The notes under the pieces were generated by a model. The model searched no databases. It had not been told where the DNA came from and saw only the letters and a program-made list of their open reading frames with translations. A stretch of DNA of 64,000 bases from a virus (taxonomy: Duplodnaviria > Caudoviricetes): positions 1 to 64,000 of the IMG/VR virus record IMGVR_UViG_3300044262_000032; one strand, given 5' to 3'. The translations under genes were made by a program, and so were the position numbers. Positions within the stretch are counted from its first letter, which is position 1. Every line of letters starts with the position of its first letter. Positions 1-64,000 of this stretch are shown here, piece after piece.

Positions 1-261
1 TGGCGCGGGGCGGGCCTCGTGTTCGGGATTTTCCGCAACGATTGGGTGCGGACCCTGCCGCTGGATTCTCTGCCTGCCACGCGGGAGGGTCGCCGTTCGG
101 CGTCGACCAATTGGGGCGTGGCGTGGCGTCGGGTCGGTCGCAAGGCGTGGGAAGTCCGCGAGGGCGCGGATTTCATCTTCGCGCTGGGCTGGGAGTAACG
201 GGGCGGATTGGCCGCCCCCTTTACGATGCGGCAATTGCCGCGGAAAGGGAAGGGTAGGAAA

Positions 262-633
262 ATGGCACTCTCGAAGAACGCGCAGCGGACCATGTGGCAG
301 GCTCGGAAGGCCGGGGCGGGCGCCGAGGAGACCCTCGCGGCGTGCCTCGCGGCGAAGGCGTCGGGGATGGAGATGGAGGACGAGGCGACCCTCTGGGCGC
401 ACATCCAGACCATGCGCCCCTACCAGGAGCGCGGGCCGTACACCGCGAAGGCGCGGAAGGACGACCCCGCGAAGGTGCGGGAGGCGATCCTCGACGCCGA
501 GGCGAAGGGGCAGTTGACCGCGGACCAGGCCGAGGCGCTCCTGGCCGACATCCAGGCGAAGGAGGACGCGGCCGCCGAGAAGGCGAAGGCGGCCATCTTC
601 GGGAACCTCCTCACCCGCGTCCAGGCCCTCTAG
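262..633 (+). CDS. hypothetical early protein
   Basis: ATG at 262 after purine-rich AGGGTAGGAAA; strongly GC3-biased codons; followed by a hairpin. Confidence 0.75.
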   Translation: MALSKNAQRTMWQARKAGAGAEETLAACLAAKASGMEMEDEATLWAHIQTMRPYQERGPYTAKARKDDPAKVREAILDAEAKGQLTADQAEALLADIQAKEDAAAEKAKAAIFGNLLTRVQAL

Positions 634-643
634 GCCACAACCT

Positions 644-672
644 GGGGGGAGGGCCGCCCCTCCCCCCCTTTC
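644..672 (+). terminator. intrinsic terminator-like hairpin
   Basis: GGGGGGAGGG-CCGC-CCCTCCCCCC then CTTTC, directly after the stop at 633. Confidence 0.65.
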
Positions 673-690
673 TTGACGGGAGGATCAGCC

Positions 691-858
691 ATGAAGGTCA
701 GGCTCTGGACGGCGATCAGAACGGCCCGGAACGCACGCCGGATGCACAGGGTGTGTGACCTCTGCCGTACCCGGAAACTCCTCGCCTCCGGTAGGCACAG
801 GACGGATGTGACCACGGATTTCACCGAGGCAATGAAACACCGGACCGGCACGGAATAA
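691..858 (+). CDS. hypothetical protein
   Basis: GGGAGG SD before ATG 691. Confidence 0.55.
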   Translation: MKVRLWTAIRTARNARRMHRVCDLCRTRKLLASGRHRTDVTTDFTEAMKHRTGTE

Positions 859-1274
859 CTGTCGGACCTAGATCAGGGTTAAGGGTCGGAGCCCTTGGTC
901 CTGCTGTAGGGAGGAAGTATCGCTCTTTGGAATGAGATGTAGCGGGAAGGAAGGTGGGGGCCTAATTCGCTGGTACAGCCTGCCAGCGATAGGGAGGGAT
1001 ATCGCCCCGATAGCAAGGGGAATGATCCTGACGCCCGTAAGGGGGCCATCCAGCCGGCGCAGAGAGTAGGGTGTATCCTAGGGTATGCGCTATGGGGATG
1101 GGTACCGTGGCCTAAAAAAAGCAAGGAATGAGTCTGGAAAGACTATGTGATGGATGACCTTGCCTGTCCTGGTAGAAGTACCCCAACCAGCGGAAATGCT
1201 CTTCTGGGGGGCGGAACCTCAGGGTAAAGAAATACCCTGTTTGGTTAATCCTGGGGGCTTCTACCAAGGACAGG

Positions 1275-1291
1275 TGTTACCAAAAGTAACA
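1275..1291. promoter_or_regulatory. palindromic operator-like site, GTTACC-N3-GGTAAC family, copy 1
   Basis: TGTTACC-AAA-AGTAACA, upstream of the small ORF at 1341. Confidence 0.5.
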
Positions 1292-1340
1292 TGGTTAGGA
1301 TTTCTTCCAGAACATGGCGAAATTGAAGGGAGAAAAAATC

Positions 1341-1466
1341 ATGGACGACAAGGAGTTCATCCTGAGAGTCAAGGAAGTGATCGGGCAGTATGAGGAGGGT
1401 CTGATCTGCCCGGATGAGGCCGTGTCCAGCATCTCCTACATCGTGGTTCAGAAGGCCAGCCAGTAG
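1341..1466 (+). CDS. small hypothetical protein (41 aa)
   Basis: GAAGGGAG SD, ATG 1341, TAG 1464-1466; below ORF-track cutoff. Confidence 0.5.
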   Translation: MDDKEFILRVKEVIGQYEEGLICPDEAVSSISYIVVQKASQ

Positions 1467-1475
1467 GGAGGGGAT

Positions 1476-1613
1476 ATGAACCAGCGGCAGTATGAAGCCC
1501 GCCGGCAGTACCTGGTTGCCCTGCTCAAGAAGGCACGTGGGGAGGGGAACAAGGGTGCGGAGAACTTCATCCGCAAAGAGTTGGAAGCCCTGGATGTCGT
1601 GAAGGTGAGGTAG
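1476..1613 (+). CDS. small hypothetical protein (45 aa)
   Basis: GGAGGGG SD, ATG 1476, TAG 1611-1613. Confidence 0.5.
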   Translation: MNQRQYEARRQYLVALLKKARGEGNKGAENFIRKELEALDVVKVR

Positions 1614-1616
1614 AGG

Positions 1617-2048
1617 ATGTTCAAGCGGAACGAACTCAAGAATGGAAGGGCTCACCAGGTAGGGAAGCAGTTCGGGAAGCAGTCCATGAGCGGGCGGCAG
1701 TGCAAAGGGGGGAAGTCCTCCACCCCGTTCAGCCAGTACCAGCAGTACCAGAGAAGGTCTAGGGAGAACAAACCGAAGGACTTCACGCCCATGACCGAGG
1801 ATGAGAAGCGTTGGTTTCCCGATGTGTGGGCGGAGATGCTGCAGGAAATGAGTCTGCCCGTGCGGGAAGTCGAAGCGGATTGCCCGTACAAGCGCCAGGG
1901 GCCGATGGTCGAGGCGCAGGTCGTGAGGGAGATGAGGATCTATCGGAAGTGCTCCAGGAACTGCAACCCGACGCCCTTGGGGGGATGCAAAGGGTGGACA
2001 AGGTGGGCATCGTGCCCCCCGCCGCCTGAGCCGAAGGAGGAGTTTTAG
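1617..2048 (+). CDS. hypothetical protein
   Basis: 143-aa ORF tightly following the previous ORF; GC3-rich. Confidence 0.6.
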   Translation: MFKRNELKNGRAHQVGKQFGKQSMSGRQCKGGKSSTPFSQYQQYQRRSRENKPKDFTPMTEDEKRWFPDVWAEMLQEMSLPVREVEADCPYKRQGPMVEAQVVREMRIYRKCSRNCNPTPLGGCKGWTRWASCPPPPEPKEEF

Positions 2049-2821
2049 GAAATGAGGCCCGACTGCTGGGGAACCGAGGAGTGTCGGAAGGATTGCAAGG
2101 ATTTCGAGACCTGCACTTGCCGGGACTGCTGGATGGATTGTGATGGGTGTTTCGAAGGTGAGGATCCCTCGAAGGTGAGTGACCCGGCGAGGAACCTCCA
2201 CAACGGGTAACCCAAAAGTGAAGGAAAACACTATCCTAGGGATAAGTGTGGCTGGGTGTGTGGAAAAGAAGGCTGGAGCAGGAATTGGAAGGGTGAACCG
2301 GGGTCGACCGTTAGGTCATTTCCCCGGCTAGCCCCAACGAGCCTCGTTCCAACCTTCTTTTCTGGACATCAACTCACACAACCCAAGGAAAGGAGGGGAG
2401 AGGCATGATTTTCTGGCCCTCCTCGGGGAAGTTCAGCCTCGCACTGGAGGTTGCGGAGTACCAGATTGAGCGGATGGCGAAGTTCAGGGTAATCGGGACA
2501 CCAAAACCAACCCAAACAGAGGAGGGAAGCGCCATGAAGTTCGGGAAGGTGGGTTCGAGCGGGATGGTGTACTACTACACCATCACCCGGCCGTTCGAGG
2601 GCTGCTTCGGCCCCAAGACGGTCGAGACCAGGATCGTCGTTGGGAACCGCAAGCGCACCCGCAAGGCGTAGCAGCCTGCGCGAGGTGAACTACTCCCGCA
2701 AGTGCTTTCGGTACATCCAGCACAAACTGGGGAATAACTGGTTCGATCTCTCCATTATTCCCGGATGTGCCGAGGTGCTTCTGATGGCCAAGCGGGCGGA
2801 AGACGAGAAGGAGGTGAGAGT

Positions 2822-3013
2822 GTGGACAGGTTCTGCGTGAACTGCCACTGGGTGTATCACACCAACATCGGCTCGACGGGGCTCTACCTGTGCCGACACC
2901 TGAAGGGGCCGAGGGACCCGGTAACGGGGAACTTCGTGCCCTGCAAGGAGGTGCGGGCGAGCGAGTTCTGCGGCAAGATGGGGATGGAGTACGAGCCGCA
3001 GGTGTGCCAGTAA
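2822..3013 (+). CDS. Cys-rich hypothetical protein (possible zinc finger)
   Basis: GGAGGTG SD before GTG 2822; CxxC...C...C...C pattern. Confidence 0.55.
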   Translation: MDRFCVNCHWVYHTNIGSTGLYLCRHLKGPRDPVTGNFVPCKEVRASEFCGKMGMEYEPQVCQ

Positions 3014-3015
3014 CC

Positions 3016-3041
3016 GCGCTTTTCAAGTGCTTGAAAAGCGC
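3016..3041. repeat. dispersed palindrome TTTTCAAG-NN-CTTGAAAA, copy 1
   Basis: GCGCTTTTCAAG-TG-CTTGAAAAGCGC, perfect 12-bp arms, intergenic. Confidence 0.85.
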
Positions 3042-3061
3042 CAACCAAGAAGGAGGCTGAA

Positions 3062-3265
3062 ATGGCCGGACAGTGGAAGGTGGTCGGGATCGAGAAGTTC
3101 AAGGGTCAGGACTACATCAAGATGGAGCGGCAGGACAAGTCGGACAACCCGTTCGCCAAGACGCACGCCAACTTCAGCCGCGAGCAGGTCAAGGCGCTGC
3201 TGGAGGGGATGCTGGTGCCCGAGCTGGCCGAGTTCGCCGGCCTGGACCCGGAGAAGTTCATCTAG
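3062..3265 (+). CDS. hypothetical protein
   Basis: AAGGAGG SD; GC3-rich. Confidence 0.7.
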   Translation: MAGQWKVVGIEKFKGQDYIKMERQDKSDNPFAKTHANFSREQVKALLEGMLVPELAEFAGLDPEKFI

Positions 3266-3282
3266 CGTTACCGAAGGTAACG
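3266..3282. promoter_or_regulatory. GTTACC-N3-GGTAAC operator-like site, copy 2
   Basis: CGTTACC-GAA-GGTAACG immediately after the stop at 3265. Confidence 0.6.
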
Positions 3283-3411
3283 TGGAAGGACAAGGAAAGG
3301 AGACCTCATGAACTGGCGCCGCTGGTAGTCTGACGGTTGAAGGTGCGGGACGAGCATCGGCATCGTCCCAATCCTTGAGGTGTCAGACAATGAACCCAAA
3401 GGAGGGGTGAA

Positions 3412-3672
3412 ATGACGGTACGAGTGATTGAGGCTGCGTGGGAAAAGCAGCCGACCGTGGAGAAGATGATCCTGACAGTTCGGGAGTACGCCACGGCTCA
3501 CTACGATGAGGGTGGCTGGGACTACATCGTGGAGTGCTGGTCCGACGAGGACATCGCTCAGATCCTGGCCGAGGAGCAGTGCCACAGCCTCAAGCAGGCG
3601 GTCAAGACGATTCAGTCCATCGTCCAGGTCATGGACGACCGCCGGCGCGAGGTGATGGCCGAGGTGTTCTAG
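3412..3672 (+). CDS. hypothetical protein
   Basis: GGAGGGGTG SD; 86 aa. Confidence 0.7.
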   Translation: MTVRVIEAAWEKQPTVEKMILTVREYATAHYDEGGWDYIVECWSDEDIAQILAEEQCHSLKQAVKTIQSIVQVMDDRRREVMAEVF

Positions 3673-3677
3673 GAAAA

Positions 3678-3696
3678 GTGTTACCAAAGGTAACAC
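3678..3696. promoter_or_regulatory. GTTACC-N3-GGTAAC operator-like site, copy 3
   Basis: GTGTTACC-AAA-GGTAACAC, perfect 8-bp arms, intergenic. Confidence 0.6.
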
Positions 3697-3718
3697 ACAA
3701 CGAGGAAAGGAGAACGAA

Positions 3719-3934
3719 ATGGGACTGAGAGGGATGTGGAAGTCCGCTGACAAGCCCCGGATCGTGCAGGTCGAGGTCATTCACGAGCGCAAGTCCGTGA
3801 CCAGGACCACGATCAGCCCCGCCTCCTGCGAGGAGTGCGACGGCAAGCCCAGCGACGAGTGCTGGGAGCAGTACAACTGCCTCGTGGCCTTCGAGCGGAA
3901 GTTCGACAAGCCGTTCTCGGGGTCGGGGAAGTAG
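3719..3934 (+). CDS. hypothetical protein
   Basis: AAAGGAG SD; CxxC motif. Confidence 0.6.
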   Translation: MGLRGMWKSADKPRIVQVEVIHERKSVTRTTISPASCEECDGKPSDECWEQYNCLVAFERKFDKPFSGSGK

Positions 3935-3936
3935 CC

Positions 3937-4224
3937 ATGATTCCGAGGAGACAGAATCCGCTGTTCTACCTCGCGGAGTGCGACGAAGGGATGGCGAAGG
4001 ATCCGATGTTCGCGGCGAAGTGCGCTGCGGAGTTCCTGATGTCCATCACCATGCACGACATCCACTCCACGGAGAGCCTTGCGTCCTACACGCTGAAGGA
4101 CATCCAGCGTATGTTGGAACTCTCCGAGGCACAGCACGGCGAAGGTGTCACGGTCATCAACCCGATGCCCGCCACCTACTACGCCAACGCGATCGAGGAG
4201 GTGGATGACGATGGGCAAGCCTGA
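3937..4224 (+). CDS. hypothetical protein
   Basis: ATG 3937 closely following the previous stop; GC3-rich. Confidence 0.55.
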   Translation: MIPRRQNPLFYLAECDEGMAKDPMFAAKCAAEFLMSITMHDIHSTESLASYTLKDIQRMLELSEAQHGEGVTVINPMPATYYANAIEEVDDDGQA

Positions 4225-4450
4225 GGTTTCGATGACTGCGGATGTCCTCCTCCGTCGTCGGAAGTTCAGCCTCACCTTCACCAGCGAGACCACAGCCCAC
4301 GAACTCTGGTCGTACCTGTCCATGGTTCCACAGTCGGCCACGATCGAGGAGGTCTGGCAGCAGGACGAGTGGAAGGACGAATACCAGATCAAGGGCGTTC
4401 CCATGCGTCTGGACTTCCATCACGAGGAAGTCGTGAGGAGGGACAAGTAG
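4211..4450 (+). CDS. hypothetical protein
   Basis: GGAGG SD before ATG 4211. Confidence 0.55.
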   Translation: MGKPEVSMTADVLLRRRKFSLTFTSETTAHELWSYLSMVPQSATIEEVWQQDEWKDEYQIKGVPMRLDFHHEEVVRRDK

Positions 4451-4872
4451 TGGCTGGGATTGTCATGCTGGACCAGACCAATTTCGAGACCTACAAGTTG
4501 GTCAAGCAGGAACACATCAGGGAGTATCTGGATCTGAGTCGGGCGCACTGGCAGTTCCCGGTGCCCACGGAGTTCGTGGTGTCCAAGGAGTCGGAAGTCT
4601 GCGTCCCGATTCAAGGTCGAGTTTACCGCTGCGACTTGGCGGTGGCGAAGACCGAGCCGGATGGGCACGACAAGCCGTTGGTCATCGTCGAGGTCTTCGA
4701 GGATCACGGTGACGACGGTCACACGAACAATGTCCTAGTCGGATTCATGCTCATGCCGTGGGACGAGATGGGAGATTGGATCGAGAAGGTTAGGAAGGGC
4801 GAGAAGGGCAAGTACGGACATCCGTCCAACATCTACGATCTTACCCATCAGGCGATCAAGCCTTGGTGGTAA
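4450..4872 (+). CDS. possible PD-(D/E)xK nuclease-fold protein
   Basis: SEV...YRCDLAV...LVIVEVFEDH spacing resembles restriction-endonuclease-like cores. Confidence 0.4.
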   Translation: MAGIVMLDQTNFETYKLVKQEHIREYLDLSRAHWQFPVPTEFVVSKESEVCVPIQGRVYRCDLAVAKTEPDGHDKPLVIVEVFEDHGDDGHTNNVLVGFMLMPWDEMGDWIEKVRKGEKGKYGHPSNIYDLTHQAIKPWW

Positions 4873-4878
4873 AAGGGG

Positions 4879-5109
4879 GTGAGCGAAGGAATGGGTGACC
4901 TGCAGGTGAAGCCGAACGGGTTACACACAGGGCAGATGCGGATCTCCATTGACGACGGGTACTGCGAGTGGCAGTTCGATGTCCAGCTGCCAACGACCAT
5001 GTCCATCGATCAGGTCATGGAGAAGGTCGTCAACTCCACCGGCGCGAAGCGTCTGGTCGGCACCATGAGGTTGCGAACAACCCACGAGGCTTTCGGGAGG
5101 TTCAGATGA
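4879..5109 (+). CDS. hypothetical protein
   Basis: 76-aa ORF, tight packing. Confidence 0.5.
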   Translation: MSEGMGDLQVKPNGLHTGQMRISIDDGYCEWQFDVQLPTTMSIDQVMEKVVNSTGAKRLVGTMRLRTTHEAFGRFR

Positions 5110-5324
5110 ACGCAGCGGAACTGAGGCTCGGAATGGACCAGATGGGGCTCCTGCACATGGCGGTCGCGCCCTACCTCTGCGAGGGCGAGGTCTTCGTCAT
5201 CGAGGAGCATCCGGTGCAGGAGCCCGAAGTGGAAAAGCTCCTGATCTTCGGGTCGCGCGGCGCTACCCTGATTGCGCGGTTCGACGACCAGGGCTGGACC
5301 ATCAAGGAGGTGAACGTCCCGTGA
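5106..5324 (+). CDS. hypothetical protein
   Basis: ATGA overlap with the upstream ORF; GGGAGG SD. Confidence 0.55.
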   Translation: MNAAELRLGMDQMGLLHMAVAPYLCEGEVFVIEEHPVQEPEVEKLLIFGSRGATLIARFDDQGWTIKEVNVP

Positions 5325-5514
5325 AGAACGCGGAGAAGTTGTACCTGCTCCTTACCGAGAGCGGGCAACCGGCGGTGCAGTCCGACGACAAGGAGTGCAT
5401 CCTGGAACTCAAGCGGATGTTCAGCAAGGGAGCCCATATCCTCAAGCGCGGGGATGACGGGCAGTACCACAACATGCCTCTCCTGGAACAGGAAGGCTAA
5501 AGGAGGAGACAGAG

Positions 5515-5829
5515 ATGGCGAAGTCCCTGAAGGGTGTGAAGAAGGCTCTGAAGCACCTGCTCGGCTCCAAGCCCATGTCCTCGAAGAATCACGTCCCGGC
5601 GGAGTACAAGATCACGGACCGCGAAGGTTCGGTGGACGAGGCGCTCTCGGCGCGTCGGTTCAAGGACTCCTGCGAGCGGAACGAGAAGAACCGCAAGGTC
5701 GAGGAGGAGCGGCTCCTCAACAAGATCAAGAACCCGAAGGTGCGGATCAAGAAGGAGAAGGTGAAGAAGTCGGCGCCGGCTCCCAAGAAGTCCAAGAAGC
5801 GCAAGGGCGGAGGTGACGAGGAGGAGTAG
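5515..5829 (+). CDS. Lys-rich basic hypothetical protein
   Basis: AAAGGAGG SD; very high K content. Confidence 0.65.
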   Translation: MAKSLKGVKKALKHLLGSKPMSSKNHVPAEYKITDREGSVDEALSARRFKDSCERNEKNRKVEEERLLNKIKNPKVRIKKEKVKKSAPAPKKSKKRKGGGDEEE

Positions 5830-5830
5830 G

Positions 5831-6073
5831 ATGGGCGCAAAGTACGATGTCATGTTGGTGTCCATGGGGAATAACCTGGTGAGAGCGATTCTCGCCACGG
5901 ATCTCGATCGGGACACCGCGTGGGCAGCGGTCGAGCAGTACGGGAAGGAGTACGACACAGCCCAAGCCTTTGTGATTGACGACATCACCGGCAAGAACAA
6001 GGTTGGGCAGCAATATCGAGGCTTCCTCGTGGAAGGCTTCGATAATAGGAAAGGAGGTGAATTGAATGCCTAA
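5831..6073 (+). CDS. hypothetical protein, paralog of 6066-6422
   Basis: YDVMLVS..VRAILA..GKNKVG matches YDVLLIS..VRAILA..GKHKIG. Confidence 0.7.
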   Translation: MGAKYDVMLVSMGNNLVRAILATDLDRDTAWAAVEQYGKEYDTAQAFVIDDITGKNKVGQQYRGFLVEGFDNRKGGELNA

Positions 6074-6422
6074 TCCGCCTCAGATTACGGCCGGGAAGTC
6101 AACCACTCAGTACAAGGGAGTGACCTACGATGTCCTTCTCATCTCCCGTTCGACAGGGTGTGTCCGTGCGATTCTGGCTGAAGGGCTGGAGAGCATGGAG
6201 TCTCTTGACACCGTCAAGGTGTGGGGGAACGCCCTGAACACCAAGTTTGCCCTCGTCAAGGATCACACTTCGGGCAAGCACAAGATCGGGGACATCTTCA
6301 AGGGCTACGATGCCTCCCAGACTTCAACGGGGGGCTACTTCCCTGGTGCGAAGAAGGAGTTCGGTGCTCCAGCCGTGACGACCGTGAAGAACGGGGTCGA
6401 GAAGACCTACGACGGGATCTAG
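6066..6422 (+). CDS. hypothetical protein, paralog of 5831-6073
   Basis: AAAGGAGGTG SD; shared motif with the upstream ORF. Confidence 0.7.
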   Translation: MPNPPQITAGKSTTQYKGVTYDVLLISRSTGCVRAILAEGLESMESLDTVKVWGNALNTKFALVKDHTSGKHKIGDIFKGYDASQTSTGGYFPGAKKEFGAPAVTTVKNGVEKTYDGI

Positions 6423-6433
6423 ATCCTTTATCG

Positions 6434-6462
6434 AGGGGGTGACTTCGGTCACCCCTTCCATT
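6434..6462 (+). terminator. hairpin with C(UUCG)G loop, terminator-like
   Basis: AGGGGGTGAC-TTCG-GTCACCCCTT after the stop at 6422. Confidence 0.6.
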
Positions 6463-6500
6463 AAGGGATTTGGCTATCACTAGAGAAAGGAGGAATAGAG

Positions 6501-6797
6501 TTGGAATTTAACACTGGAGATCGTGTGGTAAACAAGAACAAACCGAGTTATGGACAGGGTACCGTGATTCACATACTGAATCCACGGTATCACAACCTCA
6601 CCACCCGCGTCGGTGTTCAGTTCGACAAGCCAATTCCGAGCGGGCACGACTGCTCTGGTGCTGAGCCAAACCACGGTTATTGGAGACTCGGGCACTGCTT
6701 CTGGTACACGCCACAGGAACTAGAGGTTGTGGGGCACGGTGAAGAAATTCCTCCTCTCAAGTGGCTGGGTGGAGGAAAACTGAAGGAGGTGACCTGA
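6501..6797 (+). CDS. CAP-Gly/SH3-like domain protein, paralog 1 of 3
   Basis: GDRV...GTV...VGVQFDKPIPSGHDCSG...ELEVVGHGEEIP. Confidence 0.65.
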   Translation: MEFNTGDRVVNKNKPSYGQGTVIHILNPRYHNLTTRVGVQFDKPIPSGHDCSGAEPNHGYWRLGHCFWYTPQELEVVGHGEEIPPLKWLGGGKLKEVT

Positions 6798-7117
6798 TGC
6801 GATTGGTACCAGGTGATCGTGTTCGGGTCAAGGACGAATTCGATGGAGAAAGTCTACCGGGCTGGGAAGGAACTGTAGTCCTTAATCATGAGCATAACGA
6901 TTCCTTGGTAGGAGTACAGTTCGATGAACCTATCTCCTGTGGACATGACTGCTGTGGCAATGCCCCGAACTACCCGATTTATCGGGATGGTTACTGTTGG
7001 TGGGGCGAGATGTCGGAATTGGAGTTCATCTGTCATGGCGAAGAAATACCTCCGGTGGCATATAGAGAGGTGAAAGGCTACACGCATACGCCGACCCTTT
7101 CAAAGGAGGTGAAATGA
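6797..7117 (+). CDS. CAP-Gly/SH3-like domain protein, paralog 2 of 3
   Basis: GDRVRV...GTVV...VGVQFDEPISCGHDCCG...ELEFICHGEEIP. Confidence 0.65.
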   Translation: MRLVPGDRVRVKDEFDGESLPGWEGTVVLNHEHNDSLVGVQFDEPISCGHDCCGNAPNYPIYRDGYCWWGEMSELEFICHGEEIPPVAYREVKGYTHTPTLSKEVK

Positions 7118-7491
7118 AGAAGATAGTCCATACGCACAAGTTCCGAGTCGGTGACCGTGTTCGAACCATCAACAAGCACTTTGCCGGAATTGTCATTGCC
7201 AAAGGCGAGGTTGGCATACTGGGAACCATAGTTGCAAGATGGGATCATAAGAAAGATTCCGATTGTAAGTACGGTGTCCAGTTCGACCAGAAGATCAACG
7301 GCGGCCACGATTGTAGCGGGAAAGAACCAAACTATCCTGTCTTCAAGAATGGATACTGTCGCTGGGGCTGCGGAACTGAGTTGGAGTTCATCGAACATGG
7401 AAAGGAGGTTCTTCCTCAGAAGTATGAGGCAAAGAACAAAGATGGCTCTCCGATTCCACTGAAACTTGTAAAAGGAAAGGGGGTGAGTTGA
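7114..7491 (+). CDS. CAP-Gly/SH3-like domain protein, paralog 3 of 3
   Basis: GDRVRT...GTIV...YGVQFDQKINGGHDCSG...ELEFIEHGKEV. Confidence 0.65.
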   Translation: MKKIVHTHKFRVGDRVRTINKHFAGIVIAKGEVGILGTIVARWDHKKDSDCKYGVQFDQKINGGHDCSGKEPNYPVFKNGYCRWGCGTELEFIEHGKEVLPQKYEAKNKDGSPIPLKLVKGKGVS

Positions 7492-7685
7492 TGGCAATGA
7501 GGAATGCTCCTGTCACGAAGGTTCTTCTGGCTCAAGGCGAGAAGAAAGTATGGTTCATCCGTCATGGCAATGGGCCAGTTCTTGTGAACTGGGTGTTCAC
7601 TGGACTGAAACAGAAACTGCCCCGCAATCTGGCGTTGGCCATCTACTACGGACTGAGAGCATTCGGATTCCAACGAGTGGTGTGA
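7488..7685 (+). CDS. hypothetical protein
   Basis: overlaps the upstream stop; 65 aa. Confidence 0.45.
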   Translation: MMAMRNAPVTKVLLAQGEKKVWFIRHGNGPVLVNWVFTGLKQKLPRNLALAIYYGLRAFGFQRVV

Positions 7686-7799
7686 AGGAGACGAAGATGT
7701 CCAACCCAAACCAGATGTTCCATGAGTGGCTGAAAGAGACCGCATTCAGCCTTACGAGGCTAGCAGCGGCGCAATATCAAGCCACGCCGAAGGAGCAAC

Positions 7800-8018
7800 A
7801 TGCCAACCTACACCATGAAAGTGATCAGGATGAAGTTGGGGGCAAGCCAAGTGAGACTTGCCCTCTTCAAGATCCTGACGCAGGAGGATGATACACCCTT
7901 TCTGCGTACTGTCGCCTTCTTCCACGACCACGAGATGATTGCCGAGGCAGCCAAACTCGTGGAGTGGAGGATACAACACGAACTCGGAGCATTGACCTTC
8001 GCACAGGTCGCGCTCTAA
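7800..8018 (+). CDS. hypothetical protein
   Basis: GGAG upstream; 72 aa. Confidence 0.5.
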   Translation: MPTYTMKVIRMKLGASQVRLALFKILTQEDDTPFLRTVAFFHDHEMIAEAAKLVEWRIQHELGALTFAQVAL

Positions 8019-8027
8019 GGAGGGATC

Positions 8028-8213
8028 ATGTCCGAAACCAAGATGGGTCTGCGTCAGAGGATTCTTCAGGCGACCACGGTCGGTGCGATCGAGACGCTCC
8101 TGAAGGAAGGTCTGACCTTCACCTTCGCGTCGGAGAAGACTCGGCGCTCGTGGAAGAACGCTGCCAAGCGCCGGACTGCTGAACTGGAGAAGGGCGTTCC
8201 GACGAACGCCTAG
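8028..8213 (+). CDS. hypothetical protein
   Basis: AAGGAGG SD. Confidence 0.65.
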   Translation: MSETKMGLRQRILQATTVGAIETLLKEGLTFTFASEKTRRSWKNAAKRRTAELEKGVPTNA

Positions 8214-8225
8214 AGAGGAGATGAA

Positions 8226-8642
8226 GTGAACATCCCGACCTGGAAGCAGATCAGCAAGGCCCTCCTCAAGGTGGGGGCTGCGGAGAACATTTGGGATCTT
8301 CAGCGGAAGATCGGTGTTTCTCCGATGACCATCGCCGCAGGGCTGAAGTGCAACTCGGTGCCGACTCACCTGTCTCTGGCGAAGGTGAAGGCATTCATCA
8401 ACCGACTCTCGGTGGTGCAGCGAGCGGAACTCCCTGCTCGTATCCGTGACATCGGGAACCTCACCACGAAGGTCTCCATGCCTGTCGTTCGCAAGCCGAA
8501 GGTGGTGGAGGCTGCCGCGATCAAGACGACGGTGAAGGAGAAGACGCCGCTCAAGGTAACGGTGAAGCAGACCATGACGACTGGGCAGCTTCTCCACACC
8601 CTCGGCGCTGCCTTCATCGAACTGGCAAAGGACTTCTCGTAG
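8226..8642 (+). CDS. putative HTH (Cro/C1-like) DNA-binding protein
   Basis: IWDLQRKIGVSPMTIAAGLK resembles an HTH; AGGAG SD. Confidence 0.45.
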   Translation: MNIPTWKQISKALLKVGAAENIWDLQRKIGVSPMTIAAGLKCNSVPTHLSLAKVKAFINRLSVVQRAELPARIRDIGNLTTKVSMPVVRKPKVVEAAAIKTTVKEKTPLKVTVKQTMTTGQLLHTLGAAFIELAKDFS

Positions 8643-8859
8643 AAGTCCGGCCATAACCAAGAAAGGAGCAGGAAATGACCGAGAAGGATGTTCTGGAGCA
8701 GTTGGAAGCGAAGCAGAAGGTCATCACGGGCGAGATCCTGGAGCACCAGGACGAGATCGCCAAGGCGCGGAAGCGTCTCAAGGAGATCGGGAAGCTGAGG
8801 AAGGTGCTCATCAAGGCCTTCCCGCAGGCCACGATGACCGAGGCGGTGTAGTACAACCA

Positions 8860-8883
8860 GAAGGGGGACTTCGGTCCCCCTTC
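8860..8883 (+). terminator. hairpin with C(UUCG)G loop
   Basis: GAAGGGGGAC-TTCG-GTCCCCCTTC; near-copy of the hairpin at 6434. Confidence 0.55.
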
Positions 8884-8913
8884 GCATTCCGATGATCCCA
8901 GGGGAGGAGGAGA

Positions 8914-9519
8914 ATGGACGAAGAGATGGCACTGAAGAAGGGGTTCGCGGTGCCGGATGAACCGGCATCCGACGATCCTGTGGATCGCATGGTCTATGCT
9001 CTCATGGTACAGACCAGGGCGTTCGCACAGGTGAACAAGTATTGGGCTGCGCCCAAGGAGAAAGAGGAGGAACCGAAGGACGCTGCTGAGGTCAAGCGGC
9101 TCCAGGAGATTTCCGACCTCGTCAAGAAACTCGGGGGCTGCAACGAGAGTGACTTCAGGAAGCTGATCACCCTTGTTGTTGGCAAGTCGCTGCCGTCGCC
9201 GAAGGTTCAGGCAACTGACATCCTCGGCGTGCAGTTCGTGCCCTTCGCTCTCGCCAAGGTGAAGGACAACCCGAACTCGCACAACTACCCGAAACACACT
9301 CCGATTCTCATTCATCGAGTGGAGTCGGAGAAGAAGCGGGCTCACGGCATGATCGACCAGGGCCTCGAAGGCAACTGGCTGCCCGAGTACCCGAAGTCCT
9401 ACGAGCCTTGCACGAAGGAAGAAATCGAAACCTTCGTCAAGAACCTCAAGAAGAACAAGACTGGGTCTGGGGTGTTCGCCAAGTACGCATCCCAGGCCTT
9501 CGACGCCATTTCGGCGTAG
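8914..9519 (+). CDS. hypothetical protein
   Basis: GGAGGAGG SD; 201 aa; GC3-rich. Confidence 0.75.
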   Translation: MDEEMALKKGFAVPDEPASDDPVDRMVYALMVQTRAFAQVNKYWAAPKEKEEEPKDAAEVKRLQEISDLVKKLGGCNESDFRKLITLVVGKSLPSPKVQATDILGVQFVPFALAKVKDNPNSHNYPKHTPILIHRVESEKKRAHGMIDQGLEGNWLPEYPKSYEPCTKEEIETFVKNLKKNKTGSGVFAKYASQAFDAISA

Positions 9520-9531
9520 ACCATTCAAACC

Positions 9532-9559
9532 GAGGGGACTGGGAACAGTCCCTTCTCTT
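9532..9559 (+). terminator. terminator-like hairpin ending the early block
   Basis: AGGGGACTG-GGAA-CAGTCCCTT then CTCTT. Confidence 0.55.
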
Positions 9560-10022
9560 GAGTGGTTTGTGCCACTCTTAACCACCGCGTAGTCCAACGA
9601 ATCTCCACTAATAGGAGGGACGGACGATGCTGAACAGTAGTTAAGTAGTTGCGGATGTACCTACACCGAAGGGAAAAGCTGGGCTATCACTCCTTCGGTG
9701 CCCTCTCTGGGGAGGGCGGGCAAAAGGCAGAGATGACCGTCTGCCTCACCTGGATAGCACAGGTTAAGGTAAGTATCGGAATCGCCGTAACCAGTATCGA
9801 GCACTCAGTACGCCCTATGGTTTGTCAAGCCCTAATAACCCAAATTATATGGTTTGAAAATTGTGTGGGGTTATTGGGGTGGTAATCATAGTGCCAAAAG
9901 TCACCGATGAGGTTCAGTCGAGGAAGAGAACGCCAACGGTTCGGGCAGCCATCGGGAGATGGCTTGGGGGGAGGCATGTCCTCCCCCGACAAATGCCCGC
10001 TTTCTGAAAGGAGGAGACTGGT

Positions 10023-12365
10023 TTGGCTGGACAAAAAGTAGTGTTCACCCTCGCGGAGGCTGCCTCGCAGACTCCCGAGGTGCTTGGGGGAAAGGGACAC
10101 GGGCTGGCAGTCATGGCCAGTCTTGGTGTGCCTGTGCCCCCGGCACTTGTGGTGAGTACCAAGGTTGCAAGGTCGTACCGACAGTATGGGAAGATACCTT
10201 CTCGACTGCCGGGTCAGTTGAAACTGGGCATCACACGCCTAGAGAAACTGACGGGGAAGAAGTTCGGTGATCCGAAGAATCCCCTGCTCGTGTCGGTTCG
10301 TTCTGGGGCGGTTGTTTCAATGCCCGGAATGATGGACACAATTCTGAACCTCGGATTGACGGAGACGATTACCAAGTCTCTCGCCGTGAAGTATGGGGCA
10401 GAGTTTGCGTGGGATTCCTACCGGCGCTTCCTGTTCATGTTCGGGAATGTCGTGTTCAATATCCCGGACGAAGTTCTGAAGTTCGAGGAGGAGGATGCCC
10501 AGGCCCATTGTGCGGCTCTCCGGGCGAAGGTCGAAGAATGGACTGGGCATCCTTTCCCCGATTCGCCAGCGATGCAGATGGCACTCGCGGTTGTTGCGGT
10601 TATCCGATCGTGGAACAGCGAGAGAGCCATTCTGTACCGTAAGACGAACGGGATCCCGGATTGGTGGGGAACTGCTGTCAACATCCAGAGCATGGCGTTT
10701 GGCAACCTAAATGACGCCTCTGCAACGGGTGTTGTGTTCAGCCGTGATGTCGCAACCGGCGCAAAGGGTATCTACGGTGAGTTTCTGCCCCGAGCGCAGG
10801 GTGAAGACATTGTTGCTGGCATTCGCACTCCCATGCCGGTCGCAGAGATGGAGAAGTGGAACAAATCTCTGTACCTGCAACTCGACAAGACCGTGCAGAC
10901 CCTTGAAGAGTATTACAAGGATGTGGTCGATGTCGAGTTCACCGTCGAGAACGGGAAGTTGTACATCCTTCAGGTTCGCAAAGCCAAGCGTACTCCTGAA
11001 GCGGGGTTGACAATCGCCACTAACTTCGTCTGGGAAGACAAGTGGACGAAGGAAGAGGCGGTCAAGAATGCTCGGTACATGGCTCGCCAGGTCGTAAAGC
11101 AATCTTTCGATCCGGTGAAGATGGAGAAGGCCAAGCAGTTGGGTATCGGTCTTCCTGCGTCTCCTGGCTGTGTCACGGGTCAGATCGTGTTTACCTCAAA
11201 GGATGCCGCTCGTTGGCTGAAGAACTCGGACAACGATACGAATGTCATCCTGATTCGCCCTGACACAAGTCCTGATGATCTTGAGGGTATGCTCGCTTCC
11301 AAAGCGATCGTTACCGGCACAGGTGGTCTCACGTCCCATGCTGCGGTTGTTGCTCGTGGCATAGGCAAGCCCTGTATTGTTGGGGTTGATGCCATCAAGT
11401 TCGTGGACGAGGATACCATCAAGATCGGTGGTACGACCCTGACGAAGGGGGAAATCATCTCTGTCGATGGCGCTACGGGCAAGATCTTCCGTGGTGAAAT
11501 TGCCCTCGACAAGCAGTTGGATTTCAAGAAGGAGATCAGCATCTTCATGAAGTGGATGAAGGAGCTGGAACCTCCTCCCCCTACGCCGAGAGTCGGATTC
11601 GAGTACATGGGGCAGACAATGCCCGAGAATACCCTGCTCAACGACTTCTATATCTCCGATGCCATGCTGTTGGCAGTCGGGGGGCATCCTGCTGAGCAGG
11701 AGTATCAGGAGTATAGGGATTCGGTGCACTTTATGGGTGCTGAGCGTCTGGCTTGCTACCTGGCTATCGCCTGTGCTGGCGAGTTGAGGCATTCATTCTC
11801 CCATTGCAAGGAGTACAGTTCCTTGCCGTGCAACTGCATAGCCTGTACTCTCAAGCACGGCCAGTCAAAGATTGGCTATCCTGGGTATGCTGAAGCCAAG
11901 TATGCTCGGGAGGTGCTGGTCTCAAAGTATGGTCTGAAGCAGGGTGGTTCTGGACGTGAGAGCCAGCAGATCGCCACGGTTGACAAGTTGAAGAAGATGG
12001 ATGAGCAGGATGTAACCACCTTCTTCTTCCTCGCGGAACTCGTCTTTAGGAAGTACAAATGGAGCAGTGGGTATGGTGGTGAGAATTGGGCCAACATCGC
12101 CGCTGCGCCTGTGAAGTTCTTGACGGGTGAAGTCAGCCACAGCGTGTTCTGCGACCATGTCTTTGACCTTCAGCACAACAATGGTTCGGTGTTCGGTAAG
12201 CACAAGATGTTCAAGGGGCACCGTGACCATGTGAAGCGACAGTTGGATCAGAAGAAACGGGCTACGAATGTCGCGGATCTGGTTCAGCGACTCAAGCCTT
12301 GGGGCGTTATCTCACCACAGACGATGACGCTGTTTACCAAGGGTAACAAGTTGGGGCTTTGGTAA
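10023..12365 (+). CDS. PPDK-family dikinase-like protein (ATP-grasp + phospho-His swivel domain) with non-PPDK C-terminal domain
   Basis: LGGKG, LLVSVRSGA..SMPGMMDTILNLG, GEDIVAG, DVEFTVENGKLYILQVR, GGLTSHAAVVARG; the last ~260 aa show no PEP-binding barrel motifs. Confidence 0.9.
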   Translation: MAGQKVVFTLAEAASQTPEVLGGKGHGLAVMASLGVPVPPALVVSTKVARSYRQYGKIPSRLPGQLKLGITRLEKLTGKKFGDPKNPLLVSVRSGAVVSMPGMMDTILNLGLTETITKSLAVKYGAEFAWDSYRRFLFMFGNVVFNIPDEVLKFEEEDAQAHCAALRAKVEEWTGHPFPDSPAMQMALAVVAVIRSWNSERAILYRKTNGIPDWWGTAVNIQSMAFGNLNDASATGVVFSRDVATGAKGIYGEFLPRAQGEDIVAGIRTPMPVAEMEKWNKSLYLQLDKTVQTLEEYYKDVVDVEFTVENGKLYILQVRKAKRTPEAGLTIATNFVWEDKWTKEEAVKNARYMARQVVKQSFDPVKMEKAKQLGIGLPASPGCVTGQIVFTSKDAARWLKNSDNDTNVILIRPDTSPDDLEGMLASKAIVTGTGGLTSHAAVVARGIGKPCIVGVDAIKFVDEDTIKIGGTTLTKGEIISVDGATGKIFRGEIALDKQLDFKKEISIFMKWMKELEPPPPTPRVGFEYMGQTMPENTLLNDFYISDAMLLAVGGHPAEQEYQEYRDSVHFMGAERLACYLAIACAGELRHSFSHCKEYSSLPCNCIACTLKHGQSKIGYPGYAEAKYAREVLVSKYGLKQGGSGRESQQIATVDKLKKMDEQDVTTFFFLAELVFRKYKWSSGYGGENWANIAAAPVKFLTGEVSHSVFCDHVFDLQHNNGSVFGKHKMFKGHRDHVKRQLDQKKRATNVADLVQRLKPWGVISPQTMTLFTKGNKLGLW
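12333..12347. promoter_or_regulatory. GTTACC-N3-GGTAAC site, copy 4 (1 mismatch)
   Basis: TTTACC-AAG-GGTAAC at the 3' end of the dikinase gene. Confidence 0.3.
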
Positions 12366-12384
12366 GCCGCAGAAAGGAGAAGGG

Positions 12385-13290
12385 ATGTCTCTGAAAAAGA
12401 ACAAAAGGAGGAAGTTGGTTCGAAGCACCGACTATATGGCGATGGGAGGCGCTGACAAGATCCCGGTTAACTCGGGAAAAGGAACTAGCCGTACTGATCT
12501 GATGGCCGGAGACTACGACATCGACGGCTATTCGCTGGACGGCTATGGGGGTAGCTGGCGAGGTGCCGGAACCACCTACAACGCTGCTGGCTACAACTAC
12601 AAACCGCATCCCAAGCATATCGGCGACAAACCGATCAAGGTCGGGAAGTTCGAAATCTTCGCTGGTGGGATGCGGGATCTGACTCCCGATGACATCGACA
12701 AGTTCGATGTCCTGATCCCGCTGACGCAAGACATTCCTAACATGACCTTCGGCCATCCGTACCGCATTCTCGCAGCGCCGCTGGTCGATTACGGTGGCGT
12801 GCCCGACACCTGGGAAGTGTTCCTCAAGGAACTCGTGATTCCGCTGCTGGAAGGCGGTCACAAGATCCTGGCCTACTGCTACGGCAGTCACGGTCGAACG
12901 GGGTGCTTCCTCGCTTCTCTGATTTCGATTCTTGAGCCGGAGACGGCGGATCCGATCGAAGCAGCACGGAAGCGGCATTGCAAGAAGGCGGTCGAGTCGC
13001 TGGCGCAGGCGAAAGCGGTCTATGCGCTGAGAGGGGAGGAGCTGCCCGAGAAGTGGGCGAAGGACTTTTCCAACGTCACCCGTGGATACTCTTACACGGC
13101 TGGCTACGGCGGCAATACGAACTGGGGCTCGTATGGTGGCGGGTCTTATGAGCGTAAGCCTGCTGAGGTCAAGCCGGTCCCGGAAACCGCGAGCGGTATC
13201 GCCGGCAAGACGGTGAAGGAAGTTGCCGCGATGAATGATGCTGACTGGGCGGCCTACGCCAAGGAAAGCAACATTCCAATCTTCGACTAA
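12385..13290 (+). CDS. CX5R cysteine phosphatase (PTP/dual-specificity family)
   Basis: ILAYCYGSHGRTGCFLASL P-loop; VESLAQ Q-loop-like; Gly/Tyr-rich flanks. Confidence 0.85.
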   Translation: MSLKKNKRRKLVRSTDYMAMGGADKIPVNSGKGTSRTDLMAGDYDIDGYSLDGYGGSWRGAGTTYNAAGYNYKPHPKHIGDKPIKVGKFEIFAGGMRDLTPDDIDKFDVLIPLTQDIPNMTFGHPYRILAAPLVDYGGVPDTWEVFLKELVIPLLEGGHKILAYCYGSHGRTGCFLASLISILEPETADPIEAARKRHCKKAVESLAQAKAVYALRGEELPEKWAKDFSNVTRGYSYTAGYGGNTNWGSYGGGSYERKPAEVKPVPETASGIAGKTVKEVAAMNDADWAAYAKESNIPIFD

Positions 13291-13299
13291 GGAGGAACG

Positions 13300-14289
13300 A
13301 TGGGATACGGATTCCCGGAGCCTGGCAGTAAGTGGTACATGGGTGGCACCGATGGCAGCGGCGAGTATATGGTCGTTGCCGAAGGTGAGTTCGGTCGAGT
13401 CGGTTACCGTGAGGTGAAGCCGAAGATCTACCGTGTTCGGTTTGAGCCCAACACCGACGAGACCTCCACGATGGAGCAGATTCAGAAGGTGCTCCACAAC
13501 TGGTGCCCGCCCCAATCGAGCATCGGTGGTGACACCTTCCGCTTCTCCGTTCTGGCCAATGGCATCGACTCGCTCCGCATGGGTCTGGATCAGGCGATCA
13601 AGGCGATGGGATCGTTTGGGAGTTTCAACCCTGCGGCCCCGGAGTTCGCTCGAAAACTCATCGACGAGCCCTTCGATGCCAGCGCCACACCGCCGCTGCC
13701 CCCACCCCCTGGCGGGGGTTCTGGGTGGTGGATCGGTAAGGGATTCGCTCCGATGGAGACCAAGGGGATCTTCGCGGAGTGGATGAGCAAGAAGATGAGC
13801 CCTGGCACCGATCTTCATGACAACGGGTATCACAGCGAGGACGAGCACGAGGACGAAGACGAGGAGGAGAACGAGGAGAGCGATGATGAGAGCGAGGAAA
13901 TCTCGCCGACTCCTCCTTCGGAGGTGGATCCAATCTCCGAGCATTTCGACATCACCCTTCTTCTTGACGGAGACAAGTTCCTCGACGGGCACATGCCTAT
14001 CGCTGCTGGCGTCAAGGACGCGCGTCTCACGGCAAAGTTGAAGGAGATCTGCAGGGAAATCTCTGCGGAGATGGGCAAGAGCTGGATGGGTGGGTGTGGT
14101 TGTGGTGCGTGCGTCAAGATCAACAACCAGGCTCTGGAGAAATACAAGGAACTCCTCGAAGCGGAGATCATCGCCAAGACGCCGCCGCTCACCGAGGAAC
14201 AGAAGAAGGCCAAGACCGTTGAGCACACCGTCGAAGTGATGAAGGCGGCTGGTGATCTCGCGGCTTGCCTCAAGGCTTTCGGTTTCTAA
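13300..14289 (+). CDS. hypothetical protein; N-terminal domain paralogous to 14415-14882, acidic linker, Cys-containing C-terminus
   Basis: AAGGAGG SD; shared blocks with the next ORF. Confidence 0.8.
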   Translation: MGYGFPEPGSKWYMGGTDGSGEYMVVAEGEFGRVGYREVKPKIYRVRFEPNTDETSTMEQIQKVLHNWCPPQSSIGGDTFRFSVLANGIDSLRMGLDQAIKAMGSFGSFNPAAPEFARKLIDEPFDASATPPLPPPPGGGSGWWIGKGFAPMETKGIFAEWMSKKMSPGTDLHDNGYHSEDEHEDEDEEENEESDDESEEISPTPPSEVDPISEHFDITLLLDGDKFLDGHMPIAAGVKDARLTAKLKEICREISAEMGKSWMGGCGCGACVKINNQALEKYKELLEAEIIAKTPPLTEEQKKAKTVEHTVEVMKAAGDLAACLKAFGF

Positions 14290-14414
14290 CAAAGGAGGTG
14301 AGTAAGAAAGTACAAGGAGAAAGCCATTCGCCCGTGAAGAGTAGAAGGTGCAGTACAGGCGCAGTATCTCCGCAAACAGGGCATAACGCCCAACTACGAA
14401 AGGAGCAGTACACC

Positions 14415-14882
14415 ATGTCGAATCCCGCTTTCCAGATGGCCGGCACCGAGGGTTCCTTCCAGTATGTCGTCGTCGCTCTGGGCACCGAGGGCCGCATCGG
14501 CTTCCGCCCGCTCGGTGACATGGCTCGCGTCCGCATCGAGCCCAAGGACGGCGCTTCCTACGGCGTCGTGCGCCGGATGGACGAGGAGCTGCAGGGCTCC
14601 GACTTCGAGTGGAAGACCCCGAACGGTCAGTTCCGCTTCTCGACCGTGATCGACGGCAACGAGGGCCTGCGCGAGGCTCTCGAAGTCGGCATCGGCGTCA
14701 TCGGGGAGATCGAGCAGGTCAACCCGGCCGCGCCGGCGTGGGCTCGTCGCCTCGCTGGTGAGTACGTGCCGGAGCCGGCTCCGGTCGCCGCGAAGGCCGA
14801 GTCGTGCGGTCTCAACGAGGACCTCGTGAAGGCGCTGCTCGCCTCCATGCAGGCTCTCGCCGCGGCGCTCGTCAAGAAGTAA
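14415..14882 (+). CDS. hypothetical protein, paralog of the 13300-14289 N-terminal domain
   Basis: AAAGGAG SD before ATG 14415; MAGTEGS..YVVVA.G..GRIGFR..RVRIEP..FRFS..NPAAP. Confidence 0.8.
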   Translation: MSNPAFQMAGTEGSFQYVVVALGTEGRIGFRPLGDMARVRIEPKDGASYGVVRRMDEELQGSDFEWKTPNGQFRFSTVIDGNEGLREALEVGIGVIGEIEQVNPAAPAWARRLAGEYVPEPAPVAAKAESCGLNEDLVKALLASMQALAAALVKK

Positions 14883-14933
14883 TCAACGGTAGTCCGTTGA
14901 TCGAACAGAGGGCCTTCTGCCCTCTGTTCCCTT
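14882..14933 (+). terminator. tandem hairpins ending the dikinase operon
   Basis: ATCAACGG-TAGT-CCGTTGAT and GAACAGAGGGC-CTTCT-GCCCTCTGTTC. Confidence 0.6.
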
Positions 14934-14973
14934 GAACGGATTGCTAACGGGCACACGCCCAGAAAGGAGAAGT

Positions 14974-15318
14974 ATGAAGAAACTGTTTGTAGGAGGACTG
15001 GTGGCTCTGGCGTTAACAGGGTGCGGGTATGTGTCAACGGACAATGAACTGATGGGTCAGGTCAAGAAGGTCAAGCACAACACCCCGCTGATCTGCCCCA
15101 ACTACTACTCCGTCGATGTGAGCCTCGGCGTCATGCGAAATGGCGTTGGCTCGATGTCCACTCAGGATGTTTGGCTGCGCGTGGAAGATCACTCCATGCT
15201 CAAGACCCTTCGGGAAGCGACAGAGAGCGGCGCGCTGGTCAAGATCAAGTGTGACCAGTATCGTTTTGCACCCTGCGCCCCCGACTACACCCTGACTGGC
15301 GTCGAAATCATCCCGTAA
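14974..15318 (+). CDS. lipoprotein
   Basis: signal peptide with lipobox MKKLFVGGLVALALTG-C. Confidence 0.7.
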   Translation: MKKLFVGGLVALALTGCGYVSTDNELMGQVKKVKHNTPLICPNYYSVDVSLGVMRNGVGSMSTQDVWLRVEDHSMLKTLREATESGALVKIKCDQYRFAPCAPDYTLTGVEIIP

Positions 15319-15373
15319 TCCTCTGATCGGATAGAGGGCGAAAGCCCTCTATCTCATTGAGCGGATTGCACAT

Positions 15374-15447
15374 CTGCCTCGTGGTCTGAACGCAAGACGC
15401 TCCCCGAAGGGGGGAAATACGGGCTCGATGCCCGTCGAGGCAGGCCA
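15374..15447 (+). ncRNA. isolated tRNA-like RNA (non-canonical cloverleaf with CCA end)
   Basis: CTGCCTCG/CGAGGCAG acceptor, GTCT/AGAC D-arm, TCCC/GGGA middle arm, ACGGG-CTCGATG-CCCGT T-arm, G-CCA. Confidence 0.65.
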
Positions 15448-15448
15448 A

Positions 15449-15467
15449 TTTACAAGCACTTGAAAAG
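15449..15467. repeat. dispersed palindrome, copy 2
   Basis: TTTACAAG-CA-CTTGAAAAG right after the CCA of the tRNA-like RNA. Confidence 0.8.
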
Positions 15468-15633
15468 CGAAAGGAGGTAGAATGCGTAGACCAATAAGTA
15501 AATTGAAACGCAGGCGGTACCTCAAGTTGGTCAAACAATTCTGTACCGAAGACCTCTCAAAGGCAGCTGGTAAGGAGTTTTGGGCATTGGTTCGTCCAAA
15601 AGGAAGAGTAAAGATATAGAGAAGGAGGTGGGT

Positions 15634-15819
15634 ATGGCAGATTCCTCTACCGTGATGTGTTGTGCCAACTGTGGTTTCTTTCAGCATCGGTACAAAACTC
15701 CGCAGATGGGTGACTGTGGTCATCACAAGAGGGCAACGATGGCCATGTCCTACTGCGGAAAGTTCGCATGGGCGAATGGTGTTCGCTGGATAGTAGGGAA
15801 GGGAGGGAAGAAGAAGTGA
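15634..15819 (+). CDS. Cys-rich hypothetical protein
   Basis: AAGGAGGTG SD; CCANC...C...C. Confidence 0.55.
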   Translation: MADSSTVMCCANCGFFQHRYKTPQMGDCGHHKRATMAMSYCGKFAWANGVRWIVGKGGKKK

Positions 15820-16061
15820 TCTCCCGATGGGACTACTACGAACATCATGAGAGCAAGGAGGCGCTGGCAGAGGGACAGATGCCAGTCGAGCAGGAAGTGG
15901 ATTTTACCTGTCCTATCAGCGGTGCAGTTTTGTCAAAGGTATGCAAGTTCTACCATGAAGTTTCCACAAAATCCCTGGAGTATCACGGATATATTGTGGA
16001 CATGGAGTGTCGCAAGGGCTGTTTCAATGAGAAAGGGTGCCCCTATGCAAAAAAGGGCTAG
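15816..16061 (+). CDS. hypothetical protein
   Basis: GTGA overlap with upstream ORF; Cys motifs. Confidence 0.5.
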   Translation: MISRWDYYEHHESKEALAEGQMPVEQEVDFTCPISGAVLSKVCKFYHEVSTKSLEYHGYIVDMECRKGCFNEKGCPYAKKG

Positions 16062-16290
16062 CATCCGACTTGGCTTCAAGGTGACTGACGCAGACCTGGA
16101 GGTGTTGGAGGAGAAGTTTGATCCTTGCAATATAGAAATAACCCCAATTGCTGAAATTGGGGGAGAAGAAACTGATGTGGTTTTGGTTCTCTTCGATCCC
16201 TATATGAATGATGAATTTATCTTCGCAGGTCTCTACGAGGCTTTTGGTGATGAACGGTTTTATGAGTTGATGGAGGTGAGCACGGAATGA
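16045..16290 (+). CDS. acidic hypothetical protein
   Basis: tight packing. Confidence 0.5.
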   Translation: MQKRASIRLGFKVTDADLEVLEEKFDPCNIEITPIAEIGGEETDVVLVLFDPYMNDEFIFAGLYEAFGDERFYELMEVSTE

Positions 16291-16383
16291 TCTATATCGT
16301 TGGGGGAATTTGTTTCTTCCTCGGGTTTATTTTCGGATGGTTCATCATGGCTCTTCTCTCTTCCAATACAAGGAGCGAATACA

Positions 16384-16749
16384 ATGGATCGTCTAAGTGA
16401 TTGGGTGAAGGTCGGTACTTGCGGGGTGGATGCTGGCTGTATCATGCTGGTCGATCCCTGCTATGTCCTCCCTAATGAGGACGACCAGAAGGCAGGCAAG
16501 GTCCGCGCGTGCTACGAGGAGTTCCTGAAACAGGCCGAGAATGGTTTTTATGACAAGGGCTTCATGCCCTTCAAGGATGGTGTGATCGTCAGTTCGGGCT
16601 ATGGCGATGGCGAATACAATGTCTATGTCAAGTTCGGACTGGACGGCTGGAGTAAGGGTCGTGTGGCAGAGGTCAAGGTTGTCTTCTTCGGTGAGCAAGA
16701 GGAGGAAGAAGAGGACAATTCGTTTGACGATGAAGATAACGAGGAATAA
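16384..16749 (+). CDS. DUF4241-like protein
   Basis: GTCGVDAGCIMLVDP...SSGYGDGEYNVY motifs. Confidence 0.55.
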   Translation: MDRLSDWVKVGTCGVDAGCIMLVDPCYVLPNEDDQKAGKVRACYEEFLKQAENGFYDKGFMPFKDGVIVSSGYGDGEYNVYVKFGLDGWSKGRVAEVKVVFFGEQEEEEEDNSFDDEDNEE

Positions 16750-16751
16750 CA

Positions 16752-17027
16752 ATGGCTGATCTGTGGAAAAAGGATCCAACGATCAAGCCGCCCTTCCTTC
16801 AAGGCGAGATGTTAGAACTTCTGGACAATTTAAGTACACATTGGAAGAAAGGGGACATAATAACCGTTTCTGGTCTCGAAAAGACTGGCGGTGAGTGGTT
16901 TGTTCATATGAAGGAGAAATGTCATTCCTCCAACTGTGAACCCACTAAGAGTGGGGGATGTGGGGGCTGGTATGCCTATCACTTTAAGGTTGTAAATAGT
17001 TCTACGGAACCGTTAAGGCCGGTGTAG
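16752..17027 (+). CDS. hypothetical protein
   Basis: GAGGA SD; 91 aa. Confidence 0.55.
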   Translation: MADLWKKDPTIKPPFLQGEMLELLDNLSTHWKKGDIITVSGLEKTGGEWFVHMKEKCHSSNCEPTKSGGCGGWYAYHFKVVNSSTEPLRPV

Positions 17028-17040
17028 AAAGGGGAACGAA

Positions 17041-18225
17041 GTGGATATTCTAATGGATCCGCAGACGCGCCTTCCAATCAAATCTTGGGCGCCATTGGAA
17101 AGTATTGAACCAGAAGCAATCGAACAGGCGAAGAACTTGGCCTCTCTTCCGTTTGCCCATCATCATATTGCTCTCATGCCAGACTGTCATTCCGGATATG
17201 GGATGCCGATCGGGGGTGTTCTTGCCACCAAGAATGTTGTAATTCCCAATGCTGTGGGAGTTGATATTGGGTGCGGAATGCTTTCGGTCAAAACGGGGCT
17301 CGGTACTCATGTTATCAACCCCGAAAGGCTTCGACTGATCTTTGGACGACTTCGGGAGTCTATCCCAGTTGGATTTGAGCACCACAAAGAGGCTCAGGAT
17401 GAGAAGTTCATGCCCGAGGATCGATCCGTACTGGAGACCGATTCGGTTGTTCGTCCTCAGTACATGGCTGCGCTAAAGCAGGTAGGAACTCTCGGTGGTG
17501 GCAATCACTTCATCGAGTTCCAAGAAGACGAGGACGGCGCTCTCTGGTTTACGGTACATTCCGGCAGTCGGAATCTGGGTCATCGAGTTGCATCGTGGTA
17601 TAACGACCGAGCGAAGGCACTCTGTGACCGATGGTTTACCTCTGTTCCGGCGAAGTGGGATCTGGCGTTTCTCCCGATTGGCGAGGATCTTACAACCAAC
17701 TACATCACGGATATGAAATACTGTGTGGAGTTCGCCAAGAAGAATCGGGAGCTGATGGCTCGTAGGATCTCCGCGGCCCTCTATGGGTTTGTACCGTTCA
17801 CAGAGGAGTGGCGCCTGGATATTGCTCACAACTATGTCCGAGCCGAGTTCCACGGTGGACAGAATCTCTGGGTTCATCGTAAGGGTGCTACATCCGCGAA
17901 GAACGGGGAGTTCGGCATCATCCCCGGCTCCCAGGGGACTCACACCTTCATTGTCAGAGGTCTGGGCAATCCTGAAAGTTTCTCCTCATGTAGTCATGGC
18001 GCAGGCAGAGTTATGGGGAGAAAGCAGGCGCAGCGTTCCCTGAATCTGAAGGAAGAACAGAAGAAGATGGAAGCTGCGGGCGTTATGGTCCATGGTCTTC
18101 GTTCTTCAAAGGATCTGGATGAAGCGCCTGGAAGCTACAAATCCATTGACTGGGTAATGTCACATCAGACCGACCTGGTTGAAGTGGTCCACACGCTACG
18201 GCCTCTTGCCGTGATGAAAGGATAG
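17041..18225 (+). CDS. rtcB: RtcB RNA ligase
   Basis: PDCHSGYGMPIG, VGVDIGCG, GTLGGGNHFIE, HSGSR, HRKGA, PGSQG, HGAGR, DEAPGSYK. Confidence 0.97.
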   Translation: MDILMDPQTRLPIKSWAPLESIEPEAIEQAKNLASLPFAHHHIALMPDCHSGYGMPIGGVLATKNVVIPNAVGVDIGCGMLSVKTGLGTHVINPERLRLIFGRLRESIPVGFEHHKEAQDEKFMPEDRSVLETDSVVRPQYMAALKQVGTLGGGNHFIEFQEDEDGALWFTVHSGSRNLGHRVASWYNDRAKALCDRWFTSVPAKWDLAFLPIGEDLTTNYITDMKYCVEFAKKNRELMARRISAALYGFVPFTEEWRLDIAHNYVRAEFHGGQNLWVHRKGATSAKNGEFGIIPGSQGTHTFIVRGLGNPESFSSCSHGAGRVMGRKQAQRSLNLKEEQKKMEAAGVMVHGLRSSKDLDEAPGSYKSIDWVMSHQTDLVEVVHTLRPLAVMKG

Positions 18226-18381
18226 AATATGGTGCTACTGGTGGTTGGTCTTATGGCGATTGGTTCTGGCGTTAGTTTGACAGTTGCCACTGGCAGTGCT
18301 GCGTATGGAACAGCTCTAACTCTGACTCTCCTCACCCTAAATGAAATAGTTCGTGGTGGAAAATAGGGAGGGGGCTAGTCT

Positions 18382-18657
18382 ATGAATCTGGTAATGTCAA
18401 CGGTTCTCACCCTCTGTTTCCAAGTCATGTTTCTAAGTATTGTTCTTCTATTCCGTAACTTCTTGGTTCATAAATACAGCCTCCGAGCCCTCAATATCGT
18501 TCATAGTATGGCATTGAAGCTGGCATTAGATGGTCGGACCGATCTGGCTGATAATCTATTCTCGGGATTTGAGACCAAGTATGGGTCGTACGATAGGAGA
18601 CTATTCTCCATTCACAAGTGGCACTTCAAGTCGTTCTTCCCAGATCTGGAGGCTTAA
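18382..18657 (+). CDS. membrane hypothetical protein
   Basis: N-terminal hydrophobic helix. Confidence 0.5.
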   Translation: MNLVMSTVLTLCFQVMFLSIVLLFRNFLVHKYSLRALNIVHSMALKLALDGRTDLADNLFSGFETKYGSYDRRLFSIHKWHFKSFFPDLEA

Positions 18658-18813
18658 TATGAGCGCAATCTCCTGGTTCGCAGGATTTGCGGTAGGTGTC
18701 TCTTTCTGTCTGTTCTCCTTTGCCCTCTATTTTCATGAGCCAGTCGCAATTATGTTTGGTGGAATGCTTGTTGGAGCTGGCGCATTCACGGTCGCCTTGA
18801 GGGACAACGGAAA

Positions 18814-19134
18814 ATGAATATTCTATTCGTCTGTACCATGAACAAGATGCGGTCCAAGACCGCCGAGAAACTATTTGAAGGCCACCCGATACATGTGGCC
18901 AAATCTGCTGGGCTCTCGCCAAAGGCAAAGACGAAGGTTACTCCGAAACTTCTTGAATGGGCTGATCTGATCTATGCCTTCGAGAGTTGGCAGGCTCGGA
19001 TGTTGAAGCGGAGAACAAAGGTAAAGCCGGTCGTCTGTCTTTATATCCCGGACGAGTTTGGCTTTATGGATTCTGACCTTATTCAGACGCTTCGGTGGCG
19101 GCTGAATAGCAAACTAGATAAAGGAGGAGGGTAA
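18814..19134 (+). CDS. low-molecular-weight PTP-like phosphatase
   Basis: N-terminal NILFVCTMNKMRSKTAE (CX5R), SAG, WADLI, IPDEF. Confidence 0.85.
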   Translation: MNILFVCTMNKMRSKTAEKLFEGHPIHVAKSAGLSPKAKTKVTPKLLEWADLIYAFESWQARMLKRRTKVKPVVCLYIPDEFGFMDSDLIQTLRWRLNSKLDKGGG

Positions 19135-19724
19135 TGAGCCGGAGATTTGTTTATGCGGATCCGCACTTCGGACACGCAAGTATTATCACCTATGCCCAAC
19201 GACCGTGGGTATCTGTGGACAAGATGGATGCGGATCTTGTCAAGTTGTACAACTCCGTAGTTGGGAAGGATGATCTTGTGTACTGGCTCGGGGATGTGAC
19301 TCTCCGAGGTCCCGACAAGAAGGGCTGGCTTGCTCGAATCCTGGGCAAGATGAACGGTCGTAAGGTCCTCGTGTTTGGCAATCATGATGATTGGCACTGG
19401 CAACACTATCTGGATGTGGGCTTTCAATCCGCACATACCTTTCTTGAGTTCCAGGATCCGGCCATTAGAGAGTCTGAATATAGAGGAATTCGCCTCTGCC
19501 ACGATCCTGCTTGGGCTCAGGATAAGAACTATCTATGGATCGTTGGTCATCTTCATAACTGCGCGTTCACCGCTCCCTATCACATTGCGGTTGTGAGTGT
19601 GGAGCTTACGGATTACAAGCCGGTTCCTATCGAACTCATTGCTTACGGTGAGCGACCTGGAGCTGGAGTGCTGCGAACGGGACCTCGGGAGAATCGCACG
19701 CCAAAGGAGTGGGGTGATGGATGA
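19134..19724 (+). CDS. calcineurin-like metallophosphoesterase
   Basis: ADPHFGH, LGD, GNHD, CHDP, GHLH. Confidence 0.9.
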   Translation: MSRRFVYADPHFGHASIITYAQRPWVSVDKMDADLVKLYNSVVGKDDLVYWLGDVTLRGPDKKGWLARILGKMNGRKVLVFGNHDDWHWQHYLDVGFQSAHTFLEFQDPAIRESEYRGIRLCHDPAWAQDKNYLWIVGHLHNCAFTAPYHIAVVSVELTDYKPVPIELIAYGERPGAGVLRTGPRENRTPKEWGDG

Positions 19725-22586
19725 GACAAAAATCCATGATGAGACCACTATCACTTGTACTTCCGATCCATCCGGAATTCTCACCTACAAAATACCTTCC
19801 ATCAATGTTGATGGGTGGGAGTCAACCTCGGCGTACATTAATATCAAAATTCCACCTGCTTGGAATAGTAATACCTTTTGGTTTCTAAACGACCAACATA
19901 CTACGGATCCAATGAAAGAGGTGGAGTAATGGGTGATATGTCAGATATGGTTAATGATGGCATACCAGAGCCACTGTATGACTACGGTGGGACCTTATCG
20001 TGTCGTTACTGTGGCCAGAGTGGATTGCACTGGGAGCAAACCATCCATGGTAAATGGTGGTTAGCAGACAGTAACTTCGAATTCCATCAATGTCCTGTTA
20101 CGTCCTGGTCATTGAAGGAGGTGAAGGAATGACTCTGGCGGAAGCTCTTGCATTGATTCAATTTGACGAGCCGTGTACCTGTGGAGGATTTGCGCCTTCT
20201 CTAAATGAGCGGGATCCAAATCAACCACATATGTCATGGTGCCCACAGTTGCCACAGTTCTTAGAGTGGCGCGATGCACTTCGGAGGGGCTAATGGACCC
20301 GCGACACCCGCTGAAAGTTGTTATTACTGTGGAAGGTGGGATGGTGACTGGGATCTGGTTGAACCGCGTGCCTAAGGAGGAAATCGCCTTTCTCATTGCG
20401 GACTATGATGTCAACGATGGGGATGTTGGTGTTGATACCGCAGGTGACCGGCGTGCTCTTGCTGAGGAAACAGCATGGGTGGATACGGTCAAGGTTCGCC
20501 AGATCCTAAATAAGTCAAGGAGGCAGACCGATGAAACATCCTAGTTACGCCGAACACGACGGCTGTCATAACTGCCACTATGTCTTCAAATTCGAGGAAT
20601 TTGACTGTTCCCCGGATTTCTACTGTACCTGTGGTGATCAGGAAAATCGTCCTCTCTCTGGCTCAGTTTATCTAGGAGAGAACTTTACACACTCTGAGAT
20701 GGGCTGGGATCACGCCTATGATATGTGGCAGAAGTGGAGCAAGGACAATCGTCTAGTTCGGCCATGGGGCACATGCCTAAACTGGGGTCTAAAGTAAAGG
20801 AGGTGAAATATGGGATTGTTCAACTATGTAAACTACTCTGCCAACTGCCGCCACTGCAAGACCGAAGTTACGGAATGGCAGACGAAGGACGGTGACTCAC
20901 GCATGGTCACTGTGAGCCCTACAACTGTGGACAGTTTCTATACCATTTGTCCTGGCTGTGGGGGTTGGCTAGATGCTGTAGTAGAAAAGGAGGTGACGGT
21001 AACGGGCATCAAAGTTAGTTTCCTGCCGAAGGCAGAGTTTACACCGAAGTGGAGCACAAAATGTGGAACTACCGAGTAGTAGAGGAGCGTGTTAACGGAC
21101 GCACAGATTTCTGGATTCGTGAGGTCTACTATAACGAAGATGGAACTATCTTCGCTATGATGGATGGGCACTCTGAGCCCTACGGCGAATCCTGTGCGGA
21201 ACTGAAGAGGGATCTACAGTTGATGTTCAAGGCATTTGATCTTCCCGTTCTCAAAGAGTGGGAGATTGAATTTGCTCCCCACAAACTGAAAGGAGACGAG
21301 CATGAGTGAGCCCTATTACATGATCGTGGCCCATGGACGGCATCGTACCCCAGAGATCGTTTCATTCCAGGGGGAGGAGGGAACGCCTGCCTTGTTCGAT
21401 ACGGTCGACGAGGCAGAAAAGGTGGCGACGTCCCTTCGTAGGAAGGAGCCGGCGCTGAAGTTTTCAACCTACAAGTTGGAGGACTAGACATGGGGAAGAA
21501 GTGGCTGGAAGATATTGACCTGAAGGACGTGTTCGAGGATTACGCCTGTGGCACATATGAAATCGAGGACGTGGTCGATGAAATCTGTGCCCAACTCCGG
21601 CTGTGCGATCGGTTTCACAAGGACGACAAGTTGCTGGACATCATGAACGAATTCGAGGATATCGCAGCCTCGGTCGAGCCTGAAGAGACCCGTGAAGAAG
21701 CATTTGACGCGACGATGAATAAGTTGTACGATTGGGCAGATGAGGGGAGGAAGCTCCTGATTAAGACTGCCTAATTTGGAGGACTGTCATGCTGAAAGTG
21801 GATGTCCACAGACCGATTGGTGAGGAGGACATCGAGGTTCCGTGCGAGTCCGCGCTCATTATTACACTAAGTAAGGATGAAAGCGGTAAGACTGATGCCT
21901 GCCGAACGATCATTGCGGGTCAGATTTCCTTTACCGACCTTATGGTTATGACTCGTATGATGGCTGAGCAGGTTGAAGACTGCGCCCGAAGCCAATTCGA
22001 TGCCGACACATTCAATGTGGTGGACATGCTCCAGCATGTAATGGCCCACCGCTATGTCCTTGAAAACCTGAACACGGAGAAGGTTGTCGCTCACTAATGA
22101 GAACCCTGGTTTGCATAAAGGATGTTCAAGATGAGGCAAACGTGCCTCTAAGATGCCCATTATGCGGACTGACAGATCTGCCCGTTGTTACCTGCCATCT
22201 GGATATCTCTGCCAAAGGGACGGTTATCATTCAGAAGGGGGCGGAGTGCCCTGTTCATGGGTACTTCAATACAACCAAAGGTATCAAGGCGGTGCAGATG
22301 TATGGCCGTGACGCGCAAGTTATACCAAGCCACTAAATCGCTTTTCAAGTGCTTGAAAAGAGAAAGGAGCGATATGGTTACAGGTGTGACCGATGGCTAT
22401 CACAACAACTGGAATCCCGACACTGGCAACTCTGCAGGCAAGTGGCCGGTTGTAGAGTGCAAGCTTCCTACACTGTGGGTAATCCCCACAGATTCAGGCT
22501 GGGCCTGGACTTGCTCAGTCTGTCACGACATGATTCTCACCGAGAAGTTTGTTCGACCGAAGCACAAGTGCTTGACATCCGAGTAG
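19717..22586 (+). other. cluster of about 12 small tightly packed hypothetical ORFs, several Cys-rich
   Basis: ORFs at ~19717, 19929, 20130, 20293, 20531, 20810, 21060, 21302, 21490, 21789, 22097 and 22374, most with GGAG(G) SD and abutting or overlapping stops. Confidence 0.6.
22341..22360. repeat. dispersed palindrome, copy 3
   Basis: CTTTTCAAG-TG-CTTGAAAAG, intergenic, just before an SD. Confidence 0.85.
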
Positions 22587-22600
22587 TCCTGTAGTATTAT
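22572..22600 (+). promoter_or_regulatory. sigma70-type promoter
   Basis: TTGACA-17 bp-TATTAT; the -35 overlaps a CAAG-TG-CTTG core of the palindrome family. Confidence 0.7.
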
Positions 22601-22895
22601 CTACACAAATTAGTAAGGAGAAATGAGGATGGCTCATCGAATGAGCAACAGTTGGAAGATTCCTTCCAACATCGGTGTTCGAGAAAAGCGATGGAGATTC
22701 GTATACCATGAAGGACTTCGTCTAGGTAGATGGCGATGTCCGTTGACCTTCGCAACGACAGCCCGAAGGTTAGTAGGTATCGACCCTGGCACTGCACGAG
22801 AAGGTGTTCTTCTTGACCGTCTTGCCTGTCCGGGAAACTCAGATAAGTTGGATCGACTGCTGTGTGTCAGCAGATAACCACGGAGGGTAGGGATC

Positions 22896-23264
22896 ATGGT
22901 CATTACACCAGAACTCCTTGAAGCCATTGACGCTATTGGTTTCGCTCGTAGCCAAATCAAGAAACTCAAGGAGACGGATGACAAGTATTCCAAAGAAGTA
23001 AAGGAGAAGCTCGGGGCAGGCGAGGTCGTTACTACGGAGTCTTTCCGCGCCGAGCTGGTTGTTCAGAACAACCGAGTTCTCGATCAGGAAAAGCTCCGTA
23101 AGAAGATTGGTCAGAAGAAGTATTTTGAATTGGCGAAGATCACCATCGAAGACCTCAAGAATGTTTTAGGGGCGGAAGAGATTGACGAGTGTACAACTTC
23201 CTTCAAGGAGGTTCGTAAACTCAATGTTAATCCTCTGTCCGAACCTATGAAATCCGTCCAGTAA
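22896..23264 (+). CDS. hypothetical protein
   Basis: GGAGGG SD; 122 aa. Confidence 0.7.
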   Translation: MVITPELLEAIDAIGFARSQIKKLKETDDKYSKEVKEKLGAGEVVTTESFRAELVVQNNRVLDQEKLRKKIGQKKYFELAKITIEDLKNVLGAEEIDECTTSFKEVRKLNVNPLSEPMKSVQ

Positions 23265-23340
23265 AGGGGGTGACAGGTGTATAGACCTAGCGGGTAGAAG
23301 TTATTAAAAGGAGTTAACCACAACTTACGAGAGGACTAAA

Positions 23341-24225
23341 ATGGTTAAGACCGCTACCGCAGTTGAAGTGAAGGCAAAGCAGGGCGTGAAGCCAAAGACT
23401 ACTGAGGAACCGGATGATGACTTCAAGAAGGCTAAGCGTTGTCTCGATTCCATTGGTGAGACATGGTACACCTTCGATGTCACCGTAGCCTCGATCTACA
23501 CGCAGGGGAAGTATGATGGAAAGTACCCCAACTTTAAGGAGTGCGCGAAGGCAGAGTGGGGTATGAACTATGTTACTGCCATGAACCATGTAAAGGTCGG
23601 CATGGCAATCGACAAGTTCTCTCTTTCCAAGACTGCACTTCAGGAGTTCGGTATTAGTTGGACGAACTTCATGGAGATCAGCGGTACGCTTACTCCAGAC
23701 ATGACCAAGAATCAGGTCGAGGGTCGCATCAAGAAGGCGGCCGAGATGACCCACGATGAGGTCGTCAAGTTCAAGAAGGAAATCCAGCACGGCACAGCAG
23801 ATGGGCCGAAGGACAAGTTCGTTACGCTGACCTTTAAGTTCAAGAATGAGGCGGCGGATGTCATCATCAATACCCTGAATCAGGCAAAGGAATTGACTGG
23901 TACAGAATTCGATGATGCTGCCCTTGAATACATCTGTCTCGACTGGCAGAACGAGCACGATCCTAAGAATGTTGGGAAGATCAAGAAACAGATGGTGACT
24001 GATCTGCTGGTCGACCCTGACGCTGCAGAGGAAGCTGCGGCTGAGCCGGCTCCCAAGAAGAAATACAAGACGAGGGCAGACAAGGGCAAGAAGAAAGTTG
24101 TCGAGGACGAGGAATTGGTCGAACAGGAAGATACAGACGAGGACGAACTCGATGAACTGAACTTTGATACTGAGGACGCAGCTGAGGACGAGGAGGAAGA
24201 TGACGACGACCTCCTTGGGGTCTAA
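23341..24225 (+). CDS. hypothetical protein with acidic tail (possible DNA-binding)
   Basis: GAGGA SD; GKYPNFKECAKAEWGMNY segment resembles helical DNA-binding motifs; D/E-rich C-terminus. Confidence 0.7.
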   Translation: MVKTATAVEVKAKQGVKPKTTEEPDDDFKKAKRCLDSIGETWYTFDVTVASIYTQGKYDGKYPNFKECAKAEWGMNYVTAMNHVKVGMAIDKFSLSKTALQEFGISWTNFMEISGTLTPDMTKNQVEGRIKKAAEMTHDEVVKFKKEIQHGTADGPKDKFVTLTFKFKNEAADVIINTLNQAKELTGTEFDDAALEYICLDWQNEHDPKNVGKIKKQMVTDLLVDPDAAEEAAAEPAPKKKYKTRADKGKKKVVEDEELVEQEDTDEDELDELNFDTEDAAEDEEEDDDDLLGV

Positions 24226-24227
24226 CT

Positions 24228-24554
24228 ATGGCTACGCCCAATGTCTGGATTGCTAATCGAGGGAATCATCCCTACGAAAGCGCTGAGAAGTTTGGTGCTC
24301 TGAAAGTCCTGACCGATGGGCGCATAAATATCTTTGCGATGGACAACCTCTCGGCCGAGATATGGGGAATCCTAGATAAGGAGGGACAGGAACGTGATTT
24401 CGTCCTGATCTCTGGCTATGCCATTCCTAATATTCTCGCTGTAAACTGGTTCCTACAGAAGTTTGGAAGGTGTCGTCTGCTCGTTTGGGGCGCTAATCGC
24501 TCCAAGTACATGGTACTCACTATGAATAACTATAGGGAGAAGCCACCATGTTAG
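24228..24554 (+). CDS. hypothetical protein
   Basis: 108 aa, alpha/beta pattern, tight packing. Confidence 0.65.
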   Translation: MATPNVWIANRGNHPYESAEKFGALKVLTDGRINIFAMDNLSAEIWGILDKEGQERDFVLISGYAIPNILAVNWFLQKFGRCRLLVWGANRSKYMVLTMNNYREKPPC

Positions 24555-24871
24555 GAGAAGATCCACTCACAGGCGGCTATATAATTCCTTCCGATCTTAG
24601 CAAGAAGTTTTTGGAGTTGCTTGCTAAAAACGGATACAACACGGATCAAAACGAAAAGATGAGGGAAGTGGAAGATGGCTGAGTACTGGGTAACACCCAC
24701 CACATATTGGGTATCTACTTCAACTGAGACAACAACGGGCTCTACATACTCGGCTGCGTATTGGAAAAAGATAGCAGAGGACTATGCCGCTTTCACTTCC
24801 GAGTATAAGTCGTGGGGTGCGAAGCCCAAGTCAGATCAACGACCTGATGCTCCAATGAAAGAGGTGGAGTA

Positions 24872-25543
24872 ATGGCGGCCGAAGAGTGGGATCAATATGT
24901 CATTGGGGCAATTGAAGCACTCTTCGGCCCCGTTCCTCGAATCGCCGAGGAGTTTAGACGAGAGATGTTGGAACGAGAGCAAATGCGGGAAGATGCGATT
25001 CGAGAAAGGAGGAAAGAACAGTTGGCAATGACTATGACTAGGCCTGTTAGACCAACAATACAGTTGGAGACGGGGGAAGATAGAATTGATAAGTTTCACT
25101 CTGCCCGGTTGTTCTTCGTGTATGTCACGCCAACTGGTGTAGAGGTGCCAATCACAAAGTGCCCGTCATTGACGAAGATTGGCAGTAAGGCGACTGGTGG
25201 CTTTGACGGAGGGAGTAGACGAGTCCTTACCGACTATGAACTGCGTGCTCCTACCATGCTCAAGATGGTGAACATAGTTTCCAAATTGGGAACTCAGAAG
25301 CGTGTGGCTAATCTCTTTATTCACACCGGGCCAGAAGAAGCGTCCATTCAGTTAGTTGGGATGGATGGATTTGGAAAGTTCAAAGGCCGGGGTAAGGTTC
25401 TCTATGATTTGTCCTCTCTTCGGGAAGACAAGATCAATACGCCAATTACCCTGCAGGTTCTCAAGGACATCTTTGGTATGACCATGCTACAGCCACCTAT
25501 AAAGAGCGGGGTGTGCGCCCCTCGTTCAATGATCTTTGACTAA
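24872..25543 (+). CDS. hypothetical protein
   Basis: GAGGTGGAG SD; 223 aa. Confidence 0.65.
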   Translation: MAAEEWDQYVIGAIEALFGPVPRIAEEFRREMLEREQMREDAIRERRKEQLAMTMTRPVRPTIQLETGEDRIDKFHSARLFFVYVTPTGVEVPITKCPSLTKIGSKATGGFDGGSRRVLTDYELRAPTMLKMVNIVSKLGTQKRVANLFIHTGPEEASIQLVGMDGFGKFKGRGKVLYDLSSLREDKINTPITLQVLKDIFGMTMLQPPIKSGVCAPRSMIFD

Positions 25544-25889
25544 GATGAAAAAGATCGACGGGATGGTTACTGCCCTCAAGGGCACGTGTATCAACGATTG
25601 GAACGCAGCGCAGTTGAGTGCCTTCTGCACCATTGCATTGAGTATGATGCGGAAGCAATATCAAATGAGAATTGATTCCATACCAGGGTTATCCGAAGAA
25701 CAGAGAGCCCTTATCCACGAAGAAATTCTCAAGGAATCAGAAGATGTGATTTCCAACCTTATTATCATGGGACTGGAATATCATCATCTGAAGATCGAGA
25801 ACCTGAAGTCCACAGGTTCGGAAACTAAGAAAGTGAAACGTGGACTGTTTCTAGAGGAGACATCTGATGTCGGTGGCACGGAAGGTTGA
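25536..25889 (+). CDS. hypothetical protein
   Basis: 117 aa, overlapping its neighbours. Confidence 0.5.
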   Translation: MTKMKKIDGMVTALKGTCINDWNAAQLSAFCTIALSMMRKQYQMRIDSIPGLSEEQRALIHEEILKESEDVISNLIIMGLEYHHLKIENLKSTGSETKKVKRGLFLEETSDVGGTEG

Positions 25890-26238
25890 GATTGATTATG
25901 ACCTAGAGGTGCTGGCAGAAGCGGCGAAGGACGCCGGCTTCATTGTCAGTAGAAATGCTGGTGCCCGAGACTACTGGGGCAAGCACATGAAGGGCGCTGA
26001 GAAGTGCGAGCTGGTTATCAGCTCCAAGACTCATAAGTTCGATATGGGTTTTGTAAAGCAGCCCAAGGGTGGCGTGGTCATGTACGCGGATGCTCATGGT
26101 GGGCATGTGCAGAATGACCTGGCCAATAAGATTCTTCCCCGATATATGGAGAAGATGGTAGATCGTAGCAAGCGGTTCAAGGTATCGGGCCGCACAGAGA
26201 CCGCGAAGATGATTACTTTGACGGTCGGCCGGAGGTAG
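25867..26238 (+). CDS. DUF1257 (Ycf35-like) protein
   Basis: LEVLAEAAKDAGF...RDYWG...ELVI...FDMGFVK...MYADAHG pattern. Confidence 0.7.
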   Translation: MSVARKVEIDYDLEVLAEAAKDAGFIVSRNAGARDYWGKHMKGAEKCELVISSKTHKFDMGFVKQPKGGVVMYADAHGGHVQNDLANKILPRYMEKMVDRSKRFKVSGRTETAKMITLTVGRR

Positions 26239-26396
26239 CGTGAAGCGCCGTCCAGCACTTCCACTACAACGGAAGTTAATTAGACCTATTGTAGTGGCAA
26301 ATATGCTGGGGGATGAAAAGACGCTCTGGTGCCAATCCGGTGTAGGGAAGAGAACTAGGCCGGTAAATGTCCAGAAGGTTTACGAAAGGAATCCAA

Positions 26397-26591
26397 ATGG
26401 CTGATATTCGGATCATGATCGACAAGAGTACCTTCCCCCCAACCATCACTACAGAGGTGGATGGGATGAAGGGTGAGGGCTGTACCGCATTTCTCGATGA
26501 ACTACAGAAGATCCTAAGAATGGAAACGAAGCAACAGACCCTCAAGCCTGATTACAAAACTGTGGGGCAGAAGCTCCCTGCACGGAGGTAG
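26397..26591 (+). CDS. DUF2997 family protein
   Basis: IRIMID...TTEVDGMKGEGCTAFLDELQKIL...LKPDY. Confidence 0.75.
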   Translation: MADIRIMIDKSTFPPTITTEVDGMKGEGCTAFLDELQKILRMETKQQTLKPDYKTVGQKLPARR

Positions 26592-26592
26592 T

Positions 26593-26868
26593 ATGCTAAA
26601 AAAGATTGGGAAGTGGTTGTGGGACACAGGTCTTGATATGTTTTTTATGGCCGCGGGGGCGGTAGGCTTTATCCTCGCCCATAAGAATCGGGATGCGTTT
26701 ATGCTTGCAACCAGTATGTGGCTCTTGACTGTTCCGCTGTTTGACAGGAAGTTGAAGATCATCACGGAGCAACTGCGAATGCTCATTATTGCACAGCTCC
26801 CTCATGTGTTCATGGCTGAACAGACCATCAAGAAGATGGAGGCGGCTGAGCAGCAGGAGGCGAAGTAA
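26593..26868 (+). CDS. two-TM membrane protein
   Basis: two hydrophobic segments; GGAGG SD. Confidence 0.6.
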   Translation: MLKKIGKWLWDTGLDMFFMAAGAVGFILAHKNRDAFMLATSMWLLTVPLFDRKLKIITEQLRMLIIAQLPHVFMAEQTIKKMEAAEQQEAK

Positions 26869-27311
26869 TGACTTACCCGTCGACTACTCGTGAATCCACC
26901 ACCGCAGTTTGCTATGTGTGCGAGGAAGAGATTTCCAAAGTACACATGGTCTGCATTGGCCCAGATCACGATAATGAGGGTAAGTATATCTATCGGTGCG
27001 ACGACTGTTTTACAGGGTCGCCAAAGTGGATCAAACATTTTATGCACAAATCCAAGCTAGGAGACCTATTTATCAATGTCGTCAAAGCCCAAGAAGCCGA
27101 AAGATCTGGTGAGAATTCTGTTCCCAAGCCTAGGAAAATCAGGAAGGACAGACTCAAGAAACTGCGAGAACGAAGTGACAAACCTGCCGTCAAGACTAAA
27201 CGGCGTTCACGCACCACACCTGAAACGACAAAAGAAGTGAAGGGAGGGCGGAAAAAGATTGGGAGACGAAAGCGCAACAGTAGAAATGTGTCCATCCGTA
27301 GATCTGGATGA
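26868..27311 (+). CDS. hypothetical protein (CxxC zinc motif, basic tail)
   Basis: VCYVC...YRCDDC; K/R-rich C-terminus. Confidence 0.55.
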   Translation: MTYPSTTRESTTAVCYVCEEEISKVHMVCIGPDHDNEGKYIYRCDDCFTGSPKWIKHFMHKSKLGDLFINVVKAQEAERSGENSVPKPRKIRKDRLKKLRERSDKPAVKTKRRSRTTPETTKEVKGGRKKIGRRKRNSRNVSIRRSG

Positions 27312-27475
27312 CATTCACTTTGAGGTGGATGAACATTTTCAGATCCGAATGTACGGTAATGATTCCAAGCTGTTAGAAGTAGCGTGCTGTCTCTGTGCAA
27401 GGCGCACAACCTGTAAAGGTGACACCGCTGGGCTAATGGCTGAATGTAGTATTCCCTGTGGTTAAAGGAGGAAGT

Positions 27476-28075
27476 ATGAAAAAGTTCTTTCATCCGCGAA
27501 TGACTCTGGATCCTAAGCGCGTTCAGCACTTCAAGAACCACGGCCGAACCTGTTTTATTTGTGGGTTGCCGGCTGAACACTCCGTTGCGGAGTGGCCAAA
27601 TCAGTCCGATCTGTTTCAGCTATTTCTCTGCACCGCGCATTTTGCCCGGATGTTCAAAATGCCGGCTAACCGTTTCGAGAAAAAGAAGAAGGCGAAGGTG
27701 GTCACGGTGCAGAAGAAGGTGCGGGAGTTTACGCTTCGCCGGCACATGGATATCCCACTCAAGTTTGTTGGAGAGCGTCTGGTTAGCAGACATTTTAGGT
27801 GCACCGAAGCTAATTGGTTTCTCGCGTTCTATAAGACGGCAACAGGTACACAGGTGGTAAGTGTTGCGAGAGTCTTTTCGAAGAGCATGGCGTTCAATAT
27901 TGTTCTCGAAGTCAATAAGCAGGATCATCGCGTAAAAGACTTTGTTGAGGCCACCAAGACCGCTTTTCGTGCTCATGAAGAGATTAGCAAGTACGATGAA
28001 ACGGCTCTGCTTGAGATTATGCCGCAGGTCACCAGATTCTTTGAAGATTGTGCTAGTCATGTAAGTGTACTCTAA
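27476..28075 (+). CDS. hypothetical protein
   Basis: AAAGGAGG SD; CFICG...LCTAH zinc motif. Confidence 0.65.
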   Translation: MKKFFHPRMTLDPKRVQHFKNHGRTCFICGLPAEHSVAEWPNQSDLFQLFLCTAHFARMFKMPANRFEKKKKAKVVTVQKKVREFTLRRHMDIPLKFVGERLVSRHFRCTEANWFLAFYKTATGTQVVSVARVFSKSMAFNIVLEVNKQDHRVKDFVEATKTAFRAHEEISKYDETALLEIMPQVTRFFEDCASHVSVL

Positions 28076-28084
28076 GGAGATCAG

Positions 28085-28435
28085 ATGCTTACTGACAAAG
28101 AAATGGAACTTGTTGTAAAGCTAGGGCAACAAGTCACTACAATCGGCACGGATGTCTGGTCAATTTATCGAAGTCAGGCAAAGGTTAGTGCGGTGATTGA
28201 TTGTCTTCAGTATTCACTTCTAGCCGGGTTCTGGACCACGTTAAGTTTTAAGTGGAAAAAGATAATGGAGTTGGTCGAAGATAATGAAGGGCTGGCGGTA
28301 ATCAGTTTCTTCGGGGGAGTTTTTATGGTTGTCATAACTGCGATTGCGTTTTTCGCGGTATACGACACCATAACTGCTCTTGTCAATCCTGACTATTGGG
28401 CACTAAATAAGCTGATTTCGAAGCTGAAGGGCTAG
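28085..28435 (+). CDS. membrane protein
   Basis: AAGGAG SD; two hydrophobic segments. Confidence 0.65.
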   Translation: MLTDKEMELVVKLGQQVTTIGTDVWSIYRSQAKVSAVIDCLQYSLLAGFWTTLSFKWKKIMELVEDNEGLAVISFFGGVFMVVITAIAFFAVYDTITALVNPDYWALNKLISKLKG

Positions 28436-28443
28436 GAGATCCT

Positions 28444-30129
28444 ATGCACCTTTCGTTTGAAGATACCTTCCGCACCTACCTCAAAGGCTCATTCCCAATC
28501 ATCAACATTCAGACCAGAGAGGTAGACAGAACAACTGCTGCCCTTTTGGAGCAGACTAGAAAATGGAATGATCGTTTGATGAAGATGACTCTGCCTGAGG
28601 ATAAGCAGCATCTGAAGATAGATGGCTACTCCGTTATGACCTGGGACTGTATCAATGGTTGGCGTGATGCGGTCAATCGCAAGATTATGATAGACAACAC
28701 GGGTAAAACTCCCCAAGATGGGCTCAAATGGCTTATAGGGGATCAGCCTCGTGCCGGTGTCTATATCATGCAGAACGCCCACATGTTCTATGGTGACACT
28801 TATACGCTTCCTGAGCTTATCCAGCTCTTTCGTGAGCAGTATGAGCAGGGGAAACAGCACAATCGTCATCTGTTTCTAGTAGGTGATTCGGGTGAGTTGC
28901 CGGTTGAGCTTCAACCTTTGACCGTAGTTATTGACTTCCCACTTCCTTCACTCAAGGAACTCGAAGTCTATGTGAGTGACTATGTGGAGAGTCAGGGACT
29001 ACAGATATCAGCCGCAACTGCGAAGGCTGCTGCCGACGCCGCTACTGGTATGACTGTCTACGAGGTAGAGTCTGCCATCTGTGTGGCAGCTGCTGTCAGT
29101 AATGGGAAGGACATTGACCGTGACATCGTCTTCGCGGAAAAAGCTAAAGCAGTCAAACGATCCGGTCTCTTGGAACACATTCCTACGGATGCAACATTGG
29201 CCCAAATCGGAGGGCTGGAAAACTTCAAGGGCTGGCTCAACAAAGTCAGTGCGCCGTTCAAAGATCCAGAAGCCGCAAGAGAGTACGGACTCCCCATGCC
29301 CAAGGGCTGTCTTGTTGCGGGGATATCGGGGACCGGGAAGAGTGCTGCCGCGAAAGCTACGGCAAACTTGTTTGGAGTGCCTCTCTTCAGGCTCGACATC
29401 GGTAGAGTGTTTGGAGGATTGGTTGGAGAGACTGAGCGCAAAACTCGTCAGCTCATCCAGCTCATGGAAGCAGTCGCACCTGGCGTTATCCTCATTGATG
29501 AAGTCGAGAAGGCTCTCGCGGGTCTCGGCTCCTCCGACGCGACAGACTCGGGCGTTACTGCTCGACTGATGTCCAATCTTCTGTACTGGCTACAAGAGAA
29601 AACTGTTCCTATCTATATCATGGCCACCGCTAACGAGGTAGGAAAGCTGCCGCCCGAAATGCTGCGTAAAGGACGCTTCGATGAGTTGTGGTTTGTAGAT
29701 TTGCCCACCGAGATTGAGCGTAGAGCAATCATGCAGATTCATCTGGAGAAGACTGGACGAAGCATTAAGCAGTTCAAGGGGTTTGAAGTCCTCGCGGGTA
29801 ACCCGACCCTTGGCTACACGGGTGCAGAGATTGAAGCGGTTGTCAAGCAGGCAATGTTTGATGCGTTTAGTGATGGACAGAGAGAGTTTACTCTTCTTGA
29901 TATTCAGAACGCTATCAACCAAACCGTTCCGCTCATCAAGACGAAGTCTAAAGAAATCGCTGACTTGCGAGCCTGGGCCTCAAACAAGGCTCGGCAAGCT
30001 AATGCTGGTGAGAGTGTGCAGATTGCAGCCATTCCTGAAAAGAAGGGGTCTGGGATCTTCTTTGACGGGGACGCTTTTCAAGCACTTGAAAAAGGAACTC
30101 GCCGCCGCAGTAGACGAGAAGACGGCTAA
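28444..30129 (+). CDS. AAA+ ATPase, Ycf46/SpoVK-like
   Basis: GGLENFK, Walker A GISGTGKS, Walker B ILIDEVEK, ATAN, LRKGRFDE, GYTGAEIE. Confidence 0.92.
   Translation: MHLSFEDTFRTYLKGSFPIINIQTREVDRTTAALLEQTRKWNDRLMKMTLPEDKQHLKIDGYSVMTWDCINGWRDAVNRKIMIDNTGKTPQDGLKWLIGDQPRAGVYIMQNAHMFYGDTYTLPELIQLFREQYEQGKQHNRHLFLVGDSGELPVELQPLTVVIDFPLPSLKELEVYVSDYVESQGLQISAATAKAAADAATGMTVYEVESAICVAAAVSNGKDIDRDIVFAEKAKAVKRSGLLEHIPTDATLAQIGGLENFKGWLNKVSAPFKDPEAAREYGLPMPKGCLVAGISGTGKSAAAKATANLFGVPLFRLDIGRVFGGLVGETERKTRQLIQLMEAVAPGVILIDEVEKALAGLGSSDATDSGVTARLMSNLLYWLQEKTVPIYIMATANEVGKLPPEMLRKGRFDELWFVDLPTEIERRAIMQIHLEKTGRSIKQFKGFEVLAGNPTLGYTGAEIEAVVKQAMFDAFSDGQREFTLLDIQNAINQTVPLIKTKSKEIADLRAWASNKARQANAGESVQIAAIPEKKGSGIFFDGDAFQALEKGTRRRSRREDG
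30075..30092. repeat. dispersed palindrome, copy 4
   Basis: TTTTCAAG-CA-CTTGAAAA in the 3' end of the AAA gene, ~40 bp upstream of a -35 box. Confidence 0.75.
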
Positions 30130-30131
30130 CC

Positions 30132-30160
30132 TTGACAAGGCTCAGCCGGCGCTGTACTGT
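30132..30160 (+). promoter_or_regulatory. sigma70-type promoter
   Basis: TTGACA-17 bp-TACTGT upstream of the initiator gene. Confidence 0.65.
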
Positions 30161-30189
30161 CTATAGGTAACTTCTCAAGGGGGCGGTTT

Positions 30190-31266
30190 ATGAGTTCACG
30201 ATTTGTCGAAGATCCTCGATTTGTTCGTAAGTATGATGTGCGGGTGGAGATGATGGTTGGTACAAGAGCCGCCATTTTCATTCAGCAAGTTCACTACCAC
30301 GCTACTTGGAAAAGTGAAAAGTACAAGACGCTGGAATGGCGTTCTTCTATTTCAGAATGGGAGAAAACATTTCCGGGATGGAGTCGAAGCACAATCCGTC
30401 AGATCATAAAAGACTGTCATGCTTGTGGGGTATTAAAGATTCGTAAGGAGACTACTAGAGCAGGGGAGTCACATTGGTTTTCCCTCGACTACAAGATTCT
30501 TGATGAAATCGGTAGTAGAGGAGAACAAATGATAGAGGAGGTCTATGCCAAAAATGAGCATACCCCCGAGACCCCTGTCGAAAATCAGCAACCCCCCATG
30601 TCAGAAATTGACAAACCCCCTGTCGGAAATCAGCACCATCTACTACATCTTTCTACTACAGCAGTATCTACTACAAACAAAAGAAGCGATGCTACCGCAT
30701 CGCCATCGTACGAACTGCTACCAGCTCCACAAAAACTGCCGGAAACAGCAACAGCTCCTCCCCCGCGCCGCGCCACCCCCTCCTCAGCGGAGCTGAAGAA
30801 GACGATCCGCACGAAGCATCAGGAGCAGTATCAAAGGAACTATGATGAGAAACATTCCCCATCCACTCTTATGAAGCTCTGGCAGTTCATGCTGAATGAA
30901 GCACATGGGAAGAAAGCGGCTATTGGCTTTACCGCCAAGGATCGCAAGAATACAGATGCTTTCATCAAATGGTGCGATGAGTCTGGTGAAAGGGCAGACG
31001 AGTTGCTTAGCTGGTGCATTGCAAACTGGGATTCGTTGAGAGCGGTTCATATGAAGTGGGCAAATCTAACACCGATGCCTCTCTACGGTACAATCATGGG
31101 GTTGAAGGAATACTTCCTGACTAGCAAACGAGCAATTGGTGGCGGTAAACGTGAAGCGAAGCCGCGTGAAGTATTCACTTCGGTTGATCAGATCCCAATG
31201 GATCATCCGCTCCATGCTCAACTCAAGTTGATTGTTGAGACTGTAGGAAGGGCTGAGGTTCTATGA
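30190..31266 (+). CDS. phage replication initiator-like protein (N-terminal wHTH)
   Basis: AIFIQQVHY...W..SISEWEKTFPGWSRSTIRQII..L pattern; internal direct repeats; precedes DnaC-like and DnaB genes. Confidence 0.6.
   Translation: MSSRFVEDPRFVRKYDVRVEMMVGTRAAIFIQQVHYHATWKSEKYKTLEWRSSISEWEKTFPGWSRSTIRQIIKDCHACGVLKIRKETTRAGESHWFSLDYKILDEIGSRGEQMIEEVYAKNEHTPETPVENQQPPMSEIDKPPVGNQHHLLHLSTTAVSTTNKRSDATASPSYELLPAPQKLPETATAPPPRRATPSSAELKKTIRTKHQEQYQRNYDEKHSPSTLMKLWQFMLNEAHGKKAAIGFTAKDRKNTDAFIKWCDESGERADELLSWCIANWDSLRAVHMKWANLTPMPLYGTIMGLKEYFLTSKRAIGGGKREAKPREVFTSVDQIPMDHPLHAQLKLIVETVGRAEVL
30571..30675. repeat. iteron-like repeats, candidate replication origin
   Basis: TGTCNRAAATYRRCA at 30576, 30599 and 30621, then TCTACTACA at 30639, 30652 and 30667. 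Confidence 0.55.
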
Positions 31267-31482
31267 GTGACATCCAGGATTATGGTGTAATACTGTGGAG
31301 CGTCATTCGACAGGTTTGTAAAGCATTATGGCTATTCGCACTGATTCCTATCTTTACACTAGGCATGATGTTCGCTCTGCCTGTCCTGTGCATTGTCGTC
31401 TTTGCGAGATTAGCAGCCATATTGCTTATGACACAGCACAAGCCTGCCAGAACTGTACTGATGAAGACACTTAGAGGGGAGA

Positions 31483-31740
31483 ATGATGCTGACACAGACG
31501 GTGACTATTCCAATCTGGAAGTTGGGTTTAATGTCGATCTTGAGCGTGATCTTGTGGGAGCTAGTCAAGTACGGCGTGAAAGATCTGTTGCAAATCGCCT
31601 ACTATAAGCGGGAGAGTATCGACATTACACTCAAGGTGAAAGTCTACTTCTGGGATTGGGGCGGTCGACTTCATTTCGAAGAACAGGGCTACACACGAAA
31701 GCTGCCACCTATCGACTTTAAGGACTTTGTAAAGAAATGA
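31483..31740 (+). CDS. hypothetical membrane protein
   Basis: GGGGAG SD; hydrophobic N-terminus. Confidence 0.45.
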   Translation: MMLTQTVTIPIWKLGLMSILSVILWELVKYGVKDLLQIAYYKRESIDITLKVKVYFWDWGGRLHFEEQGYTRKLPPIDFKDFVKK

Positions 31741-32264
31741 TAATTGAAAATGTCTTTGACAAGATTAAGGAGGGGATGCTCCATGCGGGCGTCCCCTCTA
31801 GTTTTGTCTCTGCATCAATGAAGCCTCTGGATGAGACTACCGGCAAGAGAGTTAAGCTAGCCGTAAAGTTGATGGAAACGAAACCCTTGATCTTTGTAAC
31901 AGGGGTAGACTCCCCGATTAAAGATACTGTATGTGCCCAAATTATGTATCAGTATATGCTGGCGCACAATAAGAATGGGTTGTGGCTTACTCCATCAACT
32001 ATCCCAACCTCATTCACGGAGGAGCGTCTCAAGACCCGAGGCATCACGGTCATTCTGGGATTAGAGATTCTACAGGTCTTTCAAATAAAGGCAGTAGCAC
32101 AGCTTCTTAGGGATAGATTGCCACATGGCGCAGCCTTTATCATCAGTATGGGGACAGATACGGCTCATGAAGCTATTTTCGGAGCAGATCTAACTGACTA
32201 CCTCTCCCACTATGCCGTCATGTTCAATGTGAAGAGTGAACGGCAAGAGATAGCGAAGGTGTAG
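31737..32264 (+). CDS. degenerate DnaC/IstB-like helicase loader
   Basis: AGVP..F...S...LIFVTG...CAQIM..LILG layout; no intact GKT; located directly before DnaB. Confidence 0.45.
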   Translation: MIIENVFDKIKEGMLHAGVPSSFVSASMKPLDETTGKRVKLAVKLMETKPLIFVTGVDSPIKDTVCAQIMYQYMLAHNKNGLWLTPSTIPTSFTEERLKTRGITVILGLEILQVFQIKAVAQLLRDRLPHGAAFIISMGTDTAHEAIFGADLTDYLSHYAVMFNVKSERQEIAKV

Positions 32265-32265
32265 T

Positions 32266-33552
32266 TTGCAGTCAATTGGACTGAACCTCATTGCTCGTAT
32301 TCTTGAGGACGGCCGGCTATCGGACTTCTATTCTCTCAAGAGGGAATACTTCTACGAGAGCGAAGTCCCGATTTACGACCGAGTACACGACCATGTGAAA
32401 GCACATGGGGTTCTGCCCTCACTCAGTATGCTACAGCGTCATGCGGACATTGATCCGCCAGATTCACCAGATCCGTATGGCGTTTGGCGTGACGAGTATG
32501 TGGGTCGGGCCATGCACAATCAGTTCGGCGCACTCATGCCTATCCTCAATCGTCTGCTGTCAGCTGGAAAGCCGATGGATGCGGTCAACGAAGTTATTCG
32601 CTTCGTAGAGCAGACTCAGTCCATTCGGTCTGATGGCGCACGGGATCTAACAAATATGGTCGTGATTGGGGAGGAGGTACTTGCCGAGTTTCAGAGATTA
32701 CGCAGCCTACAGGGGTTGTCTGGGATTCCATCGGGATGGAGATCACTCGACGCCACTACTCACGGTTTTCAGAGAGGCGATCTGATCGTATTTGCTGCGC
32801 GTCCTGGAGTTGGCAAATCAACAGTTGCGGCAAGATTGGCAATAGAGGCACACCGAGCTGGGCACATTCCCTTGATAGTCTCAATGGAAATGAAGAGACT
32901 CCAACTTGGTGCTAGACTCGTCGGTATTTTGGGTGGACTCAATATGAGAACACTTAGACGAGGAGAATTGGTAACTCCGGTAGAGGAGTTAATAGCCTCA
33001 GCGGTTGCTGAATTAAATGCAAAACTGCCGTTCTATTTTATTGAGGGGCAGTTTAGACAGGATGTGAATGAGCTGGCAGCACTGGTACACTCCCTAGCTC
33101 CCGCGCTTCTGATTGTAGATGGCGCATACCTCCTTAAACTGCCGGGGGCTAACTCGCGGATGCCTCTCTGGGAGCGAATTGGGGAGATTGCACAGCGACT
33201 CAAGACTCTCGCCGCGACTACATCCATTCCTACAATTTGCACCTTTCAGATTAACCGTGAAGGCGGTAAGAAAGACAAAAGTGGGAATGATCTTGGTGTT
33301 GAGCATCTTCAGTTGTCTGATGCAATCGGACAGTTGGCCTCTCTGATAGTCGCGGTCTTTAACGACGAAGAAGAAGATGCTTTAGATCAGGATCGTCGTC
33401 GTCGATTGAAGATCCTCAAAGGCAGAGAGGGTGAAGCAGGAGAGTTCTACATTCATTGGAATTGGGATCGATGTGACTTTAGTGAGGTCGCTAGTGATGA
33501 TATCCAGATAATCGAGGAATCTAGAGAACAGGAGAACCCGATCAATGAGTGA
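32266..33552 (+). CDS. dnaB: DnaB-like replicative helicase
   Basis: GFQRGDLIVFAARPGVGKST, SMEM, VDGAYL, TFQINRE, LKGREG; TTG start. Confidence 0.93.
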   Translation: MQSIGLNLIARILEDGRLSDFYSLKREYFYESEVPIYDRVHDHVKAHGVLPSLSMLQRHADIDPPDSPDPYGVWRDEYVGRAMHNQFGALMPILNRLLSAGKPMDAVNEVIRFVEQTQSIRSDGARDLTNMVVIGEEVLAEFQRLRSLQGLSGIPSGWRSLDATTHGFQRGDLIVFAARPGVGKSTVAARLAIEAHRAGHIPLIVSMEMKRLQLGARLVGILGGLNMRTLRRGELVTPVEELIASAVAELNAKLPFYFIEGQFRQDVNELAALVHSLAPALLIVDGAYLLKLPGANSRMPLWERIGEIAQRLKTLAATTSIPTICTFQINREGGKKDKSGNDLGVEHLQLSDAIGQLASLIVAVFNDEEEDALDQDRRRRLKILKGREGEAGEFYIHWNWDRCDFSEVASDDIQIIEESREQENPINE

Positions 33553-33796
33553 CGCTTTACAAGCGCTTGAACACCAGATGTTGATTGAAGAGGTAGATAT
33601 CGCAGGTCAGTCTGTTGTTGGTGAGAACATTCAATCTCTCGAAGTTCCAAACAAGAGCTTTCCGGCGTGGAAGCTGGAGTACAAGGACTATGATGGCATA
33701 CGAGTTCTCGTGGCAGCAGGCGTTCCTGTTCTTATCCGTGGGCGCAAGCTTACACCTATCGTGGAAGATACGGAAGTCTACATTGAGGAGGAGTGA
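33545..33796 (+). CDS. hypothetical protein
   Basis: GGAG SD; overlaps the dnaB stop. Confidence 0.55.
   Translation: MSDALQALEHQMLIEEVDIAGQSVVGENIQSLEVPNKSFPAWKLEYKDYDGIRVLVAAGVPVLIRGRKLTPIVEDTEVYIEEE
33556..33573. repeat. dispersed palindrome, copy 5
   Basis: TTTACAAG-CG-CTTGAACA at the dnaB/next gene junction. Confidence 0.6.
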
Positions 33797-33797
33797 A

Positions 33798-34076
33798 ATG
33801 CAGAGCGTAAAGTGCAGTAGATGTGACAAGACCAATGCGTATGAGTATGTGGCTCGGTATGGTAGATGTAATTTCTGTGGTATGTCCTTCAAGACTCAGC
33901 GTTCGGATACTGCCTTTGATAACAGCGCATTTGTCACACAGGTAGTTAACACTGCAATCATGGCCGATATTGCAAATTCTACGTTTGACAGCCCTGGCGA
34001 TTCTGGCTCCTCCGGGGGTTTTGATGGAGGTGGCGGTGGGGATTTTGGAGGTGGGGGATGCAGTGGAGACTTTTAA
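33798..34076 (+). CDS. hypothetical protein with zinc ribbon and Gly-rich tail
   Basis: CSRC..CNFC; GGFDGGGGGDFGGGG C-terminus. Confidence 0.6.
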   Translation: MQSVKCSRCDKTNAYEYVARYGRCNFCGMSFKTQRSDTAFDNSAFVTQVVNTAIMADIANSTFDSPGDSGSSGGFDGGGGGDFGGGGCSGDF

Positions 34077-34200
34077 TAGTAGTGCTTCTGCTCTGCTCAC
34101 TAGGATGTACCGCTAAGTTCACAGGGGAGATTTCAGTAATGAAACGCTGGGATCGCCCTGGGGAAATCTCTAAGATCGAAACCACAAGTGGAGAGCAGAA

Positions 34201-34635
34201 ATGAAAAAGACAGACGAGGGCTCCTGGCTCTCAATGCTCAAGATGGAACTGTCACTAATCGACAATTCCGATCTGAAAGAGCCGAAGTTGGAGCTGGGCG
34301 AAGATGACAATAAGGATGAGACTATTGTAGGAACAGCCTCACTAGAAGCGAGAAAGCTCTGGACTTATTCACTCGCCATGGAAGAAAAGGCTACTAGAAG
34401 TCTGGTCGACGCGAAGTATGAGGAGAGCGTTGACAAGAGAGAGGCGCTGATGAAGATCGCGGCTGAGACTAGAGCGAAGTCTGATATGGCGCACAGTATT
34501 CTTTTCCTATCCCTTCGTGATCAGTTTGGAATCTGGAACCCAACACTTGGTGTTGGAATCAGATCTGGCTGGAAGGTAGTCTCCTTTAAGTCAAAGAGTA
34601 ATCCGCTGTTGGATCTTCTGAGAGGGGATCTATAA
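34201..34635 (+). CDS. hypothetical protein
   Basis: GGAGAG SD; 144 aa. Confidence 0.65.
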   Translation: MKKTDEGSWLSMLKMELSLIDNSDLKEPKLELGEDDNKDETIVGTASLEARKLWTYSLAMEEKATRSLVDAKYEESVDKREALMKIAAETRAKSDMAHSILFLSLRDQFGIWNPTLGVGIRSGWKVVSFKSKSNPLLDLLRGDL

Positions 34636-34638
34636 GAC

Positions 34639-35595
34639 ATGAACAAGGGCAATGTGGTGCATCTGCTCCAATTGCTCGGTGCAGAACGGATTACGGATAG
34701 CAATGACTGGGTAAAGGCGTCGTGTGTCTTTGCGCCCTGGACTCATTCTAAAGGCACCGATACCCGTCCGTCATTCGGTATTAGTGTTGGCAAACAGAGT
34801 CACTATCATTGCTTTACCTGCGGGCGTAAGGGGCCTCTTCCTATTCTCGTTACAGCACTCTGTATGCTGCGAGGCAGTGACAACTTAGAGGCGCGTGAAT
34901 TTGTAATGGAGAACGAGGATCTCTCAATCGAAGAATACGAGAATTACAAAGATCCAGAACCTCTAGCGATCCTTTCTCCGACATTACTTCAGAAGTTTGA
35001 GCCTGCGGATATGAAGCTTTCGATAGTTCAAAAGAGGGGAATTCTGCCCAACACTATTGTCAAGTTCAATCTCCGCTACGACAACTACGAGAAGCGTTTG
35101 ATCTTCCCGGTTAGGGATAGAGAACGCAATCTTGTAGGATTTCGCGGACGGGCGACGTTGGACTCTGACAAATTAAAGTACCGAGAGTATTCCGAACTCG
35201 CTCCGAAGAAGCAGTCATTGAAGGGGCATGGGTTATGGTATGGTATTGACTTCTTGCCTCCGCCTGACAAAAAGGTGATTCTTGTTGAAGGCGAGATGGA
35301 CGCGATCAAGTTATCTCAGGCAATTCATCTGCGTGACGGCATTCTCGCGTCAATGGGGGCATCAATCTCCGATGCTCAGATAAAGACCATTCAGGGGATA
35401 CGCAATCCAGTAGTTCTGTTTTTCGACAATGATGAGGCAGGCAAGCAAGCCACCAATAAGATTCTGTCTAAACTAAAGGGCGTAAAGCCTTGTATTTTCA
35501 TCATTCGAGACTATGCTGGCTGTAAAGACCCCGACGAGATTGCCAGTAAAGGTAGGTTGAAAGTTGCTTTGCAGTCGATGGAAATGATCGCTTGA
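34639..35595 (+). CDS. dnaG: DnaG-type primase
   Basis: C..H..D..PSF..YHCFTCG zinc finger; TOPRIM VEGEMD and FFDNDEAG. Confidence 0.93.
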   Translation: MNKGNVVHLLQLLGAERITDSNDWVKASCVFAPWTHSKGTDTRPSFGISVGKQSHYHCFTCGRKGPLPILVTALCMLRGSDNLEAREFVMENEDLSIEEYENYKDPEPLAILSPTLLQKFEPADMKLSIVQKRGILPNTIVKFNLRYDNYEKRLIFPVRDRERNLVGFRGRATLDSDKLKYREYSELAPKKQSLKGHGLWYGIDFLPPPDKKVILVEGEMDAIKLSQAIHLRDGILASMGASISDAQIKTIQGIRNPVVLFFDNDEAGKQATNKILSKLKGVKPCIFIIRDYAGCKDPDEIASKGRLKVALQSMEMIA

Positions 35596-35620
35596 CATGG
35601 CTATGGTGAGGTGAGATACT
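35592..35620 (+). promoter_or_regulatory. sigma70-type promoter
   Basis: TTGACA-17 bp-GATACT upstream of the SSB gene. Confidence 0.6.
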
Positions 35621-35722
35621 CTTCGTATTCTAACAACACTATACGAAAGGAGAGTATATGAACTGATGTAGCTGCGGCTGACAAAACAACTAACAACCAC
35701 TAACTAAAAGAGGAAAACGAAA

Positions 35723-36511
35723 ATGGCAAAGGCCAAAGAGACTCCCGCCGAAGTTCCCGCAAGTGCAGCATGGTTCACTAAAGGTGAAGCAGGGTTTGAA
35801 CGTAAGCATCAGCAGGATAAATTCTCTGCGATGCGTAAAGAGAAGGGTGCGCCGCGCTTCTATCTCAAGGACAAGCCTGGTGATCACGAAGAAGGTTTTG
35901 GTCCGAGCAACGCCGCTCGTATCGTATTTCTGGATAGCGCTGGCTTCTGGATTCATGAGCACAACCTGAAGCTGGATGGCAAGTGGGGGAACTTCTTCAC
36001 TTGTGTCAAGGATTTTGCTCCTTGTGAAATCTGCAATCAGCTCAACGACAAGTCGATCTATACCTGCTACTTCACGGTTATCGACACTCGTAAGTTCCCG
36101 AAGAAGGACAGCAGTATCAGCAAGTTCCGTAAGGTTTTGCTTCCTGCCAAGGGTGCTGCGATTGATGTCATCGAGAATCTACGAAAGACGCATGGCGATC
36201 TTCGTGGACTTGTTGTTGACGTTAAGCGTCTGAGTGACCGTGATCCAAACTGTGGGCGTGACTACAATGTAGTCATTAAGGACGGCGCAGTCTATCGAAT
36301 CGATCCAAGCAAGCGATTCGAAGGGGATGCGTCAGTTCCCTATGACTACATGAAGATTCTCGCTCCGCCTTCCAACGAAGAGCTTGCCATTACCGGCGTG
36401 TCAGTTGTCCCGCTTGTCGGTTCTGCCGACGATCTGGATGATGAGGAAACCGCTACGGATACCCCGGCAGCGGCAGTCGACGCCGAAATCGACGCTCTTC
36501 TCGGGGAATAA
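35723..36511 (+). CDS. single-stranded DNA-binding protein, T4 gp32-like
   Basis: FYL...H..F.C...CEIC zinc site, YFTVID, acidic C-terminal tail. Confidence 0.75.
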   Translation: MAKAKETPAEVPASAAWFTKGEAGFERKHQQDKFSAMRKEKGAPRFYLKDKPGDHEEGFGPSNAARIVFLDSAGFWIHEHNLKLDGKWGNFFTCVKDFAPCEICNQLNDKSIYTCYFTVIDTRKFPKKDSSISKFRKVLLPAKGAAIDVIENLRKTHGDLRGLVVDVKRLSDRDPNCGRDYNVVIKDGAVYRIDPSKRFEGDASVPYDYMKILAPPSNEELAITGVSVVPLVGSADDLDDEETATDTPAAAVDAEIDALLGE

Positions 36512-36646
36512 TTAGGCAGTGGTAGGGGGTGAACAGTCGGTGTTTAGCCGACGACCGAGCAGCAACGGTGTTGCCACGTTCTCAGGGAGAGAACGACCAT
36601 AGTGGAGCTGCCCCGCTCATTTTCTTAGGATAGGAGGTGAGACCTT

Positions 36647-37954
36647 ATGAGTAAGCTTGTTGACCGCGTAGAACGTGTTGGCGCATGGGCTGAAGTAACA
36701 CTACTTCCCGGTACAGAAGCGGAGGCTCGTAAGCGTCTCACACTCAAGATGAAGGATACTAAGGTTGTACTGCCTCAGTATCGCAATCATGCTGACCCAC
36801 GGAGACTCTATGTTCCTCGTGGGTTAGTTTCCTCATGCGGTCTTCCTGTAGATGGCGATTGGGATACGCTTGGGGTAAAGTCAAAGCTGATTGAGCCTCG
36901 GGATGGTCAACAGAAGACCATTGATGAATTCCTCACTGCTGTTAAGACTACGCACCCCTATGGTGGAATACTGCAAGCCGTAACAGGTGCTGGTAAAACA
37001 GTCATGGCAATCGATATAGCCTGTACGCTGAATCTCAAGACTCTGATCATCGTTCCACGATCCTCTCTTGTGGATCAGTGGAAGAAGCAGATTCTGAATT
37101 GGACAGATTGTGAGGAAGAGGATATAGGTCTGATTCAGGGTCAGATTAGAAATTATCGTGATAAGCGATTTACGATTGCAATGATTCATACTCTCGCGCA
37201 GCAGTACAAGACCTATGAGAGAGATTTATTCAAGGCATTTGGCACAGTCATCTTCGATGAATGTCATGTAGTTGGCGCGGAGACTTTCTCCGAAACAGCT
37301 CCGCTCTTTATCTCTGCCTATCGAATTGGGCTTAGTGCTACACCTAGACGATTTGATGGGATGGACAATGTCTTCTATTGGCACATCGGAGGCATCGTTG
37401 CTAAGTTTACAAAGCTTCAAGCGAAGGCTAGAGTTCGTATTTTCCCCTACAGGGGTAATGATACTTCGCACAGCGGTTGCGTCTATGGTGGTGATCTTAA
37501 TCTTGGTCGATATCTTAATCGTATTGCACGGTCTTCATCTCGCCTCGCACTGGTTTCTAAAGTCACAGCTGCCTTAGCGAATAAGGGGCACGATATCCTA
37601 GTTCTTTCCGATCGTATTGCTCATCTTAACTCTATCCAAATGAGTCTTGTGAAAATGGGGGTAGATGCTAATGAGATTGGGTTTCTTATCGGAAACCGTA
37701 AGGAGCTTACGAAACGGATTATCTTGGGGACTTATGGCTCTGCAGGTATGGGCGTTGACATTCCACGACTCTCTGCCCTCGTGCTTGCGACTCCCAGATC
37801 GGATATCGAACAGGCTGTGGGACGGGTGCTTAGACAGGGCTCACCGATTGTTGTCGACTTCATTGATACTGCCTCAACAATCATGCAGAAGTGGGCCGGG
37901 TCACGACTCAAATTCTTTCGGAAGATAACTGATGACATTCAGAGGGCGGCATAA
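36647..37954 (+). CDS. superfamily II helicase (UvsW/XPB-like)
   Basis: AVTGAGKT, DECH, GLSATP, GMGVDIP, QAVGRVLR. Confidence 0.92.
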   Translation: MSKLVDRVERVGAWAEVTLLPGTEAEARKRLTLKMKDTKVVLPQYRNHADPRRLYVPRGLVSSCGLPVDGDWDTLGVKSKLIEPRDGQQKTIDEFLTAVKTTHPYGGILQAVTGAGKTVMAIDIACTLNLKTLIIVPRSSLVDQWKKQILNWTDCEEEDIGLIQGQIRNYRDKRFTIAMIHTLAQQYKTYERDLFKAFGTVIFDECHVVGAETFSETAPLFISAYRIGLSATPRRFDGMDNVFYWHIGGIVAKFTKLQAKARVRIFPYRGNDTSHSGCVYGGDLNLGRYLNRIARSSSRLALVSKVTAALANKGHDILVLSDRIAHLNSIQMSLVKMGVDANEIGFLIGNRKELTKRIILGTYGSAGMGVDIPRLSALVLATPRSDIEQAVGRVLRQGSPIVVDFIDTASTIMQKWAGSRLKFFRKITDDIQRAA

Positions 37955-38406
37955 TGCCAGCGACTAAAGACTACAATCGTGCGTATTGGAAGGCCAACAG
38001 ATCTCGCCTTCTACGCAGGAAGAAGGAGCGTTACGAGAAAGATGCAAAGTACCGCGAAGGTATTCTGAAGCGGTCACGGAAAGCGTACAGAGAGGCCCGT
38101 GTAATCTCGAAGGTACTGGAGATCCCAGTTGCTCCTACAAACGAAGAATTCAAGATTGTGGCAAAGGCCATTGTAAAGGGGATTGTCCATGAAAGTAAAA
38201 AAGATCGGCGCTCATCCAACCCTGTCCGTGGTAAAGAACGGAAATGTGACGCAAAAGAAGGGCAAGCCAAAGATGTTCAACGGCGAGCCAGCGGTAGTGA
38301 GAGTGTCGATGGGTACGACTCTAAATATGGGGAACTACCAAAGTCTACGCCTCGGCGTCGATCTGGCTCTGCCATGCTCACCTGCTCAGGTAGAACAAGC
38401 ATTTGA
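37954..38406 (+). CDS. basic hypothetical protein
   Basis: TAATG-type coupling to the helicase; 3' part overlaps the next ORF, so the end is uncertain. Confidence 0.4.
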   Translation: MPATKDYNRAYWKANRSRLLRRKKERYEKDAKYREGILKRSRKAYREARVISKVLEIPVAPTNEEFKIVAKAIVKGIVHESKKDRRSSNPVRGKERKCDAKEGQAKDVQRRASGSESVDGYDSKYGELPKSTPRRRSGSAMLTCSGRTSI

Positions 38407-38506
38407 TAAGGCGGCAAAGTTTGTACAGTTGAAGCTGGATACGCTGATTACTGAGCATACCCCGCAGAATGTCGGCGTTAAGGAAATCGGGGACGTGGAG
38501 CTTTAA
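38189..38506 (+). CDS. conserved-looking phage hypothetical protein
   Basis: VRVSMGTTLNMGNYQSLRLGV motif. Confidence 0.6.
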   Translation: MKVKKIGAHPTLSVVKNGNVTQKKGKPKMFNGEPAVVRVSMGTTLNMGNYQSLRLGVDLALPCSPAQVEQAFDKAAKFVQLKLDTLITEHTPQNVGVKEIGDVEL

Positions 38507-38507
38507 G

Positions 38508-39659
38508 ATGGCAAAGAAGACAACTCAAGGAACAGGTCTTGAGGCTGGGCTAATCCCTCCAATTAGTGGAGACACGCCGACTCGCCCAAAGACTGCGGCG
38601 GATCTCAAGAAGAGATTTGATAAGACGAAGCCTCGCTCTATATACACTGGCTCGGAAATTGAAGGGATTGTAGTTCCACGTCTACCCTCAGGGTCATTTG
38701 TATTTGATATGCTGACAGCAGGGGGCATCCCGAGGAATCGAATTACAGTATTTCATGGCCCGAAGAGCAGTAGTAAGACCACCTTTGCTCTTCGACTTGC
38801 CGGCATGTTTCAGACGCTTAATCCAACGCTTACAGCAGCCTTCGTTGACTTCGAAGGTACGTTTGATTGGGAATGGGCGAAGTCATATATTCCTGATCAG
38901 GCTCGTCTTCATGTAGTTCGTCCTGACTACGGTGAAGAAGGCATCGATATGGTGAAAGCATATGCCACCGAAGCAGATGATGTGGGTCTTATTATCATCG
39001 ATTCTCTTGCTGGTATTATTCCTGTCGCAGAAGCCGAAGCCGACGCAGCGGATTATACCCAACTTGGTTTGCAAGTCCGTCTTATTAATCGCCTGCTTCG
39101 CATTCTTATACCTCATATGTCTCAAGTGAATAAGCAGGGTGGACAACTTACCGTTCTGGCGATTAACCAGATTCGGGCAAACATGAATAAGACTGGCCCA
39201 TATGGATCGCCGTACTCCCAGCCGGGCGGTAAGCTTCTTGAACATGCCGCCTCTATGGACGTTAAGTTTTATAGTGGTGAGTACGAGAAACTGCAAGGTA
39301 TCCCAGTCAAGGTTAAGCACAAGTTTCAAGTTGAGAAAAATAAAGTAGGACTGCCGAAACGAAGCGGGGAGTTAGCGTACTATCTAACTGACTCCCCCGA
39401 AGGTATGTATCGAGCAGGGGAATTGGACGAAGACAAGGTAGTTATTACCTACGCCAAACGAGCTGGGTTGATTAATCGAGAAGGTACAAAATGGGTTATT
39501 GCTCGAAAGGGTGCAGATCCACTAGTCTTTGATAATATGTTGGCACTTCTGAGATATACGAAAGAAGATCAGGAGTTCTACATTGCTCTCAAGAACGCTA
39601 CGGTTAGAGCGTGTATCATCAATCCGTTCTTAACTGGAGAAGAGGGCAACAATGATTAA
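38508..39659 (+). CDS. recA: RecA/UvsX-like recombinase
   Basis: PSGSFVFD...GGIP..RIT, GPKSSSKTT, DFEGTFD, IIIDSLAG, INQIR, GGKLLEHAAS. Confidence 0.9.
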   Translation: MAKKTTQGTGLEAGLIPPISGDTPTRPKTAADLKKRFDKTKPRSIYTGSEIEGIVVPRLPSGSFVFDMLTAGGIPRNRITVFHGPKSSSKTTFALRLAGMFQTLNPTLTAAFVDFEGTFDWEWAKSYIPDQARLHVVRPDYGEEGIDMVKAYATEADDVGLIIIDSLAGIIPVAEAEADAADYTQLGLQVRLINRLLRILIPHMSQVNKQGGQLTVLAINQIRANMNKTGPYGSPYSQPGGKLLEHAASMDVKFYSGEYEKLQGIPVKVKHKFQVEKNKVGLPKRSGELAYYLTDSPEGMYRAGELDEDKVVITYAKRAGLINREGTKWVIARKGADPLVFDNMLALLRYTKEDQEFYIALKNATVRACIINPFLTGEEGNND

Positions 39660-40113
39660 TAGATGCTGCGTATGCGATAACCCGTTTGCTGTACCGCATC
39701 ATAGGGGATGGTATGAATACTATGTCCCAAGAGTCTGTTCCAGCTACTGCTTTACCAGACTTTGTAACGAAGGCCATCCAGAAGTACGAATCCCTCAAGG
39801 CGACCCGAGAATTGAAGAATTCACTGACAGTCTCATTGACCGCCGATCAAATTACGAGCGAGAATTTGAAAGATACCTACGTCGCCTTAACCTTAACTCC
39901 AAATACGAGCCTTTTCGGTTTCGGATGCTGTCCGGTGCAGGCTACGTCCCTGATTACCTACTCAGTGGCCGCGTCTTCATCGAAGTCAAAGGTCTTTGGA
40001 CTTCAGAAGGGAAAAGGAAGTTTCTCGATTTCAGAGACGAGTTCGATAACTTCCCTATCTACGTGGTAGATCGCTCATTTCTCGATATGCTGCGAAGGTC
40101 AACTAAACCATGA
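39652..40113 (+). CDS. T7 endonuclease I-like PD-(D/E)xK nuclease
   Basis: RSNYE...YEP...YVPDYLL...FIEVKG. Confidence 0.8.
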   Translation: MINRCCVCDNPFAVPHHRGWYEYYVPRVCSSYCFTRLCNEGHPEVRIPQGDPRIEEFTDSLIDRRSNYEREFERYLRRLNLNSKYEPFRFRMLSGAGYVPDYLLSGRVFIEVKGLWTSEGKRKFLDFRDEFDNFPIYVVDRSFLDMLRRSTKP

Positions 40114-40976
40114 ACAATCATTCGGGACATCTACTAGACCTCTTTCGTGCCTCATATAGAGGCAAAGGAGAAGGTGGTCGTGAGGGCGACACTTCTATCC
40201 ACGTTTCTAATCTCATTAATTTTTGTCCTCGTGCCTACTGGCTATGCCGTCGCTTTGACCGCGGTTATCATGGCTTTCGGCATCCTGGTATGCAAATGGG
40301 TTGGACGTTTGATATTGGACACGCTCTACAGCGAATTCAAGTCCATCGACTAATGAGTCAGGGGGCGGTCTTTGGTTCGTGGGAGTGTAGACATTGTAAG
40401 CGTCTTGAATATGGGATGCAGGACGATAAACGAATCTGTCCGACTTGTCGTTGTCGTGCCTGGAAGAATAGGGATCTTGGGGTAGAGCTACAGTTGCCAT
40501 TAGCGTCGACACCACAAACACCGCTGATAGTTCGAGGGAATATCGACTTTGTTGTAGCGATGACTCCCCAACATGGCTATGTATCCGATGCAAAAAGCAT
40601 TAAGGCGGAAGACTTTGATCTATTGAAAGACGCTACTATAGACTACAAGCGTCAGGTGCGTCTATATATGTGGCTCGCCAATCACAAGAAGGCTCGCATT
40701 CTCGGCGAGCCTCGTGTAGGTGCAGAAAAGTTTAAGATTGATCCTCGTCTTGGGGTTATCTCCTATTGTGTAAAAGGCGCGCGGCAGGAGCCCTTCAAGA
40801 TTTTTAATGTTGAACAAGATCGACCGTTTATCAAGCAGATCGATACCAGATTACAAGCGCTTGTAAAGCACATTGATGAGGGAACCGCACCTGATCGAAT
40901 CTGCGCGTCACAGGCAAACATGATGGCTAGGAACTGTGCGGCAAGAACGCTGTGCTTTGAAGGGGAGGGTCACTGA
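40110..40976 (+). CDS. Cas4-like PD-(D/E)xK exonuclease
   Basis: IHVS...FCPR, GHALQ, GNIDF, DAKS, Y..QVRLYM, C-terminal C...C...C. Confidence 0.8.
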   Translation: MNNHSGHLLDLFRASYRGKGEGGREGDTSIHVSNLINFCPRAYWLCRRFDRGYHGFRHPGMQMGWTFDIGHALQRIQVHRLMSQGAVFGSWECRHCKRLEYGMQDDKRICPTCRCRAWKNRDLGVELQLPLASTPQTPLIVRGNIDFVVAMTPQHGYVSDAKSIKAEDFDLLKDATIDYKRQVRLYMWLANHKKARILGEPRVGAEKFKIDPRLGVISYCVKGARQEPFKIFNVEQDRPFIKQIDTRLQALVKHIDEGTAPDRICASQANMMARNCAARTLCFEGEGH

Positions 40977-41218
40977 TGAAGAAGGACGAGTTTCTAGTTA
41001 GATTCAAACTGGGATTTAGTGATCTTACCTGCGATGAGATTTGTACACTGGAGGCCTATCTCAAGGAGGGTCTCTGTGACAAACAGTGGGGAAACCCGGA
41101 GATTTCGTTTGAGGCAGTGTATACAGGCGAGCGTCCAGAAAAGAAGGCCAAAAAGAGCGTTACGAAGGAAGAAGTTCTAGCACTAGAGAAAGCAAAGGGA
41201 ACTAGCTGTGGCAACTAA
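40976..41218 (+). CDS. hypothetical protein
   Basis: TGATG coupling; GGGAGG SD. Confidence 0.55.
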   Translation: MKKDEFLVRFKLGFSDLTCDEICTLEAYLKEGLCDKQWGNPEISFEAVYTGERPEKKAKKSVTKEEVLALEKAKGTSCGN

Positions 41219-41771
41219 TAATGCTGAAGTTCAGTTATCCCAAGAAGAGGTTCAGCGAATTGCTGAAGCCGTCTGGAATATGCAAACTAGCCCAACTCTT
41301 AGCGAGACGCTCTATCACACTTCATTTGATACATTTACAACTGGCGTAGATACCGGAACAACATGGACCACCCAGCCAATAGGCCCGTGGACTGGATCAA
41401 ACGAATATATCTATATCCCGCCATGGGAAGATCGAATTAGAGAGCAAGAGCCAGTGGTTGATAGTGAGGCTCTCCGAAGATTTCGTGAGTCCATTGCTGA
41501 AACTGTGCGAAGTGTGCGTCGAAATCCCACTCCCGAGCTAGAGATGATCGAAGCTACAGAAATACCAGCATCAGATGATCCAGTCCCGGCTATTAGACTT
41601 GTTATAAAGTTCCCAACTACCCCCGTGGTGGAACTGTCAGCTGATGCGCTGCGGATGTTTGATAAAGAAATCAAACTGGCATTCATTCGCGCATTTCGAC
41701 TCGTGCCTCCACCTACGGCAACAATTAGACGGCTTATCTTCGATGAGGCAGTCGATGACTGTAGCAAATAG
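41208..41771 (+). CDS. hypothetical protein
   Basis: 187-aa ORF, GTG start. Confidence 0.55.
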   Translation: MATNNAEVQLSQEEVQRIAEAVWNMQTSPTLSETLYHTSFDTFTTGVDTGTTWTTQPIGPWTGSNEYIYIPPWEDRIREQEPVVDSEALRRFRESIAETVRSVRRNPTPELEMIEATEIPASDDPVPAIRLVIKFPTTPVVELSADALRMFDKEIKLAFIRAFRLVPPPTATIRRLIFDEAVDDCSK

Positions 41772-42084
41772 AAATAGGGCTCGCGGAAAAGCAAGTGAGA
41801 AAGCGCTGGCTGATCTTCTAGGTTGGCTTAGATATGGAATCATGGGGGGTGAAGACCTCGTGGACCCAACAGGTGAGTGGTCTGGTGAAAGTAAGAGTGT
41901 TCAGCGCTGCGTTGTATCCAAGTGGTTTGAGCAGGCTACACGCAATGCAACCAAGTCTAAGCGCGCGGGGCGCAAGCGTCCCGTTGTCTTTATTCATTTG
42001 AAGGGAACTCAACACGCTACTAGTGATCTAGCCGTCATACATATTCAGGATTTTCTTGAACTCACGAAAGGTGGACGAACATGA
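41755..42084 (+). CDS. Holliday junction resolvase-like nuclease
   Basis: NRNRARGKASE...GGEDL...ESKS...WFEQA pattern. Confidence 0.65.
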   Translation: MTVANRNRARGKASEKALADLLGWLRYGIMGGEDLVDPTGEWSGESKSVQRCVVSKWFEQATRNATKSKRAGRKRPVVFIHLKGTQHATSDLAVIHIQDFLELTKGGRT

Positions 42085-42240
42085 TCGAATTCTCCGAGCT
42101 GTTCTCCCTGCCACTAGTGAGATGTCATCATAAGGAACAAATCTGTAGATTTGCCTATCACGACCCACACTATACCTTCTTCCCTGATGGCAGAAGGATG
42201 GATTTGTGGATAACGCGCTGTTTCGTGGGGAGGGAGTATT

Positions 42241-42522
42241 GTGACTGCGAAGGCTATCGATCGGATTCGGAATGTAGTTGTCCCCGCTGTGAAGAAGGGG
42301 TACTACCTTACTCGCGGGAAGATTCATCTCACGAAGGACGAGGAAGTGACCTACTGTGGGGTGAAGCTGGAGGATGTAAATGGATCCACTACCGAGCTGG
42401 ACGGGGTAACTTGCCAAAAATGCCTAATGTTCAAAACCCAGACTTGGCGTAGGGGAGTGAAATCCGAGGTAAAAGAAATTCCTCCTGTCAAGACTAGAAA
42501 AGCAAAGAAGAGGGCGCGATAA
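42241..42522 (+). CDS. hypothetical protein
   Basis: GGGAG SD; HL...TYCG...TCQKC zinc motif. Confidence 0.55.
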   Translation: MTAKAIDRIRNVVVPAVKKGYYLTRGKIHLTKDEEVTYCGVKLEDVNGSTTELDGVTCQKCLMFKTQTWRRGVKSEVKEIPPVKTRKAKKRAR

Positions 42523-43016
42523 TGGCACTACAAGATTCAGGCGAACGAAGAGAGTTTTCAACAGGAGCAGTAAGAGATATGTCAGCTGGTAAAGGACGTT
42601 ACGATCTTATTCCCTATGATGCTCTTAGGCGACTGGCTCTTATCTACGAACATGGTGCTGTAAAGTATGGTGAAGGCAACTGGATGAAGGGAATTCCTGT
42701 TTCTTCATTTATAGATAGCGCCATGCGTCATCTACAGAAGTTCTCCGCTGGACTAGAAGATGAAGATCATCCCGCGCAGGCAGTTTGGAATATCTTTGCT
42801 GCTATGTGGACAATTGATCAGATCAGACAAGGGAAGTTATCAGCAGATTTGGACAATCGGGCGTACAAGATTCCTGTAGTTTCAATTCCAACTGTTTGGA
42901 CCGCAGGCTCTTCTCCACAAGAGGGGGATACCTATGTGATAGTTACTAATGATCCACATGGGGGACCAGAAAAGAAGTATCTATTTCGCAACGGTAACTG
43001 GGAATATGTCGTCTAG
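42522..43016 (+). CDS. dATP/dGTP diphosphohydrolase domain protein (DUF5664)
   Basis: DSGERREFSTGAVRD...KGRYDLIP...GAVKYG..NWMKGIP...SAMRHL...DHPAQAVWN. Confidence 0.88.
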   Translation: MALQDSGERREFSTGAVRDMSAGKGRYDLIPYDALRRLALIYEHGAVKYGEGNWMKGIPVSSFIDSAMRHLQKFSAGLEDEDHPAQAVWNIFAAMWTIDQIRQGKLSADLDNRAYKIPVVSIPTVWTAGSSPQEGDTYVIVTNDPHGGPEKKYLFRNGNWEYVV

Positions 43017-43025
43017 GAGACAATC

Positions 43026-43388
43026 ATGACCCCAAAGAAACCTCGTCCGAAGAAGCTTATTGGCCAGACTCGTAAGATCAAGACAGGGTGTGGGAATCTA
43101 TTTCTAACAGTAAACGAAGATGCAGACGGTCCATTTGAGGTGTTCATCAGATTCGGTAAAGGCGGTGGTTGTTCCAGCACTATTGGGGAATCCATCGGTC
43201 GTCTTGTGTCTATATCCCTGCGAAAGGGAGAAGGCGCCGAGGAGATCATCAAACAGCTTATGGGAATCACCTGTCATCAGCAGCTCCCGGCTATTGGAGA
43301 AGATCCAGCAGTTTTTTCGTGTGCTGATGGAGTAGCACAGCTTCTTAGAAAGCATATGGCGGAGAGGGAAAAGGAAAAGGCGTCATGA
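43026..43388 (+). CDS. TSCPD domain protein (class II RNR, NrdJb-like)
   Basis: KTGCGNLFLTVN...PFEVF...GKGGGC...IGRLVSISLR...QLMGITC...SCADGVA. Confidence 0.85.
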   Translation: MTPKKPRPKKLIGQTRKIKTGCGNLFLTVNEDADGPFEVFIRFGKGGGCSSTIGESIGRLVSISLRKGEGAEEIIKQLMGITCHQQLPAIGEDPAVFSCADGVAQLLRKHMAEREKEKAS

Positions 43389-43729
43389 GTGAAGAACGAG
43401 GAACGCTAGAGCTAACCGAGCCACACCCCTCAGCTCTTCATGCGTTGAAGTGGATTCGTAGTCTACCAGCAACGACTATCTTTACATGGCAAGAAGCATA
43501 TGCTTCTTGTTCGATTGAAGGAAATAGACTTGCAGAAGTTTGTGGCGAAACGCTACGGCGCTTGATGGATGGTGAGCCCGTTAGCGACCGCTATCTTCTA
43601 GGCCTTGCATGGAGTATGCGCTATGACGGAACTGGAGAAGTCGAAAGTACGGGCAAAAAGAAGAGAGGCAGACCGCCGGGCAAAAAGTCGCGCAAAGCAA
43701 AAGATGAAGGAGTGGCGCCTACCGGATAA
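43385..43729 (+). CDS. hypothetical protein
   Basis: ATGA overlap with upstream ORF. Confidence 0.55.
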   Translation: MSEERGTLELTEPHPSALHALKWIRSLPATTIFTWQEAYASCSIEGNRLAEVCGETLRRLMDGEPVSDRYLLGLAWSMRYDGTGEVESTGKKKRGRPPGKKSRKAKDEGVAPTG

Positions 43730-43857
43730 ACATATAACTCCTAAACATGTGGGTAAGCAGGCAGCAGTTCACAGCGCGCCTTGCTCTTGCTTCGGTTGTG
43801 GTAATCCCAGGTGTATGAGTAAAGGTAAAGAGCGCCTTACAATGCAGGAGAGAAAGC

Positions 43858-44073
43858 ATGAAGAACTGCCCGGAGTGTGGGAGGGAGGCGACTAAAGTTA
43901 TCTACGCAGGGCTACCAACTAATATCTGTAGCTCTTGTGATCTTTGCTTTGGTGGCTTTGCATGGGTAATGAAGTATCTGCCCTATAACGGATGGTTTCT
44001 TGAGTATGAGGGAAGCTATCTACCTGCTTTTTGGTATTGGCTAACAACGAATCCTGAAGATGAAGAAGATTAA
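43858..44073 (+). CDS. zinc-ribbon hypothetical protein
   Basis: CPEC...CSSC; GGAG SD. Confidence 0.55.
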   Translation: MKNCPECGREATKVIYAGLPTNICSSCDLCFGGFAWVMKYLPYNGWFLEYEGSYLPAFWYWLTTNPEDEED

Positions 44074-44266
44074 AGCGGCCGTTCGTATTAATGCCTATGA
44101 AGTTGTTGCACGGGCGGTAGAAGAGGGTGTGCAGTACGGGTATACCCGTGCGTATAAACACACTGATGAGCCAACCGAAGATGGGCTAAAAGAAGCTATG
44201 GTAAATGCAGTTATGAATTCCCTTTGTGAAATTCTTATTTTCGGGGATGACGATGAAGATCATTGA
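44060..44266 (+). CDS. hypothetical protein
   Basis: 68 aa, overlapping its neighbours. Confidence 0.5.
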   Translation: MKKIKAAVRINAYEVVARAVEEGVQYGYTRAYKHTDEPTEDGLKEAMVNAVMNSLCEILIFGDDDEDH

Positions 44267-44915
44267 GCAATCAATTCAGTTCGAGGAGCCAATCAATGGT
44301 GAGGAGATTCTCTGGAAGCTCGAAAGAGCTGCCCGAAACTGCTACAAGTCCGAGGGAAAGAATTCCGAGCGTGACCGAGCTAAAAGAGACGCACTTCTAC
44401 GCCACGCAGTTAAGCGAGGGCATACGTCAGTTCTTGAGCATGTCTCACTTACCTTCCGCGTTACGACAAACCGCGGAGTTTCTCACGAGTGGGTCAGACA
44501 TCGAATCGGTTGGTCTTACTCTCAGGAGTCCACTCGGTACTGTAATTACGGTCACTCTGAAGGCATCACGGTAATCTGGCCATGGTTCTTAGGGCAACAG
44601 CCAGCTAAACTAGCTGATGGCTATGGCGGAACTCAGCTTCTCTGGGTACTGGCTATGGAGAATGCTGAGCGCTCATATCTAGACATGCTAGAGGCCGGCT
44701 GTAAGCCCGAGGAAGCGCGTGACGTGCTGCCGTCTGCACTAAAGACGGAGATTGTCTGTACAGCCAATATAGTGGCTCTCAGACACTTCTTTCGACAGCG
44801 TTGTACGAGAATGGCGCATCCCCAGATACGCGCCCTCGCTTTACAACTGCTTGAAAAGCTCAACGCTGAGATCCCAATTCTCTTTGAGGATCTAGCAGAG
44901 GAGTTTCTAAAATGA
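44253..44915 (+). CDS. thyX: FAD-dependent thymidylate synthase
   Basis: GHTSVLEH, SHEWVRHR..SYSQESTRY, EEARDVLP, LRHFF..R...AHPQIR. Confidence 0.96.
   Translation: MKIIEQSIQFEEPINGEEILWKLERAARNCYKSEGKNSERDRAKRDALLRHAVKRGHTSVLEHVSLTFRVTTNRGVSHEWVRHRIGWSYSQESTRYCNYGHSEGITVIWPWFLGQQPAKLADGYGGTQLLWVLAMENAERSYLDMLEAGCKPEEARDVLPSALKTEIVCTANIVALRHFFRQRCTRMAHPQIRALALQLLEKLNAEIPILFEDLAEEFLK
44838..44859. repeat. dispersed palindrome, copy 6 (degenerate)
   Basis: GCTTTACAAC-TG-CTTGAAAAGC near the thyX 3' end. Confidence 0.5.
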
Positions 44916-45205
44916 AGAAGGCATTGCTGGTGGCGCTGTTAACTCTTGCACCTGTAAGAGTTTTTGCCCATGAGCTAATGTTTAATCTGGAACATCGGCA
45001 CAATGCTCATTACTATGAGAATATCTATCATCAGGAATATAGCCGAGCGCGTCAGAACTACATTGTTACTGGGGACCGAAAATACATGGAGCCCTATCTC
45101 GGTTGGTACAACCCCAATCGTTATCGTGAGAGTAACCGCGCTATTGTAATTACCCCTAGCTCTCCCCGTAGATCTAGGTCTTTTGGGGTTGACTCTCTTC
45201 GGTAG
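44912..45205 (+). CDS. secreted hypothetical protein
   Basis: signal peptide MKKALLVALLTLAPVRVFA. Confidence 0.6.
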   Translation: MKKALLVALLTLAPVRVFAHELMFNLEHRHNAHYYENIYHQEYSRARQNYIVTGDRKYMEPYLGWYNPNRYRESNRAIVITPSSPRRSRSFGVDSLR

Positions 45206-45216
45206 ATAAGTATAAT
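45189..45216 (+). promoter_or_regulatory. sigma70-type promoter
   Basis: TTGACT-16 bp-TATAAT. Confidence 0.65.
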
Positions 45217-45238
45217 TATAGAAACAACGGAGGTGACT

Positions 45239-45409
45239 ATGAAAGGGTGGCTAGTTGTCGTTGCAGCAGTTCTTCTAGGAGCACTCTCAGCTTGTTCCAT
45301 TCGTGTCACTGGCGATGCGTCAATGCTCAAGAAGTATGATCGCCCCTCAGACACCTGGAGCATGGAAACCAAAGACGGCTCGGCCGTCAAGACGGAGGTA
45401 GCCAAGTAA
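45239..45409 (+). CDS. small lipoprotein
   Basis: GGAGGTG SD; lipobox ...GALSA-C; 56 aa. Confidence 0.65.
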   Translation: MKGWLVVVAAVLLGALSACSIRVTGDASMLKKYDRPSDTWSMETKDGSAVKTEVAK

Positions 45410-45597
45410 TGAAGAAAGCTCTCTATGTTCTGCTCACTATTGGTCTTGTTGCTGGAGTGGCCGCTTGTGGCGTGTGGGACAATGTCACTGATCCTGATGA
45501 TGACTATGTAAAGCTAAAGGGGGAGCCTGGGGCAGCGTGTACCGTCGATAGTGAATGTCGTTCGGACTTCTGTGGTTATCCTGGCATCTGCAAGTAA
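45409..45597 (+). CDS. small Cys-rich lipoprotein
   Basis: lipobox ...GVAA-C; GAACTVDSECRSDFC..C. Confidence 0.65.
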   Translation: MKKALYVLLTIGLVAGVAACGVWDNVTDPDDDYVKLKGEPGAACTVDSECRSDFCGYPGICK

Positions 45598-45603
45598 GGG
45601 GGA

Positions 45604-46233
45604 ATGATGTTCAAAACTCTTGGGGCGGTTTGTGTAGTATCTCTTCTCGGCGTTAGTTCGGCACTAGCTTCTACTGTCGTTCCGACAACGACAACTACAG
45701 TTGATAGTGTTGTCAATGCCACACCTGCACCAGCGGCAGAACCAGCATTTAACTGGAAGGCGCCTGGTACCTTTGGCCGAGTCTATCTCGGGGCATACGG
45801 TCCATCTGATGATGACAAGACCTACGATCTCTATGACCCGCAGACAGGAGTAAATGGTGGTCTGGCTGTCGGCTATCGGTTTAGCCAGAATCTTACAGGT
45901 CAGCTAGAAGTAGGGTACCAGCAATCATCTGGCAATTATGAAGGCTGGGAGTTCATTGGTATTCCAACAATGGCCGTGGTTCATCTTGGTCTTCCCGTTG
46001 AAGACAAGATTGAAATCTATGTTCTAGGTGGCATTGGCGCACTATTCTATAGTGTCGAAGATATCAACCAGACGCAAGACAACGTTGCTATGGCAACTAA
46101 GGTTGGTATGGGTGTATCAGTTCACTTTGGCAAGTATTCGATTGGTGGTGAGGTTGGCTACCAGATGACCAATGTTGACGATGCGCCAAATGATGCTATC
46201 ATCTCTTCACTGACGATTGGATTCGGTCACTAA
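45604..46233 (+). CDS. outer-membrane beta-barrel protein (8-strand OmpA/Ail-like)
   Basis: signal peptide; alternating strands GLAVGYRF, YVLGGIG, GMGVSVHF, GGEVGYQ; C-terminal IGF. Confidence 0.75.
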   Translation: MMFKTLGAVCVVSLLGVSSALASTVVPTTTTTVDSVVNATPAPAAEPAFNWKAPGTFGRVYLGAYGPSDDDKTYDLYDPQTGVNGGLAVGYRFSQNLTGQLEVGYQQSSGNYEGWEFIGIPTMAVVHLGLPVEDKIEIYVLGGIGALFYSVEDINQTQDNVAMATKVGMGVSVHFGKYSIGGEVGYQMTNVDDAPNDAIISSLTIGFGH

Positions 46234-46247
46234 TCAAGGAGAGAACA

Positions 46248-46289
46248 ATGGCTGGTACGAAGAAGTGCAAACCCAAGAAGAAAAAGTAG
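46248..46289 (+). CDS. 13-aa Lys-rich micropeptide MAGTKKCKPKKKK
   Basis: AAGGAGAG SD with good spacing; twin ORF follows. Confidence 0.5.
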   Translation: MAGTKKCKPKKKK

Positions 46290-46300
46290 GGAGGGTGCAA

Positions 46301-46342
46301 GTGGCTACAAAGAAGCCGATGCCGAAGAAGCCCAAGAAGTAG
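46301..46342 (+). CDS. 13-aa Lys-rich micropeptide MATKKPMPKKPKK
   Basis: GGAGGG SD, GTG start; same length as its twin; terminator follows. Confidence 0.5.
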   Translation: MATKKPMPKKPKK

Positions 46343-46364
46343 TGCCCAGACACTACTGACAGGG

Positions 46365-46399
46365 GAGAAAGCGGGGACTTGCGCCCCGCTTTCTCTTTT
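46365..46399 (+). terminator. intrinsic terminator
   Basis: GAGAAAGCGGGG-ACTTGCG-CCCCGCTTTCTC-TTTT. Confidence 0.8.
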
Positions 46400-46521
46400 A
46401 GTATATTAGTAGATCATGTGCACCGTTGATATAAACGCAATGTTCGAAGGTACGGTGACCGCGTTATGTTATTTAGATCCAGATGTAGCTTTTATTCTAT
46501 GGAGTGATGACAGCGCTGTCG

Positions 46522-46594
46522 TTCAACTTAGCTCAGTTGGCAGAGCAACGGCGTGCAAAGCCGTGGGTCATGGGTTCGAGCCCCATAGTTGAAT
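46522..46594 (+). tRNA. tRNA-Cys(GCA)
   Basis: cloverleaf, loop GTGCAAA, U73, no encoded CCA. Confidence 0.85.
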
Positions 46595-46646
46595 TAACGA
46601 GCGCGAAGGCCGGAAACAACTGACCAACCTACGGGAAATAGAACAT

Positions 46647-46724
46647 CGGGGTGTAGCTCAGCCTGGGTAGAGTTCCTGGTTTGGAGCCAGGATGTCGTAG
46701 GTTCAAATCCTACCACCCCGACCA
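46647..46724 (+). tRNA. tRNA-Pro(TGG)
   Basis: cloverleaf, loop TTTGGAG, CCA. Confidence 0.95.
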
Positions 46725-46851
46725 ATATTGAAAGGAGAAGCGTCCTACTCGTCAGGCCCCTCCATTATGACGCGGGGGCAGGGTATCTAGAGGATAAGAT
46801 CTCTAGATGAAAACCTCGGTGGAACAGCCACAGGGGACGCTAGTAAAACAT

Positions 46852-46935
46852 GCGGATGTGGTGGAATGGCAGACACGCTGCGCTTAGAACGCAGTGGGTA
46901 AAACCGTGGGGGTTCAAGTCCCTCCATCCGCACCA
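46852..46935 (+). tRNA. tRNA-Leu(TAG), class II
   Basis: loop CTTAGAA, long variable arm, CCA. Confidence 0.95.
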
Positions 46936-47109
46936 ACTCTAGAGGAGAATTGAATGAACAACGAACGTCATCATTCACAGTTTCCATGGTGGGTTGGGGT
47001 TATCGTGAACGTAGTGTCTTTTCCAGGTGATGTGAAGGATGTCATTCAGACTAAGATTCGCAAGTTAAAAGAGAAGAAAGAAGCTGAGAAGAAAGAGTAC
47101 ATTCACTAA

Positions 47110-47150
47110 GCTGGCGTAGACCAACGGCAGAGTCAACGGTCTGAGAGCGT
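47110..47150 (+). pseudogene. 5' half remnant of tRNA-Leu(GAG)
   Basis: GCTGGCG-TA-GACCAACGGCAGAGTC-A-ACGGT-CTGAGAG, breaks off after the anticodon loop. Confidence 0.7.
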
Positions 47151-47228
47151 GGCTAGGTAGACCAATTTGGCAGAGTCAATGGCATGAGAGGCCATGTAGT
47201 GGGAGTTCGAGTCTCCCCCTAGCTACCA
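47151..47228 (+). tRNA. tRNA-Leu(GAG), short variable loop
   Basis: ATGGC-ATGAGAG-GCCAT, 5-nt variable loop, A73, CCA. Confidence 0.85.
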
Positions 47229-47242
47229 GACGAGAAACTATC

Positions 47243-47270
47243 TTGACTTTCAAATCCCAAGAGTTATACT
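47243..47270 (+). promoter_or_regulatory. sigma70-type promoter of the HNH gene
   Basis: TTGACT-16 bp-TATACT. Confidence 0.6.
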
Positions 47271-47690
47271 TTGTGCATGACTAAACAATGCAGCAGATGC
47301 CAAACGACACGCGAGTTATCAGCATTTCCAAAGAAGCGAGAGAGCTACTCAACAGTCTGTAAAATCTGTCAACGGGCATACTCAAAAACGTACTATGAAC
47401 GGAATAAGAAGCGGGTATTAGCGAGACTCGTTACTAGTAAAAAGAAAAGAACGCTAGAGCGTAGACGTTTTATTCTAAAGATACTAGAGGCTGGCTGTAC
47501 TCGGTGTAAAGAACTAGATCCAGTGGTCCTAGAGTTTCATCATCGAGATGGCAGGCGGCAGGGCTTAGATTTACCAGTGTCGAGATTGGTCTCAGCTTCG
47601 GAGTCCAGAATTTTAGAAGAGGTTTCGAAGTGCGAGATTCTATGTGCTAACTGTCATGCTAGAGTACATAGAGCAGGATGGATGAAATAG
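47271..47690 (+). mobile_element. HNH homing endonuclease gene inside the tRNA array
   Basis: CSRC..CKIC N-terminus; GCTRC...VLEFHH...EEVSKCEILCANCHARVH. Confidence 0.85.
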
Positions 47691-47698
47691 TACCATTT

Positions 47699-47774
47699 GG
47701 GGGTGTAGCCCAACGGCAGAGGCAATGGCCTTAAACCCCATTCAGTGTTGGTTCGAATCCAACCACCCCTACCA
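47699..47774 (+). tRNA. tRNA-Leu(TAA), short variable loop
   Basis: loop CTTAAAC, variable TCAGT, A73, CCA. Confidence 0.85.
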
Positions 47775-47786
47775 AAAGGAGTCGGC

Positions 47787-48095
47787 ATGTGCGATGAAGG
47801 ATGTATCTGTAAAGGTAATTGGAGAGAGATTGTCAAGGAGATTGAACCGTTCTTTGGAAGACGCTACAAAGACGAAAATAAGAGAGAATACACTCTGTTC
47901 GGGGTAGTTCACGCAGATGATGATTACTACTACGGGCTAGTAGACACACGAGGGCGTTTAATGTTAGCATCATGTGTAGGCTCATTAGAGACTAGTGGGT
48001 TTACATTAATAGAGGGGAAGAAACAGGCCTTTACACCAGAACAAGAGTTGTTAAAGGAAATCTTTGGGGAAACAGAGGAGGAGAACGATGACTAG
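47787..48095 (+). CDS. hypothetical protein
   Basis: AAAGGAG SD. Confidence 0.6.
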   Translation: MCDEGCICKGNWREIVKEIEPFFGRRYKDENKREYTLFGVVHADDDYYYGLVDTRGRLMLASCVGSLETSGFTLIEGKKQAFTPEQELLKEIFGETEEENDD

Positions 48096-48432
48096 GAAGC
48101 CGATTATTATTGCCGCAGCAGTAGCTCTAGGTCTTGTTGTAGCCGCAACGGTCTATGCTAAGGTGATTGGGTTTGCGTGGGATGCAAACACAGAGCCCGA
48201 TCTTGCCGGCTATAAGCTCTACTGTGGCACGACCGTTGGTGGGCCGTATACATTTGTTAAGCAGATGACAGCAGCAGAACTAGCTACCTCCAATAACTTT
48301 GGTGAGGGTCGTGGCTACTGCGTTCTGACGGCGTTTGATACGGTCGGGAATGAATCGGGGTATTCGAATGAGGTGACGTTTCTCGTCGACGAAACGCCGC
48401 CGGCTGCCCCGCGTAATTTCAGACTTCAGTAA
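48088..48432 (+). CDS. secreted fibronectin type III domain protein
   Basis: signal peptide; AWDANTEPDLAGYKLY...TAFDTVGNESGYSNEV. Confidence 0.8.
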   Translation: MTRKPIIIAAAVALGLVVAATVYAKVIGFAWDANTEPDLAGYKLYCGTTVGGPYTFVKQMTAAELATSNNFGEGRGYCVLTAFDTVGNESGYSNEVTFLVDETPPAAPRNFRLQ

Positions 48433-48461
48433 TTGGGTTAAACGGTTATTTGGATATTAGG

Positions 48462-48537
48462 AGGCGTGTGATGGAACGGCAGACATACAGTGCTCAAACC
48501 ACTGGTTCTGTGGGTTCGAATCCCACCACGCCCACCA
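48462..48537 (+). tRNA. tRNA-Leu(CAA), short variable loop
   Basis: CAGTG-CTCAAAC-CACTG, A1-C72 mismatch, A73, CCA. Confidence 0.85.
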
Positions 48538-48542
48538 CTCTG

Positions 48543-48618
48543 AGCCCCGTAGCTCAGCTGGCAGAGCAGAGGACTTTGAATCCTCGTGCCGAAGGTTCGA
48601 ATCCTTCCGGGGCCGCCA
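48543..48618 (+). tRNA. tRNA-Gln(TTG)
   Basis: GAGGA-CTTTGAA-TCCTC, G73, CCA. Confidence 0.92.
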
Positions 48619-48628
48619 GTCTGACTAC

Positions 48629-48702
48629 GGGGCAATGGTGTAATGGAAACACAGGGGCCTCCAAAACCTCTGACGGGGGTTCGATTCCCTCTTGCCCTGC
48701 CA
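48629..48702 (+). tRNA. tRNA-Trp(CCA)
   Basis: loop CTCCAAA, G73, CCA. Confidence 0.9.
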
Positions 48703-48777
48703 TTCGAAAACGACGAGGTGCCCCCACGGCCTTGGTTGGGGGTTGAATGTAGGAGCCAGCGTCCTACAGCCCACATT

Positions 48778-48855
48778 GCCACCCTAGCTCAGCACGGTAG
48801 AGCGGCAGGTTGAAGCCCTGCGACGTCGGTGGTTCAAATCCATCGGGTGGCACCA
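48778..48855 (+). tRNA. tRNA-Phe(GAA)
   Basis: GCAGG-TTGAAGC-CCTGC, CCA. Confidence 0.93.
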
Positions 48856-48861
48856 TTTCAA

Positions 48862-48938
48862 GCCTCTGTAGCTCAGTAGAATAGAGCGCCTCGCTACGAA
48901 CGAGGAGGGCGTGGGTGCAATTCCTACCAGGGGCTCCA
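48862..48938 (+). tRNA. tRNA-Arg(ACG)
   Basis: CCTCG-CTACGAA-CGAGG; T-loop TGCAATT; CCA. Confidence 0.9.
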
Positions 48939-48939
48939 T

Positions 48940-49015
48940 GCTCCCGTAACTCAGCGGGTAGAGTGGCTGGCTTTTAACCAGAACGTCGGGGGTTCAAATC
49001 CCTCCGGGAGCACCA
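48940..49015 (+). tRNA. tRNA-Lys(TTT)
   Basis: loop CTTTTAA, CCA. Confidence 0.95.
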
Positions 49016-49198
49016 TATAAATAGGAGACGCAATGACACAGGAGCAGTATAGAGAGTATTTACTGGCACTAACGATTGCGTTCATTCACTCACGGGAATG
49101 TGCAAATGATTATGCGGTATTTAAGGCGAAGAAAACGCTGGATCAAATAGGGGAACTTGTAGTAGAGAGATTCTCGATGCACAAAGATTAGATGTCGT

Positions 49199-49273
49199 AG
49201 CCGGGTAGCTCAATGGCAGAGCAGCTGGTTCTGAGCCAGTAGGTTGTGGGTTCAACTCCCTCCCCGGTCGCCA
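49199..49273 (+). tRNA. tRNA-Gln(CTG)
   Basis: loop TTCTGAG, G73, CCA. Confidence 0.9.
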
Positions 49274-49274
49274 T

Positions 49275-49349
49275 GCCCCGTTAGCTCAGTAGCAGAGCGC
49301 CGCTCTTACACGGCGGGCGTCGGAGGTGCGAATCCTTCACGGGGCACCA
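49275..49349 (+). tRNA. tRNA-Val(TAC)
   Basis: loop CTTACAC; T-loop TGCGAAT; CCA. Confidence 0.92.
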
Positions 49350-49355
49350 TTTTAA

Positions 49356-49431
49356 GCCCTCGTAACTCAGAGGTCAGAGTGACCGGCTCTTACCCGGAAC
49401 GTCGCAGGTTCGACTCCTGCCGAGGGCACCA
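49356..49431 (+). tRNA. tRNA-Lys(CTT)
   Basis: loop CTCTTAC, CCA. Confidence 0.95.
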
Positions 49432-49432
49432 C

Positions 49433-49461
49433 TTGACAGTAGATGATATTTAGTTTAGATT
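49433..49461 (+). promoter_or_regulatory. sigma70-type promoter within the tRNA array
   Basis: TTGACA-17 bp-TAGATT. Confidence 0.5.
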
Positions 49462-49489
49462 GACGAAATCAACAAAAGGAGTCTAATGA

Positions 49490-49561
49490 TGCGGGGGTTC
49501 CAGCGAACAGAGATGCCTCATAAGCAACTCAAGGTGGGTGCGACTCCCATCCCCGCTACCA
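49490..49561 (+). tRNA. tRNA-Met/Ile2(CAT), atypical D-arm
   Basis: loop CTCATAA, T-loop TGCGACT, 1:72 mismatch, weak D-stem, CCA. Confidence 0.65.
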
Positions 49562-49568
49562 AGTTTAT

Positions 49569-49642
49569 GGGGGGTTCGTATAACGGGATTACGTCAGCTT
49601 TGCAAGCTGATCATCGGGGTTCGACTCCCCGACTCTCCACCA
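49569..49642 (+). tRNA. tRNA-Ala(TGC)
   Basis: G3:U70, loop TTTGCAA, CCA. Confidence 0.95.
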
Positions 49643-49645
49643 AAC

Positions 49646-49719
49646 AGCCGGGTCTTCCAACGGTAGGAAAAGCGGCCGATAACCGCTCAACCGTGGTTCA
49701 ATTCCACGCTCGGCTACCA
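49646..49719 (+). tRNA. tRNA-Ile(GAT), C33 variant
   Basis: AGCGG-CCGATAA-CCGCT, CCA. Confidence 0.88.
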
Positions 49720-49728
49720 GTTCTACAT

Positions 49729-49812
49729 GCGTCGGTGACCCGAGATAGCAAGGGGGCTAGCTACAACCTAGCTGGGCAACCACGTCGGGTGCGAGTCCCG
49801 AACGACGCTCCA
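49729..49812 (+). tRNA. class II tRNA with ACA anticodon (Cys-decoding), Tyr-like scaffold
   Basis: GCTAG-CTACAAC-CTAGC, long variable arm TGGGCAACCA, U73, CCA. Confidence 0.75.
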
Positions 49813-49819
49813 TCTTTAC

Positions 49820-49894
49820 TGCGCGGTACTCTAGCGGTAAGAGACCTCCCTGTTAAGGAGATTGTCGCAGGTTCGATCCCTGCCCGCGCAGCCA
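49820..49894 (+). tRNA. tRNA-Asn(GTT)
   Basis: loop CTGTTAA, G73, CCA. Confidence 0.93.
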
Positions 49895-49942
49895 TTTACT
49901 GCGCGAATAATAATAGATTCCCTACTAAAAATGGAGGAACTA

Positions 49943-50563
49943 ATGAACACTGCAACGTACAACGGTGATGTTCAAAACGTACTAAATAGTGAGAACACCT
50001 ACCCCTGGCGTCCATCACGTGGTGTATGGAGAGAAGTTCCAATTCCAGGTGAAGATGAAAAATTAGTTATTACCTTTAGAGGTATGCCGCAGCAGGGCGC
50101 GGAAACAAATCCAGCTGGCTATAATTCTGTGCTGAATATGGTTGATGCAAATGATCTGATCTGGCTGACGTTCGGCACGGGTCTTTCAGTGACCGTATCC
50201 CAAAGACCGGCTGGTGGGCCAAACGGAGATTACTGGGGCGATGTGTCGATGGGGCAGACTGGTGAGCCTGTGCCGGGAACGCCAGGCCTGCTGAACGATG
50301 CGTTTGGGGATATCACAGAGATATGGACTTATACACTCAACCGACCAGCGGTGGGAAACCCATCGCTAGATGTGACTGGAAGCAAGCATGGTGCGGCTGT
50401 GTGGCACTGGATGTCGCCTATCGCAAGCTATGCCGGTATGAGAATGATGATTGGGTGGTGCGCCCCCGAGACATCTATCTCTGAGCTGTTTACCCAAACA
50501 GGCGTACATCTAAGTGGATGTGTGGATGTCGAGTATCTATCAGTAGCTATTGAGTCTATTTAG
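49943..50563 (+). CDS. hypothetical protein within the tRNA array
   Basis: GGAGG SD before ATG 49943; Gly/Pro/Trp-rich. Confidence 0.7.
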   Translation: MNTATYNGDVQNVLNSENTYPWRPSRGVWREVPIPGEDEKLVITFRGMPQQGAETNPAGYNSVLNMVDANDLIWLTFGTGLSVTVSQRPAGGPNGDYWGDVSMGQTGEPVPGTPGLLNDAFGDITEIWTYTLNRPAVGNPSLDVTGSKHGAAVWHWMSPIASYAGMRMMIGWCAPETSISELFTQTGVHLSGCVDVEYLSVAIESI

Positions 50564-50587
50564 TATAAAGATAGGAGAGGTAATCTT

Positions 50588-50664
50588 GGCCCCATTGGCT
50601 AGTGGCCTAGGCCGTAGGACTTTCAATCCTACATTCGCGGGTTCGAATCCCGCTGGGGCTACCA
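50588..50664 (+). tRNA. tRNA-Glu(TTC)
   Basis: TAGGA-CTTTCAA-TCCTA, CCA. Confidence 0.95.
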
Positions 50665-50671
50665 TTTTAAC

Positions 50672-50746
50672 GGCCCCAGAGTCAGATAGCCACGACACTG
50701 CCCTGTCACGGCAGAGGACCGGGAGCGTAACCCGGTGGGGTCGCCA
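50672..50746 (+). tRNA. tRNA-Asp(GTC), atypical T-loop
   Basis: CTGCC-CTGTCAC-GGCAG; T-loop AGCGTAA; G73; CCA. Confidence 0.85.
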
Positions 50747-50795
50747 TTATCTCTTCTATAGACCACACTCGTCGAGTACAGGCGGTAGTAGTTAA

Positions 50796-50881
50796 GCTGG
50801 GGTAGCGAAGTGGTTGAACGCAGCTGCCTTGTAAGCAGCAGGGGTAACCCCACGCAGGTTCGAATCCTGTCCCCAGCTCCA
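50796..50881 (+). tRNA. tRNA-Thr(TGT) with long variable arm
   Basis: GCTGC-CTTGTAA-GCAGC, arm GGGG-TAA-CCCC, U73, CCA. Confidence 0.85.
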
Positions 50882-50888
50882 TAAACTT

Positions 50889-50967
50889 GCGGGCTTGGCC
50901 GAGTGGTTGAAGGCACTAGTCTTCCAAACTAGGATCACCGTGGGTTCGAATCCCACAGCCCGCTCCA
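50889..50967 (+). tRNA. tRNA-Gly(TCC)
   Basis: CTAGT-CTTCCAA-ACTAG, U73, CCA; Ser-like D-loop. Confidence 0.9.
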
Positions 50968-51071
50968 ATCTTAGAATCTTTTGCAAGAGACTCTAAGCGC
51001 TCATTGGGAAGGGGGAGCGAAAACGGTACCGGAACGCCGTCCCCTTTTCAAAACTTTAAAAGGAGAGCACG

Positions 51072-51305
51072 ATGACTGACACAGAACTTTTAGATTGGTT
51101 TGAAGATAAAGGTGCAATTGTATGTGCGGCCCTAATCAATGACGATAATGGGCATTGGGCTGTGTCTACAACAGGTATGCAGAATGTTATTGTCGGCGAT
51201 GGACTCGGGGATGTACAGACTACATTCTTTATCGAGGCGGCCGATTGGAAGCGCAGTGTACGCGAGGCGATCCTCGCGTTTAAGGACCAGTACGAGTCCT
51301 ATTAA
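51072..51305 (+). CDS. hypothetical protein
   Basis: AAAGGAG SD. Confidence 0.65.
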   Translation: MTDTELLDWFEDKGAIVCAALINDDNGHWAVSTTGMQNVIVGDGLGDVQTTFFIEAADWKRSVREAILAFKDQYESY

Positions 51306-51309
51306 CTTG

Positions 51310-51510
51310 GGCGATCGCGCACCCCCAGAAACTCTCGATGCTCAGATATTAGATTGGACACCTAATATTAAGAAGACGAGGAACTCGTCGCTGCCCGAAC
51401 CCGGCAAGAGCTAGAGAGGACGCGAACACTCGTAAACGGGCGACCGTGCACCCGTAAAAACAGTGATGACTCAGGCGCAGGGTTCCTGGCGGTTCTCTAC
51501 TGAGGTCGCT
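51310..51510 (+). ncRNA. candidate structured ncRNA
   Basis: closing stem GGCGATC/GGTCGCT enclosing 4-5 hairpins; no SD-led ORF. Confidence 0.4.
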
Positions 51511-51527
51511 GGACACGGACACTTTAT

Positions 51528-51614
51528 GGATGGGTCGCTCAACGGTGGAGCAGCTGTCTTGAAAACAGCCGGGCCTAACAAGTCATGGGGGTTCGAATCC
51601 CTCCCCATCCGCCA
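51528..51614 (+). tRNA. tRNA-Ser(TGA)
   Basis: GCTGT-CTTGAAA-ACAGC, long arm, G73, CCA. Confidence 0.95.
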
Positions 51615-51631
51615 ATCTAAAAGGAGACGAG

Positions 51632-51976
51632 ATGTATCCTTGTGCTAAACAGCGAGTGCTCTGTGAGATTAGGGATCTTGAGACTGGTAAGTCGTACTGG
51701 GGCGAGAATGTATGCTCTTACTATCAATACAAATGCCCACGCGGTGATATGGAGCCAGGAGTTGGCTATGAACTATGCGATAGTATGTGCGGACAGGAAG
51801 GTCACGCTGAGGAGCAGGCGCTAGAGGCAGCTGGAAAAGATCAGTGGTCGGATCCCTTTAAAAGGGCTTTAGCTCTTGTTTATGGTCAAACTAGAGTATG
51901 CGAACGCTGTAAAGATCAGTTGCAGCGCGCGGGGGTTGAGACCATAATTCTAGTTAAAGGATCGGAGGTAATTTAA
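51632..51976 (+). CDS. zinc-dependent deaminase (dCMP deaminase-like)
   Basis: CAKQRV...GEN...CPR...GHAEEQAL...VCERC. Confidence 0.75.
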   Translation: MYPCAKQRVLCEIRDLETGKSYWGENVCSYYQYKCPRGDMEPGVGYELCDSMCGQEGHAEEQALEAAGKDQWSDPFKRALALVYGQTRVCERCKDQLQRAGVETIILVKGSEVI

Positions 51977-51977
51977 G

Positions 51978-52154
51978 AGATTGGCGGAAGGCGAAAGCGG
52001 GCTAACCACCCACCCCACCAGATAGGGGAGTTAACGGGCTAGGGGCGCGCTGCCGTGGTGGCAGCAGGCATGGCGAAAGCCACGATCCGCCGAAATCCCT
52101 AGCTGAGGGCATTATAGGCAAGCCCCTCACTAAGATCAGGTCTGGCGCCAATCT
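51978..52154 (+). ncRNA. candidate structured ncRNA
   Basis: 9-bp closing stem AGATTGGCG/CGCCAATCT, GCTAGGG/CCCTAGC, GCTGCC/GGCAGC, TGGC-GAAA-GCCA. Confidence 0.5.
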
Positions 52155-52348
52155 AGTTTGAAAGGAGATTGAAATGGAAATCTGTGAGATTTGCGGTAAC
52201 TACTATAGCGAGGAGTTAGAGAGCGGTCTGTTTACTCTCTACAGTGCCAAGAATAAGATTGTTATGCACGAGCATATGTGTGGTAGTTGTGGGGAGAATA
52301 TCAGACATTACATACTAGGAATGATAGACGCTAATAGTGAGATGTGAT

Positions 52349-52423
52349 GGTGTCGCTAGTTCAACGGTAGAACCTGTGACTGTGGCTCACAGTATCGGGG
52401 TTCGATTCCCCGGCGACACACCA
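52349..52423 (+). tRNA. tRNA-His(GTG)
   Basis: TGTGA-CTGTGGC-TCACA; G at -1, A73; CCA. Confidence 0.92.
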
Positions 52424-52424
52424 T

Positions 52425-52510
52425 GCGTCGGTGAAGGGGAGTGGCATCCCTGCGGGCTGTAAACCCGCCGCCTTCGGGCACGCTAGGTTCGATTCCTAGA
52501 CGGCGCACCA
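52425..52510 (+). tRNA. tRNA-Tyr(GTA)
   Basis: GCGGG-CTGTAAA-CCCGC, arm GCC-TTCG-GGC, A73, CCA. Confidence 0.9.
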
Positions 52511-52523
52511 TTTTGGAGGAGTT

Positions 52524-52691
52524 ATGAAGCACGAGAAGGAAGTAAAGTACGGCGCAGAGGACGGATGTATCTGCGGCCATCCCGAGTATCTTCACTGGGG
52601 CAATGCCCTCGGGCACTGCAAAGCTTGCAGTTGCTGGGGGTTCAGACGCCCAGTTATACGCAGTTTATCGAAAATAGATAAACCTCAGTAA
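52524..52691 (+). CDS. small Cys/His zinc-binding hypothetical protein
   Basis: GGAGGAG SD; CICGH...H...HCKACSC. Confidence 0.6.
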   Translation: MKHEKEVKYGAEDGCICGHPEYLHWGNALGHCKACSCWGFRRPVIRSLSKIDKPQ

Positions 52692-52704
52692 ACTCAATAT
52701 AACT

Positions 52705-52781
52705 GCCCCTATAGCTCAGCGGAATAGAGCGAGTGGTTTCTACCCACGAGGTCGGGGGTTCAAATCCTCCTAGGGGCGCCA
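52705..52781 (+). tRNA. tRNA-Arg(TCT)
   Basis: loop TTTCTAC, CCA. Confidence 0.93.
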
Positions 52782-52782
52782 A

Positions 52783-52801
52783 TTTACAAGCGCTTGAAAA
52801 G
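52783..52801. repeat. dispersed palindrome, copy 7
   Basis: TTTACAAG-CG-CTTGAAAAG right after the tRNA-Arg CCA. Confidence 0.8.
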
Positions 52802-53037
52802 AGAGGGGTCATGCGTATACCTCTGATGAAGTCTTTTAAGGACTTCTCCGAGAAACCTATCGGTTTCATTGAGATTGAAAACGATGAAGTGCCAAATGAT
52901 CCACAGTTTTGCTTTGCTCTTGGCTATACGTATACAAACACGAATGGACTGCCACGAGTAGAGCCGATATGCGCGGCTATTGTAAGTGATGATGAATATA
53001 GGAAATTTCTAGATTCTGATCAGTCAAAGGTTCGCTA

Positions 53038-53113
53038 GCCCCCTTGGCCTAATAGTTAAGGCAACCGGCTCATAACCGGCAGATTGTGGGTGCGAATCCT
53101 ACAGGGGGCACCA
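53038..53113 (+). tRNA. tRNA-Met/Ile2(CAT)
   Basis: loop CTCATAA; T-loop TGCGAAT; CCA. Confidence 0.9.
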
Positions 53114-53114
53114 T

Positions 53115-53199
53115 GGAGAGGTCTCCTAATGGTATGGAAGCAGTTTGCTAAACTGCCGCCCGAAAGGGTGTGTGGGTTCGATCCCCACCCTCTCCGCCA
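53115..53199 (+). tRNA. tRNA-Ser(GCT)
   Basis: GCAGT-TTGCTAA-ACTGC, long arm, G73, CCA. Confidence 0.95.
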
Positions 53200-53203
53200 G
53201 CTA

Positions 53204-53212
53204 TGCTATAAT
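53204..53212 (+). promoter_or_regulatory. extended -10 promoter
   Basis: TGcTATAAT. Confidence 0.5.
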
Positions 53213-53243
53213 ACTGTCGAAACAACCCAAAAGGGGGTAGATC

Positions 53244-53570
53244 ATGGCAATGGCGGCACCTGTAACAGTTGATTGGGCAGTGGCACTTCCGGTTCTAGTA
53301 GCATCGTTGGCACCAACGATCACTGGCTTTCTTCAGCAGTTCTCTAAGAATGCTCTAGATAAGGCGCCGTGGTATCTCAAGAGCGTCATCACCATGGTTA
53401 TTGGGGGTCTTCTCTCAACAGTAGCCTCCTATGCTGCAAGCGGTGATGCTCTCCTAAGCGCTGCTGGGGGCGCCATTCTCGGGGCGGTGGGCTCGATGAA
53501 CATTGCTCTGCGTAAGGGCACTCGTGGCAACCTTGAGGCTTCACTACAGCCCAAGGCGCCTGTGGAGTAA
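53244..53570 (+). CDS. multi-TM membrane protein (holin candidate)
   Basis: three hydrophobic segments, charged C-terminus. Confidence 0.55.
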   Translation: MAMAAPVTVDWAVALPVLVASLAPTITGFLQQFSKNALDKAPWYLKSVITMVIGGLLSTVASYAASGDALLSAAGGAILGAVGSMNIALRKGTRGNLEASLQPKAPVE

Positions 53571-53573
53571 ACA

Positions 53574-53801
53574 GTGAGCGCGCTAGCTGATGCTCTTGCA
53601 ACCAAGAACCAAGAGCAGGTTATCGGCTCAAAGATTGAGATTCTAGTTGACTCAATAGCTGGAGCTGTCGATGTAACGTATAGTGTGCGGCTCGAAGCAC
53701 CGTCGTTCTCAGAGACAGTTCTAACGGCACAAACGGCGCAACAGGTAGCGGATGCTGTACTGGAGTATACGACATGGGCAGCAACCCTGTGGTCAGCATA
53801 A
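53574..53801 (+). CDS. hypothetical protein
   Basis: GGAG SD, GTG start. Confidence 0.5.
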   Translation: MSALADALATKNQEQVIGSKIEILVDSIAGAVDVTYSVRLEAPSFSETVLTAQTAQQVADAVLEYTTWAATLWSA

Positions 53802-53947
53802 AGCTCTACTATGATTGCCCCGTTCATGGACATTTCTCAGTAGAGAAGAAAGAGGGCGAAAAGTGGGATGACACAGCGAAATGTCCATATTGCGGAGCAA
53901 TCTCGTTTCGTAATCTGGGTATGACGTCAATCTCTGTAAGCTAAGCT

Positions 53948-53984
53948 GAGGGCACGGTCGAGTTGGGCCGTGCCCTTGGTGTTT
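53948..53984 (+). terminator. terminator-like hairpin
   Basis: GAGGGCACGGTC...GGCCGTGCCCTT then GGTGTTT. Confidence 0.5.
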
Positions 53985-54006
53985 CTACCGACCGAAAGGA
54001 GGCTGT

Positions 54007-56490
54007 GTGAGCAAGAAGTGGTGCACTAAGACGGAATGCCCCTACTTCGACAGAGTAGAGGTTCCGTATGGCGGTGATGTCAAATCTGACATCCTAGTTG
54101 TCGGAGAGTCACCTGGTCGTGAAGAACTGCTTAGACAGCAGCCGTTTATTGGAATGTCTGGGCAGGTATTAAACGCCGTTCTGCAGAGCATTGGCTACTC
54201 TCGTAGTTCCGTCTGTATAGCCAATTCCTGCCGCTGTATGATTAACAAGGACGAAGACTCTGTGGCGATGGTCAATGCCGCGCTAAAGAACTGTCGTCCA
54301 AAGCTTGTCAAGATCATTCAGCAGGTACAACCTAAGGTGATCGTCGCCCTAGGAGCTTTTGCTCTGCGTCAATTAACTGGCAAGCAGAAGATCATGGAGA
54401 ATCGCGGACAATTCTTCTACAGTGAAGAATTCAAATGTCAGATCTTCTGTACCGTTCATCCCGCGTATGTTCTACGTGGTGCGTCACGAGAGTTCTGGAA
54501 TAAAGCTGCTGCTCGACGTACCATGAAAGAGAATCTGCTATTCATCGACTTCGAACAGGTGAAGAAGTATATTGAAGAACAGAAAGTAGACCAAATCAAC
54601 ACCGATGCATACAGGGAAGGTACTGTAGAAGATCTCCATTCCTTGCTTGCTACCCCTCGGAAGGTAGCTGTTGACTTTGAAACGACGGGACTGGATCTAT
54701 TCAATCCGAATGTAAAGTGTCTCAGCGTTAGCTTCTGTGCTGATGAAGGCCGACCAATCGTATTCTTCGCTGATGAAAATGGGCAATTTATCCCTGAAGT
54801 TAGACAGGTGTTAGAAGATAGTCGTATCACGAAGCTAGTTGCCGCTAGACCCTTTGAAGAACGCATCTGTGTACAGAAGCTGGGCTTTGAGATGAAGGGT
54901 CTTATTCACGATGTTCTTGTCATGGCTCATCTTCTAGATGAAAACTATCACTCCTATAGTCTAGAAGCTGTTGCAGACATATATACTCCGTTAAAAGGTA
55001 TCAAGGCTCTTGCTAAAGGTGCACGAGCGGATCTAACACAGCTTCCGAAGGAGCAGCTTCTCAAGTACAACGCCGTTGACACGGACGCCACACTTCGTGC
55101 GTTCAATACCATGGCTGCGATGCTGAAGAAGGACGAGAAGCTAGCCAAGTATTATGTCTACTTCATGCAGCGTATTCAGGACATGTTCTCCGACATCTAC
55201 TACAACGGCTGTACAATCAATACGACTCAGCTAAGCGCCGACGAGAAGGCAATGACAGACATCATTGCTGGGCTGCATGATGAGTGTATTGCGATGCTTC
55301 CAGCCTCGATTCGTGAGAAGCATGAAGGAAAACTCAAGTTATCTAGACCTGCGCTCGTACAGGACTATCTCTTTCTGCATCCCGATGGTCTACGACTGAG
55401 ACCAGATCCAAACTATATTACGCCAAAGACCAAGAAGCCTCAGTGTTCAGAAGATCACTTGAAGTTATTTCCTAACAATAAGTTTATTGACAAGCTTCTT
55501 CGTCTCAAGAAGGCTGAGAAGATTCTTAGCACCTATACGACTCAGATCTGGCAGACGATCAAACCGGACGGGCGAGTTTATCCTAGCACTCTCTTTACTC
55601 AGACAGTCACCGGTAGAACTGTCATTAAAGAGCCGACAATCCAGACTATTCCTCAGCGTGGGGAGTTTGCTGCCTTTGTTAAGAGAGCTTTTGTCGCGGA
55701 TGAAGGTTGGGTCTTTGGGGCTCGTGACCTTGGACAGTCTGAAATTCGTATCATGGGTTGGCAAGCGCAGGATCCCAACATTCTTCAAGCTCTACGCGAT
55801 GGAATTGATATTCACACAAAGACTGCTTCGATTGTGAATGATATTCCGGTAGATAGAGTTGTAAAGGACATGCGTCAGAAAGCTAAGGGTATCAACTTCG
55901 GATTCATTTACGGAATGGGCGCATGGAAGTTTAGATTCTATGCGAAGAATGAATACGGAGTTGACTATACTGAGGCTCAGGCTGAGGCTGCACGCGAAGC
56001 GTTCTTCTCGTATCCAAAGGGCTACTTTAAACTTCCTGAGTACTATAGGAAGCAAGAGCAGTTCGTAGCAATGAACGGTTACGTCAGGTCAGTTCTCGGA
56101 CGCTATCGTAGACTAGCTACAGCTCAGAGTCGGGACGAGAAAGAACGTCGGGAAGCGTTCAGACAAGCCATTAACTTCCCTATTCAGAGCTTTAGCTCCG
56201 ATCTAGGTCTTATTGGCATGTGGCTATTCTGGAAAGAGTTGAAGAAGTATCCAGCACTCGCAGCCAATGTAAAGATCATGTGGTTTATTCATGACGCTAT
56301 CTACTTCCAAGCTCGTGAGCAGTATTTCGGACAGGCTATGAGGCTCCTCAAGCATTGTATGGAGGTACTCAGTAAAGAGTACGTCGAGAAGCAGTTCGGT
56401 GTTAAAATAGGGTATCCCATTACCAGCGATGGCAAAATCGGAGCAAGCTGGGCAACAATGAAAGATTGGTTAGAGGAGGAAGCTGCATGA
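54007..56490 (+). CDS. polA: family A DNA polymerase with N-terminal UDG-family-4-like domain and 3'-5' exonuclease (SPO1-like architecture)
   Basis: VVGESPG..E...PFIG.SG..L, HPAYVLR (UDG-like); DFETTG (exonuclease); TGR, RDLGQSEIR, RQKAKGINFGFIYG, IHDA. Confidence 0.95.
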   Translation: MSKKWCTKTECPYFDRVEVPYGGDVKSDILVVGESPGREELLRQQPFIGMSGQVLNAVLQSIGYSRSSVCIANSCRCMINKDEDSVAMVNAALKNCRPKLVKIIQQVQPKVIVALGAFALRQLTGKQKIMENRGQFFYSEEFKCQIFCTVHPAYVLRGASREFWNKAAARRTMKENLLFIDFEQVKKYIEEQKVDQINTDAYREGTVEDLHSLLATPRKVAVDFETTGLDLFNPNVKCLSVSFCADEGRPIVFFADENGQFIPEVRQVLEDSRITKLVAARPFEERICVQKLGFEMKGLIHDVLVMAHLLDENYHSYSLEAVADIYTPLKGIKALAKGARADLTQLPKEQLLKYNAVDTDATLRAFNTMAAMLKKDEKLAKYYVYFMQRIQDMFSDIYYNGCTINTTQLSADEKAMTDIIAGLHDECIAMLPASIREKHEGKLKLSRPALVQDYLFLHPDGLRLRPDPNYITPKTKKPQCSEDHLKLFPNNKFIDKLLRLKKAEKILSTYTTQIWQTIKPDGRVYPSTLFTQTVTGRTVIKEPTIQTIPQRGEFAAFVKRAFVADEGWVFGARDLGQSEIRIMGWQAQDPNILQALRDGIDIHTKTASIVNDIPVDRVVKDMRQKAKGINFGFIYGMGAWKFRFYAKNEYGVDYTEAQAEAAREAFFSYPKGYFKLPEYYRKQEQFVAMNGYVRSVLGRYRRLATAQSRDEKERREAFRQAINFPIQSFSSDLGLIGMWLFWKELKKYPALAANVKIMWFIHDAIYFQAREQYFGQAMRLLKHCMEVLSKEYVEKQFGVKIGYPITSDGKIGASWATMKDWLEEEAA

Positions 56491-56924
56491 ACAAGCCGTT
56501 TACCGACCAGGAACTAGAAATCATCAATCGTGCAAATGAAGCTGATCTAGGGCCTATGGTCGAACATCTTACACCGCTAGAACTACTTCGTCTGAAAAGC
56601 GGGGAAGGTATTTCGCTAAAGATGATTGTTAAAGGGCGAGGCCTTCTAGCAGCAGCTAAGATCAAATCTGGTGGCAGTGCTATCGAATATGTTACTAGAG
56701 ATGAACTAAATGCAATCATGGAGGAGCACAACAATCTCGCTGTGAAGACGATGCTTATCTTCATGGCTTTAGAGCAGCGCGGCATTATCTCCGATAAAGA
56801 CCTCTACGATGTCGCTGCTAAATTAAAAGATGGCCCAGATGGAGGGCAGACCGATGTCGGAAAAGATGATTCTAAAACTCGTACCAGAAAGCGAGGCCCA
56901 AGAGCAGCGAAAGCGAAGAAGTAG
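56487..56924 (+). CDS. hypothetical protein
   Basis: GAGGAGG SD; ATGA overlap. Confidence 0.6.
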   Translation: MNKPFTDQELEIINRANEADLGPMVEHLTPLELLRLKSGEGISLKMIVKGRGLLAAAKIKSGGSAIEYVTRDELNAIMEEHNNLAVKTMLIFMALEQRGIISDKDLYDVAAKLKDGPDGGQTDVGKDDSKTRTRKRGPRAAKAKK

Positions 56925-57303
56925 ACTGCCGGTTGTTATTATTGGGCTTGTATTGCTGAGTCTGATGATTGGGGTAGGGCTGGGAAAATCACTCTGGCCC
57001 GTTATGCCTGATGATCTGACACCTACAGAAGCAGCTCGTATTCTGCAGATGTCTAAAGGCTATGCTGGCTACACACTAGTTAAAGAAGATGGCGGCAATG
57101 GGCAGGTCGGACATGCCATCTTCTGCCCAACCTGCGCTACGGAGATAGCCATGGTAAATGTGAGCTTCTTACCACCAGCCCCACCTGAACCTGGATCTAG
57201 GATGGCTATCCTGATGAATTTAGCTAAATATGCAACGGCACCTGCGGTAGCTAAAACAAAGAAGCCGGCCACAGCGCCGGCTCCAGTTGTTACAGTTCAA
57301 TAG
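56854..57303 (+). CDS. membrane-anchored hypothetical protein
   Basis: GGAGG SD; one TM segment. Confidence 0.55.
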   Translation: MSEKMILKLVPESEAQEQRKRRSRLPVVIIGLVLLSLMIGVGLGKSLWPVMPDDLTPTEAARILQMSKGYAGYTLVKEDGGNGQVGHAIFCPTCATEIAMVNVSFLPPAPPEPGSRMAILMNLAKYATAPAVAKTKKPATAPAPVVTVQ

Positions 57304-57304
57304 C

Positions 57305-57322
57305 TTTTCAAGCGCTTGTAAA
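57305..57322. repeat. dispersed palindrome, copy 8
   Basis: TTTTCAAG-CG-CTTGTAAA fills almost the whole gap between two convergent stop codons. Confidence 0.8.
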
Positions 57323-57550
57323 TTACCCGGAGTATTTGGCATTCGACCCAGGTAGTTCACTGATAGTAATTGACGTGGCTGCCTGGGTCGGTAGGCTAGT
57401 TACATCACTCGTAAAAAGTCTACTCCCAGCTTTATGAAGTAGAGTCATCTTAGTTGTATCAGTAGTTGATCGCTTCATATAGAGACGAGTGACTGGCTGA
57501 TTTGCTGAACGCGCACCAGTAGCCTTTTTGATCGCTTCAGTCAGGCTCAT
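57323..57550 (-). CDS. hypothetical virion-associated protein
   Basis: last gene of the minus-strand block; coupled to the upstream ORF. Confidence 0.5.
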   Translation of the reverse strand: MSLTEAIKKATGARSANQPVTRLYMKRSTTDTTKMTLLHKAGSRLFTSDVTSLPTQAATSITISELPGSNAKYSG

Positions 57551-57867
57551 TACTTCATCTCCCTATACTGCTCAAGTGTTATATTCTCAGTTGCCCCATC
57601 TTTTGATAGCGAAATTGATCTAGAGATAACTGCATGTACCCCAAATATCCCTAGTCTACCATAGGTTAAATCAGTAGTCTCAGTTCCGCATAGCTGTTCC
57701 GTTGGGTCATGCGGAACGGTTACAGCCTTCTCAAAGACAATATAATTACTGGCCGCTAGCTCTTGCTCACCTCTACGTAGAGCCGCAGTTGTCGTACTAA
57801 TCAAACTGTCTTCAAGCGTCGGAGCAATGCGTGTTGCAGTTCCATATCGTAAGACTATTCTAATCAT
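57550..57867 (-). CDS. hypothetical tail-associated protein
   Basis: GGAG SD; TAATG-type coupling. Confidence 0.55.
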   Translation of the reverse strand: MIRIVLRYGTATRIAPTLEDSLISTTTAALRRGEQELAASNYIVFEKAVTVPHDPTEQLCGTETTDLTYGRLGIFGVHAVISRSISLSKDGATENITLEQYREMK

Positions 57868-57998
57868 TATCGATTCTCCATTGTCTTCGGAGCATAGCCT
57901 TTATACTGAATTTTAATGCTGAACAGCAGTTTATCAAGAACCCAGCGCCGCGAACTATACTCCTTAACAGTATAGTTATCGTTGGAGGTATCTGAGTC

Positions 57999-60900
57999 TT
58001 AGACCCCAGTCCCACCCGCAACTCCAGCGCGGTTGTCCTTAAAGTTTGGATGTGTAATGCCGATCTGATAATCACCAGGAGGCACCGCGGTAAACTTAGC
58101 AGTTCCATTTTGATCGGTAATCGCCGTCTGCCCACCTAGTGAAACGGTTGCTCCAACTACAGGCTGGGTTTCATCTAGTTTGTCTACCACATGCACAAGC
58201 TGATCCCGAGCTACGTTAGGCCCATAAAGCCACGGCATATACAGATCTAGATCATTATAGGCATATTTACCTGCAGTGTCTGTTCCAACAAGACAGACAG
58301 CTCCTACGACGACTACATCAGTAATAATCCACCCGGTATCGTAGTAGTTCTGGTAATTAAGATGAATTAAGGCATCTGGTCCCATTCGTTCGGGATCCTG
58401 ATCTATGCACCCAAACTGATCCGCGTCCTCACCGGCTCCCAGACTTCTAAGAATTACATTTGCTGGCAGCTGTACTTCTTTAGTTGCTGGATCGATAGTC
58501 CCTGTGATTACAATCTCAGGGAGGTCTTCGATCTTAGGGACAGCTTCTGCCTCAGCTTTTACTGATATATCAACCGTCTTCGTAATCTCTCCCCAAGTGA
58601 CATTGATCTTACCCGTTCCAATAGGGCCAGTGGCTTGCGTCTCATAGATAGACTCACAAACCCCGTTGCTATCAGCATTAGCAAAAGGCTCCTGCATAGC
58701 TCCTGGTCCAGATGCAGCGACGAACAAGACTTTACCGCCGCTAACGGGACGTCCATCGAGTTTAATCTCAGCTTTTACTACCGACATCTCGCCGCGATTA
58801 ATATCTGTTGGCTCTGCTGAGACAGTTAGATCTGGTCCAGTAGTTGGGTCACCCGGATCGGTGGGTGGGGGATCGGTGGGATCTGGTGTACCAACTGTTA
58901 CGGTAGCCGTACGCATGTTCTTCTCAACAACCATATTCAAATGAGCAACGTAGTCCCCGCCACCAGCATTATAAGTACCCTTCCATAGCCCCGTTGGAAC
59001 ATAAGTTACTTCGCATGTGCCACTAGCGACAGGAAATCCGTCACCTTTTAGAGTAATTGTATCCCCTTCGACACTCTCAATATCATAGGATACGCTCAAA
59101 AACTTGACAGAAGTAACCGAGGATGGGATATAGCTTGTAGAGGTTGTCTTTCTATCTGATATCGAACAAGACTCATCCGTAATTGTATTAGTGTTATATG
59201 ACATATTTAGCGAGCCCTTTTGGGGAACGACGCTAAAAGCCACACCATCCCGAACGGCCACTCCATTCTTATATGCAGTAGCTGTGACAGACGTAGACGC
59301 ATTGCTGGCAATACTGCTATTTTCAGCACTAATAGATAGATCTAGTGACGAATCCCCCCCGGCTGCGTCTGCACTGATATCAATCTTACAAAGAGTATTG
59401 GCTCGCGAGTCGATGCGACCACCTACATAAACAACATCTTTATCCTGATCCCCATTAGCTGTATAGAATACCTTCGCTGATCCTCCCCAATCATATGTAA
59501 TTGATAGCGGGCATGTTGAAAGTGGGAAAGTCTGATCAACGAGAGTTACTGAAGTACCTGATATTGTTGCCTGCCCATTCCAGGTGAAGCCGCCGCCGAT
59601 AACTGAGATACCAGTAATCTTAACAATTGGGTTACTGACAGAGAACTCGGTCGTGCTGCTAGATTCAACTTCTTCGACCAATCCTGTTTGACGAGTTAGA
59701 TCCGCAGAAGCCGGTGTGATACTGCCCTTACCCTTCTGAATAAAGAAATGGACAGTTACTGGGTTGTCCACATCACCGTATAGCGCTCCACCATTACTAT
59801 CAGAGGCAGTAAACGTCAATAGACTCTTTTCCCCAGGTGCAATTGTCGAAGGCTCAGCAGTCATATTGATTGACGCGCCAACAAATGATCCACAGATTAC
59901 GCTGATGGGCCACATAACAGATGAGCCTTTGTAGGCCGCGTTCATATACGCAACGCCCTCTTCCCCAGCGTCTGGGCGGTAGTAAAACTTTACCGTGGTC
60001 GTCTGCCCAGTTGCACTAGGAATAGGCACCTGGCTTGTCGTATTTTCAATCGTAGCCAGTTCGTCTACAAAGATAAGACCAGATACATCTGTTTCCGTTC
60101 TATTCTCATCATCCCCAGGTCGCTCCCACCAACGATCCGAAACCTGAAGACCGTCTTCGACATCTAGCGTAGTGTAGCCATCATATTCGATATAAACTTC
60201 TGGACGGTATAGACCTTTCCACCCAGCTGGGGCATCTGGAGAAGTCCAGTCGTCGGAGATATGAACTTCATTGTTTCTAAACGTTAGAGCAGTGAGCGGG
60301 ATTGGCTTAGTCTTCGTCTCATCTTCCCACGCAGCATTAATAGTAGTAATCCAATACTCGGTTGAGAAATCCTGCGGCCCACTAACAGAGCACGATTCAA
60401 ACGCATTCTTCTGGATAAGAAAAGGATTTTCACTATTAGGATCATAAACTGTAACTGTAAGAATAGCCACATCCACGCCATTTGATGAGATAGTTAGGGG
60501 ACCAGAGATCGTAATAGTTGGGAATACCGGGCGAGTAACCCAGTTATACCCACCTGGGCCATCGGCAGCTGTAACCTCAACTGTACATGCAGCGGGGATT
60601 GCCCCAGTGTATGTTGCTTGAATAATACAGGTAGTAGTTTCAGCTGGAGCGGTAAAGACAGCCTCAGCGATACCCGTTGCTGTATATGAACAAGTGACAT
60701 CACCAGTCACAAACGGAAACTCCCCGTCAATTATTACAGTAGTTCCCTCAACTGCAATAGCGCGATAGGACACCTGTCTAGAAAGAATTGAATCTACGTG
60801 CTGATATGATTTCGGTCGGTAGGGCAGAGAGAAGGTTGAGCGGCCCGTAATCGAGCCAGCTGCATTAATAAACCCTTTATCCCCTACTATGGCACTTGGG

Positions 60901-61694
60901 TCTACTGTGCCAGCTGAGGTTTCCAAGAAAATCGTGGATCCATTTGATATTGTTTCATCTACTTCAACAATAACTCCAGTTGACCCCTCGTATGGGAGAC
61001 TTGACTCTTCTACACTAACAGAGATAGAGCTGGTGCCGGCGTTAGTTCCAGTTTCCGAAATTGAGATTGTGATAGTTGCAGGAGCCGCATCACTCCATCT
61101 TCCAATTATAAAATTGGTACTATTGTATTCGATAGTTGATGCATCGTATGTGCATGTGCCAATGCCAGCAGCAACATAATCCACTAGGCAATCACCAGTT
61201 GTTACCCCAAATGAGCCATCAATAATGATTGTAGACCCGTCGACAATTTCTTGAACCGTATAGTGATTACCCATAAACTCTATATCCGACACGCTGGATA
61301 TTGGATATTTGGTTGACAGCGAATCGAATCCACTTATTGAACAAATCTCATTAGTTATACTCGTAGTTCCCAATGTCACAAGTTCCGGCAGCAGATCACC
61401 GACCCCATAAACAACTGAGAGTGAGACTGAGCCAGTTCCGCCAGTCCCATCTTCTTCCCGACCGACCACCGTAATTGTCGTAGATCCGAGCCAGGGGATA
61501 TCACTATCTGCTGGCTCAAGAGACAATTGACGATTACTGTATTGTATTGGGGCACCACCAGGGCCTTCCGGCTCACTGAAGCTAGCAGGACGCTCATCGC
61601 CTGTACCAAGAACTTCTAGAACGTTGTACCCATCTGGGTAGTTAACGTTCTCAGTTAGCGATGTAATCTCTAGAAACTTGTTCAAGTTAGCCAT
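57999..61694 (-). CDS. large Ig-like-repeat virion/tail protein
   Basis: 1231 aa T/S/G/V-rich beta repeats (..TVSAEP..I..G..S.V.A), C-terminal GQTAITDQNGTAKF..VPPGDY. Confidence 0.75.
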   Translation of the reverse strand: MANLNKFLEITSLTENVNYPDGYNVLEVLGTGDERPASFSEPEGPGGAPIQYSNRQLSLEPADSDIPWLGSTTITVVGREEDGTGGTGSVSLSVVYGVGDLLPELVTLGTTSITNEICSISGFDSLSTKYPISSVSDIEFMGNHYTVQEIVDGSTIIIDGSFGVTTGDCLVDYVAAGIGTCTYDASTIEYNSTNFIIGRWSDAAPATITISISETGTNAGTSSISVSVEESSLPYEGSTGVIVEVDETISNGSTIFLETSAGTVDPSAIVGDKGFINAAGSITGRSTFSLPYRPKSYQHVDSILSRQVSYRAIAVEGTTVIIDGEFPFVTGDVTCSYTATGIAEAVFTAPAETTTCIIQATYTGAIPAACTVEVTAADGPGGYNWVTRPVFPTITISGPLTISSNGVDVAILTVTVYDPNSENPFLIQKNAFESCSVSGPQDFSTEYWITTINAAWEDETKTKPIPLTALTFRNNEVHISDDWTSPDAPAGWKGLYRPEVYIEYDGYTTLDVEDGLQVSDRWWERPGDDENRTETDVSGLIFVDELATIENTTSQVPIPSATGQTTTVKFYYRPDAGEEGVAYMNAAYKGSSVMWPISVICGSFVGASINMTAEPSTIAPGEKSLLTFTASDSNGGALYGDVDNPVTVHFFIQKGKGSITPASADLTRQTGLVEEVESSSTTEFSVSNPIVKITGISVIGGGFTWNGQATISGTSVTLVDQTFPLSTCPLSITYDWGGSAKVFYTANGDQDKDVVYVGGRIDSRANTLCKIDISADAAGGDSSLDLSISAENSSIASNASTSVTATAYKNGVAVRDGVAFSVVPQKGSLNMSYNTNTITDESCSISDRKTTSTSYIPSSVTSVKFLSVSYDIESVEGDTITLKGDGFPVASGTCEVTYVPTGLWKGTYNAGGGDYVAHLNMVVEKNMRTATVTVGTPDPTDPPPTDPGDPTTGPDLTVSAEPTDINRGEMSVVKAEIKLDGRPVSGGKVLFVAASGPGAMQEPFANADSNGVCESIYETQATGPIGTGKINVTWGEITKTVDISVKAEAEAVPKIEDLPEIVITGTIDPATKEVQLPANVILRSLGAGEDADQFGCIDQDPERMGPDALIHLNYQNYYDTGWIITDVVVVGAVCLVGTDTAGKYAYNDLDLYMPWLYGPNVARDQLVHVVDKLDETQPVVGATVSLGGQTAITDQNGTAKFTAVPPGDYQIGITHPNFKDNRAGVAGGTGV

Positions 61695-64000
61695 TAGACC
61701 ACCCTTGCTGTAAACGCCTGTTCAATCGTGGAACCCTCGTTATCAGTGACCTTTATTGTAAACGAATATGATCCAATTGTCGCTACCCCTTCGATATAGC
61801 CTACAGCATCGAGCGCCATCCCCGTAGGTAGGGCTCCGGCCGTAACCTCAAACCCATACGGGAATCTACCTCCCATAACCTGAATCTGGAAGTATTCATC
61901 CTCGATAGAGCCAATAATCTCGCCCAGATCTGGGCCATTAACAAACTGGAGTGGCACAAATGGTGGCGGTGTATATGGATAGGAAGTATCACCAGCATAT
62001 GCTGGATCAAATCCCCCGCCGGCAAACGAGTGAAGCATCATCTCTCCAGTCCAGTTAGACTCAACCCAGCCGGCATCATATACTGTTGCTCCCCAGTCAG
62101 ATAGAAGTAGAAGCCGCTTTTGATTTTCAATCTTACTTGTAATAGTCACAACTACAATCGTATTGGCGTTTGGAAGCGGGGGCTCCACTCTAATAATGTT
62201 CTTACCATACCCTTCAATTGTATAAGACTGCATCGTATAGTTCTTATCTGGGCCAAAGCAAGTCACACTGCCAATTGACTCAATCTCTGGCCCGTTTGTC
62301 TCAATTGTCGCATTAGTTGTTGAGATAAAATATCTAACCTGTGGATTTACAAAGTCCCCAGCTTGGCTATTTGTATAGAAAAACATCTGGCCTTTAGAAG
62401 CGCAAGTTGTTCCCACTATATCTGCAACGCGATCCTGAACCCTAAGCTTGACACCTGAAGCATCATAGCCATACGGATCCATCTGAGTTATAGTCTGTGC
62501 TCCACCAGATATAAGATATAGATTTCCCTTTGCAGCCATTGCAACTAAACTATCCCCGTTAAGAGAACGAGCACCAGACATATATGATGTAAGATCCGTG
62601 TCGGTCAACCCAGCTTGCGGCGGAATACGCGCCCAGGTTAAACCACGATCGTGTGATACACACAGCCAAGTACGTTGATCGAATGCGTGAATATCACTTC
62701 CGTCATGAGAGTATGCTTTACGCTGATGAATATACGAGCTAACTGTAGGCATTATAGTTGTACAGTTTATGGTTGGATCCTCTTCTTTTTGAATTATCGT
62801 AGCTTTATTCGTGTAGTACGTCACGGGATCGAGAAGTTCATCATTGGGATCAAAACCAGTAACAGATGCGAAGACATAGTTTAGACCACCACATTGATAA
62901 AAATCCACCTGCCTCACGTAGAGATCAAGACCAGCAAACCCAGTTTCAATTGGGAATTCTCCGCCAAAAGAAACAGTGTCACTATACCCACCAAGAGTGG
63001 TGTCACATGGGGGATACGCTGCTGGAAAATAAAATGGGAAGCTGTTAGGGTCATTGCCATAAATAACGCCATGACGATACGACCCGCTATGTGATACCCC
63101 CCAACTCAATAGAGATAGAGATACTACCCCATCAATTGTTATATCCCCATAGCCACCTGTCGGAATAACACCTGTACATACTGCGTGCCACGTAACAGCT
63201 ATATATGTGCCTATGGATTCCTTATTCTCATCAGTTATATTAGTGTACGCTGGGTCATGCACATTACTAGCGCAGAGAGGCTTTCGTCCACGATTAAATA
63301 GCGCACTCTGTACTGCGCTCTTTTGACTTAGAAAGTATGAGGTAAATTGAGAGATAGTCTTTCTATTCAAAGTAAAATCACTGACCGTATCTAGTAACGC
63401 AAAGTTTGGAGGAAGAGTTCCACTTATAGTGGCTCGAAGAAAATAGCCATTATTGATATCCCCCATTATATGCTTAAAAGTATAGTTTCTAGTTCCAAGA
63501 TAGATCGGAAGATAGTACGTATTGAAGGTCAGAGTGTATATAACATCATTGCTTCCGAGATAAGCACCACTTTCTCCATCACTAAAGTAGAGAAAGCCAT
63601 TATTTGCTGGGCGACCTCTAGTATCAATAAGAGGAGCAACGCCCATATTTGGATATTTAGTTGTAGATACACTGACATCCCCTGTTAATTCAGGCACACC
63701 TATATATAGATTCTCCTCAGTAAAGGAGTTAAACGCAACTACACGCCCATCATCACAAGGTACAAAGAACGGCGTAGCATTATTCGAGTTGATGCCCATA
63801 TGAAAGGTGTCTGGTGCTTGATCTTCATTGAGAGTAATAGTGGCTTGAATATTTCGTCCATAGTCCCAGGTTTTATTCAGTTGAATCCATTGGTTTTGCG
63901 CGTACCATTTGCTAGCTGGGTACCCAGTTGAATGTGGAGTTAGCGCGCCATTAGGTGTCAACGTTGCTACCCCTGGATAGGGGTTCTCAAAACCATGAGG
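61694..64000 (-). CDS. virion/tail protein with Asp-box and C-terminal He_PIG-like Ig domain; start lies beyond the window
   Basis: frame is open to the window edge (PHGFENPYPGVAT precedes the track's TTG); SHDRGLTW Asp-box; GGRFPY.FEVTAGALPTGMALD. Confidence 0.7.
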   Translation of the reverse strand, partial: PHGFENPYPGVATLTPNGALTPHSTGYPASKWYAQNQWIQLNKTWDYGRNIQATITLNEDQAPDTFHMGINSNNATPFFVPCDDGRVVAFNSFTEENLYIGVPELTGDVSVSTTKYPNMGVAPLIDTRGRPANNGFLYFSDGESGAYLGSNDVIYTLTFNTYYLPIYLGTRNYTFKHIMGDINNGYFLRATISGTLPPNFALLDTVSDFTLNRKTISQFTSYFLSQKSAVQSALFNRGRKPLCASNVHDPAYTNITDENKESIGTYIAVTWHAVCTGVIPTGGYGDITIDGVVSLSLLSWGVSHSGSYRHGVIYGNDPNSFPFYFPAAYPPCDTTLGGYSDTVSFGGEFPIETGFAGLDLYVRQVDFYQCGGLNYVFASVTGFDPNDELLDPVTYYTNKATIIQKEEDPTINCTTIMPTVSSYIHQRKAYSHDGSDIHAFDQRTWLCVSHDRGLTWARIPPQAGLTDTDLTSYMSGARSLNGDSLVAMAAKGNLYLISGGAQTITQMDPYGYDASGVKLRVQDRVADIVGTTCASKGQMFFYTNSQAGDFVNPQVRYFISTTNATIETNGPEIESIGSVTCFGPDKNYTMQSYTIEGYGKNIIRVEPPLPNANTIVVVTITSKIENQKRLLLLSDWGATVYDAGWVESNWTGEMMLHSFAGGGFDPAYAGDTSYPYTPPPFVPLQFVNGPDLGEIIGSIEDEYFQIQVMGGRFPYGFEVTAGALPTGMALDAVGYIEGVATIGSYSFTIKVTDNEGSTIEQAFTARVV

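What the first reader, a model, noticed from the sequence alone, without database searches (positions are those of the whole stretch)
10023..12365. Dikinase with a swapped acceptor domain: probable new phosphotransferase
Seen: residues ~1-510 keep the PPDK ATP-grasp catalytic set (GGKG Lys, VSVRSG Arg, D-x-E, Q-x-R) and the swivel phospho-His motif GGLTSHAAVVARG. After the end-of-swivel helix and a PPPPTP linker, ~260 aa carry no PEP/pyruvate barrel. They show a different conserved-looking segment (ACAGELRH...SGYGGENWANIA...FCDHVFDLQHNNGSVFGK). Established: rifampin phosphotransferase and glucan water dikinase reuse these two modules with a different substrate-binding domain. Inference: this enzyme phosphorylates a non-pyruvate acceptor, such as a defence nucleotide signal, RNA/DNA end, glycan, host protein or antibiotic. 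It is not a central-metabolism auxiliary gene.
Basis: partly seen in the sequence, partly recalled or inferred. Interest (0 to 1): 0.85.

Follow-up and report, generated by a model that had tools for sequence, protein, structure and literature searches.

The report
Phage dikinase with new acceptor domain
This phage enzyme keeps the ATP-using and phosphate-carrying parts of pyruvate phosphate dikinase but has an undescribed helical domain in place of the pyruvate-binding part; it travels with a phosphatase and a small unknown protein, forming a widespread phosphate-transfer system whose target is unknown.

Summary
ORF 10023-12365 (780 aa) has a PPDK-type ATP-grasp and a phospho-His swivel (H439). 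It then carries a 265-aa all-helical domain (AF2 pLDDT 90.7) that is not a PEP/pyruvate barrel and matches no Pfam family or solved fold.

This domain is conserved in more than 110 protein clusters. It occurs C-terminal to the dikinase, N-terminal to it, or as a separate gene in cultured Vibrio, Stenotrophomonas, Rhizobium and Rhodobacter phages. Those phage genes are labelled "PPDK", and one published phage study reads the gene as metabolic.

The gene belongs to a module. Next to it lie an intact CX5R dual-specificity-type phosphatase (12385-13290) and two copies of a small Arg-rich "D" protein (13300-14289, 14415-14882). D is the most faithful partner (20 of 24 metagenomic loci; the phosphatase is in 15 of 24). 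A conserved ~420-nt leader precedes the gene in its three closest relatives.

The acceptor remains unknown, and nothing here tests chemistry.

This scan has met the same module repeatedly on other DNA (39 earlier notes). No experimental work was found in the literature.

The parts
9603..10022 (+). Gene-free leader upstream of the dikinase gene, conserved in the phage-type subfamily. It ends in a three-way-junction element at 9942-9999 (CGGGC...GACAAAUGCCCG), just before the Shine-Dalgarno site.
   Evidence: All four closest relatives have a 390-500 nt gap here. In the alignment of window, L005 and L012, 31 of 72 predicted pairs show compensatory double changes. The strict motif occurs only at these three sites in 792 kb of held DNA. 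Rfam has no match. The fold z-score of -5.05 is not specific.
10023..12365 (+). Dikinase gene, 780 aa (P0001)
10023..11042 (+). PPDK-type ATP-grasp nucleotide-binding domain (about residues 1-340) with K24, R93, D303, E305, Q317 and R319
   Evidence: Pfam PPDK_N E 2e-42; alignment to 1KBL/9PZL; most of these residues are invariant in 18 homologs
11148..11513 (+). Phospho-histidine swivel domain (about residues 376-497); T437-S-H439 is at 11331-11339
   Evidence: Pfam PEP-utilizers E 1e-22; H439 motif aligned with the GGMTSHAAVVARG motif of C. symbiosum PPDK
11568..12362 (+). New all-alpha domain (residues 516-780; phrog_20946-like). Core motifs are GELRH 586-590, YGGxxW 684-689 and DHxFDLxHNNGxxFxK 711-726. 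A subfamily-specific Cys-rich insert (CNCIAC) is at 603-608.
   Evidence: AF2 pLDDT 90.7, pTM 0.88, 11 helices; no PDB fold match; no Pfam match; phrog_20946 E 8e-17; conservation
12385..13290 (+). CX5R dual-specificity-type cysteine phosphatase, 301 aa. General-acid D135 (DYGGVP) is at 12787-12804 and C165-YGSHGR-T-G at 12877-12903.
   Evidence: 55-64% identical to the gene after the dikinase in 5 other loci; invariant D135, C165 and R171; profile matches SsoPTP (E 7e-6) and DUSP23 (E 7e-3)
13300..14289 (+). D1: the small Arg-rich 'D' module (residues 1-130), then an acidic low-complexity tract and a C-terminal tail containing CGCGAC
   Evidence: Homologous to the small gene next to the dikinase in L004, L005 and L008-L011; family of at least 247 clusters; AF2 pLDDT 82; strong SD site before 13300
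14415..14882 (+). D2: second copy of the D module, 155 aa. The start is most likely the ATG at 14415 after AAAGGAG, not the TTG at 14265.
   Evidence: 36% identical to D1 over 117 aa; SD site

Best explanation
The gene encodes an ATP-dependent dikinase of the PEP-utilising (ATP-grasp plus phospho-histidine swivel) superfamily. Its PEP/pyruvate barrel has been replaced by a previously undescribed, conserved all-helical domain that serves as the second, acceptor-side active site.

Expected cycle, inferred from the family's known mechanism:
1. The ATP-grasp domain loads H439.
2. The swivel domain carries the phosphoryl group to the helical domain.
3. Invariant polar residues there (E587, R589, H590, D711, H718, N719, K726) position the acceptor and catalyse transfer.
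4. AMP is released, together with Pi or PPi.

The enzyme does not interconvert pyruvate and PEP. It works as part of a module with a hydrolytically competent DSP-type cysteine phosphatase, which removes the phosphate either as a reversal or as a later pathway step. The module also includes a small Arg-rich protein, D.

D is the most constant partner. It is the leading candidate, at about one chance in three, for the phospho-acceptor itself or for the adaptor that presents the acceptor.

Shown: the domain anatomy, the conservation and the gene linkage. Inferred: all of the chemistry.
For: - Intact catalytic sets in both N-terminal modules.
- The C-terminal domain is confidently all-alpha and carries a dense set of invariant His, Asp, Glu, Arg and Lys residues, as an active site would.
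- Three independent architectures link this domain to dikinase modules. It is C-terminally fused in more than 110 clusters at 50% identity. It is N-terminal to a PEPS/Rph-type ATP-grasp and swivel in P0155. It is a separate gene in the split phage cassettes.
- Among 80 IMG/VR loci, all 38 with an alpha-protein also have the phosphatase, and the 25 of them whose ORFs I measured are short (573-870 codons, only L053 above 770). The 42 loci without partners are mostly PPDK-sized: 13 of the 14 measured have 877-968 codons; the exception is 757.
- P0116 fuses dikinase, alpha-domain and phosphatase in one chain.
- The phosphatase keeps the general-acid Asp and CX5R(T) and is 55-64% identical between phage and cellular loci.
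- D follows the fused dikinase in 20 of 24 metagenomic loci that have enough downstream DNA, and in all 6 looked-up loci. A D-like segment is present in the split phages' 250-290-aa proteins.
- Acceptor-domain swapping is established in this superfamily (PMC4844700, PMC12167813).
Against: - No biochemical data exist for any member.
- The helical domain matches no solved fold, so nothing about its ligand can be read from structure.
- H712 and D715 are invariant only in the fused subfamily and are not kept in the standalone phage proteins. The universal catalytic set is therefore smaller than the fused alignment suggests.
- D also occurs without a visible dikinase, as D-TIR fusions on short contigs.
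- Four fused loci show neither partner within about 2 kb or more downstream.
- A fused kinase-phosphatase (P0116) fits a two-step pathway as well as it fits a writer/eraser pair.
Confidence: 0.7

Rival explanations
1. The acceptor is a nucleic acid or a nucleotide, such as an RNA or DNA end, a modified base or a nucleotide signal. The DSP-type phosphatase would act on the same polymer or nucleotide, and D would be a nucleic-acid-binding partner.
For: - In the split phages the cassette lies directly before DNA polymerase I.
- The DSP fold includes RNA 5'-phosphatases (general knowledge).
- D has four invariant Arg residues, and some D proteins end in a Rho_N/SAP-like domain.
- The window has RtcB and a metallophosphoesterase 2.7-5 kb downstream.
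- A conserved structured leader precedes the gene.
- Earlier scan notes report a large RNA beside the cellular cassettes.
Against: - The phosphatase's nearest solved relatives are protein phosphatases, SsoPTP and DUSP23.
- In the window and in the cellular loci the module is not next to a polymerase.
- No nucleic-acid-binding fold was recognised in either unknown protein.
- RtcB needs no end-healing kinase.
Confidence: 0.25
2. The acceptor is a small molecule, and the phosphate is a transient handle. The compound would be phosphorylated, transformed and later dephosphorylated by the phosphatase, as in the Hpe and Cre phenolic pathways. D would be a carrier or an accessory.
For: - Most characterised non-PPDK members of the superfamily act on small molecules (RPH, HpeHI, CreHI, PpsAB; PMC4844700, PMC12167813).
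- In the Hpe pathway, phosphorylation is followed by carboxylation and then dephosphorylation.
- The dikinase-phosphatase fusion P0116 fits one pathway.
Against: - No transforming enzyme (oxidase, carboxylase or transferase) is conserved in the module, which holds only the dikinase, the phosphatase and D.
- The phosphatase is of the protein-phosphatase type.
- The helical domain did not appear as similar to the RPH chains in either the PDB profile search or the fold searches.
Confidence: 0.15
3. The helical domain is not catalytic. It would be a docking, regulatory or oligomerisation domain. The swivel His~P would then be passed PTS-style to a partner protein, or the protein would act only as an ATP-consuming switch.
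For: - In PTS Enzyme I a helical subdomain docks HPr next to the swivel His (general knowledge).
- The split-form dikinases have a different ~170-200-aa tail and still pair with a standalone helical protein.
Against: - The invariant residues are polar and charged (E, R, H, D, H, N, K) rather than a hydrophobic interface.
- The same motifs persist across the fused, permuted and split forms.
Confidence: 0.1
4. It is a true PPDK or PEP synthase, an auxiliary metabolic gene that boosts host glycolysis or gluconeogenesis, as published for the Vibrio phage homolog.
For: - GenBank annotations call it PPDK, and PMC12038007 reads it as a metabolic gene.
- The N-terminal 500 residues are 35-46% identical to the other phage-record PPDK-like genes and align to solved bacterial PPDK at E 3e-127.
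Against: - There is no PF02896 barrel in this protein or in the split phage homologs.
- TIGR01828 scores 566 bits against a cut-off of 843 and covers only residues 5-514.
- The C-terminal domain is all-alpha.
- Most of the barrel-less ORFs are about 100-300 codons shorter than PPDK-sized ORFs and always come with the partner genes.
Confidence: 0.03

Closest known systems
Pyruvate, phosphate dikinase (EC 2.7.9.1; TIGR01828; C. symbiosum 1KBL/1DIK/9PZL)
   Same: The ATP-grasp nucleotide domain and the phospho-His swivel domain are the same, with the T-S-H motif and the same domain order. Residues 7-496 align at E 3e-127.
   Different: The C-terminal PEP/pyruvate TIM barrel (PF02896) is absent. 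It is replaced by a 265-aa all-helical domain of unknown fold. The whole-protein score is below the family cut-off.
Rifampin phosphotransferase (RPH-Lm, 5HV1/5FBS; PMC4844700)
   Same: The principle is the same: an ATP-grasp and a His swivel combined with a non-pyruvate substrate-binding domain. The permuted relative P0155 has RPH/PEPS-type N-terminal modules.
   Different: The domain order differs, since RPH runs ATP-grasp, RIF-binding, swivel. NF041857 scores 37.5 bits against a cut-off of 999. No similarity of the helical domain to the RPH chains was detected.
Two-component phenolic dikinases HpeHI, CreHI and PpsAB (PMC12167813)
   Same: The dikinase is split into separate polypeptides, as in the split phage cassettes. 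Phosphorylation is followed later by dephosphorylation within one pathway.
   Different: Those enzymes split the ATP-grasp away from the swivel plus acceptor domain. Here the split form keeps ATP-grasp and swivel together and separates only the acceptor domain. The partners differ as well (a DSP phosphatase and protein D), and no catabolic enzymes are linked.
Glucan, water dikinase with the glucan phosphatases SEX4/LSF2/laforin (from general knowledge)
   Same: A His-swivel dikinase is paired functionally with a dual-specificity-fold phosphatase acting on the same substrate.
   Different: No carbohydrate-binding module was found in any component. GWD has the opposite domain order. The pairing in plants is not an operon.
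PTS Enzyme I and HPr (from general knowledge; PDB hits)
   Same: A swivel phospho-His domain lies next to a helical subdomain and passes phosphate to a small partner protein. This is the model for 'D is the acceptor'.
   Different: Enzyme I is charged by PEP through a barrel, not by ATP through an ATP-grasp. D shows no similarity to HPr.
Short 'PPDK' of NCBIfam NF004531 (PRK05878, 534-position model)
   Same: This model covers the ATP-grasp and swivel only. The window protein scores 447 bits, just under the cut-off of 456, over residues 5-497.
   Different: The 534-position model leaves no room for the helical domain. I know of no tested function for its members (from memory).

Membership tests
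Pyruvate, phosphate dikinase (TIGR01828 / EC 2.7.9.1) | ATP-grasp nucleotide-binding domain with its catalytic Lys, Arg, Asp/Glu and Gln/Arg set | tested here: met
   PPDK_N E 2e-42. K24, R93, D303, E305, Q317 and R319 are present and aligned to 1KBL/9PZL.
Pyruvate, phosphate dikinase (TIGR01828 / EC 2.7.9.1) | Phospho-histidine swivel domain with the catalytic His | tested here: met
   PF00391 E 1e-22. GGLTSHAAVVARG (H439) lies opposite the chain's GGMTSHAAVVARG.
Pyruvate, phosphate dikinase (TIGR01828 / EC 2.7.9.1) | C-terminal PEP/pyruvate-binding TIM barrel (PF02896) | tested here: not met
   No PF02896 hit at E<=1. The AF2 model of residues 516-780 has 11 helices and no strand of 3 or more residues. 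PDB homology ends at residue 496-515.
Pyruvate, phosphate dikinase (TIGR01828 / EC 2.7.9.1) | Whole-protein score at or above the curated cut-off | tested here: not met
   566.1 bits against a cut-off of 843.45, covering profile positions 2-525 of 865.
PEP-utilising dikinase superfamily (ATP-grasp plus His swivel phosphotransferases) | Both modules are present with intact catalytic residues in one system | tested here: met
PEP-utilising dikinase superfamily (ATP-grasp plus His swivel phosphotransferases) | ATP-dependent autophosphorylation of the swivel His and transfer to a second substrate | not testable with these tools
   Needs biochemistry (labelled ATP, H439A).
Rifampin phosphotransferase (NF041857) | Family score and the ATP-grasp / RIF-binding / swivel domain order | tested here: not met
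   37.5 bits against a cut-off of 999, with only the swivel aligned. The domain order differs.
phrog_20946 (phage protein family of unknown function) | Profile match of the helical domain | tested here: met
   E 7.8e-17 over residues 564-754. Standalone phage members share ExRH, YGGxxW and DxxxxLxHNNGxxFxK.
Cys-based PTP/DSP phosphatases (partner gene 12385-13290) | CX5R(S/T) P-loop with a general-acid Asp about 30 residues upstream | tested here: met
   D135 and C165-YGSHG-R171-T are invariant in 6 homologs. The profile matches SsoPTP at E 7e-6. Pfam hits are below the gathering score.
Known anti-phage defence or counter-defence systems (PADLOC-DB 2.0) | Any module protein matches a system model | tested here: not met
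   No hit for the dikinase, the phosphatase, D1, D2 or P0116. Only the TIR half of a D-TIR fusion matches.
T3SS-chaperone/YbjN-like (TY-Chap) fold, considered for protein D | Sequence or fold match to SycE/SpcU/CesT-type chaperones | tested here: inconclusive
   3 of 66 D members hit PF22552, best E 0.0014. Foldseek's top rows include SpcU, SycE and STM2138 at E 0.06-0.2 and probability 0.6-0.85. VIA gives SpcS Z 4.2 and SpcU Z 3.5.

The most novel reading that the evidence does not exclude
The module is a self-contained macromolecule-phosphorylation system that uses dikinase chemistry instead of a protein-kinase or P-loop fold. ATP charges the swivel His. The new helical domain then transfers the phosphate onto the small protein D, or onto a protein or RNA that D presents. 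The DSP-type phosphatase resets it. Phages, and ultra-small bacteria, would use this as a switch on a host or viral process. It would be the first ATP-driven PPDK-type enzyme that acts on a protein or nucleic acid.
Probability: 0.3. Interest if true: 0.85.

Novelty: new variant of a known kind. Interest (0 to 1): 0.7.

Why it matters
**Annotation.** At least 38 viral contigs in IMG/VR, and a whole group of cultured Vibrio, Stenotrophomonas, Rhizobium and Rhodobacter phages, carry this system. Their dikinase genes are annotated 'PPDK', and a published analysis of the Vibrio phage J26 gene reads it as an auxiliary metabolic gene that boosts host energy metabolism (PMC12038007). The evidence here says that label is wrong for the barrel-less forms.

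**Enzymology.** The system adds a new acceptor domain, with no recognisable fold, to a superfamily known for swapping acceptor domains. It also comes with a fixed partner set: a phosphatase and a small protein of a large, undescribed family with at least 247 clusters.

**Biology.** The same module is found in phages, Patescibacteria and Obscuribacterales. That points to a general function that has been entirely missed. The function is directly testable with three or four recombinant proteins.

Tried and rejected
**Searches that found nothing useful**
- Megablast of the gene against phage records gave no match.
- A close-relative scan of viral contigs with the C-terminal domain found nothing.
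- Foldseek against the PDB gave E>=1 for the helical domain. VIA-align wide gave a best Z of 5.5, against 55-66-residue designed helical proteins, which is below the tool's stated helical background.
- A PDB sequence-profile search hit only the swivel part. That profile (A2) unintentionally kept the swivel columns, so the deep search had to be read by profile position.
- ESM Atlas gave no usable hit for the helical domain or for D.
- Pfam scans of every member of the alpha and D alignments gave no recurrent family, apart from the weak TY-Chap3 lead.
- PADLOC gave nothing.
- Rfam gave nothing in the window module or in 7 related loci apart from tRNAs.
- BLASTN among the intergenic regions of different loci showed no similarity.

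**Tests that failed or were uninformative**
- Fold-stability z-scores as evidence for a leader RNA are rejected. In a paired test on 28 loci, the 400 nt upstream (mean z -2.96) were no more structured than a coding control from the same gene (mean z -2.60; leader lower in 15 of 28). An earlier version of this script timed out.
- A covariance model of the 3' leader element was not built, because MAFFT offset one strand of the outer stem. A descriptor search was used instead.
- The split-form dikinase tails (about 170-200 aa after the swivel) do not match the helical-domain profile.
- The idea that D's invariant Met is merely the start codon is rejected, because D1 has a strong SD site 13 codons upstream.
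- The contexts of the D-TIR fusions showed no dikinase, but the contigs are too short to say more.
- The metagenome scan found no further close relatives (50% identity or more), so the leader RNA still rests on three sequences.
Full report
**The observation**

The window is part of a large phage genome:
- The protein's record gives a contig of 89,675 bp.
- The window holds 26 clustered tRNA genes.
- It holds a replication block with a DnaD-like loader, DnaB, primase, helicase, UvsX-like recombinase, exonuclease and DNA polymerase I.
- It also holds RtcB and a metallophosphoesterase.
- The polymerase is under 30% identical to that of any catalogued phage.

ORF 10023-12365 (+) encodes 780 aa, with a strong Shine-Dalgarno site before its TTG start.

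Pfam finds PPDK_N and the mobile PEP-utilizers domain but no C-terminal barrel. TIGR01828 aligns only to residues 5-514 and stays far below its cut-off. phmmer aligns residues 7-496 to C. symbiosum PPDK at E 3e-127, with the query's GGLTSHAAVVARG (H439) opposite the chain's GGMTSHAAVVARG.

**The C-terminal domain**

Residues 516-780 (P0002) match no Pfam family. This holds for the window's copy and for seven homologs scanned one by one. They do match phrog_20946, a phage family of unknown function (E 8e-17).

With a 23-sequence alignment, AlphaFold2 gives a confident model (pLDDT 90.7, pTM 0.88) of eleven helices with no strand of three or more residues. The domain is therefore not a TIM barrel.

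- Foldseek against the PDB finds nothing better than E = 1.
- An exhaustive VIA-align search peaks at Z 5.5 on 55-66-residue designed helical proteins, within the noise the tool states for helical models.
- In BFVD only four unnamed viral proteins match.

The domain carries a dense set of invariant polar residues across 18 fused homologs: H569, GELRH 586-590, R645, Q649, GG 685-686, W689, D711, H712, D715, H718, K726 and K744. The standalone phage versions keep ExRH, YGGxxW and DxxxxLxHNNGxxFxK, but not H712 or D715.

**Architectures**

The fused form is a family:
- About 20 clusters at 90% identity.
- More than 110 representatives at 50% identity in which the swivel and helical domain are matched as one stretch.

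The same domain is also found in five other arrangements:
- As a separate 340-357-aa gene 2-3 kb downstream of a barrel-less 'PPDK' gene in Vibrio, Stenotrophomonas, Rhizobium and Rhodobacter phages.
- At the N-terminus of P0155, ahead of a PEPS/Rph-type ATP-grasp and swivel.
- Fused together with the phosphatase in P0116.
- With an AAA ATPase in P0077.
- Three times in the 2263-aa P0133.

Two different fusion orders plus conserved neighbourhood form a strong Rosetta-stone argument that the helical domain works with the dikinase modules.

Among 80 IMG/VR loci, all 38 with a helical protein also had the phosphatase. The 25 of these whose ORFs I measured are short (573-870 codons stop-to-stop, only L053 above 770). 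The other 42 loci had neither partner, and 13 of the 14 I measured had PPDK-sized ORFs of 877-968 codons. The exception, L046, has 757 codons.

**Partners**

*The phosphatase.* Directly downstream lies a 301-aa protein with the dual-specificity-phosphatase hallmarks. These are a general-acid Asp (D135 in DYGGVP) about 30 residues before C165-YGSHG-R171-T-G. It is 55-64% identical to the gene that follows the fused dikinase in five other loci. Its profile matches SsoPTP and DUSP23.

*Protein D.* Next come two paralogous copies of a ~120-aa module that I call D: 13300-14289, and 14415-14882 with a revised start.

- D follows the fused dikinase in all six looked-up loci, which include cellular contigs from Obscuribacterales and a Moranbacteria MAG that carry housekeeping genes.
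- Among 24 metagenomic fused loci with enough downstream DNA, D is present in 20 and the phosphatase in 15. Three pairs of these loci are near-duplicates.
- A D profile also picks out the 250-290-aa proteins of the split phage cassettes as its top non-training hits, always through the same N-terminal motif region. The E-values are weak, 8e-5 to 0.014 in a tiny database.
- The D family has at least 247 clusters at 90% identity, mostly from Patescibacteria.
- Its invariant residues are M14, G16, T17, Y23, G35, R37, R45, R47, E49, P50, W68, R81 and S83.
- A few members end in a TIR or Rho_N domain.
- Its model (pLDDT 82; three strands, then helix, strand, helix, strand, helix) has no significant PDB match.
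- T3SS-chaperone-like proteins do recur as weak hits by both sequence and structure.

**Leader RNA**

The gene is preceded by a 503-nt gap. Its four closest relatives all have gaps of 390-500 nt.

- The three available sequences align over about 420 nt. RNAalifold predicts 72 pairs, of which 31 show compensatory double changes.
- The clearest element is a three-way junction at 9942-9999. Its outer stem is invariant, and the stem of its second hairpin changes GGGGG/CCCCC to GGTGG/CCGCC to ATAGG/CCTAT.
- A strict descriptor of this element occurs only at these three sites in 792 kb of held DNA.
- Rfam has no match.

The strongly negative folding z-scores are not specific evidence, because coding controls from the same genes score as low. 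I regard the leader as a probable cis-regulatory RNA of this subfamily. It rests on only three sequences.

Earlier notes of this scan report a larger RNA family beside the cellular cassettes. I could neither link nor unlink the two.

**Mechanism**

By analogy with PPDK, PEPS and RPH (PMC4844700, PMC5371819), the expected cycle runs as follows:
1. The ATP-grasp domain charges H439.
2. The swivel domain carries the phosphoryl group to the helical domain.
3. The invariant Glu, Arg, His, Asp, Asn and Lys set there binds the acceptor and catalyses transfer.
4. The phosphatase, which has everything needed for hydrolysis, removes the phosphate either as a reset or as a later step.

D is the most constant partner. 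It has an invariant Gly/Thr-rich loop and an Arg cluster. I therefore rank 'D is the acceptor or presents it' first among specific models, at about one in three. A nucleic-acid or nucleotide acceptor comes second, and a small molecule with a transient phosphate handle third. None of this chemistry was testable here.

**Comparison and novelty**

The protein is a member of the ATP-grasp plus His-swivel dikinase superfamily. It fails two defining tests for PPDK, the barrel and the family score, and it also fails the test for RPH (see the membership table).

The only published treatment I found of these phage genes reads the Vibrio phage J26 homolog as a PEP/pyruvate-converting metabolic gene. That paper states that no functional work exists on viral 'PPDK' (PMC12038007). 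None of the 95 DNA-hypermodification papers retrieved by the search and listed there mentions a dikinase, and PADLOC does not include the module.

This scan itself has met the module many times on other DNA, with 39 notes in at least 35 genomes. Those follow-up agents reached the same general conclusion.

My independent additions are:
- The quantified primacy of D over the phosphatase.
- The permuted and triple-fused architectures.
- The D-TIR and D-Rho_N fusions.
- The weak chaperone-fold lead for D.
- The subfamily-specific leader element.
- The negative control showing that fold z-scores do not single out leaders in these loci.

Noticed in passing
window 46521-53199: An array of 26 tRNA genes on the + strand. 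It is interrupted by a few small ORFs and lies just before DNA polymerase I (54007-56490).
   Followed up: no
window 17041-18225 and 19134-19724: An RtcB RNA ligase (Pfam E 6e-107) and a calcineurin-like metallophosphoesterase lie 2.7-5 kb downstream of the module. They may form an RNA-repair set. No link to the dikinase module was seen in other loci.
   Followed up: partly
window 11829-11846 (dikinase residues 603-608) and D1 residues 266-271 (about window 14095-14112): A Cys-rich insert, C-x-C-x-x-C followed by K-H, is found in the helical domain only in the four phage-type relatives P0001 and P0003-P0005. It lies in the low-confidence stretch of the model. A similar G-C-G-C-x-x-C-V-K string occurs in the C-terminal tail of D1. 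This may be a zinc knuckle, and the resemblance is unexplained.
   Followed up: no
L094, L005, L009, L118 and other loci (dikinase coding regions): Coding segments of several dikinase genes fold far better than dinucleotide shuffles (z -4 to -9 with 12 shuffles). These mRNAs may be unusually structured throughout, not only in their leaders.
   Followed up: partly
P0279 / L137:3399-4202 and P0227 / L138:330-971: The D module is fused to a TIR domain. L137 also carries a CAP12-PCTIR TIR protein and a cREC receiver-like gene, which looks like a defence-island setting, with no dikinase on the short contig.
   Followed up: partly
P0133 (2263 aa), P0116 (935 aa), P0077 (1030 aa): Unusual relatives: P0133 has three helical-domain repeats in one giant protein with no Pfam hit. 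P0116 fuses dikinase, helical domain and CX5R phosphatase. P0077 fuses the dikinase and helical domain to an AAA ATPase.
   Followed up: partly
window 1-16000 versus 16000-48000: There is a composition step. G+C is 0.59-0.62 in the first 6 kb and 0.55-0.57 across the module (8-16 kb). It then drops to 0.47-0.50. The first 10 kb hold only small ORFs with no family matches.
   Followed up: no
window 57999-61694 and 61694-63961 (- strand): Two very large ORFs (1231 and 755 aa) have no PHROG match at all.
   Followed up: no
L014-L050 (IMG/VR contigs): About 40 contigs catalogued as viral carry PPDK-sized ORFs (877-968 codons, with one 757-codon exception) without the module's partner genes. They may be true viral metabolic genes or bacterial DNA in the viral catalogue. 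This was not resolved.
   Followed up: partly
window 14290-14414: If D2 starts at 14415, as its ribosome-binding site suggests, a 125-nt non-coding spacer separates D1 from D2. The TTG ORF listed from 14265 would be an over-extension.
   Followed up: partly

Follow-up and report, generated by a model that had tools for sequence, protein, structure and literature searches.

On balance, a cluster of four co-directional genes in the window (the whole 64,000-nucleotide stretch of viral DNA that was analyzed) probably encodes, in compact form, a self-contained system of three components for phosphoryl transfer, pairing a writer, a dikinase, with an eraser, a phosphatase. Compact, widely conserved, and unstudied, this gene set is labeled pyruvate phosphate dikinase (PPDK) in databases, and its dikinase bears a presumed target-binding domain of a novel type. 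A preliminary description of the locus had proposed an undescribed system of four families that parallels the pairing of glucan water dikinase (GWD) with SEX4 or laforin on a non-protein substrate and would act as a timed switch for host takeover or counter-defense. The idea of a single undescribed functional unit stands: the genes are linked by co-occurrence and by independent pairwise fusions, and a literature search found no paper describing the function of the module. The number of families drops to three because genes 3 and 4 are paralogs of one family, and the glucan parallel is confined to the enzyme classes; the switch, its non-protein substrate, and its role in takeover or counter-defense are hypothetical.

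Genes and proteins of the module

All four open reading frames (ORFs) lie on the plus strand, and each is preceded by a Shine-Dalgarno (SD) sequence, as originally claimed. Gene 1 (positions 10023 to 12365, 780 amino acids [aa]) encodes the dikinase::X fusion and starts with a TTG codon at 10023, behind the SD AAGGAGG. The phosphatase gene (12385 to 13290, 301 aa) begins 20 nt past the dikinase stop and is preceded by AAAGGAGAAGGG; gene 3, encoding P3 (13300 to 14289, 329 aa), is preceded by TAAGGAGGAACG. The ORF of gene 4 spans 14265 to 14882, within which translation of its product, P4, almost certainly begins with the ATG at 14415, given that this codon has its own SD (AAAGGAG) and that the homologs are 154 to 156 aa long; the likely coding sequence is 14415 to 14882 (155 aa). 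The module is located in the early/replication half of the phage genome.

The N-terminal part of the gene 1 product (10023 to 11510) consists of an ATP-grasp nucleotide domain and a phospho-His swivel of the PPDK type (PF01326 at 2e-42 and PF00391 at 1e-22 in Pfam), and residues 7 to 496 align to the Clostridium symbiosum PPDK (1KBL) at 3e-127. The catalytic His439 (codon 11337 to 11339) is embedded in the swivel motif GGLTSH and is invariant among 24 fused homologs. The C-terminal part (residues ∼521 to 780; 11583 to 12365) is the all-helical X domain, which occupies the position of the PEP/pyruvate barrel of PPDK and is presumed to bind the acceptor. X is homologous to the X proteins of ∼340 aa that cultured phages encode on their own (blastp, 1e-11 to 1e-12; hhalign against the phage X family, 99.5%, E = 2e-22), and gene 1 joins in one protein what those phages make from two genes. 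In ∼40 phage loci, X has its own gene; fusion to the dikinase is seen in the window, in the closest phage relative (L006), in 53 bacterial loci, and in the majority of the 150 top-ranking cluster representatives. The domain occurs in 1619 cluster representatives at E ≤ 1e-3. The AF2 model of X is that of a confident, independent domain (pLDDT 92) for which no PDB fold match was found (Foldseek best E, 0.67; VIA best Z, 4.9). Its motifs are RE.RH, GYGG..W, and D....L.HN.G..F.K, and the invariant residues are Y, E, GG..W, D, H, and F.K.

Gene 2 encodes a cysteine phosphatase of the PTP fold, the sole copy in the 89.7-kb record, in which a core of ∼residues 75 to 225 is flanked at both termini by long extensions of low complexity. 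The sequence CYGSHGR forms the CX5R motif (C165 to R171, with the C165 codon at 12877 to 12879); D135, C165, G170, R171, E204, and Q208 are invariant in the family, and the Q-loop reads AVExxAQ, compared with AVQTYEQ in SsoPTP. The enzyme thus looks catalytically complete, with a predicted general-acid Asp, the Cys and Arg, and the Q-loop Glu/Gln. The Pfam match of the window protein is weak (Tc-R-P, 14.5 versus a gathering threshold of 27), and as a single query it matches only SsoPTP (E = 0.02); the family profile matches Tk-PTP (5z59, 9e-15), DUSP23 (1e-13), and SsoPTP (6e-13). RNA-triphosphatase-type and polynucleotide phosphatases are absent among the best 60 profile matches listed. By these scores, the phosphatase is assigned to the PTP superfamily, with pTyr-type small PTPs as its nearest solved relatives.

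The P3/P4 paralogs are the third conserved component of the module rather than extras specific to the window. The N-terminal ∼120 residues of P3 (P34 domain, 13324 to 13680) share with P4 an alpha/beta domain, denoted P34 (36% identity, E = 5e-16), and a family model built from 37 sequences matches the two proteins at 4e-36 and 4e-40, respectively. P4 is the minimal form of the component (alpha/beta AF2 model, pLDDT 90.7). In P3, the domain leads into a linker rich in proline, a tract of strongly acidic composition, and a helical tail with Cys; one full-length homolog of P3 was found (P0009, 41% identity). P34 is Arg-rich, with the motifs GTEG..Y, RxRxEP, W, and RFS; G11, R39, R41, E43, P44, W67, R75, and S77 are invariant, and T12 and Y18 nearly so. 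The near-invariant Tyr lies in a Gly-rich loop beside an Arg cluster, although it may be simply structural. The phage Y proteins have the motifs GT(E/S)G..Y..VVA and RxR(V/I)E in common with P34 (hhalign E, 2.6e-5 and 1.3e-4), and the moderate profile scores (53 to 75% probability) suggest homology. No recognizable fold relatives of P34 were found either, so that neither X nor P34 can be tied to the binding of proteins, nucleic acids, or metabolites.

Distribution of the module and flanking RNA structures

Co-conservation of the families, whose absence would have counted against the preliminary description, is strongly borne out in both phages and bacteria. In ∼40 phage loci, including those of cultured Vibrio, Stenotrophomonas, Rhizobium, and Rhodobacter phages, the gene order is dikinase, PTP1, X, PTP2, Y. 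In four annotated cultured phages, the module is upstream of DNA polymerase I, and in the five-gene phages, it looks like a core set beside the replication genes, not an accessory one. Fused dikinases were found in 53 bacterial loci, from Obscuribacterales, Saccharibacteria, and other CPR, and 45 of these have a PTP and/or P34 beside the dikinase (PTP in 34, P34 in 35; in 11, P34 has no PTP beside it, and in 10, a PTP occurs but P34 was not detected). P4 homologs are located 3' of dikinase::X-PTP in L006 and in 35 of the 53 bacterial loci, and two loci (L189 and L195) encode PTP::P34 fusions, with both domain orders represented. No other conserved gene family was found around the bacterial cassettes, whose flanks are not conserved and of which one genome can contain several; for example, one Obscuribacter MAG carries the cassette on three contigs, and L189 contains two dikinases. 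The cassettes also adjoin large, ORF-free, highly structured stretches (in L200, positions 7744 to 8580, folding z of −9.9). The window combines all four features that define the module, namely, a barrel-less ATP-grasp domain with a swivel, X, an adjacent PTP, and an adjacent P34.

The region 5' of the dikinase gene (9520 to 10022, plus strand), which ends with the SD of gene 1, contains no convincing or conserved ORF and folds into a structured leader (minimum free energy of −209 versus −172 ± 6.9 kcal/mol in shuffled sequences, z of −5.5). It had been described as a gene-poor promoter region; gene-poor it is, but a search for a sigma-70-like promoter found none there. Within the leader, a conserved four-hairpin RNA element of ∼100 nt (9664 to 9766, plus strand) has an equivalent in L006 (7656 to 7757, ∼220 nt upstream of the dikinase; 33.9 bits, E = 4.7e-6 with a single-sequence covariance model). 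Between the two, 92% of cells are paired, compared with 40 to 48% in slid controls, and 8 of the 26 pairs are changed on both sides. The phage RNA model matched neither the bacterial nor the five-gene phage loci. At the other end, two successive hairpins on the plus strand (14883 to 14900 and 14903 to 14929) can be read from the sequence 3' of the last stop and are a possible transcript end or processing site. Given that they are not followed by a T-run (U-tract) and were not called by a terminator scan, what had been taken for a double-hairpin terminator is a pair of hairpins with the status of a putative terminator only.

Proposed mechanism and alternatives

Close homology to PPDK suggests that the ATP-grasp domain would use ATP to load the swivel His439 with phosphate. 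As in PPDK, the co-acceptor would probably be Pi, and the first two partial reactions (ATP + Pi + His -> His-P + AMP + PPi) are probably common to both enzymes because the aligned region spans residues 7 to 496. The domain architecture further implies that the swivel would carry the phosphate to X, where the bound acceptor would be phosphorylated. From the co-occurrence and the fusions, the PTP would then remove this phosphate or a closely linked one, and P34 would be a partner of the phosphatase that either accepts the phosphate itself or, as a subunit, holds the target. Our favored guess for the acceptor is an aryl hydroxyl, namely, Tyr18 of P34 or another protein tyrosine, because the phosphatase has the full pTyr-type catalytic set and P34 has a near-invariant Tyr next to an Arg cluster. 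Dikinases that phosphorylate phenolic hydroxyls exist, for example, phenylphosphate synthase, and provide a chemical precedent. Co-encoded writer and eraser would run a futile cycle unless separated in time, space, or target. During takeover, the likely target of the module is a component of the host or of the phage.

Other readings of the locus differ in the target or in the purpose of the phosphorylation. It is exceedingly improbable that the dikinase is an ordinary auxiliary metabolic PPDK making PEP, as implied by the GenBank label "pyruvate phosphate dikinase" of its cultured relatives and by the strong PPDK match of the N-terminal 496 residues. The gene 1 product has no Pfam match to the PEP/pyruvate barrel (PF02896), which is readily found in true PPDKs of gut contigs (1.5e-76 in the control, L008), and the TIGR01828 score is 566 bits, short of the 843-bit cut-off, with only positions 2 to 525 of 865 (60%) covered. 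Together, these two results rule out PPDK identity at the sequence level, and the database label of the module dikinase is, on the same grounds, a mislabel. A small-molecule target, such as a metabolite, a signal, or an antibiotic-like compound, with the phosphatase in charge of its recycling or control and the leader RNA as its sensor, seems distinctly unlikely. Rifampin phosphotransferase and phenylphosphate synthase are precedents, and to our knowledge, all characterized members of the superfamily other than PPDK and PEPS act on small molecules or glucans; furthermore, the compact polar invariant set of X fits a small ligand pocket, and structured leaders would suit riboswitch-type control. 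However, this scenario does not readily account for a conserved small protein, P34, that is dedicated to the system and that two lineages have joined to the phosphatase, no conserved transporter or biosynthetic gene was found near the cassettes, and the RPH and PEPS models score far under their cut-offs on the dikinase (for RPH, NF041857, 37.5 bits versus 999, with only the swivel region aligned).

Unlikely, too, is that phosphate is put on and taken off RNA or DNA, for instance, at an RNA 2'-OH, a strand end, or a modified DNA base, with P34/Y as the nucleic-acid-binding subunit. The ORF-free structured stretches beside the bacterial cassettes and the RNA element upstream of the dikinase in the window and L006 are consistent with such a target, yet these RNAs could be cis-regulatory leaders, and the phage model is not matched in the other loci. 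The neighborhood of DNA polymerase I and the presence of RtcB and a tRNA-like element ≤2.5 kb downstream of the module point in the same direction, as does the resistance of DLP3 DNA to all 15 restriction enzymes tried (PMC7326821). Conversely, no ThyA-like hydroxymethylase or TGT was found in the phage (ThyX is present), and thus no substrate base for DNA hypermodification was detected. In addition to the Arg-rich character of P34, its bacterial members possess C-terminal repeats (KxPGAN.ASRWSL.TLRAKV) that by eye look similar to HeH/SAP motifs, but Pfam gave no match, and among the 60 best profile matches listed, the phosphatase groups with pTyr-type PTPs rather than with enzymes acting on RNA or polynucleotides. 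Finally, it appears quite improbable that the genes form a toxin/antidote-like conflict module, comparable to DarG/DarT, in which dikinase::X would phosphorylate and so inactivate an essential or defense component, with the PTP as a built-in antidote. Such a module would be a mobile conflict island in bacteria and would serve takeover or counter-defense in phages, in line with the unconserved flanks and multiple copies of the bacterial cassettes, the pairing of writer and eraser, and the early-region position in the phage. Against it, no PADLOC-DB 2.0 model matched the four proteins at E ≤ 0.01, and in the five-gene phages, the genes resemble a core set.

Comparison with known systems

The writer/eraser system proposed here, with its dikinase, phosphatase, and P34 components, resembles several known systems in part. 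PPDK (EC 2.7.9.1, TIGR01828; C. symbiosum 1KBL/1DIK) has the same ATP-grasp domain and phospho-His swivel with the TSH motif, whereas its C-terminal TIM barrel is absent here and replaced by the unrelated X; in addition, the module dikinase is usually accompanied by a PTP and/or the small P34 protein. In RPH, from the same superfamily, a non-canonical acceptor domain likewise stands in for the pyruvate barrel, but this domain is central and the swivel His domain is C-terminal, whereas in the module dikinase, the swivel is central.

The parallel with GWD and SEX4/LSF2 or laforin holds for the enzyme classes, a His-swivel dikinase opposed by a Cys-based phosphatase of the PTP superfamily on one substrate. 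It does not extend further. GWD has N-terminal CBM45 modules followed by the His domain and a C-terminal nucleotide domain, whereas here the order is reversed, with the nucleotide domain at the N terminus; no carbohydrate-binding module, whether CBM45 as in GWD or CBM48/CBM20 as in SEX4/laforin, was found in the four proteins (Pfam, E ≤ 0.1); and the phosphatase is nearest to pTyr-type PTPs (Tk-PTP, SsoPTP, and VHZ). Furthermore, GWD and SEX4 do not form an operon.

Phenylphosphate synthase (PpsABC) and related two-component aryl dikinases have split subunits, like the five-gene phage form. Phenylphosphate synthase applies PEP-synthase-type chemistry to a phenolic hydroxyl, the group of the tyrosine side chain, and pTyr-type PTPs hydrolyze such esters. 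It differs in working without a phosphatase or P34 partner and in that its product goes to a carboxylase, and the likeness seen is one of chemistry and organization. The phosphatase itself shares with Tk-PTP (5z59), SsoPTP (2i6i), and VHZ/DUSP23 (2img) the C(X)5R P-loop, the Q-loop, and the general-acid Asp in a (P)xxDxGxP loop, but compared to these small pTyr-type enzymes, it is very divergent, has long stretches of low complexity added to its core, and is invariably found in company with the genes of the dikinase set.

Gene content and genomic setting of the module

The window is taken from an IMG/VR virus record of 89.7 kb, of which it makes up the initial 64 kb. Among public sequencing runs, a sediment metagenome, probably the sample of origin, was the sole match for this DNA, and no RNA run containing it was found. 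The four open reading frames (ORFs) named in the preliminary description are all present, each with a good Shine-Dalgarno sequence upstream: a dikinase (10023 to 12365), a CX5R phosphatase with the motif CYGSHGR (PTP; 12385 to 13290), and the proteins P3 (13300 to 14289) and P4 (14415 to 14882). The start of P4 is most likely the ATG at 14415, giving a product of 155 amino acids, and the homologs of this protein are 154 to 156 amino acids long. The identities assigned to these genes were borne out as well: the dikinase matches the Pfam families PPDK_N (2e-42) and PEP-utilizers (1e-22) and contains the GGLTSH catalytic motif, and P3 and P4 are paralogs, with N-terminal domains that are 36% identical (E = 5e-16). 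In the window, P3 extends beyond this domain with a proline-rich linker, a highly acidic tract, and a tail that contains Cys. The count of four families has to be revised: from the conservation in phages and bacteria, the module therefore consists of three, the third of which (P34, the domain common to P3 and P4) is duplicated in the window. The 89.7-kb record as a whole encodes one PTP and two P34 proteins. The proposed double-hairpin terminator was recovered in part, in that two hairpins do follow the last stop codon, but without a U-tract, and a terminator scan did not pick them up.

The module lies within a G+C-richer left arm (55 to 61% in the left 16 kb versus 47 to 50% beyond ∼16 kb), and its neighbors are early genes without recognized identity. 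An RtcB-type RNA ligase (17041 to 18225; phrog_1075, 3e-117) and a phosphoesterase (19134 to 19724; phrog_547, 2e-31) are encoded 2 to 4 kb downstream; the phosphoesterase is also kept in the closest phage relative (locus L006), and RtcB was not detected in the fetched part of that locus. Further downstream are a DnaD-like loader, DnaB, a ThyX-type thymidylate synthase (44322 to 44876; 1.7e-50), a cluster of 26 tRNA genes (46521 to 53199), and a family-A DNA polymerase. Positions 15330 to 15447, directly after a small lipoprotein-like gene (14975 to 15318), contain a hairpin capped by a GAAA tetraloop and then a cloverleaf resembling a tRNA, whose acceptor stem has 8 bp and whose CCA is encoded. 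A 162-nt stretch here folds at z = −4.4, and neither ARAGORN nor Rfam called a tRNA there.

Protein families of the module

Residues 7 to 496 of the dikinase align at 3e-127 with a bona fide pyruvate phosphate dikinase (PPDK), that of C. symbiosum (1KBL); the matches to PEP synthase and rifampin phosphotransferase are much poorer. At the sequence level, the PPDK-type ATP/His-swivel front end is intact, with the PEP/pyruvate barrel replaced by a different domain, denoted X. Pfam detected no barrel (PF02896) in the window protein, and TIGR01828 scored 566 bits versus a cutoff of 843, covering only positions 2 to 525 of 865; these two results refute the reading as a metabolic PPDK. Gut “phage” contigs that the same query brought up served as a control: they encode true PPDKs (PF02896, 1.5e-76) and no partner genes.

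The X domain occupies the C-terminal 260 residues of the dikinase and matches phrog_20946. It is homologous to a standalone “hypothetical protein” of ∼340 amino acids in cultured phages (blastp, 1e-11 to 1e-12; hhalign against the standalone phage family, 99.5%, E = 2e-22 over 183 columns); by hhalign, the dikinase C-terminal tails of the phages with the standalone gene are unrelated to X, P34, or Y, a protein encoded in the same loci. An exhaustive profile-free search yielded 1619 cluster representatives of X (50% identity) at E ≤ 1e-3, and the best 150 of these are mostly proteins of 700 to 800 amino acids with X at the C terminus. An AlphaFold2 model built from a 54-sequence alignment is all-helical (pLDDT 92, pTM 0.89) and found no meaningful neighbor in the PDB (Foldseek best E = 0.67; VIA-align wide search, best Z = 4.9); ESM Atlas returned no feature matches for X or P4, and Pfam searches of 36 members of the X family gave nothing consistent. 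The invariant residues of X are Y, E, GG..W, D, H, and F.K, with R, H, and N nearly so.

X is also found in very long proteins and in ones that lack the dikinase front end, from CPR bacteria and a Woesearchaeota metagenome-assembled genome (MAG); examples are P0016 (2263 amino acids), P0102 (1926), and P0120 (1247) and the loci L219 to L223. Pfam identified no informative domain in the unusual long proteins except an SH3_15 repeat in P0102. The window copy of X has a Cys/His-rich insertion, C..C.C..C...H (11800 to 11880, residues ∼594 to 617 of the dikinase), that is absent from all aligned homologs, and the tail of P3 carries a CGCGAC cluster (14060 to 14100, residues ∼263 to 272), for which the homologous protein P0009 has CSCTSC; these Cys clusters could be lineage-specific metal sites.

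Searched alone, the window PTP matched only SsoPTP (E = 0.02), with the general-acid Asp loop, P-loop, and Q-loop all aligned. The 42-sequence family alignment shows D135, C165, G170, R171, E204, and Q208 to be invariant, and by sequence the enzyme looks catalytically complete; the family profile matches Tk-PTP (9e-15), DUSP23/VHZ (1e-13), and SsoPTP (6e-13), followed by classical receptor and SHP-type PTPs; the names of the best 60 matches include no lipid phosphatase, RNA triphosphatase, or glucan phosphatase. This catalytic outfit is that of phosphotyrosine or aryl-phosphate hydrolases, a hint that serves as a pointer to the substrate. DLP3 gp141 (DLP3_141; 10611 to 11387 of locus L001) is the second PTP of the module in that phage, matching the other PTPs at 1e-12 to 1e-46 by blastp. 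The “thymidylate synthase” annotation of gp141 and of PHROG 17568 (phrog_17568) appears to be a mislabel; a CD-search by the authors of the DLP3 study identified gp141 as a tyrosine phosphatase.

In a 37-sequence alignment of P34, residues G11, R39, R41, E43, P44, W67, R75, and S77 are invariant and T12, Y18, G27, R32, and F76 nearly invariant, a pattern that amounts to a Gly-rich loop ending in Tyr, beside an Arg cluster. The AlphaFold2 model of P4 is a confident alpha/beta domain (pLDDT 90.7). Its resemblances to type III secretion system (T3SS) chaperone/YbjN-like proteins, ACT-like domains, and protein kinase N-lobes are weak and within the range of noise (Foldseek best E = 0.013, for T3SS-chaperone/YbjN-like chains and kinase N-lobes; VIA-align best Z = 5.5), and ESM Atlas gave structural matches only at TM ≤ 0.51. 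Many bacterial P34 proteins carry KxPGAN.ASRWSL.TLRAKV at the C terminus, in one to three copies; to the eye these repeats resemble HeH/SAP motifs, a likeness that Pfam did not confirm. Y is probably a relative of P34: the two share the motifs GT(E/S)G..Y..VVA and RxR(V/I)E and were aligned by hhalign at E = 2.6e-5 (75%) and 1.3e-4 (53%).

Distribution and associated RNA elements

The 80 IMG/VR loci that a search with the dikinase retrieved fall into three situations. Some contain canonical PPDKs without partner genes. About 40 show the fixed order dikinase, small ORFs, PTP1, X, PTP2, Y, which recurs in the cultured phages Stenotrophomonas DLP3/DLP5, Vibrio VH2_2019 and its relatives, Rhizobium RHph_Y1_11, and Rhodobacter RcZahn; in four annotated cultured phages, the module is located upstream of DNA polymerase I. 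The third situation, that of the window and L006 (56% identity), combines the dikinase::X fusion with one PTP and a paralog-type protein. Full-length canonical PPDKs without partner genes are found in “viral” contigs (L007 to L041 and L046 from the gut, MT83xxxx “Bacteriophage sp.,” “Listeria phage LM,” and “Enterococcus phage Efs”), with the PEP-binding barrel confirmed for L008; these resemble host genes situated at the edges of contigs or prophages, not phage dikinase modules.

With a close X-domain alignment as query, a collection of a single genome for each prokaryotic species yielded 58 loci with the domain, mostly from Obscuribacterales/Melainabacteria, Saccharibacteria, and other Patescibacteria; a genome scan with the X domain alone confirmed nothing, and the full-length alignment brought back only ordinary bacterial PPDKs. 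The dikinase::X fusion is present in 53 of the 58 loci, with PTP adjacent in 34, P34 in 35, both in 24, and either in 45. PTP and P34 are themselves fused in two loci (L195 and L189), in opposite domain orders. No further gene family is conserved around the bacterial cassettes. No PADLOC model matched any of the four window proteins (E ≤ 0.01).

The 500 nt upstream of the window dikinase contain no conserved ORF and fold at z = −5.5 relative to shuffled sequences, with four hairpins at 9664 to 9766. A covariance model built from this single sequence identified the same element ∼220 nt upstream of the L006 dikinase (33.9 bits; E = 4.7e-6). In the two-sequence alignment, 92% of the cells pair, compared to 40 to 48% in slid controls, and 8 of the 26 pairs are changed on both sides. 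Because only two sequences are involved, this evidence for a conserved RNA is suggestive. The L006 upstream region as a whole is not unusually stable (z = −0.8), and only the ∼100-nt element is conserved. The covariance model found no copy in the 58 bacterial loci or ∼36 five-gene phage loci, nhmmer detected nothing related to the leader at the sequence level, and a sequence pattern of the element produced only chance matches in viral contigs, none near a dikinase.

Many bacterial cassettes are flanked by ORF-free stretches of 0.5 to 1.7 kb. Fold z-scores were obtained for two: positions 7744 to 8580 of L200, a Saccharibacteria MAG (−9.9 on the plus strand and −8.8 on the minus strand), and the stretch in L184 (−2.9). 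Apart from that in L200, such gaps adjoin the cassettes in L179, L182 to L185, L188, L190, L192, L196, L197, L207, L209, L213, L214, and L216 to L218, and nhmmer weakly links several of the Obscuribacterales gaps. The RNAs of the phages and of the bacterial cassettes may be leaders, partners, or substrates.

Possible acceptors and relation to known enzymes

The intact swivel front end joined to X, the complete PTP, the conserved third protein, and the pairwise fusions dikinase::X and PTP::P34 are features seen in the sequences. In the mechanism that we propose, ATP, probably with Pi, would load His439 of the dikinase, the swivel would pass the phosphate to an acceptor bound by X, and PTP and P34 together would reverse or process the resulting mark. 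Phenylphosphate synthase is a dikinase that acts on phenol. Since the PTP is of the phosphotyrosine type and phenol-acting dikinases are known, an aryl hydroxyl, such as that of Tyr18 in P34, is favored as the acceptor, albeit with low confidence. A more novel, tentative reading is that the His-swivel dikinase is a protein (tyrosine) or RNA kinase, in which dikinase::X would write, and PTP erase, a mark on P34 or on a structured RNA, under the control of its own RNA leader and in common among phages, CPR bacteria, and Melainabacteria.

A nucleic acid target, for which the RNA neighbors of the cassettes, the DNA polymerase neighborhood, and the resistance of DLP3 DNA to 15 restriction enzymes (PMC7326821) speak, is rather unlikely. 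In the phage studied here, a hypermodified-DNA route is without support: it has ThyX and no ThyA-like or TGT gene, so no such route is visible. Modification of a small molecule under riboswitch-like control is improbable to a somewhat greater degree, and a toxin/antidote-like conflict module is the least probable of these alternatives.

In dozens of genomes of cultured phages (Vibrio, Stenotrophomonas, Rhizobium, and Rhodobacter), and in many metagenomic ones, the dikinase is labeled PPDK, sometimes as an “auxiliary metabolic gene”; since the protein lacks the pyruvate-binding domain, this label is wrong. The searched literature offers no mechanistic treatment of the gene set, and genome papers merely name a “pyruvate phosphate dikinase” and a “tyrosine phosphatase.” What is new here is the placing, by homology, of P3 and P4 in one family with the third gene of the bacterial cassettes, and probably with phage Y too, along with the PTP::P34 fusions, the assignment of the PTP to the phosphotyrosine type with D-, P-, and Q-loops, and the conserved leader RNA element in the fused-type phages. 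Phages share the module, a conserved set, with ultra-small or non-photosynthetic cyanobacterium-related bacteria; two of its proteins are of unrecognized fold, and its phosphatase is of the phosphotyrosine type. The compact form in the window (one fused dikinase::X, one PTP, and two small partners) is a convenient minimal system for biochemistry, and identification of the acceptor would assign a function to a set of early phage genes and open a new branch of phosphoryl transfer, which could be a new principle of protein or RNA kinases or a DNA modification of phages such as DLP3. The system is of a known enzyme kind, with a real chance of proving categorically new once its acceptor is identified; as a protein or RNA kinase, the dikinase would have a phospho-signaling chemistry unrelated to that of the Hanks, BY, or histidine kinases.
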